Assembly: GCA_977862235.1 (NCBI GenBank)
Contig: OZ374565.1
Coordinates: forward strand, 558,001 to 622,000
Length of the DNA: 64,000 bases
Source: Dudresnaya verticillata
Taxonomy: Eukaryota
Reading direction: 5' to 3'
In this document: piece by piece, positions 1 to 64,000 of the stretch
How the letters are laid out: each line of letters starts with the position of its first letter
Numbering within the stretch: position 1 is the stretch's first letter
Notes under the pieces: model-generated
Database searches by the model: none
What the model saw: only the letters and a program-made list of their open reading frames with translations
What the model was told of the DNA's origin: nothing
Program-made: the position numbers and the translations under genes

Positions 1-144
1 TGATTGAAGACTTTGCAATTTCACCAACTGCTTCCAAGCCTTCGAAGGGAAAGCCCACGCGCAACTTTGTCATCGACGACTCAAAACGCATAGGGTCTCT
101 CGACAAGAGGGTCAATAGCCGCGACGATCCCTGCGTCCTTGTCC

Positions 145-146
<2 letters not shown>

Positions 147-238
<92 letters not shown>

Positions 239-307
239 ATGTGTGTGTGTGTGTGGGTGTGTGGGTGTGGGTGTGTGGGTGTGGGTGGGTTGGTGGGTGG
301 GTGGGTG
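147..307. repeat. (GT)n microsatellite, pure to ~237, then degenerating into GTGG variants
   Basis: Seen directly; it accounts for the poly-CV ORFs in the track. Confidence 0.99.
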
Positions 308-439
308 CAGCGCCACTTCGTGTGGGGCGCCAGATTTCAATTCGGCTGCCCTATCCTAACCCCCTTCAGCCGCTCTCCATCACGCTCCTCGAAAAACCAC
401 CTCAACTCGACTTTCGACTTCAACCGGTATTCGAGGAAA

Positions 440-1006
440 ATGGACAAGGACAAGAAGCAGTGTGGCTGCTGCTGCAAGAAGCGCTGCCGTTCTTCCAAGG
501 ATGAGCGATTTCCGAAGAGCGAGAAGAAGCAGCCGATCATTGCCGGATCGGCCAAGAAAGGGAAAGGGGAGCCCTCCCGTCGGTCTATCACTACTCTCAA
601 CACTACGCAACTGAATGAGTGGGCCAACAAGCTGATTTCACTCATCAACAAAGACCGTGCCAAGGCAAATCTCGCCCCAGTTCGGTTGAGCTCTACTCTC
701 ACCATTGCTGCGAAGAAGCACACGGAGTACCAGGCGGGGAAGCAAATTTTATCGGGCAGGGGTGGAACTAGAGTTTGTGATAGGGTCAAGACGGAGGGGT
801 ACGTGTTCTGGAAAGTCGGTGAGAATGTGGCGTTAGGTAGCCCCACGCCAGAGCGAGTGCATGAAATATTCATGAACTCGCCTGGACACCGTGCCATATG
901 TCTACTTCCAGAGGCTGTTGACTTTGGAATGTACGTGTGCAAGGACGGGAATGACCGGTTCCACTGGACTGAGATCTTCGGCAAGCGTATGCGTGGAAGC
1001 TGTTAA
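440..1006 (+). CDS. CAP/SCP (PR-1 superfamily, bacterial YkwD-like) domain protein with Cys/Lys-rich N-terminus
   Basis: First ATG at 440, in frame with ORF 149..1006. LINKDRAKANLAPVRLSSTLTIAAKKH, VGENVALG, FMNSPGHR and HWTEIFG match the CAP pattern. Confidence 0.88.
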   Translation: MDKDKKQCGCCCKKRCRSSKDERFPKSEKKQPIIAGSAKKGKGEPSRRSITTLNTTQLNEWANKLISLINKDRAKANLAPVRLSSTLTIAAKKHTEYQAGKQILSGRGGTRVCDRVKTEGYVFWKVGENVALGSPTPERVHEIFMNSPGHRAICLLPEAVDFGMYVCKDGNDRFHWTEIFGKRMRGSC

Positions 1007-1099
1007 ATTGTGTAGCTTCCCTATCGCGTTGCACATACGCGTATGTCGTAGAAAGAGAGACCTTTATTAAAGAAGAAGAGAGAAGCCCCTTAAGGGGAG

Positions 1100-1653
1100 C
1101 TACCGTAAAGAGGCGGTGGAGCTAGCTTCCGGCGATTGACACTCACCGTGACGCAGTGTACAAGAAAAGAGAGTAAACGAGTAGTGAGGCGTAGTTTCTC
1201 CGTAGACGGAGAGGACCCGCACTTGCGGCAACGAAATTAGCAATACGTTGGGCGCTAAGCTCAAAGCCGGATCTAACATGGCCAAATAGAACGGGGGCTG
1301 ACGACCGAGACATCAAATCCATGGGGGTGTGGGGCAAAGCCACGATCATCAACGAAAATATCCATACGCAGCTGGTGTACAGTCGTACGCATCATGTTCT
1401 TGTGTAGGGAGCTCCCGTTCCCCGCTTCCATGAGCGTAGATTCAGCGACCGCACGTGCACACACAAACACAGGCTCTAGTGTCGCCGGGCGCCGCACCCC
1501 GCCTCTTGGGCCCGTGCGCTTGCCCTGATGAGGTTCACCTTTCACACCCGACGCGTCGTCGCTCGCCGCTCTATCACGGAGCTCCACCATCGCAGGTACT
1601 TGATCTGCTCCCCCTGTCACCCACAGTCGCACAATTCGCACGCCAGGTCCCAT
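1100..1653 (-). mobile_element. 3' fragment of a CRE-clade non-LTR retrotransposon (restriction-like endonuclease region)
   Basis: RMDIFVDDRGFAPHPHGFDVSVVS aligns to RMDLYVDDPAFAPLPQAFDVSVVT in ORF 30626..32581. Confidence 0.75.
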
Positions 1654-1800
1654 TCAACGCCCCTTTAGCCGCAAGTTCGACCGCCCGCTACCTCCGCCTG
1701 CTGCTCGCCTCTACCAACTCTCGCCCTGCCCCACGCCCCCGGACGCCGCAGCCCCCTAGCCAATCCCCGCCAATCACGTTGGCGCAGCGACACACGAAGT

Positions 1801-2451
1801 ATGGACCCGGTCCCGTGCGCATCCTTGCGCGAGCAGCTCGGGAATATATCAGATCAAGTTTGGGGGCGCACGTCGGAGAGCAACATTGTTCAGTCCCTTC
1901 CCGTTGAAGAATCCCTTGCTGTGGTCAAGCTGGCCCTGTCGGATGGCAGAACCTACCTCAGCGACCTCCTTGATCAAGAGATCTATAACTACCGCATGCT
2001 CTCCCGCGTGCCCGGCATGGTTGGAAACGTCATCCCGCCTCTTCTGGCCGCAGGCGCATACAACTATTGCGGTAACATACTCATCACCGAGCATGTCGGC
2101 AACCCCGTCAGTATGGAAGAAGGAATTCTATTCGTTGGAGAAGAGCAGCTCACCCCGGAAGATTCCCATATGGTGAAGGAGTCCGCCATGGACGGTCTTC
2201 GCGTTCTGCACAAGGCCAAATGGCTTCACGACAACCTCGATCTTCGCCATATCCGTGCGTTTCGCGGCGCCAATGGCGAGTGGCGCACCTGGTGGACTGA
2301 CCTCACCCTCGCGACCAAGTGTGAAACGGAGAGACGCTTTGAGGAGGAAATGCAGGAGTGCGCGGATATCTTCGATCCCGATTACGTGGGAATCATAGAT
2401 GTAACCGAGTGGACGGACATAGTTGAGTCCTTCCGTTGCGAGACTCGTTGA
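1801..2451 (+). CDS. Atypical protein-kinase-like (probable pseudokinase) protein
   Basis: VVK (beta3 Lys), DQEI (alphaC Glu), IPPLLAAG, LITEHVG hinge, LRVLHKAKWLHDNL (catalytic-loop-like) and WTDLTLA (DFG-like) occur in kinase order. Confidence 0.6.
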   Translation: MDPVPCASLREQLGNISDQVWGRTSESNIVQSLPVEESLAVVKLALSDGRTYLSDLLDQEIYNYRMLSRVPGMVGNVIPPLLAAGAYNYCGNILITEHVGNPVSMEEGILFVGEEQLTPEDSHMVKESAMDGLRVLHKAKWLHDNLDLRHIRAFRGANGEWRTWWTDLTLATKCETERRFEEEMQECADIFDPDYVGIIDVTEWTDIVESFRCETR

Positions 2452-5400
2452 CTGAAGCGCCCACAATGGAGAGTATTGACGATAATGAAAGTGACGAGGA
2501 AGGGGATAGAGATTTGTTTCTGATCTTGATCGCTATTGTACCACGTTAACTGGCAATCCCCGTTTGCTGCACATGCCTTCGCACGATCACTTCCCATCTC
2601 TTGTAAAATTGTTCTGTACTGGCACTATTGCCACTGGCCCTACTCAAAGCTTAAGTCCACTGTGCTTTCTCTCTCACCTTCGAAACGTGCTTACCAGCGT
2701 GCCCATTATAAGTGATTACGTATCTGTAACTCACTCTTTTAGTTTCGCTTTCGCTTTCACTCGCGTTGCTGGGTGCATCCCTGGCCGGATCATCCTTGCT
2801 AGGGACCAGTCCCGTGACAAGTCCATTAGGAGCCCCCTGCTGTTCCTGCTGTTATTTTAGCAGTGCAACCCCGTTGTAATAGCCTCAAACACTTAAACTA
2901 CAATACTATTAGAGTAAGGGGCTGGGGTAAGGGAGAGACGGGTGGATGAAATTGACGGCGAAGTGGAGAACGTAAGACCGACGGCAAACGCACGCTTATG
3001 CTCCCGAGCTGCGGGAGCTTGAAAGCGTATCTAACTTTGCGGCTTGCGAAGGCCTTTCAACAAAGGCTTGGTGTGTTGCTCCGTGGAGCGATGAGCGTTT
3101 GGGTATGCGTGTCGAACAGGCCTGCGTTTGGCTTGGGATTGAATGGGGATGTCTTTGAACGTCAGCTTTCAATCCCCTGAGCGCTGTCACTGTATGCTCT
3201 TCGGCAGTGAATTCACTCTCAGCTGTAGTACCTACACGATACGGCGAGCGGGCCAAATTGAAATGGAGAGCGGAACTGCGAAGTGTAATGAACGAGACCG
3301 ATTTGCATCACATCTCTCTTATGAAAACGCAAGCCGTCGTCAGATAGGTAGAACTTCGCAACCCGCTCAGATAAAACGCTCCTTCGCATGTCCAATAACG
3401 AGCACTGACCTTCGAAATTGAGTCCGCCCTCACTCCGCACCGGATACAGTTATGTTTCCAACGTAAGATGCGCTCTGTTCAGAAATGGTTGTGGCTCTGA
3501 CGGTTGCAGTAACAAAATCAAGAAATGACTATGTTGCATGTCTTGGCATGCCTGCGAGCTTACTGCTGCCAGTCAGTCATGGGCTTCGAGGATGGGAATG
3601 CAATGGTCCTTCCCTAAGTGCGCAATACGGCTCCCTTCGCGCCACCGTAGCCCACCAACAAGTTGCCGTTCCGCCTGAATAAACAAGTGATCCAACACCG
3701 AACCAGAATCCAGTATCTTGGGGTAGTCATTCCGCAAAAATCTCCGCGTAGGTCTTGCTCTGCTTCAGATTCAATGGATGTGTGGAACATGGCGGTGACT
3801 CTGCCGGGATTCTTTGGAGGGTAAGAGCATGGACGAGAGGGGCGGTGGTGTTCACGTTATGGTCGGGCAGGGGGGTCGGGACCCAGAACAGAGCGATAGT
3901 CAACACTGCGCCTGTTTTAAAGACTGTTCAATGGTCCTGAGAAACGGAGAATTTTATTCAGAAAGGAGAATTAGTAGGCCTAGAACGCCCCAGAGTCTAG
4001 CGGGCCAAGAGGAACGGCATGATGATGGTGATTAATTGCCAGCGATTGATAGAGAAGCAAGGGAGAAGTAAACCGTGCAGTAAGGTCCGTCGCGAGAGGG
4101 GAAAAAAGACTGTGCCGGGTGTTGAGATTGGGCCTGGCCAACCAGGCCTGTCCGCCGGAAATTGACACGGTGACCGCGCAGTGCTCATTCCCTCGAAAAT
4201 GCAAAACGGTATGTAAGCCAACCGGCGAGTTCACAGACTCGCTATCACCGAGAAGTGAGATTGGTATAACATTTCCAGTAGCACAGCGGGGTAGAGAAAA
4301 GTACCTGAGAAGAGGGGAGCACCAAGACACATGTTGGCCACAGTATTCCATACTTGAGAAGCATTGCGAGCTCCAGAAGACCCTTCTTCTGAAACTCGCT
4401 TAGTGAAAGACATGGTTGCGAACGGCCGACAGGCGTTCATAGTACCGAAAGCCGGACAGTCAGCGGATAACATTCATCGAGAAGCTGCTATGGTTTCAGT
4501 AGGATTGGAATTGGCTTTCATCATGATTGTACAGTACGAGGACCTTATAGGTGTTGTGGTGCTTCGCGTGGGGCCGGGTTGTCATCCATGAACAGCTGAG
4601 GGATAGCCTGGATGGTAAAAGACTACATTCCTAGGGCAGGCGCCGGGCGTTCTTGGAGGGACAGGGCAGTGAGTGCTCAACGCATGGTCCCTTTTCCTAG
4701 AGATGGTAAAAGACTTCCTTCAACCGAAAACACATCATTTTCATCCGTTTGAAACTTTAGTTTTAGTGAAAGACTTTATGGATATAACGAAGTAACCCTT
4801 TAGCCTCTAGGGGAGCTTAACAATCAGAACTATCATAGCTATCTAGCTTACGGCAATTGACCGAAACGGCCAGGCAGTGCAATACAAGAGAGTTTAAAGA
4901 GTGAGGAGACGCAGTTTTGAGTCATAGGGGACGTGTCCCGGGCGCATGCGACTGTGCCACGGCTCCGCGGCACCCCAAGGGTGGGATGAGCTGGGTGACA
5001 GAGGACAAGCGTCCATCAGCACACGTTCACAGGAATGGGGCCGTAAGGAGGTCGGAAGCGGTCGAGGAGAGACGGGAGAGTAGTTACTGATAAGCATAGT
5101 GCACTAGGGGCACTCTACTTAACTAGTTGTCTAGGGCGATCCTGCTCGTAATACGCGTCAGATATGGAGGCACAGCCGCCCTTTCAGGACTAATTTAAAC
5201 AATACTAACGAAAATTTGACTTGAGCGGAATGGCGAGCTTAGGGTCTGCGGCGCGGCGTTCCCTTATGGATTCTGCTGCCTGGCATACGTGTAAGAATTC
5301 GTTCTTTTTCTTACGGGTTATTTGGTCCAATCCACCCGCGTTTGTTTCGAATTCAGTGGATTGAGATGGTGATGGTGTGTAGAGAACCGCCAGCAAGGGT

Positions 5401-5521
5401 GGGAGAGGCTAATGACAATAGTACGTAGATGTGTGGGCACTTTAGCTTTCAGGACGTGGGGGATTGCAAGGGGATAGTAAATACTCCCACCTTCCATTGC
5501 GCAGTGTGGCACACACAGCCT

Positions 5522-5830
5522 ACTACTATTCTCTAATGCGCTCGGCATTTAGCTCCTTGACGGGTCTCAGACGATTAGCTATGCGGTGCATGGGGCGTTA
5601 TTGCGCTGCTTTGTCACTGTTAACGTTGGATAGCCATGCCGCGACGCCGATACTGTGGCTTTGATTCGGAAATTGCGCCACCCCTGTAAAAAGCTCTCAT
5701 TTTATTGCCGACCTCCGAATCAGATGTACTCAAAACTAGGTCCAATAAAGGTATATTGTCACTTGTTGGAGAATGACAGGTATCTCGAGTTTGAGAGGCC
5801 ACGGCCCTTCGCAGATCGTAGTGTTTCATT
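5522..5830 (+). repeat. Dispersed repeat, copy 1 (possible LTR remnant)
   Basis: Co-linear similarity to ~32632..32990, e.g. shared TTCGGAAATTGCGCCACCCC and CAGATGTACTCAAAACTAGGTCCAATAAA. Confidence 0.85.
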
Positions 5831-8800
5831 TTGGGGAACTCTTTTATATTTCTGTGCGCCTATGAACTCCCTCCCATCTCCGACCAGCGCACGAGAGGTC
5901 CACGACCCGAGCATCCATACGCCCGCACACCAATTTGGGACTGTACTTAGCCAAAACACTACTACCCTATGCATTATCTCCACCATGATGTAATATATCA
6001 ACGAAATCCTTTCATGTATCCATGGATAAACTTCATTGTGCTGTTGTCGACAGCTGATATGCAATAGGTGCGCTAAAGATAGGCCATACAAATTGTAAGA
6101 AGAGTGATAAAGAGGGCAGCTAAGGGAATAGGGGCACATCGATCCGCAACTTCGAGCTCTCCTTTCCACCGCTGCGTGAAGCTATGTTGTGGTTGCCTGA
6201 TATAATGTTTTCCACGTAGGCAGCAAGAAGGTCATATTCCGCCCCACTTAGAGGGTCATCGCAATCGGGAACATCCAGGCTCTGTAATGTAATGTTACAG
6301 ATGCTGCTGGAGACTCGCTGATTTGGTCTTCTTGCCATCCAGGAAACGAACGATCGTGATAGCCTCTCTTCACAATTGGGCGCAATTCTGCAAAATGATA
6401 AAGCCTACGGGCGATAAAAAAAAAGTCTGACGGAGCGCTCCCAAATTGAAGAGAGGAGACCTTTATTAATGAACAACCCAAATTGAAGGCCATAATTTCC
6501 GCACAATAAATTTCAACGAAAGCCAGCCAGTTCCAAATATGCAAAATAATACACAAATTTCTTCGTGAACCTGAATCGCCTTGAACTGGCGAGAGCATCC
6601 GAACGAACTCAGAATGGGTAGAGAGAAACCTCGGTAAAACAGGAGTCAAAATCGGGTTCTTTGATGTCATCTCCTATAGTGCATCACGTTCGCAAGCAGA
6701 AATAAGTGAACACACTCAGGTACTCAGATTGAGGTTCGAGCCCAGAACTAGGGTGTGGAAAAGTCGCCCAATAGAGGGCTTTCTGGTGTTCTTGCGATGG
6801 ACAATGATAGCAATATGGTGAATCTCAGGGACGCTCACAGGACTAGTTTGTCAGTAAATGTTCTCGAAATGTTTCGGCGCAGTCCCTCTACACTAAGAGA
6901 CAGACAACACCGGAATATAGCAAAAAAGCTATGATTTCTCTGCTGAGGGTCACAAACCGGGAAAAGAAATCCATTCATCGCGCCGGTCGCTGCTCGTCAT
7001 ACTACTCCTTGTCCCTCTCTTGGGCTGAAGCACGTGTGTGCACAGATTATTCCGGCCTTCGAAGAATTCTTTATCCATATTCCCCTACCTAGGCCGAAGG
7101 GCACTTCGTTCTCCGGAGAGAGGGTCGACTCCGGCATCATGTGACGTCAAAACATTACTCACTTGATTAATCATGTGTCTGTATGCCCTCGGTGGGTGTA
7201 TTGGAAAAGACCCTACGCTAGAAGATGGATACAATGAGCGAGGGATGAGGACGAGTAGACGGTTTTAACGCGGACATCTGTAAGTGTGTTTACTGTAGGA
7301 AGCGATAGGCCTGAAAGAAAGCATAGAGCTCCAGGCGGATAGTTCGAACTCGTTGGGTGTGTGCCTGATTCGAAAGAAGAACTTAGAACGCCGCAAGCAG
7401 CTACCGAGTTTCGATCATAAGTCAATGACCGAGGGTCTCTTTTCTTCCCTGCAGACAACCTCACACAAGATAATACTTTCGACGTGACAGAATGTTTGCC
7501 AAAATGTTACAGCAATTTTCCCAATTTCACAAACGTTCAATTTATCAAAACATATTCCATCCGGACCCAGTTGTTTAAGATGTTCGTGCAGTTCGTGTGC
7601 TGTTACAAGGAAGAAACATGTCAGTCGTCAACGCTCTTCTTCTACACTTCTTACAAGCCTTGTAAGTCTTGCGACCGTCACCATTGATCTGGTCTGGGAG
7701 CCCATCCAATCGATCTGAAATGGTTACGATTGGTATTTATCACCGTCGCACAACGCTCCTTCACTCCAACACCCGTCACCCACCTACCTCCTACTCTTGA
7801 CTTCTCCTTTTCACTTCGCACGCCTCGCCCAGGGTACTGTTACACCTCTAGAGGCGGAAGCTTCCGCTCGGAACCTTAGCCCTGGATCAGCACAATCATC
7901 ATCAGTCTAAGTGAAGACCTGCGGCATCTGAACCTACGCTTGCGATTGCACACTACCCTGCGTATCTAGGTACTTCATCTGCGCTCGTACGCAGCTGACC
8001 TCACTTCACCACATTAAACGTACTGTAGACGGACTCCTGTCCTCTACCCCGAGGTTTCTCTACACCTGTGTCCCTCTGAGTGACTTCTACAGCAGATTTT
8101 GCGTTCCTGACGGCAATTTTGTTACCACCGCCACACGTTAGCAGGATCTTGTAACACCTAACGCTTGAGCAGCTGAGCTTAGCGCGTGGTGGATTCAGGT
8201 TGGGTACAAATGTTGGTGCCGCAACCTGTCCAGCTTGATATTCAGGTTAGAAATTGTTGGATTTTCAGACAGTTCACAATTCAAAGTGACATCTGTATGT
8301 CTCTTTCACAGGCCGATTCCCTACAATGGGAGCCTGTCTGCTTATGCCTTAAAAGACGGGCATAAGTCTAAGTCATCCCGACTTCGCACGACGTGGCACC
8401 ACATAAGGCTGGGAGCGTCATCTGAATTTGGATACCTGATTACAAGGGATCCGGGCAGACCTCCGTCCGCCTCGGAAAATATCGAGGACGGCTGGGGACA
8501 AACCGCGCCCCTGTCCAGACTTCTGGAACGGAACCTGCGACACGCTGCAGGTCACTATTAGCGTGGGTTGCCTCCAATAAGCTAGCAGAAGCTGAACACA
8601 ATAAAGGCAACCCACTGGCGCCGCGATGGTGTGAGAGAACTTATCAACACAGCGTGGCTCTGCCGTCCCAATTTGCCTCCCTATCCCTTCACTTCACAAC
8701 CTGTGCCCCAGTCCGGCTACCTCACCTCTACACCGCTCGATCTACATCCTGCATCGGGCTACGCTTCGGTACTCGTCACAATCTCAGGGACCTCTTCCGC

Positions 8801-10089
8801 ATCGAACATCCTTTTCTAACGCTCAGCATACTTTTTAGGGCACAATGATGCGCGCGGGTTACGACACCTTGTTGACGTAGCAAAACTTCTGACCTCCTGG
8901 AATGCTCAAATAACACTTGCTGTCTTAAGACTACACAACGTGTTTTTGGTGCCAAGCACCCCGACAAACAGGAGCGCAGAGGGAATTACGCGAAGCGCTG
9001 CTACAAGAATGGTTTGCGGAATTATCTAGGCGATTCCCTGGCCCTGTGTACTCTGCAAACCGGTTAGCATCTGTCTTGAAGTTGTCGAACCGCAGAGGAG
9101 GAAAGCGGAAATCAGTGGCACGTCTGGACGTTCCTCATCCCGCCTCGGTACCCATTTTTCGACGAAGAAGCCCAACTCCTGGCCCAGTATCTGAAAGCCC
9201 TTTCGCTACCATCACTTGGCGCATGTAATCTCTGCGCCATCGTCGGTACAATCTCGTCCATCTGAGACGCCTGCAGGCACGAATTTACCCTTTCCGGTCC
9301 CCCAAAACCCTTTAGGTTCTCACATAACTCAAACCCTTCCATAGGATAGACCCCACCCCACCGGTATGCTTGCCTGTCGGGAATAGCCCCACGCATAATA
9401 CCACCGTACACATTCATTAAAAAGAATCATCGATTCCTCATTGCTCTCAACTGCACCACACCCAGACAGACTCGAATCTGTGATAGAAATTTATATTCTC
9501 ACGTCCTCGCATCACGCTCTATCAGGCGATATCGAGCAGACGGCCTGCCGCCGATAACCAGATCAGATATTGGGGACCCTTGTGGATTTGAACTACCATA
9601 AAATCGTATGTTTGTGCTTCTCGGGCAATGGGTGCACAATGAGGTACGTTCTATACCTTCCACTGGACCTTCAAACTCGTCCTCTCTCTCCGGAACTACT
9701 GATTCGCCCCAGAGTCACTTCAAGCACAGCTGACCCTCTCATCAAAGCTCCTATCAAGCTATCATGCAGTGCTTCATGTGCTAGGTGTCGACAGCACCCA
9801 AACGCGCACTTAAAGTTTCTCTTTTTCTCGAAGATGTTTTGTTCAATGCAATTTCCTCACCGCAGTGTCCTGTTTGTTAGTGTCTGAAATATCCACGGCT
9901 TTTCTTCCTCCTTTCTATGCGTTAAGAATGGACGATGATACAAGGGTTTCCTGAAAATCCATGATGCAGAGCGTCAACTTTGCTAACAGGTTCTTATGTT
10001 GCACAACGTCAATGCTCTACTTCATTCTCTTTCCTTCTAGCCATTAGCGACTGCCAAGATGAAGTGAGTAATGAAGTTAATGGCTGATG

Positions 10090-10622
10090 TGTTGGACTCA
10101 TCGTGGAGAAATGTGCAAAAAAGTTGGGCGATGTGCATCCTCTAGGTCCGAGGATAGAGAGACACGGACCGACGCCGGACCTAGAGGGGGACACTTGTGC
10201 CCACTCACTTCGCTACGCCCCTCGCTTCGTCTTCTATACCTCTTTCCTACTGGCGACGGCCCCTTGCATTGCACTGCGCGCGCACCGCCGGAGTATGTGT
10301 GCAAACGCGCCTGTAAAGGACACCGCGCGCACGCGGTGCAAAGCAAGGGAGTGCCACCCGGAAGGAAAAGGTAGAGAGGACGACGCTAGGGGCGTAGCGA
10401 AGTGAGCCGGCACAAGTGTCCCTCTCTAGATCTGGCGTAGGTCTGTGCCTCTCTGCCCTCGGACCTAGAGGATGCGCGTCGCCCATGTCCTTTTCTTTCT
10501 CCCCAACAATAGCACCCGCGTCAATTCGAACGCGCGGACGACAGCGCCCGCTTGCTTTGCAGTTCAAACACAAAATCAGCATTTTTTCACGTTTTTCACA
10601 TTTCTCCACAATGAGTCCAACA
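10090..10622. mobile_element. Non-autonomous foldback/TIR element with TGTTGG...CCAACA ends and 5-bp TSD TGATG
   Basis: 26-bp terminal inverted repeat with 1 mismatch; further inverted similarity ~10126-10250 vs ~10362-10485; TGATG at 10085-10089 and 10623-10627. Confidence 0.85.
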
Positions 10623-11127
10623 TGATGTGTATATGTCTCCATTGAGAAGTTCTCAAAATCTGCAGAACTTTGCTGCAGGTTCTAAAAATTGACAAATTCA
10701 AATGTAGCAGTCTTGAATGTATTACATCTGGATTGTTCCAAGTAACAAGATAAAGAAGTAAAAGGGTACGCATCTATCTTTACGAGAAATGGTAGTGGAG
10801 AGCGAAACAATTGTGTGCAGTTTGTATGTTGCATCTGAACAGCCTTCACGCGGGCTGTGCGGTCCGTTACGACGCGCTGAGGGTAACAGAAACTTGTTTT
10901 CGGAAGCTATAGTATCCACTGAATATCCATTTCAATAGACCAATGTTCGAATCCGATAATGGACATAGCTATATTAATCCTCTACCCTATACAGAGCGTG
11001 TCCAGAACAGAATTACTTCTCTGAAGGCTTCTACTTACTTCTACTTCTATGAAGGCGCGGTAGGGGGAGCAGTTCGGCAAGCGGCCGCACGCTGCTTATA
11101 GAGGCGCCACACACCCCCGATAGGGAA

Positions 11128-12245
11128 GTGGCTTTCGACGGCACGATGTTGGTGGCGCCCGATGACGATGGTTGCGAACCCGTCACGATCGTGCTCGCGC
11201 TGTCGACAGCCTGGGCGGCGCAAGCCGAGGAGACCCTCCACATATCAGGACGCATCGACGCGGTCCTGCCGAGGAGGATCCCTCCACTCACACCGGCGCA
11301 AGAGACAATGGCTCGCGCCGTCACCCCTGATCGACAGAGGTGGTACATCTGCTGGTTCTGTCGAGAACTTGGGCACATCATGTACTCGTGCCCATTCCTG
11401 ACTCAGGAACAGCAGTTGTACTGCGCGTATGCGAACTGCAACCATAGACTGGAGACGCAGCCGCACGCGCGCAACAACTTTCAGCAGCTCATCGACTAGC
11501 GTATGCCGGCAGGCGCCAAGGCACGTTACTTCGCAAGACGCTTCGACGCGCAGCGGGGTGGGGACCGACGCATCGGCGCGCGAGGTCCCCCGCAGCGCTT
11601 CGACGCGCAAAGGTATCGCGGGGAGCCGCGACGGTACCGCGGGGATCTTCGAGATCTGCGCCGCGAATACCGACGGGCAGACGTCCCGCGGTTCCTCACT
11701 CGCGACAAACGGGTCGGGTTTGACGACCAAGCCGGTCGCCAACCTCGGGCGTCGACGCCCTCGAGGCCCGACCCGCAGCGCGAACTGCTTCGGGAAGTGA
11801 TAACCGTTTAGGAGCACACCGGGCTAGCAGCCGACGATTGGCTCCCGCGAGCGCTCGACGCGCATAGCAAGGGCGAGTCCGCCCGGGGGCAGGGCGAGCA
11901 GCCCCCGCTCCTTTTTTACACGCCGCCGCAATCGACGCGAGGCGCAGGCCAGGCATCTAGCCAGCCAATGGGATCCGAGGACGATAGCTCGGATTCCGAA
12001 AATAATATTGACCGGGTCGAACCGGAAAAAGAGTAAAGGCGGCGCCGTTCGTGCGGTCGCGTGCACCGTCTCTCTCTACCCAGACCCACCATCCTCCGCA
12101 AAGCCGTCGACGGCAGGTGGGACGTCGAGTCCCAACCAACGAAGGACCCTCTCGCCAAGCAGCGCTGAGGGCCCCCTGCGCGAAGAGCCGTCGAAGGCCA
12201 CGCGCTCCAGGCCACCTTGGTGTGGTACAACGGGCGTTGACGCCC
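11128..12245 (+). pseudogene. Truncated Ty3/Gypsy gag remnant (element A) with CCHC zinc knuckle
   Basis: CWFCRELGHIMYSCPFL, resembling CFECLGVGHKKPNCPYL in gag 14875..16065; in-frame stops; cut off by an LTR-like sequence at 12246. Confidence 0.7.
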
Positions 12246-12945
12246 TGTAAGGAGCCACGTGGACACGAGTCCTCTGTAAGGAATGGCAGGCGCACAACCG
12301 CCCGGGTGATATAGCTGGCTTACAGATTGATTTACTTGCGGAAGCGCTCCTGCGCTGTAAGGCAAAACGTGTACAGATTTAATCTGTAAGGCGAACTGCT
12401 CCAGGTGAGATGGCGCTATGCCATTTGGGGATTAACTATGACCGCATCATCGCGCCCTGTATTGCTGGCGGATGTTTGCCCCGCGGCGCCTGATAGTGGC
12501 GCTGCGCTCGCCTTGTGGCCTGACCACTCATTCCTATCTAAGGACATATCATACCTGTATTGTACAGTATTAGCTAAGTATTATCAATAGAGCTCTAACT
12601 GAGCGAGTAGCACCTTTTCGGCTCTCGCCGTATTTATGGGGCCCCTGAGTAGCAGGGGCCCGGCACTAAACCGGCAGCGGTCTGTGCCTTGGGTTTTCCC
12701 CTTTTTGGACACTTACGGTGCTGCCGCTACAAACCCCCTTGGGCGTCTACAAGCCCCTTCGTCTACGACGAATTGCTCTACACGGCTGGGTTCGCCTTCT
12801 CTTTTCCCCTCTTCTTAGGGCTTTAAGCCCTATCAAGTCTCTACCACCCCTTTTACCGAGCTACCATCCACACAGTGGAGTGTCTTCTAAGACAGCTGTC
12901 TTGTTGTGTTGTCGTCCTCGTTGACTTAGAAGTCATTATACTGCA
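12246..12945 (+). repeat. Putative 5' LTR of Gypsy element B
   Basis: Starts TGTAAG and ends CA, followed by PBS-like TGGTCTCCCGACC at 12947 upstream of gag. No matching 3' copy was found, so the ends are approximate. Confidence 0.5.
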
Positions 12946-13344
12946 GTGGTCTCCCGACCTAGAACAAGTTCTCAGGATCGGACCCTTTTTCTACATTACC
13001 CTCGCCGGGCCAAATCAAGAGATTCAAGACAGGACGTAACGTCCGTTGAAGTCCCAAGACTTGGAACATCGGAGGGTAAAACCCTAGTCGTCTAATTGTC
13101 GACGGTTTCTACGCTTTACATCAAGCTCCGGAGTGACGTCAAATCTTGTGAGCAAGCAAGCTACATTTAACGGTTTTAAAACCGTCCCAGAAGTGTCCCT
13201 AAACGGCGGATCGACGCCCGGGTTGAGCCCGCTTCAACAAATTTTCCCTGCAACCTGCGAAAACACGTGTAATCCTACGGTTCTGACCGTCGAGAAGCCT
13301 GGGAAGAAGTCCCCGCTACCTCATCGGCAGAGCCGAGAACAATA

Positions 13345-16065
13345 GTGGCAATAATGCCCACTTCTACTGGCGACACTAGCCGGCCCGGACTATCGAGCCG
13401 GGGAGCAAGCCGTACAGGTAGTATTGCCTCCGCGAGAACTACGGGAGTTCGCACCCGTGCGACCACCACCGCTCGCGCAGTAAGCACCCTAACAGGTGGT
13501 CCGGGACGCCCGCTTCAAATAACGGGCGCCCTGGCCGGAGGAGAAGTCCCTAGCCCAAGTGGGGACCAGGTACCAGAAGGAGAGAACACGGGTCGAACCG
13601 CAAGAGGAGTCCCCGGTGACATCGGGGAGAATGAGGGTTCGAACCCTGGAACGTTGCCGCCGTCAATGGCCTTAGCCAGTGTGCAAGCCGAGGGCGGACC
13701 GGCCCTAGAAGAAGAAGTTTTGGCGCCCCCGGTCGTGGGGATGCCGACAAAAACGAAGTACAATTCGTCAGACGTCTGATGTTTCATCGCAAGAGAAATC
13801 GGACGAATGGTCGAGTTGGGAATCGAGCGTTCCTTGACGACAAGTGTCGTGGCGCTCCTGGAAAGTCAAGCCGACGACACCTTTGTAAAGGTCAAGAGAT
13901 ATATCGACGAGGCGTCGGCGCGCCGTGACGACCGTCTTTTGGCTAAGTGCCAACAGGAGATGGAATCTCGATTCTGGCAAGGTCCTCTTAGAGGATTAGA
14001 AGAAGAGAGGGTCGAAACCCTGCAAGCGCAAATGGATTCGCTAGGTGACCAATTGGACGCCGTCCATGGAAACCTCCATACGCTTACCAAGGTCACCGAC
14101 CTAACTGGAGAAGAAGCCGTATTGGCTATTGAAGACGTTCGACGAAACGTAGACGACACCACGTGTGTCGAACAAGACAGAGCTATTGAGCTCCTGAGAC
14201 AGGAGCTTGAAGCTGAAAAGCGGAAGGTAACGTTGCTGGAAGCAAAGATGCGACGACTCAGTCGCGAGAGGGATTTAATCCCTGAGGTCGAGCGGCGACG
14301 CTCCCCCGTACCCCGTGGCACTCGGGACCGTCGCCGGACGTCTCCAAGACGTGACCCGGACGGGGAGTCAGGAAAAGACGACTTTAGTCGTAGGAAGTCC
14401 ACGCACCCCCGGTGTGACTGCCGATCATCGCACGGTCCCATTGTATATCGTAATACACGGGACTCCCGTCAAGACCGGCTTTCAAGCCGCAATGATGAGG
14501 GGCAGCGTCGAAACGCCTCATACCCAGCGCCGATGCCTTCGGATGAGGACGAGCCGACGTCACGGGGTCTTTCAAGACCCTCCCGGAGCTCCTAGCGAGG
14601 ACAGCGTCGAGCGGGAATTAAGGAGTTAACTCCACGAAACCCGGCGTTGATACAGGTACTTTCTTATCGGAGATACCAATTATTGAATGTCTATTCGTAT
14701 CGTGGGCCCGAGGTAGCGGAAGCCACCTCGAAAAGATCAAGCGGATTAAATCCGTAATGAGAAGTCGGCGATTCGATGGGAGGGACCCAGTCTCCATCAT
14801 TGGCTTTCTAGCCACCTTGAAGAGACAGTTGGACCAAGCCCAAGTGAGCGAAGGAGCGGCCATCCTGGTCATACATGAATTCCTTGAAAAGGACGCGAAG
14901 GACATGTTCGAAGCAAATTTCGACGCGGCTGGCGACGAACAATGGCGGATTCAATGAGTGGACCGAGGCCATAAATTACTTCTTGCGGACTTACGCCAAA
15001 GACGTTTACATCGAAAAGAGTTCTTCTGAAATGGATACGATGACCCAAGGGTCAGAGGAAGACGAGGTCTCTTTTTCAAGACGTCTACAGAATAAGGCGC
15101 GAAAGGTCGCGGGGGTATACTCGGAACAAGACTTCACAACGCGTTTTATACGCGGGCTTCTACCAGCGGTGAAACCGCTTCTAAGTACGTCCACTCTGGA
15201 CCCGCGCTCCGCGCGACTAGCCGACTATGTCGAGTTAGCGACAGCTCAGGGAGATTCGCACCGCGCCCTTGCGGGTGGTGCTCGTCTCAAGAAGGCGAGC
15301 TCCTCGTTACCTCGCAAAACCCTGGCACGGGTCAAGACACACAAGTCTGGAAGAGCGCTCCTCATTCGGCAAAATAGGACTCAACAGTCCTCAGACACCG
15401 ATTCCTCGAAGAGCAGCAGTTCTGAGGCCGACAGTGAGGATGCAGTGGTTGCAGCCATTGATCACGAAGCGCCTCCGTCCAGCGTAACCCAATCAGACTC
15501 GTGGTCTGCCGCGTTGAGTGACCACCCATACCATGGCGATGTGGACGCAGTCCTTCAGAACTACAACCCCAGGATGCCTGCGTGGGCTCAGCCCACAAGG
15601 ACACAGCGCCCCGGTTGGGTGGCTGTCGAAGACAGGCCAAATGAAATATGCTTCGAGTGTCTCGGCGTGGGCCACAAAAAGCCGAATTGCCCATATCTGG
15701 CTCGTACAGATGAACCGTCATTTGAGGTACTAGAACGCCAGCAGTTTTATCAGCTGGCTCGCGAACAGAAGGCATGGCTAGCCACCATAGGGCGACTACC
15801 TGATTTCGCCCCGGGGAATACCCGTCGGGAGCAACCCGATTATGCGTCTTCAGGACGTGGAGCAGGGCCATCGAGGGGGCCTCCTCAAAATTTGGTGTCT
15901 GCCCCAAGCCGAAATGGCCATGTCCAATTTCAAGGGGGATTGAATCATCCAGTGGACACTCCGAAACATACGCCGACGGCGCCACGGTCGCCAAGACCTG
16001 GCTCCAGAAGCCTTCCGCCGACTCCACCGCTCCCGCAGTCGCCTGCTAGTAGGCCGAAAAACTAG
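13345..16065 (+). pseudogene. gag: Gypsy gag (frameshifted; coiled coil, capsid-like region, CCHC knuckle)
   Basis: ORFs 13345, 13807, 14757 and 14875; FDGRDPVSIIGFL; QGSEEDEVSFSRRL; FIRGL; CFECLGVGHKKPNC. Confidence 0.85.
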
Positions 16066-16272
16066 CTAGGGGGGAACCGGTTTCGGTCCACTGGGCAGCT
16101 CCAGTCGTATTGGAACCCCCCGATCGCTCCGAGGAATGTCCTTTCCTATGTCCTCCCTCACCCGAACGATCGGTCTCGCAGGAACTCCCGCTTCCGCTTC
16201 CAAAGAAGGTTTTAGCACGCCCCGTGGGCTTACCCCCCGGGGTGCAAGTATGATGAGCACATTCAGGACCCC

Positions 16273-19200
16273 GTGTGCGCGCTATCGAGATACAACTATA
16301 AAGTTATCGCGTCCGTTGGGACCTCTGTTGAAAACATGACTCAAGTACTTTCCGTTCTGGACACGGGCGCGGGCCCCAATCTCATCAGAGCTGACGTGCT
16401 CTCTTTGAACGACCGTAAGAAGGTTTCCTCGACCCAGTCGATCGTCAACCTCACCTCTGCATCAAGCCACCGCTTACCAACATTAGGAATGCTCTACCTC
16501 GTCGTCAGGGTTGGAATCTACACGGTCCGTCAACCCTTCGTCGTGGTTTCGGCGCTAGCCGTCGATATTATTCTAGGATGCACCTATATCGATAGCCACG
16601 TCGAACAACTTCGAGTGCGTAAGCAACACGTAGTCTTACGTGACGGTTTGGTACATCCCATTCTACGACGAAGATGCGGAATCCCGAGAGCCACACGCTC
16701 TGGCGAGCCCATGGAGGTCCCTCCACTAACTACGTCGCGCCTTGTGCGCGTTGCTCAAAAAACTAACTTACAGCCCGGTTCTGAAACCTGGGTCGCGGTT
16801 TCCTGCCCCGCCAAAGGAACCCACTTCTTGCATTCCTTCCAACGCCTCTACGACTGGCAGCAAGTGGTCGTCACGAATGGAATCGTCAAGATACAAGAGA
16901 ACGTTCTCTTCCGGGTTAAGATCGCTAACTTCTCTCCCCGAGTGCAACGGTTAACCAAGAACCAAGTTATTGGTCGCGCCGTTCCCGCTCCGACGGCCGC
17001 ACCGGTTTATACTCTTTCCATCGACGATGTCCCCGACAATCCGGACCCGAAGCCGCAGGACTCGAGTCCCCCTGCCGATACATCGTTCGATGTAGGGGGC
17101 AGGGCTAGCTGCTGCTCTTGGCGCGGCCAACTCGAAAGTAGGCGTCAAAACCGCCACTGAGAAGCTCACAGTCGACGACTCGGAATTGGAACACCTATCC
17201 CCGTCTGACAGACGCCGCGTTCGCAAAATGTTGCGTCCGTTCGCCGACATGTGGAACGGGAAATTAGGAACCATCAAGGTCACGGAGCATCGTATTGAGC
17301 TCGCAGAAGGTTCCAAACCTGTATTCGCACAACCCTATCGTTCAGGGCCGAAAGCGCGACAAGCGGAGCAGGACGAGGTCGATAATATGCTCAGGGAAGG
17401 AGTCATAGAGCCAGCACGCTCTGAATTCGCAAGTCCAGTGGTACTGGTTAAGAATCCTGACGGATCCCTCCGGTTCTGTGTCGATTACAGGAAACTGAAC
17501 GCGATTACCATCAAGGATTTTTATCCTCTACCGCGCATAGATGAGCGCTTGGACTCGTTGGGCGACGCCCACACACCAGTATTTCACCACCCTCGATTGC
17601 AATTCGGGTTACTGGCAAGTACCAGTTGCGGCTGAAGATAAGCCCAAGACAGCTTTCACCTGTCATGCTGGTTGCTTTCAGTTCTGCCGAATGCCGTTCG
17701 GACTGTGCAACGCACCTGCGACGTTTCAACGAACGGCTGATATTCTATTATCGGGATACAGATGGAAATCCTGCCTCGTCTATTTGGATGATATCATAGT
17801 CTTTTCCAAGAGTGTCGACGAACACATAGGCCACGTTCAAGAGATACTCTCCGTATTGAGGCAAGCAGGCGTATCGCTCAAGCTCAAGAAATGTAATTTC
17901 TTCACAAAGAGTGTGGACTACCTCGGACATGTGATCCGACCAGGGCTGCTAGAGGTGGCTACCAAAAACACCCAAGCTATCAAAGGTTTCAAGGAGCCTA
18001 CGACTCAGACACAACTAAGGTCGTTTATTGGATTGTGTAACGTCTATAGACGCTTCGTATCGAATTTCGCTAGGGTCGCGTCTCCGCTTAATAGGCTTCT
18101 ACAGAAGGATGTTGGGTTCAACTTACCCCCGTTTGATGAACGGCAACGCGACGCCTTCGCCCTGTTGAAGAAGGCACTCATAGCGCCACCGATCCTCCGG
18201 CTTCCTAAGGAAGATAGACCTCTCTCGGTAGATACCGACGCGTGTGATTATCAGATAGGGTGTGCCCTTATGCAGATGAAGCCAGATGGCACACGCCACC
18301 CGATCGGTTTCTGGAGCCGAGGCCTTACCCAGGCTGAGCGGAATTATTCCTTTGGAGAAAAGAAGTGTCTCGCTGTAGTCTGGGCCACAAAAATGCTCAG
18401 ACCGTATTTGGAAAGGTCGCACTTTGACCTCTATACCGACCACCAAGCGCTCAACTGGATGATCAGTATGACTGACGCATCAGGTCGTCTAGCGCGCTGG
18501 CGCTTGCGACTCTTGGAGTACGACTTCACGGTTCAATACCGTAAAGGAAATAAGAACCAGATAGCAGACGCCGTCTCGCGACTGCCCACTAATGGATTCA
18601 CCTGTTGGGACCCGGACCTAGAGATCCCTTGCTTCATTATCGCCGACAGCGAGCGCGATGGCTTTCCCGATGGTCCTTCCGAAGTAAATGCTAGAGCCGA
18701 CACCGAGCCGCGACCTTTGGAGGTTTGGGAAATCGAACCCGAGGACCAATTAGCCGAGTTTGAATTCGAGGATGAGCAGTTGATAGCCACGGTGGCTGAA
18801 AAGGAAGTGGACGAGAACAGTCTATCTCTTATTACGGTGGAAGAACTACTTCGCACGCTTTTGACAGATCCATTCTGCAACGGTATTAAGCTGGCCATCG
18901 AGACTGGAAAGCCAGGCTGTTACCTCGAAGACGAAAGGGGACTTTTAGTCCGACGGTCTTATATCGACAAAAATTTGCAGGTAGTGATACCTCGGGTCCT
19001 TCAAGAACGGGTTCTACATCTGGCGCACTATCCCGAGATGGCAGGCCATCCCGGTGGCACCAGAATGTATCATAACTTGTGCCGACAGGTCTATTGGCCT
19101 GGTATGGCTCTCGCAGTATACGCGACCGTTCGAAATTGTGTCAAATGCGCTCGGGAACGAGTCCAATTACGGCAACATGCTTCGCAGATGAAGCTGTTCC

Positions 19201-20643
19201 CGGCTACGATGCCGTTAGAATTCGTGGGGCTTGACATCCTAGGGCCGCTACCCCGATCGAGAAAAGGTAACGAGTACGTTCTCGTAATAACCGATCGCTT
19301 CTCAAAGCTCACTAGGGCTGTCCCATTGAAAACGGTAACGGCTTACACCGTGGCAAGGGCGTTCTGCGAACATTGGGTATACACGTACGGGCCTCCCCGC
19401 TATGTTTTGTTGGACAACGGTCCGCAGTTCGCATCGAAGTTTTTCATAGCCGTCTGTGGCATACTTCGGATCAGGAATCTGTTCACGTCTACTTACCATC
19501 CACAGACGAATGGACAAACCGAGAGGTTTAATAGAACCTTGTTGGCTGGGCTGAGACACTTCATATCCGATGACCAGAAGGATTGGGATGAATTCACGTC
19601 GGCTTTGACGTACGCGTATAACACGACCGTTCACCGCGGGACCGGTCTCGCGCCCGTCAATTTGGTTTTATCTAACCCTCCCGCGTCCATTCTAATGGGA
19701 AGAGCCGAGACAGTAGACGTTGAAAACGTTCAAGCATCTAACGTGAAGAAACGGCTGACTACCCGGCTCGGAAGCTGATGGATACAGCGCTACCACGCCT
19801 GCGGATGGCCCAGCGACGATATGAAGTTAAATTCAACAATTTTATGCGGTTGACTAACCAAAACGTACGCCCAGGCCAATGGGTATTGCTCGAAAGAGAA
19901 ACGAAGGTGAAAGACGCCAAAGGCGTGCCTCGAGAAGGGAAATTGTTTCCAAAAGCGCTAGGCCCCTTTAAGGTGTTCGAACGAGGAACAAACACAGTCG
20001 TGCTACAAAAAGCTGGCGAAAAAGAGTTGGTCTCTCTGGATCGTGTAACACTGGCCCCATCACCAAACGATGATTTCGGCGCTATTGGGCAAGTGCCCCC
20101 TATCGTGGAATCTGGGCCTGACGACGCGGAACCAGCAGACCCACCCTCGAGGGCAACGCCCCCGAATACCAGTGATGTTGAAAGGGCACAGGATCAACCC
20201 GGCAGTGAGCTGTTAGAAACGGTCGTCGAGGCCGCAGATGCGCCGACTGTCTCGCCCCCACGGCGAGAGACCGATAATATCGATAACGACGCTGGCCCGG
20301 TTTCCATAACCGCACCCGCTCGTGAGGTTCTCATACCGCCTGAGTTAGGCGATCGCACGGCAAGGGTATCCAGGGACAATAGTCCTCCTCGACCTGTTGC
20401 CGGCCAGCTGTTACAGAAGCCGACGAGATGGGTCCCCGCCGTAAGTTCTCACGCTTCAAGAAAGCTCCCCCTCGGGAGTATGTTTAGGACAAGTTAGTCG
20501 GATACGACGCTGAGTCGGAAATGTACAAGGTACGCTGGTACCAGTGCCCTGCCCCGCAGGATACGTGGGAACCACGACGGCATCTCCCGGATAACTTAGT
20601 CAAGCGGTATCACCGTAAGAATGGAATCCCCCTTCCCGCCTAA
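16273..20643 (+). pseudogene. pol: Gypsy pol: protease, RT, RNase H, integrase, chromodomain (several frameshifts)
   Basis: LDTGAG (PR); LRFCVDYRKLN, MPFGLCNAPATFQ, YLDDII (RT); TDACDYQIG, ADAVSRL (RH); HHCC, DILGPLP, DNGPQF, NGQTERFN (IN); GPF motif; YKVRWYQCPAPQDTWEP chromodomain at ~20477-20643. Confidence 0.97.
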
Positions 20644-20833
20644 CAACTGGGATACCAGCCTGTATATCAGCCTGTGGTCAGATGGAAACCCTGTTTCATG
20701 TGAGAGGCTCACCTATTTATCAGTGGCTGATTCCAATGGCGTATGTTCTCCCCCTCCCTCTGGGTAAAAGGGGCTAGTGGTAGTGTAACACAAGACCGAT
20801 GTCTTAGAGAAAGTTGCGCCAATGCGATGTATA

Positions 20834-20947
20834 ATATGGAAGGTTCAAGACCTATGGGTAGACGAAATGGATAGAAGATATGGAAGGTTCAAGACCTTGG
20901 ATAGATGAAATGGATAGATTATATGGAAGGTTCAAGACCTTGGATAA
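20834..20947. repeat. ~43-bp tandem repeat, ~2.6 copies, downstream of pol
   Basis: ATATGGAAGGTTCAAGACCT at 20834, 20878 and 20921. Confidence 0.9.
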
Positions 20948-21808
20948 AGTGTAGGAAATGGTGGAAACCATAGGGCACGAGCTCTGGGACGTTGCAACGT
21001 GACATGTCACTAACGCGGAAGAAGCAACCTCAGGCTTAGAGCCTCTCCTGGGGTAGCGAAAGTGCATGCCCTAATAACATCGATCACGGAACAGTTAGAT
21101 CCCTATGGGCGCTGTATCGCACGCGATAATAATCGCCTCTAACAGGTGTCTTCGCAACAGAGCACGAATCGCCCAGACAACCTCCTGGTTTATAAGCCAT
21201 GACTCCTTCCATCACACACGGCGTCAACACAAACACGACGTCAACGTCTTTTTGGAGGTCTCATGACCTATGACTCCCCCGGCGCCGCTCGCCCCCGCGC
21301 TAAAAATGGAAGGAAGGAGGATAGGGTCAGGAAGAAGGGAGCGCAACTACCCCTCTCCCTAGAAAGAAGGGTCTCACCCTGAATAGGCTCCGACTAACCA
21401 GAACGGCAGGCGTTGGCGCCAAATAGAGTTCAACTCTACAGTGTGAGCCACCCCTACTGTGGAGTGACTCCTTCTGAGATGGCAGCCCCTTATTGGCAAT
21501 TCCCCAGGGAAGAGGTGGATTGCACGACGAATCAAAATTCGTGGAAGAAATATCCGCGGCACGGAGCCCCTACAGTGGCACCAGACTACAGTGGCTCCTC
21601 CAAGGAGTATGACGCGCACTTGCGTCATGGTGCCGAGCATACAGAACGCTCAGTGGGCTAAGTTAATAACAAGTCGGCTCCAAGCCGAAGGTGATTCAAC
21701 AAGAAGAATTGCTTTACGTTAGCGGATAAGCCGCTCTTGCCCAAGTAAGGCGGATTACGGGACGGGCGCCTAAGGCGCATAAGGGAGCAAGGTGATTGAG
21801 CAAAGAAC

Positions 21809-24049
21809 TTAATCAGACAATAGGTCGATGACTTCTTCCTCCTCAAGCGGAGGGTTAGGCTGCGGAGCCGAGTGGGATACCACTACGCGACGGACCTCAC
21901 GCACTATGTGGCGCCCTCGACCAAGTCGACGACTACCACGTTCGCGACGCGATGACATATTGTTATCACCACGGCTTCCAGCCGTCGGACGCTCGATTTC
22001 CATCGCATCGACGCCCTGCGCAGTCGCGGAGACGTCGGGCTCCACTTCGTCCTCTTCTTTGAGGACTAATTCCGTTTTGACAGCCACGTCGTCGCGGCCA
22101 GCAGGAGTCATCTCCTTGGAGGGTGGAGCCGGTTCCGGCAACCGAGTCAATATGGGCCGTGAGCCCTCTGCCCCTGTCCCATCGTTCTTCGACCCAGGAT
22201 TCGGCGCGTGAGTGCTAACGGATAATTTGGCTTGAGAGCCAGTACGTGGGCAATCCTCACCGAGAAGCTCCCCCGAAGGGGCAAAGCCGGCTAAAGCCGT
22301 TGTAGGACTTGGGGCCGCCATAGCTGGGGCTGCAGGTACGTTACCTTTAATTGTCCCGCTGGGCTTCGAAGCCGCCTCACAGCCCTTATCCATCGTCGTG
22401 GCCGACTCCTCCCGTGGCATCATAGCCATATCTTCGTTCGTATGAGCACGAGGGCCCAACGTGTCGACGCTCGTCGCTTCCTTCTTGACGGGAAGGGTCC
22501 CAATATGACCCACCCCACGACGTGGAGTCGCCTCGGACTTTGAAGAACGACCACGAAATGGGGTGTTGGACTGGAAAAACGCTCGGAGACGTTCCATCTG
22601 ATCCACAGGATTCGGGGTCCTTATCCACTCGCACTCGTAGTCGACCATGACTTCCTCCACCCAGTCAGCAAGACTGTGGATGTTCAAGTGGCGGAACTCC
22701 CACTGGGCAAAAAGGCGGATAACCAGCCCACGGCGGTTAAAAACGTCCCGGTTGACCTGATCCGCCTTAGCATAAGCTGACGCCGTTGGGGCATGAGGAC
22801 CTTGAGCCTGACCGTCAACGGTGTTGTCGAAAAGAGGAACGTCCTCAGGATTCTCGCTTCCTGGCTCTCGCCACTTGGCGCTGACCCATCCGACGGTGAA
22901 ACCGGTCATACGAATACCTTCGTCTAAGACCAGAGGATTCTCCTCAGATGGCTCGGGCTGGACCATATACTCGGGCAATACAGGATGCCCCTTGACTGGA
23001 TCAAAGTCGACCCAGTCCCCGCGGTTGAAAACCGGTGTAAGATGTCCTGTATTTTCGGGAAAATGCCGATTGCGCTTGGAGATCTGACTCCACTGAAGCC
23101 GCTCGACGAAGCACAAAAGGGCTTCCAAGTCCTCGGCATCGGAATCGTCCGCACACAATCCAGCTGGACCCAGAGCCCTAATTGCAACCCGAAGGGGTTG
23201 GGAAATGAATAATAGCAGCCCACGGAGAGCTTCGTAGACTAATGTCTGAGCCACAAGCACGATCCATTCGTGACGAGAGATGCTCCATAGCACGCTGTCG
23301 TCCATGGCCTTTGCCATCATCTCCAGGCTGAGATAAGCAATGATGGTAGGCACCCCTACCGGCATGGAATAAGAGACCTCATAATTCGTATGGTCATCCG
23401 GGACTTGTGGGTACTTCCCATTATAGAACTCCGGCTTGAGAGCCGAAACCTCCTGACAATGGCAGGGCACTAGACAACCCGTCTTATGATGTTGACGCCG
23501 CTTGAAGCGAGTGTGTTCTAACGGCTTCGCAGTCTGGGGATTATCCAGAGCATACTTCAAATTGGAAGACTCGTCCCACCGCACGACGCGGGCGAGGGTA
23601 TATGGGAAGTTATCCCTCCCGACCCGAATAAGTGGTCGTTGGTGCATTACCATGCGGAGGTCCCAGTCGCCCCTTTGATGGATCTTTTCCAGTATGTTGG
23701 CTTCCGACGCGAGCTTCCGAGCTATCGTGTTGCTCCAGAGCACTTCGTGCCGAAACCGGACATATGCGAGGTCCCACTGTAGGGAGCTGGCCTCGCCTTC
23801 GAGTCGAGGAAGGAACCGTTTCATCCCCGTAAGGGTACTCACCCTAGCCCGCATGAGGGTATTCCATACTCGGCTTTGAGCCACTCGGCTGCCGCGCCGG
23901 CGAATCTCTTCGCGACTGGCCCCCGCGCACCTTGAGGTGCGCAAGGTCGGTACGCAAGAGCCATTCGCGGCTCTGGGAGACAGCCAACGGCACTCCAGCC
24001 GCATCCACTTCGTGGCCCAAAACATTGGCACTCGCGCCAGCGATCCCAA
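21809..24049 (-). CDS. Antisense accessory ORF of unknown function inside the Gypsy 3' region
   Basis: 746-codon open frame between pol and the PPT/LTR; globular-looking core, low-complexity C-terminus ending EEEVIDLLSD; true start uncertain. Confidence 0.65.
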   Translation of the reverse strand: MGSLARVPMFWATKWMRLECRWLSPRAANGSCVPTLRTSRCAGASREEIRRRGSRVAQSRVWNTLMRARVSTLTGMKRFLPRLEGEASSLQWDLAYVRFRHEVLWSNTIARKLASEANILEKIHQRGDWDLRMVMHQRPLIRVGRDNFPYTLARVVRWDESSNLKYALDNPQTAKPLEHTRFKRRQHHKTGCLVPCHCQEVSALKPEFYNGKYPQVPDDHTNYEVSYSMPVGVPTIIAYLSLEMMAKAMDDSVLWSISRHEWIVLVAQTLVYEALRGLLLFISQPLRVAIRALGPAGLCADDSDAEDLEALLCFVERLQWSQISKRNRHFPENTGHLTPVFNRGDWVDFDPVKGHPVLPEYMVQPEPSEENPLVLDEGIRMTGFTVGWVSAKWREPGSENPEDVPLFDNTVDGQAQGPHAPTASAYAKADQVNRDVFNRRGLVIRLFAQWEFRHLNIHSLADWVEEVMVDYECEWIRTPNPVDQMERLRAFFQSNTPFRGRSSKSEATPRRGVGHIGTLPVKKEATSVDTLGPRAHTNEDMAMMPREESATTMDKGCEAASKPSGTIKGNVPAAPAMAAPSPTTALAGFAPSGELLGEDCPRTGSQAKLSVSTHAPNPGSKNDGTGAEGSRPILTRLPEPAPPSKEMTPAGRDDVAVKTELVLKEEDEVEPDVSATAQGVDAMEIERPTAGSRGDNNMSSRRERGSRRLGRGRHIVREVRRVVVSHSAPQPNPPLEEEEVIDLLSD

Positions 24050-24531
24050 AGGCCAAACGAGGCGGTGCCATCCGAACGGCGTACAGGGATGAGGATGCCC
24101 CTAATACGACCAAGCCGTCTCTTCTTTAGGTAGGAAGCCGATCGCGGGCGGCGCCCCTACCCCCTCGGTAGGGGCGCCACCCGCGATCGGCTCGCGTGAC
24201 TCCATCGCCGCGTCGACTCTGGCGATGGGGGGAGGAAGTTGAGAGCGTTGAATCTTGGAGCGTATCGCACTGGTCGACAGGCAGCTGTACGCGTGGGGGG
24301 AGTGTTGGTGGTCGTGGTGAGCGATGACCAGACCACCCCCCCTCGGAGCCGCAGAGGCGGCTCCCTAAATAGCCCGTCGCGGCTCAGCGCGGGCACACCC
24401 GACGTGGCATCGACGCCCGTCACCGACGGACGCCCGGGGGCCCGCGATCCAATCCCGGGCGCCGTCTTGGCCACCCCACAGCGTGCGCGTCGTAACGGTC
24501 GCGACCGAGGCGTTCGCGCTTGAGGGGGGTT

Positions 24532-25401
24532 TGTGTGGCATAGCTGTAAGACCAGCTGTGCCACACACGCGCAGCTGTAAGACCAGCTGTGCCACACACG
24601 CGCAGCTGTAAGACCAGCTGCACCACGTGTGCACTGCTGTGCGCACGCTGTCAGCCGGTGGCGCCGAAGCCCCGCTGAACTGTAAGGAAGTGCGCAGTGG
24701 CGCCCGCGCGTGCACGTGTACGCGTGTGACACTGAAACGCCCATGTAATTTCTACGTTTATTGGTTTGTAGTGTACAGCACCATCTAGTGTAAGCGGCGG
24801 TCGAACGCCCTGCTGTCCTGCGCGCCGTGCGCCACACTCCGCCGCAGAGCTGTTGAGTGCGTGACACGCGCGCGCGCACTCCGGCGTCGAGCCGTTGAGT
24901 ACGTGCGGACCGTTTCGCCCACGCGCGCCCCCGGGTTACCGTTAGTCGTACGCGTCGACGCGTGTTGGGGCGCGCCGGCGCACCTCCCGGGTTGGTGCCG
25001 CCCCAGGCCCTGTAGTATATCTAGTAGTCGCCACTCTGGGCTTCAGTAAACCAGGCAAGCCAGCCTACGTCAGGCTTTCCCTTTCTGCTTTCGGTTTCTT
25101 TCCCAGTCCTTCGCCCTACGGCTTCCCTCTTTCCCTGGCCTTCTAGGCTTTCCTTTTCCTTTCCCTACCGTCGGCTTCATGCCGCCCCATGACGGGGACG
25201 CAGGGATCCGGCCGCTGCCGCCCGCGTACGGTACGCCCCGTGCGCGCTCAAGCTTCGACGCCGTTGATCCGGGACCGTCGACGGCGTGCGCGGCCGACAC
25301 AACCGCTCTACCACCACCGCTACCACCCTTCGACGGGTCTGGGTGCGACTACGAGACCAGCCGCGCTAGACGTCAGTTCGACCTGACGTCTATGCCACAC
25401 A
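24532..25401 (+). repeat. Gypsy 3' LTR with an internal 31-bp tandem repeat
   Basis: Follows the PPT; 12-bp terminal inverted repeat TGTGTGGCATAG...CTATGCCACACA; unit AGCTGTAAGACCAGCTGTGCCACACACGCGC x~2.5 at 24542-24620. Confidence 0.85.
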
Positions 25402-28400
25402 CGCTTTATGCTCCTCTGAGCCAAAGCCACGACCTTGCCCCTTCATACAACGCTCTCCGTCTTCCTCAAGCCCCTGCACACACCAATCCCTCTCCTCCTT
25501 CGTCCTGTCCTTTTCGACTCCCCTTGCTGACATGCCAGGTGGCTTGGCCCCTGCCCCCGCCCTGGTCGAGCAAAAATTCGTGAAGTTTGCTCATGCGTCA
25601 ATCGACTTTATTGCTGCTACTGTAGCGGACCTTGAACCTGTCGTCGACCTCAAAAACCCCACCTCCGTGTCCACGTTTCTCTCCCATCTCTCCACCTCTT
25701 CAACTGCCACCGCCTTACGTCCAATGTTCGCTTCCGGAACGCCATTCGGCGCCATGCTTTGCATCTTCAACCAGATATCGCTACCGTCCGACACCGCTCC
25801 GGGCCGTTCGTACCTCAAAGCTGTTAAATCTTCAAATGCTCCTGTCGCGCGCCTCCCTGCTCGCTCAACTGCCAAAGAACCTCCGCTAGATCCAGCCACA
25901 ACTCAGATTACTGCCGAGTTGGCTGCTTCGTTACGCCGTACGTCCCGCAGTCTATGTGGCTCCTCCCCGCCTCGCTTTGTTCGCGTTGTTTCATCTACAG
26001 CTTTCGCAAACCCAGCCCATTTTCCCAATGCCCTGCAGATTGGTGGCTTCCCTGGCCCTATCGCCGTAATTCCTACTACGGACGCCACGCAACTCTACGT
26101 TTGCGCGCCGGAGGTAACGCTTCAGCACACCAACACCGCCTATGCTACCTTCCGGTCCTTCGCACAGGCCCCACTTCTACTCCCCCCAACATCACGGTTT
26201 CATCTGTTTTGTCTGATATCGCTGCCCCGCTGCGCTCCGCTGGTGCTGTTCGTCAAGTCCTTGCTCCACTTCGAGCAGAGATACATCGTCTTGAAGTAGC
26301 TGACTGTCGATGGGGTCCCAGACGTTTCTTTGCCGCCACCCTGTGGAAGGCAGAAAAGGATCTGTACGCCCGTCTCCATCATCTCGATTCATCTCATTCT
26401 GAACAGCCAATCACACCGCCCGTAACCGCAACGCCATCCTCCACTGGCAAACGCCCGGCCCCAGCTCAGCTTGCCACTGCCCCCGCACCTCGTCCCATGC
26501 TCTTGAGCAGTCCACCTTCTACCCGCTTCATGATTGGTGACCGCCCTGCTTCAGGCCCCCAGCACTCCTCTCCGACAGCTCCCCTCCCCTCTTCACCTGA
26601 GACCCCACTACACCCCCGACTGCAGCCCCCAATTCACCCCCCTTGACGCCCCCACTGCCTCCACTTCACCCCCCACAGCCCACCCCACTATTACAGCTGC
26701 TCCACCCTCGTAACCTCCCCCTGTACTACTTTTCCTTGCATGTCTGGTCCTCCTGGCGTATCGGAAAGCCGATTTGCCTTGCTTCCCGAACGGATTGCGC
26801 CGATACCATTATGTCAACATACTCTCTCGCCCTCTCGACTCGGAGTTGACGGTCACTCACAGCTCAGTAATCGCGCTTCCTACAGCCCTCCATCTTGACA
26901 CTCCTGCACCACTCTCTCCAAAGACTCGTCCCACTGTTGGCCCTTGCCCTCCACTTCATGTTCTGATGACTACCCCTATTCGTACTATTGACTATGTCCC
27001 GAATGCAATGCGTTCGGAATTCTGAGAACTCTTCACTACTTGCATACGCGAGTTTTTACGAGCCGTTACCCCTGAACAACAGCGCCTATCCTTCACTCGG
27101 CTACTTGCCATCCCCAAGACTGTTCTCCGTCGTATGGGGTCTGGGGAACCGCGGAACCGCAACCGCCGTACATTTCAAGCTGGTTTACGTCGCCGAATAC
27201 ATCGTGCTTAAAATGGTTACTGGAACGCTCTCTTCCACTAAGCCTGTGACTCGCAGGACGCTGAACGCTCTTCTCTGTCTCTTCGTCGATCCTCTCATTT
27301 CCGCGGATGTCTCCGCTCCATGCAGCAGGGTTCTGCTGCCAAAGCGGCGCGCTGCCTCATCTCAGATTCCGATGCTTTCACTCCCACTCCCGAGACGCAC
27401 GACGCCTTAAATCGCCTCCACCCCCGCCCATCGACGGCTATGAGTGCCCGGGACGCTTCAACGCTACCTGCCTCTGCCCTGTTCTCTACTTCTGATGTTC
27501 GGTTGGCCATCAAATCGCTATCTAACTCGTCCAGCCCCGGCCCTGTTGGCCTGCGGGCCAGTATGCTCAAGGCTCTGCTGCATAGGAATGGAGGCACCGA
27601 TCCCTCTCGCGATCCTCTACAGCTATTGACACAGCTCGTGAATTTCGCCGTGAATGGCGGGCTTCCCCAATCCATCCAAATCTGGTTCTGCTCCAGCAAT
27701 CTTGTGGCATTCCCAAACGCTGCACACCGCCCTACCGACCTCCGTCCTATTGCTGTTGGTCTCCTTCTAGCCCGTCTCTTCAGCAGACTTCTTGCTCGGC
27801 GCGCATCTGATTCTCTTGGCTCTTACTTCCGCCCGTTACAGTACGCGGTTGGCACGACCGGTGGCTGTGAAATCATTGGCCATTCCGCTCGCACCTGGTT
27901 CCAGGAAGCGCCTGACGCGAACTTGGATTTGCTTCAGGTTGACGCTTCAAATGCTTTTAACAGCCTGGAACGCCAGTTCATACTGGATGAAGTTTCCACT
28001 CAAGCTCCTGATCTCTCCCGTTGGGTACATTTCGCCTATGGGCAACCCTCTCCGCTCATATTTGGTCCCTTCACACTTCTCAGCCGCACCGGGACTCGTC
28101 AAGGGGACCCTCTCGGAATGCTTCTCTTTTGCCTGGGCATCCACCCTCTACTCCAGCGCCTATCTCCTTCCCCTGACAAATACATGCTTGCTGCCTATGC
28201 GGATGATCTCAACATAATCTCCACTCGCTCGTCAGCACCAACGCTTCTTTCCTCCATTCAATCAGATGGACGCACAATTGGCTTCAATGTCAACATGGCC
28301 AAGACGTGGGCGTCATGGCCTTCTCTTACCCCGCCAATCCAAGACCTACCGTGCCCTGTTCGTCCCTCTACTTCCGCAAAAGTCATTGGGGTGCCCCTCG

Positions 28401-29810
28401 GATGTCTAGCGCTCGACGTCGCATTTCGAAAGCTCGAATCTACCCATGAATTGCTTCGTGACCGATTCACTACACTATGTGATCCCCAAATATCATTTCA
28501 CATTATCCGTGTTTGTTATGCCATTAGTAAGCTATCGTTTCTCCTTCGTACTGTGCCGCCGCACTTAACCCGCACTGAAGTCGACGCGTTCGACCGGAGT
28601 CAGCGAGGCATGTATGATGAGACACACCGTCCCCTGACCGACTCCACCTGGTGCCTCGCTACGCTTCCTGTTCGTTTTGGGGGTCTTGGAATAACATATG
28701 CGTCTGATGTTGTCGATGCTGCTTATGTGGGCTCGCTGCTTCAAGTCCGCTCAGCGGTTCGCCTCCTCACCAACCGCCTCGGACAATTTGCTTCTGCTCG
28801 CATCTGCCCGAGCGATAGAGCCATTACAGAAGCACTGCTTCCTCTACAAAACCTTTCTCTTCTCCCCTTGCCTCTCACCCCGGAAGCTCTATTAAGGAAA
28901 GCTACTCAACGCAATGGTTCGGTTCCTGGCATTCAAATGTCCATTACGGATAGTATTATGGCTGCCCGTGCAGCTGTACTCCGCTCTCCATTGCTTTCCT
29001 CGCATTCTCCAGCAGTGCAAAAATCGCACATGGCTCGTTTACTGTCCTGCAGCACGGCTGAAGCTAGTGCGCCATTTACTTCCCTCCCGAATACCTATCG
29101 CGGTACTCGCTTCACCCCGGAGGATTGGATTACCGCGTGTGATATCCGCTTGGGCAACCCGGTTTTCACCGGCACTACTCCTTGTCCCCACTGTGTACTC
29201 ACGCGGGGCGTGACGCAAGCTCCTCTACTTGATCCTCTCGGGAAACATGCCATCATCTGCGCTAGGCGCGAAAGTGCTATCCGGCGTCATAAAACCTTAC
29301 GCGATGTTCTAGCCAACGAATTCCACCAGTTGGGCCTACGCCCTATCTATGTCGAATACTCGTTTCTCGGCGAACGTCATCTGCCCCTACTTTTCGTCGC
29401 CGTATGGACGTGGTGGTTCCTATTTCTGCCTTTAACACCCGCTCTCAGGCCTTTGACGTTACGGTGGCAGCCCCGTTTGCTGCCAATTACTGCACTGCAG
29501 CCTCTTGCTCGCGTGGAGCAGAGGCGACGCTCGCTGAAAGTCCCAAAAGAACGCATTACCAAGATCTACTCGACAGCGAGGGAATGGATTTCTATGCTGT
29601 CGGTATTGACTCCTACGGCGCTATTGGCACTGAGGCTCTTCAGGCGTTACGTGCCATTGGCCGTCCGAACAGAGAGGGAGTAACCCTTCGGACGAAACGC
29701 AAGCACTCACGAATCGCATTGTATCTCATCTTCTCCGCTTTCAGGCGCTGGCGATCATTCGCCGTCGTCTTGCCCTTCAGGTAGGTCCTTGCGTAGACGG
29801 GACGACTTAG
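25402..29810 (+). mobile_element. CRE-clade (RLE-type) non-LTR retrotransposon, unit 1, frameshifted
   Basis: SPGPVGLR, LRPIAVG, QYAVG, DASNAFNS, GTRQGDPLG, YADD, LPVRFGGLG, CPHC...HAIIC...RH knuckle, MDVV...AFDVTV...ESPK RLE. An upstream Pro-rich ORF region lies at 25532-26646. Confidence 0.92.
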
Positions 29811-32531
29811 CGCCCTTCCAACCCTACCATAAAGGTGCCCACCTCTCGTTTTATGCTTCCGTCTTTTTAACCGATTCGCAGTCGCTTCTACATGTACTGA
29901 AAAGGAAGAACGCTTCGCTCGTATTTGCGATGTTGCAAAGCTCGTGCTACGGTTTAATGGACGCGAAGAACCCAGAAACGGCAATAAGGCTGCATCGATT
30001 CGCCGTTTGCGTGACTGCATTCAACTGGCAATTCGCCGGCAATGGAATGACCTTTGGGAGCAAGCCTCCAGTGCCTTTCCCTCGCTTCCAAATCCTCCTT
30101 GCCAACCTACAGTTGATCCTTTCCGCCAATGCCGTCGGTTTATGGCCGAGGGGAGCATCAGTAAGGCTGCGCGCGGTTTGTGCTCCACTACTGCTACTGT
30201 TACTGCTAATCCCAATACCAAGACGGTCATGGAATCTCTTCACCTTCGTCCGGAAATTGCAGTTAAACCCCGCTTTCCACAATCACTCCCAGCTGCGTAT
30301 ACATTCAACGAGGCGGATGTACGACCGGATCGTAGAAGTCTTCCAGTACACAGCTCACCTGGCCCGGATGGTCTCCGTCCGCTTCATCTTAAGGCATTAA
30401 CGCATGCCCCGGGTGGCTCTGAGCCATCCCACTCTGCAATCGTGGCTCTGGCCGCCTTTGTCAACAAATGTGCTTCGGGCTCTTTACCTCCTCAATACTG
30501 TGCCTGGTTTGGGGGTGCCTTGCTTCTGGGTCTTCCGAAGCACCAATCTTGTGTTCCCAAGCTTCGTCCTATTGCCATTGGCGGTATCCTTAGTCGTTTC
30601 GTTGCCCGCCTGTTGATGAAAAAAATTGCCCAGGACAGTGCTATTCATGAATACCTTCTTCCTCATCAGTTTGCAGTGGGAATCCCTCATGGAGCCGAAT
30701 CTATTATTCACACCACACGTTCTTTCGTGTATTCTAATACTGAGCAAGACTATGTCCTTCTTAAGCTTGATGCCACCAACGCTTTTAACTATGTTGAGCG
30801 TTCTCTTATTCTCATTGAAGTTATCGAAAGAGCTCCTGGCATTGCAAAGTTTGTGCATTTCCTTTTCTAGACAGACCCGTTCACTATTTGGTCAGTCTCA
30901 GTTGTTCAGTCGGACAGGTATACAGGAGGGTGATCAGTTGAGCATGCTACTTTTTGATCTCGCGATTCATCCCCTGCTCATCAACATGCTCTCTACGTTC
31001 GCCTCCATCAAACGTATTGCTGCATATGCTGATGACATTCATATTGCTGTTCCCCATTCTATTGCCTTCGATGTTATTCAGTTTTTAAAGACCCAAGGCC
31101 CCAAAATTGGTTTCAATATGCACATAGCAGTGGGGAAAACAGAAGCTTGGTGGCCTTCTTTATCGTTCCGTCGTGTTTCTCGTTCCAACTCCCTGGGTTG
31201 TTCTATCAACAATCGTGGGTTTATCATAGTTCTGAGCGCCCCTATTGGCAGTACTGAGGGCTGTTTACAACATCTACAAACTAAGCATGAGCCCATCCAA
31301 TATTTCTGGGCCCAACTGAAGCAGCTTAATGATCCTCAACTCGTTTTTCATTTATTACACTACTGTGCTGGAACGTCCAAGCTTTCATACCTACTGCGAT
31401 GCACTCCCCCGCAACTAACCCAAGCCATTTCATTAACACATGACTGTGGCATGCGTGGAGTGTTTGAACACATACACTTTCCATTGGCGGATGAATCCTG
31501 GGATCTGGTTTCGCTTCCCATGCGACACGGTGGACTAGGTCTTACCGATACCCGTCACATTGCCCACTGCAGCTATAGCACCTCCGCCCTGTCCTCTCTC
31601 GCCTGGATCCGATGCCTGGTACCTTTTGATTCTCCTAGTTTTCACTATTTCGTCGCCCCGTCACTTCATAACATTCGCGAACAGCAACTACTCCGTGAAG
31701 ATCGTGACAAATGCAGTGTTTCTTCTATATTATCGGCCGCATCTTCCATTGGCCTTGGTGTCGTTCCCGCATTGTCCCAATATATTCTTCCCTATATTCA
31801 ACGAAAATTGCGCCACGACCTGATGTCCCAGATGACTGCTCAGCATAGCTCTCGAGCCCGAGTACGGATTCAATCTACCTCTACTGTCAACTCTAGCCAC
31901 TCTTTCAGTGCCCTTCCATATGCATCTTTTTCTACCCGCGTGCAACTCGACATATCGCTCACCATGCTCAAACTCAGACTGGGCGTCGCGACATTCCGTG
32001 GTGATCGCCCTTTTTCTGCCTGTCTCCATGGCACATCCGCTGAAGTTCCCCTCCTTTATACCTTTGGACACCATACCACAATCTGTCGATCGGGGCCTTG
32101 CAGCATTCCCCGTCATGATAACCTCCGAAACCAACTTGGGGCTTTCTTTCGTAATACTGCTCGGAACCATGGCGTTACTGTTCAGCTTGAAGGTAACTTT
32201 TCTCACCTAGAGGAGATCGGGGATTCCCGAGTTGTGGAGTCTTCTGCACGCACTGCTTCAGAAAGGCGTCGCGATGCCCGTCAATTGCAACGTAGTGAAG
32301 ACCATTTCGAAGAAGACCGACGTGACCATTTCCGTATGGATCTCTATGTTGATGACCCTGCTTTTGCCCCCCTCCCGCAAGCGTTTGACGTCTCCGTGGT
32401 GACCTCACACCATTCCACTACACTGTCCAAAATGCCTCGCTCTCAGCATCAAGATATTCACCGCCGCGTGCAAGCGAAAGCCCGTCATTATCGTCGTTTA
32501 TTTTCTACCAACCGGATAGATCTCCATCCTA
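29811..32531 (+). mobile_element. CRE-clade non-LTR retrotransposon, unit 2, frameshifted and 3'-interrupted
   Basis: SPGPDGLRPLHL, LRPIAIGG, QFAVG, DATNAFN, GIQEGDQLS, YADD, LPMRHGGLG, HTTIC...RHDNLR, RMD...AFDVSV. Confidence 0.92.
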
Positions 32532-33037
32532 TGTTGAGATATATTTATGTAGAGAGCGGGGATCCCCGATCGGAGAAGTAGAAGCGGAGAGAGCAGTCGA
32601 AGAAGTAGTATCCTCTGCCATTGAGTACCAGCTACTATTCTCTAGTGCGCTCGGGATGTAACTCCTTGATGGGTCTCAGACGAGTAGCGATGCGGTGTAT
32701 GGGGTGATATTGCGCTGCCTTACCACTCTTAGTGTTCGATAGCCACGCCGGGACGCCGATATTGTTTCTTTGGTTCGGAAATTGCGCCACCCCGTTAAAA
32801 AACTCTCACTTTATAGCCGGCCACTGAACCAGATGTACTCAAAACTAGGTCCAATAAATGTTTACTATCACTTGTTGGCGAATGACAGATGCCTCGAGTC
32901 TGAAGGGCTACGGGGCTTCGCATATCCGCTATGTAGGCCCGAGCCCTGGCTGCCACAACGGCCACGTGGAAGTCATCGTAGCATTTTCATTACTAAAAAA
33001 CCTTGTCCTTCAGTTGGATTAAAATAATATATTAACA
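32532..33037. repeat. Dispersed repeat copy 2, LTR-like (TGTTGA...TTAACA), truncating CRE unit 2
   Basis: Homologous to 5522..5830; TG..CA ends but no TSD, so the boundaries are tentative. Confidence 0.55.
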
Positions 33038-36000
33038 CCGTTGCGGGTCTGGTTCATCTCAAGAGGGAGAGCTTGTGGTGTGTCAAAAAAGGCCAAGGGC
33101 GAAGGCATTCGACCATCACCGCTACGGATTCATGAAAAACGCTGTGTGCGCCGGTCTGTCGCATACCTGGGCCTCCAGCTTCTCACCACCCACGTCGGGA
33201 TATATTCCGTCATGGAACAGCTGTATTGCAGTACCGTCGTCGGAACTTCCTTGTCCATTCCAGATAGGGATCGGAATCAACCGGGCATTCAAGCTGCGAG
33301 TTGGGGAACACCACACCGTTACGGTGAGAGCAACACGGTCCAAAGTGCTTGCCCTTTTCGATGGGGTATGACCCCCATGCCGGATATTTGCAAATGTGAC
33401 GCCATGTGACGGGACCCGATTGGAATACCGTTACGGTGAGAGCCGCACAAGCCACCGTGTCTGCTCCTGTGGTACCAAAACGGAACCCGTTACGGATAAT
33501 TTGATGAGGCAGCCGCTCACAGCAAGGACGGACAGGAATCCATTGCGGATGAGTACTGCACGAGAATCAAGCACGTTTTGTTGACTTTCCGTGACGGTAG
33601 AACTCGGGCATCCAGCTTGCGGAGTTTTATGGACCCGAGGTGGCAGTGCTACATGGCGGGAACAGTTTGGCGGGATCCGTTAGGGGGTGAGAGAAAGCAG
33701 AACCTCCGTGACGGTGGGCGCACGAGGACGTAGTTCCATTTAAGAAGGGGTCTCTGGTGAAGTGAGCTTCGGCATCCGAGGCGGTGGAAATGCATATAGT
33801 GTGGCCTGCACCGTTCTTGGACGTGTGGATGTGTACCCGTATCGGTGCTGTGTGCATTGCTGTGTGCCGACGTGCTTTGCTGTGCAGTAGTGGAGCGCAC
33901 CAACCGTAGCGGAGCATTTGTAGTGTGTGTTCTTTATTTCTATTGAGTCTGTTTACAGTGCGTAGAGTAGCGCGCCAGTCAATGAGAATGCTGCGTCTGT
34001 CCGTGTCGGGGATTGCGACCAGCAGGGCTGATTCCACTATGGGTCCAGACCACTAGGGTCTGGCCCACACGGAACAGACGGTTCGGGGGCACCCTGACTT
34101 GTATATCAGGGCGGCACCGCAGGGGCTCCTAAGGTAAACGGGCGAGCAATCCTTGAGTCCCAAGTCTATTGTCGCTCTTTCCTTTACGGTTTTCCCCGCG
34201 CCGAGTCCATTGCGGTCTACCACCACCACCGTTACGGAGTATGTCCCGGTACTTGTACCACCCCCTTATCCGATAGCCGCTCGCTGTTCTCCCGTCTGGG
34301 TGCGAACTAACACCACCTATTTTAGCGGTTCCGCAATCTGACGTTGAAAACAGACTGGAGTCGAATGGATATGCTATGGTATTGCTGGAAAGGAGAGCAT
34401 CCTCTGAGTACTGTGATCAAATCCAATTGGTCAACGGACCATTTTCCCCAACGATATGCCGGTTTGTGTGATTCTAACCAACATTTCCAGGTTTTCCGAA
34501 TTACAATTCCCTTGTGTCGATTTGGCCCGCCCGGACCACTCAATGGTCCGCACTGGGCGAAATTGGTCCGGCTGGTCCTTGTCCGGCGCACGCGTTCCGC
34601 GGGGCTGTTACCCCGTGCCCCGCCAATGGCGCGCAGTGATCCGGTCATGCCCATGGTCGGAACGTGCCCCCACCGCAAAGCCCTGCACATGCGTGCGTGG
34701 GGCTGGTTTCAAACCCGACTTGCCCAGAGCGGGGCGCCCGCGACGTCCAGTGCGACGTATTACTGCGGAGAGCAGCGGTAGCGACTGACAGTCCAGCGGG
34801 TACCGGACACCGGTAACACGTGGTAACGTGCAACCTGCAACCTGCAGCAGCGCACCCTGTCTGAAGACGTCTACTTGCCGACTGACTGCCCTGTTCTCAC
34901 CGCGGCGATGCTCACGAATCACTTTCCCCACCATCCTGCGGGTACGCGTACCCTTCATCGACAATCCGTTTCATCATGCGTGCGCGCTAGTCGTATGCGC
35001 TAGCAATGAGATTTTACCTCAAGCCCGGACTGCTTTTCATCCTCGTGCCACAGCCGCGCATGAAACATCTTCCGAGTTCGGCGTCCCCCTCTACCGCTCA
35101 CATGCAGGCAGCCCCTCTCAGTTGTGTGTGATCCGTGCGGTTTTCTTCTTCGTATACCTTTTACGAGATGATGCACATACGCGGGGGTACTGCCTTCCAA
35201 AGCGGCACACATGCACGCCCGCATTCTGATACACAGTGGCAGTTATCGTACCGCAAGTGGCATTCCACCAGTATAAGGCTTGACTGAATGATGGGCACGT
35301 GAGCCAGTTCCCTCTACAGTCTTGCTCAAGCTTTCCTTGATTTCATCCAAAGCTCGGAGCATGGTATATCATAATGCAGACAGAAATGCTTCTACCTCCT
35401 CCCATTTTCCCACAATAGCATCGCGAAGTGCACCACGCCCACCTTCGTTTACTGCCTTGCACATAGCATGCTTTCGTGTCGTCATTTTCACCATGCGTAA
35501 TGATAATCGCAGTGAGCGTTCTCCTCCGCAGCAACCCTCAAGCCGTGAGGTCTTTTGTCGTTCCCGCACTGACCAGTCTGCGGCCCTAACAGAATACAGG
35601 ACTTTGATACTCGGCTTCTCCTACCTCAAACACTAGAACAACCCTTTACTTTCGAACTAACTCACACCTCGGAATCAGGGTCTTCACCTATCCACTCCTC
35701 CGGGACCTCCCACACCAGCAGTCCCAACACCCCTCGCGCGCCCCTCATGACTCCCTCCGCCACGTCACCAGCCCTTGCGATCATATCGCGAGCCCACCCC
35801 ATGAGCTGGTCCCGGAGCCAGACAGTTGTATCCAGCTGCTCAGGGCAACTCCGCGCGTCTCAAGGATTTCAACGCGGCGTTTCATCAGCTCTCCGCGAGC
35901 ATTTCCAGAGCTGTGTCGAAAGGTACCATTTTGTGACTCTGCGTTACCGTTGTGATCCGGTGCGTCCTTCATATACCCCTCGACATCAATATATTGTCCG

Positions 36001-38052
36001 CACTGAGTATAGAATACAGCTTCTATATTTCTTTCTTCCTGCGAGTGAATTTCTGGACAGCACAGTAGCACTGGTTTCTCTCACGAGTTAGTTACTGATT
36101 TTCCTTTTCTCACGACACCCGACCTCAAGGAGAATAGTTAAAGTTGGATCAGGCAAAAGCTTCTGTGTCTTTCGCTCCGGAATGCCGTGTGTGAACCGTT
36201 TTAATGCCCCTTTAGACCCCTCCTCGTTCTCGTACCGAGACAATGTGCAACCTACCATACTTCTCAGGAGGGTTTGGAAGACTAACCGATCGAAATGTCT
36301 GAAACCGAGTCTGTCGTAACCGCCTTCTGATATTCCGCAAGACCTGACCGAAGAGACCAGTGAGAGCAATTCAACCTCTCCGAGCCGAGACGCCATTTCT
36401 TCAATGCTCTCATCTCTCAGTGAAGAGAATTTTGAGATCGAATGAGGACAAGTCTTCAGAAAGCTGCATACTGTCTAGCGGAAATCCCGCCGTTCTGTTA
36501 CGCACGGATATATCTAGCCATCTGCCCAGACTTCCGACTCGTCGACTCATTGTCTCTCCAGGCCGCACAACGAGGTATCCTTCTGTTTGTTTAGATATTG
36601 ACCGAGCACTGCGTTTGTCGAAACATTGCCTCCAACGTTAAAGTTCTCAGTTCTCAATTTCTTATTCCAGATGGGAGACAGCGGCGTGCTTCGAAACTGT
36701 CAGATCCCGACATAGCCACGTGGAATAACGTTGTGGAATGGTAAAGGAAATGGGCTTGTCTGTAGTCACGTTTTATAGGCGTATATCACTACGGAAAGAC
36801 ACGTGTCCCACGAGAAGCTTTCGCAGAGATTGGGCTTTGTACAGGCGTGGAGCGCTTCCGATGTGGGAAGAAAGGGTCGGGCCAAGACTCTTACACATAG
36901 TCTCTGCGAATGCAGAACATGTAAAATATACGCCCGTTACGCAATATCTCATGTAATCAGAGTTGTGTAGTTCCTAGACCGAAGGGAGTACCACAAACGG
37001 TAACAACTGTAAGGAATGAAGGGAATCAATGGAAAAAGGCGACGGAACGATATCGGAGCAGCTAGAAAGAAGGGAGGTAAGAGGAATCCGTGTACGGAAG
37101 TGGATCGGGGAAACAGTGAAGTAGTACTAGGGTATATATTAGGGAAAACAGTTTGCCTAGGGTTTCTTTCATGTTTACTGTAGGTTCTGCGGCAGCCACA
37201 CAGTAATATAGTGTGAGATATGCCAAGCAGCCTGGTCCATCAGGTGGGTCCGACCCTGCCGGTCCCGGTCACTGTTGCAGACATGCTCGGCATCTTCATT
37301 GGCCTGCATTACACTACGTATTGTACAAGATTGATAAAATTGCCCAACTACAGTAAATTGAATTAACTACCTGAGTCCGACTTTGTTGGCGTCGCAGGCT
37401 CGAGCAAGTTGCGCACATCGTACGATTTCTTGAACACCCTGTGGCGTCTCGCAGCAATTTTCCCAGACGCTCATCCTGATTCCGAGTTCCATCACTGCGG
37501 ACAACTAGAAATCTCGATATTGCACAGCCCTGCCAACATTCCTACAACGATACCTTCATGCGGCACAACGAAGATCCGGGCATAATCTCCGGAGCTCAGG
37601 GAACATGTCGTCCCCGGAGCCGCGTCGTCTTTACTATCTGACGGATTTTTAGAAGCTTCGTATCGTCGATCTACGAAAGACGGATGCTGAATGGTGCTCT
37701 CACTCGCTAGACGATAAGGCTCGATGGGCAAAATTCGAAATCAAACCCCTCCTAGCGCCAACCCAGCGTGGTATTTCCCGTCATTTTACCGACGTTAGGA
37801 GACCTACGCTATTTCCCTCAGACACACATAAGCGTACAGGAATGGAGAATGAAAGGAACTCGAGGTATCTCTTCTATCAGGGTTGAACGCCCAATGTGAG
37901 ACCCGAAATTAGGTCAGCGGCTATATCATCAAGTTAAAAACAAAATTTCTTCAGTATCAGATTTATAAACAGCTTCACGCCACTGATCAGAGGCAAATAC
38001 AATTGACCACCGGTGGCAATACGATTTTCAGAGACGTGCTAATCCCCGATAG

Positions 38053-38948
38053 TGTGGTGCAAAGCGTCCAGTGACGATAGACCGCCGAGCAGTTCGGGGC
38101 TCGGTGGGTAGCTGCGCCCTCGGCGGTAGGTAGTCCCGCCGTGGGCGACTTGGTGGTAGAGCAAAAGGGGCACGCCTTGGGCGGACTGTAAACGCCCGAG
38201 GCGGAAAGGAAGGAAAAGGGAAAGAGAAAGGGGAACACGTCAAGGACGATAGTGGACGTGGAAGCACGGGAGGTAGACGCTTAGCCGTAGGCAGCGGTTG
38301 AATGCGCGCTAGCGGAACGGGGAAGTCTGGACCAAGGCCGGCTTGCCCGGGCGTTTACTGTGACGTCTGGGACGGCTTACCTAAGTATAGTACGGCGGCG
38401 CGGCGGCGTGCGTGTAGCGCGGGAACTCGGGACACGTGTCGTCCCGGGGCGCGTCTGACAGATCACGCGTCGCATGCAGCCGCGCGTCTGATAGACCGCC
38501 GCACAATCCCCTGTGTGGGTGCTTACACGTACACGTGGACGCGTGTGTCTTACAGCCGCGCGTGCGCGCGCACTGTAGAGCGTGCGCCTTAGATCTAATC
38601 TGGTACTTGTCCGATCCTGATCCCATCCGGATCGGGCCAGCAATGCTGATACCGGCAGCCTTACAGGCGCATACCTTACAGCTTAGGCGATCCAGATAGC
38701 CAATCTGGATGCCGGATCCGGATCGCATCCGGATCCGCGCTACAGTGCCCCGGGGCGCCAGGTCGGCCCAGCACTGTACGGTGCCCGCGTGGCGCGCGGC
38801 GCGCAGTGCGCGCGCGCCTCAGCAAGCCGTCGATGACGTGTTCGCGCGCCAACGGCGGTGGTGAGCGCCGGTGGCGGTTTCTCCGTCGGTCGACGTATTT
38901 AGTCTGCCCGCTTTCAGCGAAAAAGGGCTCGCCTCCCCTTGCACCACA
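38053..38948 (-). mobile_element. Solo LTR with 5-bp TSD GATAG
   Basis: TGTGGTGCAA...TTGCACCACA ends; GATAG at 38048-38052 and 38949-38953; internal similarity to LTRs at 41434-42180 and 24532-25401. Confidence 0.9.
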
Positions 38949-39742
38949 GATAGTTGAAGCTGACGTTGAATCAGGTGATGCAGACGAATCAGAGATTCGC
39001 TAACGACTGCCCGTGATCATGCGATTGCTTTCTATTGTGCTTCACTGGAAGGGGACCACCGAAATGGACGACAGCTGAGCCAAGCAAGACCATCGGCCCA
39101 ACTAGAAGGAGACGCTTGGCCAAATAGCGACAATGCAGACGAACGGACGACGGTGAACATACACGTGGACAACACGTGTCCACCGAGTGTATACGCATGT
39201 CACACGTGGCCACCGAAACCAGCACCACGCACCACCTGTCGCGCTGTACAATTGTGATTCAGTTCATGGCGCGACGCAATCATGGTAATGGATTTGGCCG
39301 CAACGCAATCAGAGGAAGACAGGGAAACATCAAGTGAAAATCTGACTCATCTGGCCAATGACGAACGCACAAGTATTTTATTTAGTCTTGTAGAGGCATC
39401 ATATTGGCCCGACACCGGAACGCAAGTAGATATTATGGTCGATGGGGAATAACCTCGGCCACTAACTGTAGAATAGCACTAGATTAGCTGAAATGGCCGA
39501 TTTTGGGTCTATTTAGAAGGCCACACACTACGGCTCGGCCAGAATAGGAACGAAGCCGTCCCGCAAGAGGTTGTGATTAAAGTTTTGCAACCTTTCCCAA
39601 CTTGGCCATTCTACTGTTCTCATCCAGTTGCTGGCCACGACTTCCTCTGCGCGCACCTGCTCTACCACACTTGCTACTGACGCGTATGTCCTTTCTAAGT
39701 TGTGCCAGTCCCTCATAAATCCGTTCGGTCTCCCTGGTCCTT

Positions 39743-40437
39743 TGATATCTTGTCTTTGGCGCCGCACGCGGTGCTTCTTTTCGAGATTCTACAGTAGAGC
39801 GAGGGGGGAAGCCCTAGTAAGCAGACGGCAAACATCCACTAAGACTCGTGCAAACACGTAGGGTGTGCGGGGAGCGAGAGCGCCGGCCCAACACAAGCGT
39901 GTAAACATGGAAGAAACGGAGTGTCAGCACCACAGGCGTACGTAACCCAGCTCCATGACCGTGTCACTAACCAGCGGTACGGAGATAGGGGTACCCTAAG
40001 AGTGGAGCCGATGCTTGGTAGGGTTTACTGTAGGAGGGTGGTCCTAGCCCCTTAAATCCCTGCGGCGGCGGCGTCAGCGCGGCGGTGGAGACTAGGACTG
40101 TACACTAGCAAGTAAACTAACACTAAAGTACAATAAACTAACACTACAGTAGCACAGTGTACCTACTGGACACCGATACCAGCACGTTGTAAGACCGGTA
40201 ATGACGCGCGAGTGCGTGCGTGTGCGCGAGTCACAAGTGTTGCCCCTGTGATGCGCGCGATTGCGTGGGGGTGGCGGTAAGGCGGCGAGTGCGGCCCTGT
40301 AAAGGCGACAGCGGGGGAAAGCCCCAAGTGTGGGCGCAGGACCGCTTCGTTGGTTTCCCACTGACCCATGGGTGAGCCCAGCTTGGCGGTGCGCATCGCG
40401 GACGCACGTGATCATATGCGCGAAAATGGGGTTATCA
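39743..40437 (-). repeat. Probable Gypsy 3' LTR remnant
   Basis: On the minus strand a GGGGGG PPT precedes TGATAACC; contains the CAGTAAAC motif and an AT-rich block shared with the other LTRs; left end tentative. Confidence 0.5.
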
Positions 40438-40481
40438 ACCCCCCAATACGGGGAGCACGGGCGTTGCACCACACTCACGTG

Positions 40482-40790
40482 GAACTCCTGTGCTCGTGCG
40501 TGATCCTCCTGAGTTCTGATGCTTACCTCCTGTATTCGGGCGCGAACCCCCGCCGCGCTGACGTGACCCTCCGGCCTTCGGGCGCGGGCCTTCTGCGTTC
40601 TCATGTGAGCCACCAACATTCGAACGTGGACCTCCAGCACTTGGACGTGGACCACCAGAATGGGTACGAGCACCGCCGAAGTTGGCACGGGCGCCACCAG
40701 AGTTGGCACGGGCGGCATCAGAATTCGCAATGGCGCCACCAGATTTCACACAAGCCCCTCCTGAGTTAAGACGCGGACCCCCAGAGTAGG
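40482..40790. repeat. Degenerate 21-bp minisatellite
   Basis: Units like GCCACCAGAGTTGGCACGGGC; 7-aa periodicity (GGARANS/GGPRPSA) in ORF 40435..40821. Confidence 0.8.
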
Positions 40791-41433
40791 GTCTGGGGCT
40801 TCCGTGAACCATCCTGACCAATCTTTTTCAAGACTTCTCTCCTTCCCTCTTCTAACCCCCTTGACTTGCGTAACCCCTTGATTTAAGTACGACTCGCTGC
40901 ACAAACTGTAATACTGCTTTTGAGCACACCGCACTGCTTTCCGCTTAAACACGGCGCACCGCACCGTTGATTTGGCACACACCGGACTATCTTCTGTCTT
41001 CTACCTTCTGCCCTCCTTCTTCTGGCTTCTTCTTTCAGCACAGGTCCATACGTACGTCAAGTACACAAATTGTAAGCATTGTGCAACCAGAACCGACCTG
41101 CGCTCCCAGGGGCAACGTGAGGATAGCTTGACATTGGTGGTTCCACCGCCAAATACCCAAGGACTCCGTTCCTTACTCCTCTAGGGCCCGACAGGGAGGG
41201 AATAAATATCTCTGTAGCCAACAACACTGGACTGATGTTGCCGTTAAACGTCAGCCCTCCGAAGACATGCACCAACACAGGGATGCTACACCTCTGTCCG
41301 AAGCAAACAGATAGCCCTTTCACCTCGCGGAACTAATAAGCTCAACGCAAAGGGTATTCAGAGTTGCCGAATTGCCGCCGCCCAAGTCACGATCTGTGGG
41401 GCTTGCACGAGCAGTCTATTGGTCAAGGAGGTC

Positions 41434-42180
41434 TGTGGTGTAAATTGTGGTGCTCCGCACGCGATGAACGACCATACACTTTCCAATGGCGCCGTTATTC
41501 CGTCTACGACGGGCCAGTATCGCCAATGGCGTTTTGACTGCCGTTCTTGAATCGTTGACGCGAACACACCTTACGGGTGGCCCCAGTCGTTGACGATACG
41601 TGGGCACGTATCCATCACGTGTCCACGTGTACCTCCCCATGTGCAACCATCGTTGCGTAAGGGGACCGTGTCGTAAGACGGCGGGATTAATTACGGTGTA
41701 AGACGTGCGCCTGTAAGGCTGGCCCGGATTGGGATCGGCCTCAAGATCGACCACGATGTCATACGCACGCTCCTGTAAGCCCCATGCATGGCCAATTGTA
41801 GTTGCAAGAAAGAGTGCGGGCGCGCGCGACGACGACGGGCAAACCTGTCAGGAACATGACTGCACGCCGACGCGCTTTCCAGCCGCACCGCAGGACAACA
41901 CGTGTCCCAAGTTCCTGCGCGCTGTTACGCCACCGCCGCCGGCCATGCAGCTGTAGTATTACTTAGGTAACCCGTCTAGAACGCCGCAGTAAACCCCAGT
42001 AAGCCGTGCTTGGCCCAGACGACCCCTTCTGCGTAAGGGCGTACCCTACCACTGCCCCCGAGCCTCAAGCGTCTACCTTGCCGCGCTTCCACGTTCAGCC
42101 TCGTCGTTGACGTGCTTCTCTTTTTGTACTTTTGTTCTCCTTTTCCCGCATGGGGCGTTTACAGTCCGCCCAAGGCATGG
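41434..42180 (+). repeat. Truncated LTR related to solo LTR 38053..38948, in opposite orientation
   Basis: 41890-42178 aligns with the reverse complement of 38173-38445 (ACACGTGTCCC, CTTAGGTAA, CAGTAAAC, GGGCGTTTACAGTCCGCCCAAGGC). Confidence 0.75.
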
Positions 42181-42599
42181 CACTTGATTTGGCGCGAGGC
42201 GGGGACAGCGGGGAAAAGAGATATATACGCCTAATGGGGTCGCGCGGCTTGGCGATCAGGACGCATTCAGCCCATGGCGTTGCAGCTTCGCTGCTGCTGA
42301 TGCTGCTAATGTTGCTGGTACTGATGCCATTGCTGCTTTTTATTGGCTGTCAATGCAAAATATCTCGTAATGTTTAGGCGGACGAAGAAATAATTTGGCG
42401 GTAAGTGATAGTAATAGCGGGCTGAAATTATTTTTCCGGTTATTTTACCGGTAGGAACCCCTCCGGCACACTCATACACGTACAAAGCATTCCTATGAGG
42501 AGAATATCACGGTTTTGTGACAAATATTGAGCACGTGTCTAACTGAAACAAGCTTTAATATGATCCTTTTGTTATGTCTCCAGAACTCCACCTCTGAGT

Positions 42600-43980
42600 A
42601 TACGCCATCCCTCTGTATGCCGGCGTCCGTTCGTTTTGAATCAATATGGAATGAACGTTTCCAGATGGAAGGGTGAGAACAAGGCAGGCCTATTGCAAAG
42701 GCTTTGATTGGCAATTAATGTGTGTTCTGCAACCAGTAGCCCTATATTTGGCTCAGCGGAAGCTAGGAAAGTGGATACTGTCTGTCATTGAAGCTATTAC
42801 TTTTCTCACATATGGATACAGTACTTAACCCGTATGGATATCATCAATGCCAGGCTAAAATCCGTAGTTTGAGACAGGATTTGAATACGGTTGAGACATA
42901 TACCGCTAAACGTATACCGCTCAGTGTTTACTGTGGTATATTAGGCGCGACATCCTGACTAGTTAATAAACTTTTCTGTGCAATTTGAGGTGCTTTCTAC
43001 GCACTGCGTCTACGAGGCACTTTTCGACGTACTGGACGAAACATAGGACTGATAATTGAGACGTTTTACAATAGCATATCTTAGTGTATGGATTTCTCTA
43101 TACTATATCTAAGTCATATCGTTCCATATCCATGTCCATGAGCCTACCGTGTTCAGACATTACAGACAATTATTGATCTAGGTATACGATAGTAAGATAA
43201 CTAGCATCATATGGTCCGGATTTAGGATCTGCTAAAGTATAACGTATCCAACGTATGAAGATATACCATGTGTTCTTAGTTTGGGACGGCATCCTTTTGC
43301 ATTTAGAGCCATCGCTAGGTATTTGGTATACTTTGATACCCCTAGACTGTGCCATTTATGGTATATCGAACGGGAGAGGAGTGAAGAAGGGCTGACCAAG
43401 CCACATGCATTATCGTATAGGCCCCAAATGAGAAGCTTCAATGAGGTTAGGCCATGGAGAAGAAGGCGTATCTTTTTCGCTCCCAAACGGGGTTCTTTCC
43501 TTAAGCAGAATACATTTAAATTTCATACATATATCCATGTGACCTAAAATACACCCACATGCCCAGTTTGGCGATACGTACCGTTCTGTTAAGGTGGTTA
43601 GAATATGGCATAGCAGCGCTCACAGACGAGGGGCTGAATAGATGGCTAGGTGTCTCGGCACGATTGCCGGAGGAACGTCTTCAGTCCCTGCTTGCTTCTT
43701 GCCCCTTTACCAAACTAAATATCAGGGACATCCTTAAGTATTGCTCTGCCTCTCCTGCTATCTTTTTGCGGAACGCTCCTGTGAGATTCATGCGTTTGGC
43801 TCGACTTGCATGAGCATGCCTTGCGAACTGAGCTAGTATGCGTTTTGCGATCGCCCTTGTGTATTCCGGATATGCGAAAGGGCTTGCGCTCTTTTTCGAT
43901 ACTGTACTCGGGAATGTCTCGTTCAGCTTTACGATTCTCGTGCTCCTGAATTTTTTTCTTAAATATTTGCATTTCCAGAG
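42600..43980 (-). pseudogene. Possible heavily decayed Mutator/MULE transposase remnant
   Basis: Only short motifs, in MULE order: TQCVES (~42992-43009), then SWIM-like GLPCSH (42673-42690); many stops. Confidence 0.3.
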
Positions 43981-45110
43981 ATTTGTTTCGTTGCGATTCT
44001 CGTGATCCTGAATTTGGTTTGCTTAATTATTTTCATTCCACTGACGTGCTTCGTTCTGCATTTCACAACCGTACCGTACAGTTGTCCCAAATTAAACACT
44101 GGTTTCCCGCGTTATATAATGTACTTTCAAAAACAGACTGAAATAAAACGCTCCGAAAGTACGTGTGTTGGAAAGGGGAGCGTCTTTTGAGCACGCTGGT
44201 GCAAACGGAATGGAAAACTAAGCAGTAGTTCGCGATTTATGTCGGTTTGCGTGCTAACCCGGCAGCGAGTCTGAAATAATTAATTTTGCTGTAATTTCTG
44301 AGATTTTTCGGATTTTGAGGTAACCTAGGCTACTTCCATGGGCGCCTCACCGCGCAGTATACGCTGCCCCAACAGTGCAGAACTACTCGTCAGTTCAATG
44401 CCGCTCTCCCCATGACATGCAGGGTACTGCAGCACTACCATGAATTCCCTTCCCGGATTCACTCCGGTGCAACGTCGCGCATTCGTCAACCGGCATCTGC
44501 ACGCTACCTCTCTATTGCCATGCACTCTCTGCTCTTCCCTAGGCTTCAGGACTTGCTCTGCGCAGTCGCACTCGCCCGCTACATTCTCCCTCCTCACCGA
44601 CACCTTAGCTCGTTGTCCTGCGCGAGAACCAAAACCCCCGCCCAAGTATTTTAATCCCTGTTTCACCAACGTTACAGCATGTGCTGCACAGTGCTACGGC
44701 ATTCATGTAGCGCTCTTCCCAGTGTGTACCTTCCTCTCCGTCGACCTACTCCATGTGGTTTAGACCTGGCTCTGGTACTGCATTTTGTCCCATGTTGCGT
44801 GAATTCGTCGTGGTCATAAGTTGGACCTCGTTCCCTGCTCCGGACACCTCCTACTTCACTCGTGCGGTTCCCTCTACATGTAGCGAGCTGCAGCTCCCCA
44901 GACACCACGGTCAAAACCACAAACGCCGATTTCTAGCCGTGCACATGAACCACAGTGCACTCAACGCCGTCTCCCGTGGTAGTCCGCACCACGATTCCTT
45001 TCTTGCGCCCGTTCCCCTCTTCAAGCGCCTCAGCATGATAAACATACACAACGGCTGCTGTACTCACTTTATCTGTAACTAACACTCCTCAATTACCTTT
45101 ACCCAAAACC

Positions 45111-45389
45111 TCAGTCCGCTGCAGACTCCGTGTCTTCTTCATCCACCTCATCCACCGCCACCGCCCACCACCCTAACATAACCAGTATTCCCTCCAGCAC
45201 CAACTTTACCGCCTCCCCAACTGCGACGGAATCCGCAATCATGACCCGTGCCCGCCCCACCAAGTCCAGACGAAGCCATATGGCGTCACTGGTATGCCGC
45301 CTGGCTCGCGCCCGAGCTTCTTCTAGCTCGGCGCGCAGTCTCCGCACCTGCAACACCACCGCTTCCGGTGCTTCACCGCAACACTCCAT
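45111..45389 (-). CDS. Small coiled-coil protein with acidic tail
   Basis: ATG start; TATAAAA ~45 nt upstream on the minus strand; resembles ORF 57910..58227. Confidence 0.45.
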   Translation of the reverse strand: MECCGEAPEAVVLQVRRLRAELEEARARARRHTSDAIWLRLDLVGRARVMIADSVAVGEAVKLVLEGILVMLGWWAVAVDEVDEEDTESAAD

Positions 45390-45571
45390 CTATGTCGTCT
45401 CCACCAACCCTCAAACGGGCACTGTACCACTCCCTTTTATAGACAGAACCGGGCGCCATTCTGAAGTTTAGTTGACCTCGTTTACACCAACTCTTCACAT
45501 CTTTTCCCTATAGCGACACCGCTGTAGCGTCGGGAATGGTTAGCATACAAACCTTTCTTGGTCCGTAGTTG

Positions 45572-46300
45572 TTATTCTTTTTGCGGACGCTGCGAATCCC
45601 AATCGATGGGAGTACCCGGTGGAGGATTGTTCACAATGTTCATCCTTGAGCTTCTGCGCTTCTCTTCATGGACTTTGCGAACTGCTGTCTCATTCTGCCA
45701 ACGTTCTCGTGCTGACAAGTTATCCATGTCTATAAGCAGAGGGTTGGGAGCCATCTCACTCAGCTTCTGCATTCCTCTCTCCTTTGCTTCCCTGAGAACG
45801 TTACTCGATGCGAAATCTTGCTCGCGTCCTGCCACATTGTATTGCCCTTCTTTCCCTATTACACCCGTCATGAAAGTCTTGAAGACCGACCTGTCAAAGA
45901 TCTTGATGCCCGGAGTCTCTAGACCGATTATTGCCTTCCCTGTGCTGCTGAAGTATACCAATGTACTCTCCAATCTTGCCAATCCGATCCGTTTCACGAT
46001 GTCCTTCGCAGACTCCCCGTCATTGTACAAGTCGGCTACATTCAAGGATTCCATTTTCTGGCCCATTTCCACCACATCAAATGCTACGTCCTGCAGCTCT
46101 GCCAGACATTGACCATGTACAGCCGGGTTTCTATGCTCCATTCTGTTCTTTTCGATAGTGCCATCCGTGTGCCATGCACAATTCAAGTGCAGGCTTGCAG
46201 TCCTGCGTAACTGAGCGTTCGCCACTTCCGAAACTCGATGAGGGGTGCTTCCTGTTGCAGTAGTCATCTCAACATCACGGTGGCGGGCTGCGGTCTTCAT
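45572..46300 (-). CDS. Hypothetical protein, probably the C-terminal part of a disrupted gene divergent from the transposase
   Basis: 242-codon ORF with protein-like composition; no family recognised. Confidence 0.45.
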   Translation of the reverse strand: MKTAARHRDVEMTTATGSTPHRVSEVANAQLRRTASLHLNCAWHTDGTIEKNRMEHRNPAVHGQCLAELQDVAFDVVEMGQKMESLNVADLYNDGESAKDIVKRIGLARLESTLVYFSSTGKAIIGLETPGIKIFDRSVFKTFMTGVIGKEGQYNVAGREQDFASSNVLREAKERGMQKLSEMAPNPLLIDMDNLSARERWQNETAVRKVHEEKRRSSRMNIVNNPPPGTPIDWDSQRPQKE

Positions 46301-46863
46301 TATTGCTTCGTGTCGTAAACGGTCGTGATAGATGTCTTACAGGATATATTTTTCCCGTTTCTCTCCACACAGTATATGGGAGAGAGACCGAACTCATCAC
46401 ATGAACCTGGGATTCGGATTTCCCACGTATTACTTGGCACAAGTATTGACACACGTTGTTGTCGTACCAGAATTTGATTGACGAGAATCAGAATCTCCCG
46501 TCCACCACTGTTTCGGTTGCACTCAAACTGTACGGTCGTCCCCAGGGTAGTTATATGACGTAAAGACACGCGCCTTTATTCCGTCGTTGAAAGAAGGCAC
46601 ACAGGATCTCCATGCGATATATAGTGAGTGCATGCAAAAGACAATAAACCGTCACATCGCCATATTTTGACCAATCAGGGGGCCCCATAGGTCTCAACGA
46701 CTGACGAAAGCCCCACCAGATTTCAAGATCTGGAAAGACTCCCAGGGGGTCGTTACAGTCCGCTATACGACGTCGGTGCGGACGCAAGGCGCCGAAATAT
46801 GTCACCCAGACCCAGACCGGCTTCTTTCACGCACAAGGATCGTCGATCGACGAGCGTGTCGAC

Positions 46864-48158
46864 ATGCCGCAGGTCAGAAGAGCTAAGACTGCGGCCCTGG
46901 CAGCTTCGATGGAATCTCTAGCCACAGTCCTTGTGGCTTGGCGCCGCTCTCGCTTGAAAAAACCCACAGCTACACGGAAGCGCAGATCTGGACAAACACC
47001 TCAATACCGGCGCGCTGTGTTGCTCTGGCCGGTCTGCACTACCAAGGCAACTCCGTGGAACCAAACTATTTCCTGTGGCATGGACAACGACTTTGTAGTC
47101 TCTACAAACTTCATCAAAGAGATCATTACTCAACTCATTTTACCGTACTTTCTGTTAGAACGTGCTGCATGCAATGTTGGAAGTCTGTACCGATATGGAG
47201 TCAAGACAAGAGGAAGGAAACCTCTTCTAAACAGCATTGACCTCTTGGACATGGCGCTTTTGTATGTAAAGAGTAGAGACACTATATACACTTTATGCAC
47301 AATTTTCGGAATACTACCGTCTAGTATAGGCGTGTGGCTTGAATATTGCCTCAAAGTTCTCAAGAACATCGTTTCTAAGAAATAAAGGACCGACTTTGAA
47401 ATCCGATGGCCCTCACTGGCCGAAATGAAGATATCTGCTGCACTCTTGGAGAACAACCGAGATAATGGACGACTGCTTTCTGGTATTTTTGGAATCACTG
47501 ACGGAGGAAGGATGCCGTGCGCTGACTACACGGATGTAAACCTGCAAAACGCCTATTACGAAGGCTTTACACAGTCCGTTGAGGTTACGAATCTATTCGT
47601 GTTTAACTTTTTGCGAGAACTTATTCATGCTGCCGTCAACTACCCGGGTAGTTGGTACGACAACAAGCTGGCCATGGCGTCTAGCCTATACTATCCGAAG
47701 TTGTCGGACGAAATGACCCCCCCGGAATGGCCATCCTTGGTGATGCAGCGTTCGTTAATAATCTTCGGGCAAATAATGGGAGATTAACGAGAAGCAGAAG
47801 AGCTAATGAAACAAACGATATACCTACATCATGCTATCTTGCTGCAGTCGCTTTAATACTTCAGCGGCTGATCCTCAGCAAGCGGCAGAGTGCAGAATGG
47901 GGGATTAGGGCTATCAAAGGTCAGTTTGCGAGACTTAAAGTGCCCCTGCCTGCAGATTCAAGGAAAAGACTTCGACTGTTATTAGTATTTTGCCACGTGT
48001 TTAACCTTCGGACAAGATTTGTTGGACTGAATCAGATAAGGACAACGTATAGCATACTCATACCTCGGAGGAACATTAACCGGGCCTGTTCACGCATGAA
48101 TCTTCTAACGATTAAAGTCGACCTTCCAGAGTCCCATAGCCGTCTCACATTTGTGTAA
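46864..48158 (+). pseudogene. PIF/Harbinger DDE transposase (DDE_Tnp_4-like), one stop and one frameshift
   Basis: FGITDGG (D1), QNAYYEG, VNYPGSWYD, ILGDAAF (D2), RQSAEWGIRAIKGQFARL (E), NLRTRFVGLNQIRTTY. Confidence 0.92.
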
Positions 48159-49171
48159 TCAAGCTTCATCTGTCTCAGTGCGGTTCGGTGGTGACTGCTG
48201 CGATTTGGAAAGAGTCTCTAAGACAGACGTCATTTGCAAAATCATTTCTGTAGCGGGACGCAAAGATTATTTCAGCTCTTCGCGAACTTGCCTCAACTCC
48301 TCCCTAATAGCAGATAACTCGTCACGAAACCCCGTATTTATGCTTTATGCTTTCCTCATTCCCACTTCCGTCGGTTGCATTATTGTACATACTGAATGAC
48401 TGCGAAATTGTTCCAATTTGTTCGGCAATCTTGCCGACGTGTTATAACATCGCGTCGTCCACTATTGACATCTTAGAAGGCGTTGATATTCCCCCCTTTC
48501 CAGCTTTTCTCTTTCCTTGACGGGTACCCACAGTTCGTGGTTCTTCTTCTGTCTCCCAAAGACTGCCAGCTAGCACGCTATTACCGTCAGAACCGTCATC
48601 ATTATCGTCACCGCTGCCGAGGACTCGAGCGGCGCACTTATTTTGAATAGCACGGGCTATGTGTTTAGCGTGGCGAACCGGAGCCGGGCAGGAGGGGTCG
48701 CCAGTTTTCTTCTTTCTGTTTTCCATCTTGTCGAACTTTTTCTTGACAGAATCAGGGTCTCGGTTAGGTCTGCTATTGTTTGCTACCCATTCCTCGAATT
48801 CTCGTCCAACTACTGCCCAGTGGTTGGATCCAAGCGGCTCGACGTTCTCTACGAAATACAGTAAATCGTTTACGTTGTCTGTCACAGTGGAGTATTTGGG
48901 CGCTCCTGCACTCGTCTGCCGTCCTTTGCGTAAGCGCAGCTATGCAGCAGGGGCAGCGGAGCCAGTCGTATTGGGTGTGGTCAGTGTTAGAGGGCCGATG
49001 CGTCACGGGTGAAGCTTGCAGAGCAGGTGCTGTGTTTCCGAGGCTTGTTTGGACCGATGTCGGTATTGCGTCGACAGGCTCTACAAGGTCCAGCACTTCC
49101 TCGCCCGAGGCGACTTTAGCCGGCATGGATGGTACACTGGCAGGGCTGGGTTGAGACATACCATCCGCCAT
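48159..49171 (-). pseudogene. Harbinger Myb/SANT-like DNA-binding partner gene, convergent with the transposase
   Basis: LLYFVENVEPLGSNHWAVV...RDPDSVKKKF...KKTGDPSCPAPVRHAKHI; coiled-coil tail ELSAIREELRQVREEL; canonical two-gene Harbinger layout. Confidence 0.8.
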
Positions 49172-52134
49172 GCTTGTTCGGGGTGTGGCGAAGACCCTCG
49201 GCGACCGGAACGCCTTGCGCAAGTGTCAAAATATACGACACGCGGCGCGAGAAAAGTGGTGGTGTGGCGGCAAGAGTTTTTTGAAAAGCTATCATATCTT
49301 TCGAAACTGGCGATATGGTGTTTTCTGCATGCACCCAGTGTGATGCCTGTCTCCAAGGCTTAAACTATAGCGGTAGTCTGTGCTCTCAATGCGGGAAAGC
49401 TCATTTGCCACCTTGCACGCCCCTTCCGGGGTTTGACTAAGTTTTTGACTTCGCTCTACAATCCTTCATGGACGTCTACGTAATCACCTTCATATTCGGA
49501 ATGGGTGGTGGGAAGCGAAAGGCGAGAGGTGCTGGACCTAAACAGATTCCTCGATCGGCACAGACCGCAAAGGCTCTATTCGCCGACTTATTAGATGGTT
49601 CCGTCAACACAGGAGGAGACCCCGCTTCCTGTATTACATTGACGGCCATTAGTTCTATTTTGAGGTCTGGAGTGGAGCGATTGAAGGCGCGCTTTGATAT
49701 GTCGCGCAAGGACCTCCACGGTCCTCAAGCTAGTGCAATTGGATATCTTGCTGGCTCTGACGCTCCCATTGCAATTGAAATGTCTGGGTCCTTTCGATGT
49801 TTAGTAATTGAGCACTTCCAACAAAAGTTGAAGAAAGACGGAACGTCATACTCGCAAAAAGAATCCGTGGAAATGTCCAACGATCGAGCGAAATGGTATG
49901 GGGTAGTGGACGGGATGCACAGACTTATAGCAATCACAGAACTCCGGGAGGAGGACTACGAGATGTGGAAATCTTTCTCATGGCCTGTTACTGTTCTTAG
50001 AGGGAGCCATGATTTGCAGTCACTTCGACAATTAGCTCATAAACAGAATGATAAGCACGATTCTTCATTCTACATCGAGACTACTTTCATCGGTACTCTT
50101 CGAGGCCTGAGAGAGGCAGATCGTCTCACAGCGGGGAATGGCGGAAAACGTCCGAATGCCACGAGGATTGCTGAAGCCTATGACGGATGCAACCACTTCA
50201 GGTACAATACTTTTAAACAGACTACCCAGACTTTCCTTGTACTTGACCGCGCAGTGATGGGCACAATCGGAGACATTATAGACGAAGAGAGGGGTGATTT
50301 GGTGTCGATTCGAACTGCAACTGTGGATCACAAGGACATTAATAGGAGTGTGCACTGTCGATTGTACCGCAAGTTCACCAATATAACATCTCTCAAGTCC
50401 GCTACAATATTCATGAACGCGTCGAAAGTACCGGATAGTGTAAAAGCACTGGTTGTAACTTTATACCGTTTGAGAGAATTGCACCGTTCACACAACCTCA
50501 AACCGCTGTCTTACCGGTACACTGTGGAACAGTTTCAGAAGGCCACCGCCGTTCTTCGTGAGGTTCGTAAGTTTGAAGCTCTTCTTGAAAGTCACGAGTG
50601 GCCAGAGTCCTTACAGGTGCTTCACTCGAACCTTCTCAACACACAGAAGATGGATGATGAGGTTGCGGAGAGTATAGGAAATAACAAGGACATTGTGGCA
50701 TCTATACTGGAATTGTACAGGGATGTCTGTCCCCAGGAAACTGCTTTCAAGGAGAAGAAGCACGCCGACTTGGTTAAGAGCATTACCGGAAATAAGAAAA
50801 CACATAGTTCAGGACAGGGTCCAGATAATGACTCTCTGGAAGGCCCGCACATGCACTGTGATAGTGCCGAGCGCAAGGATTGTGGAGATTCCACTCCTTC
50901 ACCAAACCCCGGGCACCTGTTGATAAACAGAATTGCAATTCTGTCACCGCGGGATGTGTTGACAGTACTATTGGTTCCGGAACAAATCCTTCAGAACCGC
51001 ATCAAAACGAGTAAGAATCATCAAATGAGGAGGCAACTGTGGCACAAAACATGAAAACGAGAAAGGGACCACCAATAGCCATGCTGGAGACACCGGGGAG
51101 GACACGAATGGCCATCTGGAAGGGAATGCAAAAAATACACGATCGTCCGCGTCTACAATACATTCTGGAAAGCTCGAAACATCAGGTACTGAAGAAGTCG
51201 ATGCACTGAATTCAATGAGGATCAGTTGCCACCATATGAGGTGGCAGACGTATGACCAGTCCGTTCGAAACGCCTCAAGCACACTGTTCAACCTCGTACT
51301 GACGGACCCTCCGTACGGAATACCGCCTAGTCGTTCGAATGCTGGTAATCTTACGACAATTACATCAGCGATGGGGAGATTAAGCAATTCATCGAATTCT
51401 GTCGAAGGATCGTTAAACCTGGTCACTGGGTTTTCATCTTCTGCAGTTCCATTAACTTCGCAAAGTATCAACGTGTTCTGGTTGATGCTGGGTTCGATTG
51501 CCCGCAATATCCCTTCACCGTTTGCAAAGATACGAGGACATTTCAAGGACATCGTGATGACTACCCACAGAATGCTACGGAAATAGCCGCGTTTGGTCGC
51601 CGACGGGGAACGTGCGGGGAACATTCAAGCCTGGCCTCTCGAGTCCACTTCACTTCTTGGGAAGCAAAGATCGGCGAACGTTCGCAACCTTCTCAAGTGC
51701 TCCAGTATCGAGACAAAAACTGCTGAAACCAGGGACCAAATCCCCTGTTCTGGTAGAGGAGAAGAACGTCTTGGCTGTAATGGAGGTCATGACAACTTTC
51801 TGCCCCGATGGTCGACGCGTGTTGGATGTCTACGGAGGTACTCTGAACACTTGAATTGTAGGATTGGGAACGGGGTGTCCGACTGTGGGAATCGAGCAGA
51901 ACCCCGCAACATTGAGGCTGGCATATGATCATTTGAAGAATTCCACAGTCGATGTGTGTAATGAAAAGCAGCGCTCTTCCACACTCACTGTCGTCAAACG
52001 GCAACACTTCGAAACGACTGCCGATACTGATTCCGCTGAGAAGAGGCGGAAAGTAGTACGGAATGAGAAGAATGTGATAACATCAACTATAACAGACCGG
52101 CAACCCGCCAAACAGAAACGAACTAGTCCAGAAG

Positions 52135-55100
52135 TTGATAAGTGGGGTAAAAAGGGTCTGCAGCATGCAGATCAGTAGTGAGAGGGAAAGCGTGGTACTG
52201 CAGTTGAAGTGTCAAAGTAGTTTTGATTGTGGTAGTAGATGGATACCTCAGAAAGCAGAGGAGTGCTTGTCGAGTCAATACTTATAGACTACAGTCCGCC
52301 ACACAGAATCTATCGGACATGATAAAGTGATGAGTCTCGTCATCAACGGTATAGTCGTTCTAGTAACAACTAAAATACAATCGTAACAGTAAACTATCAA
52401 CGACTGCAGTGCAAAAGATATTCGTGCCATCTAAAAAGATCACAAGTAGTTCTTCAAGCCATGAACGATTCCAAATACAGAAAGCATTTCCAAGCTGTTC
52501 AAGCTTGTAGAAACTCAAAGTTAGACATTCCTCCTCCTTCGAGTGAACCTATCCGAGGAAAGCATCAGATTCACGAGACGCGTGCATCGCGAGATCACAG
52601 GGTAGCTTGCCATCAAACATGAGTAGTTGTAAACGGTCTGATACAGCAGAATCAATCTTAGTTAGAGGGTCTGCGAAGTTAAGAGTCCCTGGAATCCATG
52701 TCACCTGATTGAGCGCATGTGTTTCGAAATTGTACCTTAGTAGTAGTGCAACATCAGCTGCAATTGACTTATCATCAGGCACTCTGCAGGTCTACATTAA
52801 TGAAAATAAACCCTTAGAATCAACTGCTAGTCCCAAATGCACTGAACCTCCCAGAAGCAATGTGTATGTAGCTGCGATGACTTTTCCAGCATCAAGTGCC
52901 TCCCGTGCAGCCATAACTTCTGCAGAAGCACTAGATTTAGCTGGACGTCTGGATAAGTGGGATTGCCAGCTAAGTACATGAAACACAGACCCTTTTTTCA
53001 ATGGGCCAATGCAAAGGCCAGCAACGTATCCAAGTTGACCAGACTCGTTAGGTCTGGCAGCATCAGAAAACATAAAAACACTTACATCATATGACCCCTT
53101 TTCTGGAGTTCTGAACTTGGTAGTAGACCCAATTCTCTGAAGTTTTCTTACTAAACCTGCCTGTCGCTGCAAATCATGTACAGTTGTGGACGACCGTCGC
53201 TGTTGCATAACACTTGTGTACAGAGATGCAAAGGGAGAGACATTTTGACCCAAGAATCCAAAGGACCCATTTATAGATGAGAAGGAGAAATCCTCAATTG
53301 CGTTCAATGAATCATCAACCTGCTTTCTTCTTGTTCTTGTTAACCTGTACGGGGTGAGAGCTTCAACTTTGTCTTCAGCAGATATATGAATAACTCCGTC
53401 TTCATCTTGAGTAATAGTTAGCCCAAAGAATACGAACTCTCCTGGTAAATGAACGATTGTTCCGAGCTTATCTCGTTTCGATAATGCATCTATGAACGAA
53501 GACTCAGCATTTTCTTCGCCAACAATCAGAAGGTCATCGACAACTTTGGCCACTAGTAGTACTAAAACGCCATCCCTGCACATATAAAACAACTGGGGTA
53601 TGTGAACGACAGATGAAAGTCCCAGGTCAAGAAGTGTGGAGTCAGAGTGGTATTGCCATTTTGCATTAGCATTAACCAACCCATAACTTGCGGTCAGTAG
53701 GAGCCAGTAGAACAATCGATTGACACACTCGCGTGGTGGTATGACATACACATCTCTTTGCGCTCTTCCAGACTGTAGAAATGCGCTCTTAATGTCAATT
53801 TTGCTGATAAACCAACCGAATATAACTGCAATGGACAATAATATTCTAAATCCCAACGGTGGGCATGCAGCAGAATCAGTCTTGAGTGATTTTCGCTCTC
53901 TGTCCTTATTGCCATGTGGTGCAATCCTAGCCTTGCACCTCTTCGAACCATCATCTAGACGCTTGACCTTGTACAAGACGTGACTTGAAATTATATTCGC
54001 TCCATGCGGAACCTTAGATATGTGAATGCGTTCACAGGTTTGCAAGAAGCTTTCTTCTTCACTTCGGTATGCATTTTGTACTACAGAAGGCGGTAGACCT
54101 TGCGCATCCTTCAATAAGAACTCCTTGGTCCCAAAGCGTTCATAATAGCTGTCCAACAGAATTTTGTCTGAAGGTGTTAGCATCTGTCCTGATTGCAGAA
54201 CAATATCAGCTGCATTAGCATTTCGAGCTTGTGAGCGTGTAACCATTTGGCGTCCATCGTCATTAGCATCACCAAGGGAATTTAGTTCACGTGTGCCAAC
54301 AGGACCTGGAGGTGGGTGGTATGTAAGTGAATCTGCACCAAACTGTCCATGGGGAGACACTGAGTCAGGGCTAGGGTGCACACCTTCACCTATATCCTTG
54401 TAATTTCCATCTTGTACATTATGTTTAGTTTTCTCATCAGCATGTACATCACCATTATTTGTTACATCAGTAACACTAGTCCATCCATTGTCTTCTACAT
54501 CATCATTATTTCCAATACAATTTCCATCATCATCGTTTCCATCATCATCATTTCCATCTTCTACAATCACATCAATAGCTGAATATACTGCTGAGTTACA
54601 TCGATCGATAGCGGCTTGAACCATATGGGAAAAATCGCCTGACTGGGCAATGCGAACCGAACATCCTCGACTGCTGCTTGAACGACACGACCAGCCTTGC
54701 CAGGTACAGTAACAGTTTGAGATTTTTTGTCAAAGGAAAGAACAGGTCTTGGTATAGTCCATTTGCCTCTTTTCTCATTGGGTTGCTTAATATAAAGTTC
54801 AACAAGAGTGCCGACATCAATTGCTGCATCTTGTGAAGACTTAGAGCGTAATATTGCCGTAAGCTTGCGGCGTGCAGATAAATCACCGTGTGCTTTGATT
54901 ATCTCATCTGGTATAGTAATCGGAGAGTCAGTGGGAATGATAGGACGAGTAAACCCTTTCGCTAGCTCATATGCGGAAGCTATATCATTACCATAGAGGT
55001 CATTTGATATCCTCATTGCCTGAATCACGAGTAGTCGTGCATTGGCATTTGGGTTGGCGTGATGCAATCGCATAAATATCGACTTAATAACTCTGTGCTT

Positions 55101-57434
55101 GGATTCCAATGCATTTTTGCTTGGACGGCGTGGGGGAGCTGGACGAAACATAGTTCCAATAGAATTCAAATGGTTTTTGAACTCAGCCACATTGAAGGCA
55201 GGGTCTCCCTGTACAGCAGCTGGATTCCAGAACTGTGATATCCAATTTGATTCAAGCACATTAATAGCGTTGGTCATTCCCTTAGTTTGCACGCAATCCC
55301 CAGCAGAGTACCTTGATACAGAATCCATAATGTGGAAAACTGATTCCTGCTCAGGAAAAAATGATCAATATATACGAGCTGGTTAAATCCCCTAGAGAAA
55401 TTATTCAGGGAAACAGTACGGGATTTGACTGGAAGATCCGTCTCGTGGCAACTTCTGCAGGACTCAAGTGTCTTGGATAAATATGATGCACACTCATCTG
55501 TCCAAAGGTTGTTTCTCTGAAGCAGTGTCTTGATGTCGAAGTAGTATGAATGTCCACATACATGTTTGTGGACTTTATCAATAATGGACTTCAAATGCCT
55601 CCATGACAGTGAGTTCGAATTTTCTGATGCTTCAGTAGCAGCACGCAAACTGGAGCAAACAACATTATCCTTTGCCGCCGTAAACCTTGAAAACGTCAAA
55701 TAGTCCAGGAAGTCATGCTTCAATAGTGACACAGTGTCATATTGTCCGTTGCTTAACTCAGTAGGCAATTGGAGAAAACGGCCATCGATGTGTTGAATGT
55801 TGCAGTGGTTGGTAACATTTTTCCAACAATCCATTGTGAGGACCCTTCAATAACAACATGCCGTACGTCTAAGACAGAACCAGAGTCACTTAACAAACGT
55901 AGAACAACGGAACCAATAATTTTTCTAGTGCTGCTCGCATGAGAGCCTTGACCGTACTGCCAATAAGGTCTATCGGCAATTGATTCAGGAATCTGTTCGA
56001 GGCATTCATCCCACGAACTTAGGACGAAGGGAGCAATTTTCCTTAGTTCAACAAGCCCAATGCCAGAGTAGGGTGCACCATCGTCAAGTAATGGGCCTGG
56101 AACACGAAGTGGAGAGGCAGTAGCACTATGAATATGGACATTGTTGAATTTCAAGGTCTTTGTCTTACCCTTGTTATCACTTTCATTGTTCCCATTCGTG
56201 CCTTTCTGCGACATAGAACATTCAGCATCACCAGCCCAATGGCCTTTCTCCTTGCACGCACGGCATCTGGAGTTCTTCTTGAAAGCAGCAAGTTCTTCAG
56301 CTGTCATATCCTTGAATGCCTTGCTTTTGACAGGGCGAGTTCTAAATGGGCGATGGGTAGCACTATTACCCGACAATGGGGTAGTTTGTCGCAGAGAAAG
56401 CTCAGCAGGCTTGTCACATGCCCGCAAGATCGAAGAGACTTCTTCATGTTTGATCTCATTTAACATTCCATGGATCTTGTTTTGACCGGGTCTCTGACGA
56501 ATTTCAGAATGTCTGGGGGCAGCAGCAGCTAGAATAGATACGCGCTGGTGTGATTCCACATTTGCATTTGCAAGCAACAGAAAGGAGGTAATTGATTCAG
56601 GCAGTCTTGCATCACCAGCTGCAGCATTGAATCTACTCAGCTTGGCATCAAACCGAGTCCCAAAGTTCTTAAATCCTTCAGAATCACCTCTCGTAGTCCC
56701 TAGCACAGACATAAATTTCTGGAATACGTCATTGACCACTGCAAGAGGGTCGTCTTTGTGAAGAGCACGTGCTATTTCATTCGCGCCATCATCCGACAGC
56801 AGTGTGTCTTCTGATATCTTCTTCACAATGTCTTGAGCACGCCCAAAACGTTGAGCTTGCAACACAATCCCTTGAAGTCCTGGAGCAATCTTATTGCTGT
56901 TCGATTCCGGTAGCTTGTCATGGAACGATTTCCACAGCCGTACAGCACGTACAAACTTTTCTTGTGGACCACGTCCGTCCAAGGAGCATCCTTGAGGGAC
57001 CAAGAGAACTTGGGGCGAGATGGCAGATCTGGGCTCATAACTTGATAAGTGGGGGAAAAAGGGTCTGCAGCATGCAGATCAGTAGTGAGAGGGAAAGCGT
57101 GGTACTGCAGTTGAAGTGTCAAAGTAGTTTTGATTGTGGTAGTAGATGGATACCTCAGAAAGCAGAGGAGTGCTTGTCGAGTCAATACTTATAGACTACA
57201 GTCCGCCACACAGAATCTATCGGACATGATAAAGTGATGAGTATCGTCATCGATGGTATATTCGTTCTAGTAACAACTAAAATACAATCGTAACAGTAAA
57301 CTATCAACGACTATAGTGCAAAAGATATTCGTGCCATCTAAAACGATCACAAGTAGTTCTTCAAGCCATGAACGATTCCAAATACAGAAAGCATTTCCAA
57401 GCTGTTCAAGCTTGTAGCAACTCAAAGTTAGAAA
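52135..57434 (-). mobile_element. Full-length Ty1/Copia LTR retrotransposon with 5-bp TSD AGAAG
   Basis: Near-identical ~393-bp LTRs at 52135-52527 and 57042-57434; copia-type internal-tRNAiMet-like PBS GTTATGAGCCCAG; PPT GAAGGAGGAGGAA; AGAAG at 52130-52134 and 57435-57439. Confidence 0.97.
52549..57038 (-). pseudogene. Copia gag-PR-IN-RT-RH polyprotein, multiple frameshifts
   Basis: CRACKEKGHWAGDAEC; LLDDGAPYS; HKHVCGH...CRSC; DSVSRY, GDPAF, NALESKH; CKARIAPHG, DIKSAFLQ, VVDDLL; FSDAA, NFADPLTK. Confidence 0.95.
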
Positions 57435-57909
57435 AGAAGGCTCTGAATCGGGTCCTCTGCGGGGTGCTTCGAAGGTAGTCCTGCTTCAAGACGGAGATAA
57501 AGTCGGAACTGCACCTGTGGAACGAAATGCTGAGAGTTCCAAAATAACTGAGACTCTCCACGGAGTGTCGTTGTCAAAGGTTACGAGGGAAGGATAACAT
57601 CTCGTTTCTATTTGCGGATTTAGCGCCTTGCCTGGATGTGAGTCCCGGAAGTATCCGAATAGTTTCACAGGCCAAGAGGAAGCGCCGGAGACACTGAGTG
57701 GGCTGGTGGGGTTCTTCGAATGGGATTTGCACGAGTTGGAATCGTCTTAGTACGATATTACGGTCAGAGCAACCTCCGAGATGCATATTGGGTACAATCG
57801 CCTGGCACAAGCTTTTCAGAATCCTCCGTCTACAGTATTTATTCAAGATCGAGTGCGGCTTTGATGCCATGGCCTTGCAATTTCTGTAACGTGGACAACT
57901 ACATGCACC

Positions 57910-58227
57910 ATGAACTCCTCACATGTACATCGCGACCGAATTCCGAGTCTTGACCCCATGACCATGTTGCGTGAAGTTCAGAATCTTCGGGCTGAGGTTC
58001 TTGAGATGAGGTCATTCATCGATGACGCACGACTGCGCCTGTATGCCATTTACAGCGACGTTTTCAACCGCGTGGGAAAGGTGGTTGTACAAGTGATGAG
58101 GTTTGCCAGGCAGGCTCGAGACAGACTACGTTCAATTGAAGAAAGGTTGGGAATTGAACACAGAGAAGAGGTGGGCATCGAGTTGGATTCAGATTCGGAA
58201 TCACATTTGCCTGCCCCTCCCGTTTGA
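57910..58227 (+). CDS. Small coiled-coil protein with acidic tail
   Basis: 105-aa ATG ORF; EVQNLRAEVLEMR heptads; resembles ORF 45111..45389. Confidence 0.45.
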   Translation: MNSSHVHRDRIPSLDPMTMLREVQNLRAEVLEMRSFIDDARLRLYAIYSDVFNRVGKVVVQVMRFARQARDRLRSIEERLGIEHREEVGIELDSDSESHLPAPPV

Positions 58228-59073
58228 GCACCATTGCACTGCACACATAAATGCCCAGTGAGAAGGGGCTAGAAGAGAAATCAGAATGACGCGTCAAACA
58301 CTCCAGGAGCTGAGAGGTGAGATTGACGAACTGCGTGTGCAGGTTCTCCAATTGTAAACGAGAGCAAACTATCTCGATGAGCAACTTCGGGCCGTTGCAC
58401 AAGCCGTGAGGGAGGTTATGTATGGTGACGGCAGGTGAGCTGTGAACGCGTGAGGAGCATTAGAGGGAGAGGTAGGGCCCTATTCACTGCGATTACCAGA
58501 ATTTGTGGTCCAGCACAGAACGAACGGAACCCCGCTTCGGATGGGGGGATACCGGAAATGTTTAGCCATCGGCAATCTTTAGAGTGGCCCTGTGTCTCGC
58601 GAGAAACTGCGGTTAGTACATGCTCTGAAAAGAAACAATGATGTTTACTAGCAAGCTGGGGCAAGTTTGCGCGGCCTCCTCCCCTATTGGGAGATCCTCC
58701 CAGCAGCAACAGAACTAACCCTTAATTACTATTGTCATGCGATTATATTTGGTTATTCGGATAGACTAACAGCATTGGTTCCTATTACCCGTTAAAGAGA
58801 AAGGTACCAGTCTGAAAGAAGGGAGGGAGGGCGGGAAAGAGACAGGCACACCCGGGAGACTCTGTCCACCTGGTGGGTGCACTCTCGTCTCAAGTAGAGA
58901 CTCGATGCGGCGGCGGCGACGGCGAGCTGATCCATTCCGTACAGCCTGTGATCCAGACCGGATGACCCGAATCCGGATTTTAATGGATCACAGCATCGTA
59001 CGCGGTGAGACGTGCACACGCATGCACACCCTTGCTATGCATTGTCATTACGTTTCATGCGCATAAAGAGGCT

Positions 59074-60195
59074 CTACATCACATGAAACCCCCCATATAA
59101 TATCCGAGGCATGAACCGGTGCCACAAGGCGGCGGCAATCGAATCATGCGAGGAAACGGTAGCGGGGCAGGGAAGACCGGCTCCGCTCCCGAAAAAGCAG
59201 AAAGACTCGGCGGTAGTCCGAAGCGTGCGATCGAAATAGAGATGAGCCATGGCGTCACCATTTGGGCCCCAGCCGAAACGAGCAAGCCTCACCGAGAGTG
59301 GGATGCCCAACAGTACTTGTTGGATTTGGGCACCGATACGTAACGAATGTGACGTAAAGTTCCCATACAGGGGCGGCTGGAGTGCGAGATGTTGTAAGCA
59401 ACGCTGAAGGGCATCATTCAGTAATGTCCGTACCGTCTCTGCGCTCTCCCCAGGAATGGCGAAGAAGCGACTTATAGGATGTGTTCCACGAACCACGTCC
59501 CAACGGCTCCGAAGGTCAATCGGGGACTGGAGTGACGCTAAGCGGTCGTACCGTACCAGTGCCACCTTGCTCGCCCCTTGGCCCTTTACCATTGTCAGGC
59601 AAGCAATCACGTGACTCTCCTCCAGGTCCACGTTGACGAACAACTGTGAATTCACAGAGCTCTCTCGAAGACGATTAAAAAAACGACCATACAACCATGG
59701 CACAATCACGGATAACTCTGATAGTTGGGCTTGTCATCCCTAATGGCCATATCTGATGAACGAACTTGGCAGGTATTCCACACCGAACACTTGCAGCTGG
59801 GTATGTGTCTTCTTCCCATCGGGAGTACGCCCGCAGTGCATGCGAGACGAACGGAAAAGACGGGACGTGTTCACCCGTCAGAAGAAGTTGCATCTGTCTG
59901 ACGGCACTGAGGTACTGAGGCACCGATGCGGACCCAACGCGACGGGTACCTCGTTCCCGCGCTAGGCACAGCCATCCATTGTACGTGACCAGGTGTCCCT
60001 CGGTGACTGGGAGAATTGTTCGGTTCTCCTCAGAACAGAACTGAACCCAGGTCTCCCATTGGCTGTTCCTAGATTTCACAGTACGTGGGCTCCATGCAAA
60101 GGAGGCCACCAGCTGTAGCGAACACTGAGCCCCTTCACTGGTACCCGCGATAGCCTGTACGCGTGATGAACCGGCTGCAGTAAGTCTCATTCGAG
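59074..60195 (-). pseudogene. Tyrosine recombinase of the DIRS-order element (frameshifted)
   Basis: N-terminal core-binding region WSPRTVKSRNSQWETWVQFC...QYLSAVR; catalytic HSLRIG, FGW, MAHLY. Confidence 0.9.
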
Positions 60196-60319
60196 CAGTG
60201 GACCGGGTTACAGGTTGATCTCCAAAGCCAGGACACGCCACTGCGGGTTCAGTGTGCGCTGTGCCTCCCACACGTCCGTGGTGTTGAGTGGGAGCCGTTG
60301 TACCCGGCCGGCCAGACGC

Positions 60320-62108
60320 ATCGAAGCGTGGTACCAAGCCTGGCGTGGCCATTCTGGTATCAGGAGGACTGCGGGGGCCTCGGTGTGCTATAACTTGAGT
60401 TTTGTCGCCTGTATAAGGTCCACTGGCGGTGATAACAGCCGTACTTAATCCGTCGCGTGCCAAGGCGCGTCCAGTTCCCGAAAGGCCTGACGGCGTCGGA
60501 AGACGGGATGCTCTTCCAACGGCCGGTAACGAAACGATTGGACTGGTGCTGCCATTCCATCCCGCACGGAACGCAGCAGCTGCTTGCGGATCTGGAGGTC
60601 GCCGGCTGGGAACCGTGGCGAGAGGGAATCTGCGAAACGGTTTGCGGCCGAAGGAATCCACTCGCTGCGGATGTTCAGCCCCAGTTGATCCAGGAACACC
60701 TTCAAACGTCGCAGCTCGCGCATCATGGGACGACTGGAGGAAACAAAGGCGTTCGCAACATGGACTACAGCCTGATTGTCGACGTGTAGCAGCAGGTTCT
60801 TCTTTTCTGGAGCGGTCAACTTGCTCCCGAGCTTCCTGGCGAGGAGCTTTCGGATTGCCTTCAACTCCCGCAGAGAGATGCAGGAAGCTCGGTCTCGCCA
60901 GCTCCATACTCCTTGTGCGCGCCATTTTACATCGATTCCAGGAAGAAAGCTGCGGAAATTTAGGGTCCCTTCATATCCAAAGTCGGCGGCGGCGGTATGC
61001 ATTGCGGCATCGGGCTGTACCGGGTGCATGCAGCGTCCCTGCAGTTCAGCTGTGGACAATTCCTCCCATTTCAACAAGTCTCGTATGCCCTGGTGACTGA
61101 TCCGACGCCTCCCGCGTTGATCCATGCGTGCTTTGGACAGGTCCCAGTATAGTGATAGGGTGTAGAAGCGCGCCCATGGAATAGCCAGCGTAAGCGACAC
61201 GCATACACAACAGAAGTGACGCAGGGCTCGTTCTGAGACCCATCGGCGACCGATGCGTACTTCCTTGAGGAGTCGGCGCGCTAAAACGCGTACTTTCTCG
61301 ACCTTCCGCAACTGGACGAGATCTTCATCCGTTTCGTGTCCACGACAACCCCAAGGTGACTGACTACCTGTGCACCTTGCCATTCTCCCTTCGTCGCGTG
61401 ACAGGAGAGCCCCAAGTTCCTCATCAGCTTGTCTATCGCTCTCGTAGCAACCTGGCAGTCCTCTACCGAATCTAACACACCAAGGGCGGAGGGCGAGATC
61501 AAGAAATCGTCGAGGTAGGCGAGGACGCGGAATCCCCGTCTCCGTAACTCCGATACGAACGGCACCATGAAGCGAGTGAACCACATTGGTGAGCGCCCCC
61601 ATCCAAAGTGTAATGAGATGCAGCGGAAGTAACGCCCGTGGTACTTGAACAGGAACCAGTCCCGCATCCACGGGGCTAAACGAAGGTGTCTGTATCCCCT
61701 CTCGATATCCATCGAGAGCAGATAATCTCCCTGTTGTAGCCCACTTGCGAACTCCGCCACCGACTCCATTCTGATGGAGCCCTTGTCCCAGTGTTTGGAC
61801 TGCTTGGAAACGTTCAGTACGAAACGTCCCTTTTTCCATTCTCGGTCTCCTGCCAGACGGTGAAGGCCGAAGAAAGGATCGCTCCCTGAACCACCGCCTT
61901 TTCCACGTGCTCCCTGCCGACCTCCTCGTAAACACCCGTCCTGCAGCCTTCCCCCAAATCTGCAAATGCGAACTGGAGATCCTCTTCGGTCTGGGGAAGA
62001 TCCCCGAGCTCCTCGACTTGACCAGGAATGAACGGGCGAGCAGGCAAGTTGCTCACGCCGAACTTGATCGCTCGGTAGATAAATTCCGAGCAACCGAGAT
62101 CGCGCCAT
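60320..62108 (-). pseudogene. DIRS RT-RNase H-degenerate methyltransferase ORF (frameshifted)
   Basis: ORFs 61281..62108 and 60445..61965; reading past the stop gives LLSPPVDLI...AVLLIPEWPRQAWY. Confidence 0.88.
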
Positions 62109-63504
62109 GCTTCAGCTCTCTTTTGAGTCTTTCTCCAAAGCGGGCGCGGATAACCAATGTCGACTACTGGTCCTTGGCGGCGCCACCCCTGCCTCCGGCA
62201 CGCTTTTTTGCGTTGCTCGCGCTTAGGGTGGCTACCGCCTTCATCAATTGCGTAGCCATGTGAGATTCCAGTTTCTCCATTGGCTCTACAAGGTCATCCG
62301 CAGCAGGCATGTCAGCTCTTGCTTCCAGGGTAGGCATGACCAGTTTGGCATATGTTGGGTCCTTGGACGCCAATTTGTAAAACTCGCACCGCAATCCGAC
62401 AACTCTTAGAGAGTATCGGATGTACATGAGAGCCCACACGTGCAACTTGAGAGCCTCGTCGTCCTGCCTCTCTTGCAAAGCTTCCTGATGTAGCGCTGTT
62501 GCAGCCTCGTGGAAGGACATCCAATAACCCTACGCGTTGATGTAGTTCGCTTCGTACTCGGCGACGGGGCGTAGACTATTATGCTTTTCCATATGCTTGC
62601 GGATGGGCTACTCTCGGTGCTCGAAGAAGCCACCATTGAAGGCATTCACCGAGGGGCCTTGCTCATAAGGATACCGGCTCAGTCCGAAGTCCTTGTCGTC
62701 ACGGCATCGGCGAGCAATCTTGGCATTGGCCGTCATCCATGTCGGGTCAATCTCGGCGTCTGCAAGGGTCATTCCAGCAGCAACCTTCTTGGCCTTCACG
62801 ATCAACGCGCTGAGTGCCGCGAGACTGGTGTCAAAGATGCCCATCGTGACAATATAAAGGGTTCGGGGTAGCTCGCTACCCTCTTAGCCGTCTTCGTATG
62901 GCTCTCTTGAAACAAGCCTACCGCCAGAGATTCTGGGGACTCTCTTGAAAAGAGAAAGGCACACCCGGGAGACTCTGTCGACCTGGTGGGTGCACTCTCG
63001 TCTCAAGTAGAGACTCGATGCGGCGGCGGCGATGGCGAGCTGATCCATTCCGTACAGCCTGTGATCCAGACCGGATGACCCGAATCCGGATTTTAATGGA
63101 TCACAGCATCGTACGAGGCGAGACGTGGACACGCATGCACACCCTTGCTATGCATTGTCATTTCGTTTCATGCGCATAAAGAGGCTCTACACCACATGTA
63201 AAATGCGTTACGTTGCATCTTTCCATGTCGTCTCACTGTCGAAAATCACGACAACACGCCTGTATCCGTGCTTAACGGTAATGCCGCGGAGGACAACTCC
63301 CTGCGCTGTGCGCTGTGCGCAGGGAAATTCGACCTGCGAGAACGTTTCTGCTTCACATGGGCGCCTGCTCTAAATCCGGCGCGGGGTCAGCAACGATAGC
63401 CTCGGCGCAAACAGGAAGAACTGGCGGCAGAGTGGATGGCGCGCGGCATGGTGCACGAGCTGCACGCACAAATCTGGCGACGAGCGTCGGCAGGCGGCGG
63501 ACGA

Positions 63505-63850
63505 GCCCCGGATAGGTTTTCATAGAACGGCCCGGCAGAAATGTAAAAACTAATATCAATATTGACGAATAGGTTTTCACGGCGCGCGAGATCGAATATC
63601 TGTTTAATAGGTATTTCTACACTGAATCTGGAAATACATATATAGATATTTTCCAAATCACTCTCACAAAACCTATTCTAATAGGTTTTGCTGTCGGCGC
63701 GTCAGAAATAACTTTATAGGTATTTGTCAGCACACAATCAGAATACCTATTAGAAAGGTATTTGCGTCGCCGGGTCGAGAAAACGTAAAAACCAATATCG
63801 ATATTGCCGGATAGCTGCTGGCGGCTCGCATTCGCAGAAACCTATCCGCC
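63505..63850. repeat. Cluster of ATAGGT(T/A)TT motifs in both orientations
   Basis: Copies at 63512, 63568, 63606, 63680, ~63716 and reverse copies at 63668, 63742, 63838; palindrome CAAAACCTATT-CT-AATAGGTTTTG at 63667-63690. Confidence 0.7.
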
Positions 63851-64000
63851 CATCTCGGAACCTCACCCCCCCATCGCTGCAGACACGCGGCCGCGCGGTC
63901 GGTATGCCACACATCAGAATAGCTGCTGCTGCATCCCTGCCCAAAACGTCCCCCTGCGCATCACACCCACACCCCTAGCTGCCTGTACCGCGCTGAGCAT

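Follow-up and report, generated by a model that had tools for sequence, protein, structure and literature searches.

The closest described system to the locus reported here is a gene of the Ectocarpus element Sola1-1_Ec32, which encodes a 1104-aa protein with a ParB-like module and an N4mC/N6mA methyltransferase (PMC12477816). The hypothesis that such a gene binds and marks its own element has already been published (PMC12477816; bioRxiv 10.1101/2025.02.11.637652). Related components are known from the Plavaka accessory genes, which are said to move between transposon families of red algae; of these, PAG2 encodes PF01555 together with SET, and PAG3 encodes a ParB-like N-terminus together with a 2OG-oxygenase (bioRxiv 10.1101/2025.02.11.637652). 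In fungi, DUF3723 is described as a conserved cargo family of Starships (10.1101/2021.12.13.472469). Pangu elements are defined by ANT target-site duplications and terminal inverted repeats (TIRs) of 11-40 bp, and Table S3 of the source has 15 families from Chondrus crispus, 2516-6364 bp long, among them Pangu-1_CCri, whose columns, as we take their meaning, give a 2754-bp element with an ANT duplication, 15-bp TIRs and proteins of 385 and 241 aa (PMC4482050).

We analyzed a stretch of DNA of 64,000 nucleotides (the window) in which a gene predicted to combine a ParB-like module with a beta-class amino-methyltransferase lies beside a Harbinger-type transposon (Table 1). We consider it probable that this gene, now a pseudogene, was an accessory gene of a larger algal DNA transposon, and that the neighboring Pangu Harbinger inserted upstream of it independently. 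The fusion gene is likely to belong to the class of algal transposon cargo genes already reported.

Table 1. Features of the locus in window coordinates.
Feature	Position	Strand	Evidence and remarks
243-aa ORF	45572..46300	-	Weak HTH_7 (E 0.084); nothing else useful
Pangu/Harbinger2-type DNA transposon, 2711 bp	46626..49336	.	AGT at 46623-46625 and 49337-49339; methyltransferase gene outside
Left terminal inverted repeat	46626..46643	+	15/18 match to right one; starts GA, not GG/AG
Harbinger-type DDE transposase pseudogene	46864..48158	+	DDE_Tnp_4; stop 47383, frameshift ~47716
Second Pangu gene, broken	48140..49172	-	PF20681/DUF6818 E 2.2e-12; 3' end approximate
Right terminal inverted repeat	49319..49336	-	Between second gene and methyltransferase start
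ParB-like/beta-class amino-methyltransferase pseudogene, 5' part	49501..52134	+	ATG to Copia insertion; tblastn pieces, profile
Predicted N-terminal ParB/sulfiredoxin-like module and helical region	49552..50787	+	DGMHR ~49909; model pLDDT 94
Predicted beta-class N6A/N4C DNA methyltransferase domain	51194..51965	+	DPPY 51305-51316, DVYGGT ~51825, frameshifts ~51347 and ~51610, TGA 51852
Copia LTR retrotransposon splitting the methyltransferase gene	52135..57434	-	RVT_2 E 3.6e-16
3' part of methyltransferase gene	57440..57750	+	TAA 57595, stop 57748

The window copy is a pseudogene. Along its length it aligns at 38% identity with intact relatives, which measure about 890-1,050 aa, and tblastn against these returns four consecutive pieces in frames +1, +2, +1 and +3. 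In a frameshift-aware alignment with three intact relatives, shifts fall at about 51347 and about 51600-51615, and a third shift lies in a poorly conserved linker that separates the frame +1 ORF (homology to about 50790, stop at 51052) from the frame +2 piece. An intron in this linker was considered and dropped as unneeded, because the linker length agrees with that of the intact relatives. To a read-through of about 950 residues bridged with X, the family profile gives 717 bits, far above chance, and the identity of this read-through to ten close relatives is 34-39%. A search of Rfam returned no match. An earlier reading of the sequence only had named the DPPY, RRIVKPG, EEK, VLDVYGGT and GIE motifs, a TGA at 51852, about three frameshifts and a resulting pseudogene. 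Each motif was found where it had been placed, as was the WYGVVDGMHR motif at 49894-49923; the TGA lies within the methyltransferase frame in the frameshift-aware alignment; and the lesions now amount to 3 frameshifts (two placed by alignment, one in the linker), 2 stops and a Copia insertion. The extent proposed by that reading, 49501 to 52134, holds for the start ATG and fails at the end, where 52134 belongs to the target-site duplication of the Copia element and the gene resumes beyond it.

The Copia element has 393-bp LTRs (52135-52527 and 57042-57434) with 10 differences between them, and is flanked by the duplication AGAAG at 52130-52134 and 57435-57439. The methyltransferase frame runs on in frame across the empty site, and the downstream part matches residues 880-975 of the intact relative P0159 (tblastn E 4e-12). 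The family has a conserved C-terminal domain of about 100 aa, present in 25 of 53 full-length rows (defined below), for which an atlas search and Pfam yielded no named family and nothing useful. Directly 3' of the methyltransferase stop, at 57865-58440 (+), there are two short coiled-coil-like frames, similar to each other by eye, with no useful Pfam match.

The first ORF of the gene recovers 341 clusters (50% identity) at E<=0.001, a large and fast-diverging family with many truncated members. From the 150 clusters listed, 50 long ones were chosen for scans with PF01555 and SET. Motifs were counted in 52 relatives of at least 750 aa plus the window copy, giving 53 rows after removal of 6 near-duplicates, with two near-identical pairs retained. 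Intact DPPY members include P0003, P0159, P0163 and P0228.

Several lines of evidence support the assignment of the methyltransferase domain to the beta class of amino-methyltransferases, its fold being predicted through intact relatives. In the window gene DPPY lies ahead of DVYGGT, and the family profile compared with M1.HpyAVI (E 3e-18) likewise has DPPY before the SAM motif. The profile search against PF01555 that the sequence-only reading had proposed succeeded with intact relatives, in 46 of the 50 long ones picked among the matches listed (39 above its cut-off; E 1.6e-14 in P0003), and failed with the broken window pieces, which by themselves gave no match to PF01555 or any other relevant Pfam family. 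A model of intact P0003 matches M.BceJIV, CcrM and M1.HpyAVI at about E 2e-10 (Foldseek; best E 1.6e-10), and a rotifer N4-cytosine enzyme is among its fold matches at about E 1.5e-9. These results uphold the class that the sequence-only reading had proposed from motif order. SET was found in none of the 50 long relatives scanned and in none of the window pieces.

The kind of mark that such an enzyme would write is less firmly indicated. DPPY together with the top fold matches, which are N6-adenine enzymes, would favor 6mA, with 4mC less likely; some DPPY-type beta enzymes make 4mC. In the SAM-side motif of the family, the second Gly that is canonical there is absent (profile DpyaGtltt, compared with DPFMGSGTT). 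Of the 53 rows, 23 have an intact motif IV, 6 have a variant and 24 have lost it, and these 24 rows without [DNS]PP[YFW] have nevertheless kept long open frames. Activity is therefore not assured, the SAM-side motif being non-canonical and the catalytic motif absent from so many full-length rows. An alternative is that the main function of the cargo is DNA binding or anti-silencing, or that it writes 4mC, with adenine methylation dispensable. The rows that have lost the motif, which include every member of two supported clades (9 and 10 rows), are in keeping with this alternative, as are the SAM-side motif and the rotifer enzyme among the fold matches. However, in the supported clade that holds the window copy (SH-aLRT 99, in a tree without P0090), all 11 rows retain DPPY at identities of about 35-50%, a pattern suggestive of selection on catalysis, and N6-adenine enzymes head the fold matches; we regard a role without adenine methylation as quite improbable for the family. 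The end branch of the window copy is 0.95 against 0.5 for its sister, about twice as long, as expected after decay.

The clades with long frames from which DPPY is gone include P0017, P0021, P0022, P0029, P0047, P0064 and others. A joint loss of DGxHR and DPPY (17/22 versus 4/24) was considered and rejected as unsupported once relatedness is taken into account (3 independent pairs, p 1).

The N-terminal module is likely ParB-like, as judged from predicted structure. The model of the N-terminal 412 residues of the window gene has a pLDDT of 94, and its Foldseek ranks 1 to 11 are all ParB, Noc or KorB, at E 0.03-0.5 with none reaching E 0.001. VIA-align placed ParB-N first (Z 9.2, rmsd 4.2, 214 aligned), Z values of this size being middling for the tool, and also returned PadC (Z 7.5, rmsd 2.7, 97 aligned), sulfiredoxin ranking fifth. 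The top named viral matches are mostly ParB/Spo0J-like (best E 2.3e-3), and a ParB-like PHROG was matched at E 0.029, below the cut-off. These matches are weak but consistent, and they are in line with the ParB/sulfiredoxin module that the sequence-only reading had proposed. The ParBc family that it had expected in Pfam did not appear, as the first ORF of the window gene matches no Pfam family. Across 80 members, Pfam gave DndB in 6 and GmrSD_N in 2, all below the cut-off. DG is kept in 49 of the 53 full-length rows, and DGxHR in 24.

The top ESM Atlas matches of 49552-50787 are fungal DUF3723 clusters at 0.94-0.95 (0.95 corresponding to 169/256 features). PF12520 is absent among the Pfam families listed (25 of 41) for the 80 members, and DUF3723 is not confirmed by Pfam. 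It is possible that DUF3723 and the N-terminal module have a ParB-like module in common.

With respect to origin, phage matches (18 records, about 25% identity) cover the methyltransferase domain only and leave out the N-terminal module, to which plasmids offered no match either. No direct prokaryotic donor of the fusion was therefore found. Loci of relatives were also sought in viral contigs and GTDB genomes, with none found, and in metagenomes, with none in 312 stretches and 3 true loci of 11 in a second scan. L004, L006 and L007 are three different members from one assembly project, on loci of 1.6-3.6 kb, a flank too short for an adjoining transposon to be seen, and none was. A PHD-like Cys/His finger occurs at the 3' end of L004 (466-630, -) and at the C-terminus of P0043, as seen by a match to the Cys/His pattern (Pfam PHD E 0.045, below the cut-off).

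The sequence-only reading had placed the methyltransferase gene on the neighboring Harbinger, head-to-head with its second gene at about 330 bp. The spacing is accurate, as 328 bp separate the ATG of the second gene (49172) from that of the methyltransferase gene, and the carrier is not supported, because the element, with its right TIR and AGT duplication, ends before the methyltransferase gene begins, at 49336 and 49339. The ends were found by scanning for inverted termini flanked by a 3-nt duplication that is identical on both sides; this gave 12 candidate pairs in three right-hand regions. The best pair closes at 49336 with 15/18 matches and AGT on both sides, equaled in 0 of 400 shuffles; the 18-nt repeat length was picked post hoc, the TIR contains a palindrome, and the boundary comes from one copy. 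The two regions beyond the methyltransferase gene reach 12/18 at best, which is chance level. Both ends have the TIR core and two inner motifs in one shared order (7 of 300 shuffles), and the element with its duplication ends 161 bp ahead of the methyltransferase ATG (49339 versus 49501). Two other candidates were dropped: a TIR at 46746, which has no partner, and a 12-nt match at 63945 as an element end, which scores at chance level.

Within the element, the transposase shares 62% identity with P0168, its best relative, and 54% with a relative named from the red alga Hildenbrandia rubra, which makes a red alga the likely host; it lies tail-to-tail with the DUF6818 gene. The sequence-only reading had called the latter a Myb gene; no Pfam Myb family matches it, DUF6818 (PF20681) being found instead, and a W...R...KF pattern would make it Myb/SANT-like. 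Loci of transposase relatives amounted to one distant 1.9-kb locus in 14 stretches, with none viral.

The alternative that the Harbinger bears the methyltransferase as a third gene under a shared bidirectional promoter, or that both travel as a fixed composite, might draw on the 328-bp head-to-head arrangement, on the similar decay of all three genes, and on published precedents, namely, SET- or TET-bearing Harbinger-type elements (PMC12730594) and fixed nested insertions in giant algal transposons (PMC12477816). Against this, the element is closed between the genes by its TIR and AGT duplication, the search for a matching end on the far side of the methyltransferase gene found none, and the size of the element is that of ordinary two-gene Pangu families. 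We therefore judge this alternative highly improbable and, with fair confidence, regard carriage of the methyltransferase gene by the Harbinger as refuted. The head-to-head spacing is likely an accident of insertion, given that the right end lies between the two genes. In the literature searched, Repbase being outside its scope, no report of a ParB-methyltransferase gene on a Harbinger was found.

If the Pangu insertion is subtracted, the ORF starting at ATG 46300 faces the methyltransferase ATG head-to-head across 486 bp. It is possible that this ORF is a partner gene of the true carrier. Pfam recognized no carrier transposase in the flanking frames (58 and 55 scanned), and no carrier ends were found in the window. 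For this reason, the gene is interpreted as transposon cargo on the strength of the literature and the repeat-dense setting, the window being mostly mobile DNA that consists of Gypsy, Copia and other RT-bearing elements. The lack of carrier transposase and ends in the window, and the presence of a single copy of the methyltransferase gene within 64 kb, would also be compatible with a domesticated or ordinary host gene that was killed after transposon insertions and was never cargo. This is improbable in our view, as the family is large, diverges fast and includes many truncated members, L004, L006 and L007 are three different members in one assembly project, the architecture has been reported from transposons (PMC12477816), and the window is mostly mobile DNA.

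Other features of the window include a Gypsy-like element with gag, RT, RNase H and integrase (14848-20497), further RT frames (27242-32581), a 4-kb element with imperfect inverted ends of about 300 bp and without recognizable coding content (38165-42185), a MITE-like element whose inverted ends measure 31 bp and which has a long inverted repeat inside (10090-10622), a CAP-domain frame (119-1006) and a 763-aa frame with no Pfam match (21809-24100). At 58836-63201 (-) lies a retroelement with 253-bp direct repeats and RT, in which RNase H-like and tyrosine-recombinase-like frames were recognized by eye; it is likely of the DIRS/Ngaro type. Beyond it, 63512-63845 holds an array of the 9-mer ATAGGTWTT in both orientations (7 exact copies and 5 with one mismatch; the pattern was chosen post hoc), which would lie about 1.4 kb from the methyltransferase stop once the element at 58836-63201 is subtracted. 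The array resembles the inverted-repeat arrays beside PAG3; alternatively, it may consist of subterminal repeats of another element.

On the basis of these comparisons, we propose how an intact copy may work. The ParB-like module would recognize repeated sites in the DNA of its own element, possibly in a nucleotide-gated manner as in bacterial ParB. The DPPY methyltransferase would thereby be brought to the element and write N6-methyladenine or, less likely, 4mC. The mark might keep the element expressed or flag the element for its transposase. As for the history of the window copy, the methyltransferase gene would originally have stood head-to-head with the ORF at 46300; Pangu would have entered the spacer, Copia would have entered the 3' part, and frameshifts and stops would have accumulated, not necessarily in this order. 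A more far-reaching version can be formulated in which the family is a eukaryotic, transposon-borne, parS-guided writer, whose nucleotide-gated ParB clamp on inverted-repeat arrays (such as 63512-63845) spreads 6mA over its own DNA, with catalytically dead clades acting as readers or decoys and with DUF3723 of Starships encoding the same kind of ParB-like module; we regard this version as speculative and rather doubtful.

The sequence-only reading had suggested that a eukaryotic DNA transposon may carry its own ParB-like module and 6mA/4mC writer and mark itself. That suggestion remains plausible and corresponds to the hypothesis already published (PMC12477816), although carriage by the neighboring Harbinger is not supported. 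If true, a self-written, bacterial-type base mark on a transposon would be a new form of anti-silencing, an idea that is likewise already in print. The broken window copy alone adds little to it; what our analysis contributes is a large family with intact DPPY members, a conserved C-terminal domain that has no family name and motif-less clades, along with the removal of a false lead, as a Harbinger with methyltransferase cargo is not supported in the window.

The comparison with known systems places the locus as follows. The Harbinger-type element resembles the Chondrus crispus Pangu families of PMC4482050 in its ANT duplication, short TIR, length of about 2.7 kb, DDE_Tnp_4 transposase of about 400 aa and second gene; the window element is broken, and it is matched by these features. 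In HarbingerS, with SET, and in the TET-bearing PHISTA Harbingers, the cargo is described inside the element (PMC12730594), whereas here the gene lies outside the TIRs. The methyltransferase domain is like M1.HpyAVI, M.BceJIV, CcrM and M.RsrI in fold and motif order, with an identity to bacterial and phage beta-class methyltransferases of only about 17-25%. The best match given for PAG3, 7BNR, is Foldseek rank 4 for the window module; unlike PAG2, the window family is without SET (0 of 50 long relatives), and in contrast to both genes, the ParB-like module and the methyltransferase are joined here in one protein (bioRxiv 10.1101/2025.02.11.637652). Compared by its description, the gene of Sola1-1_Ec32 is alike in its two-domain architecture, its size (1104 aa, against about 950 aa or more here) and its proposed self-marking. 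It resides on a brown-algal Sola-1 element, while the copy described here is a pseudogene, likely of a red alga (PMC12477816).
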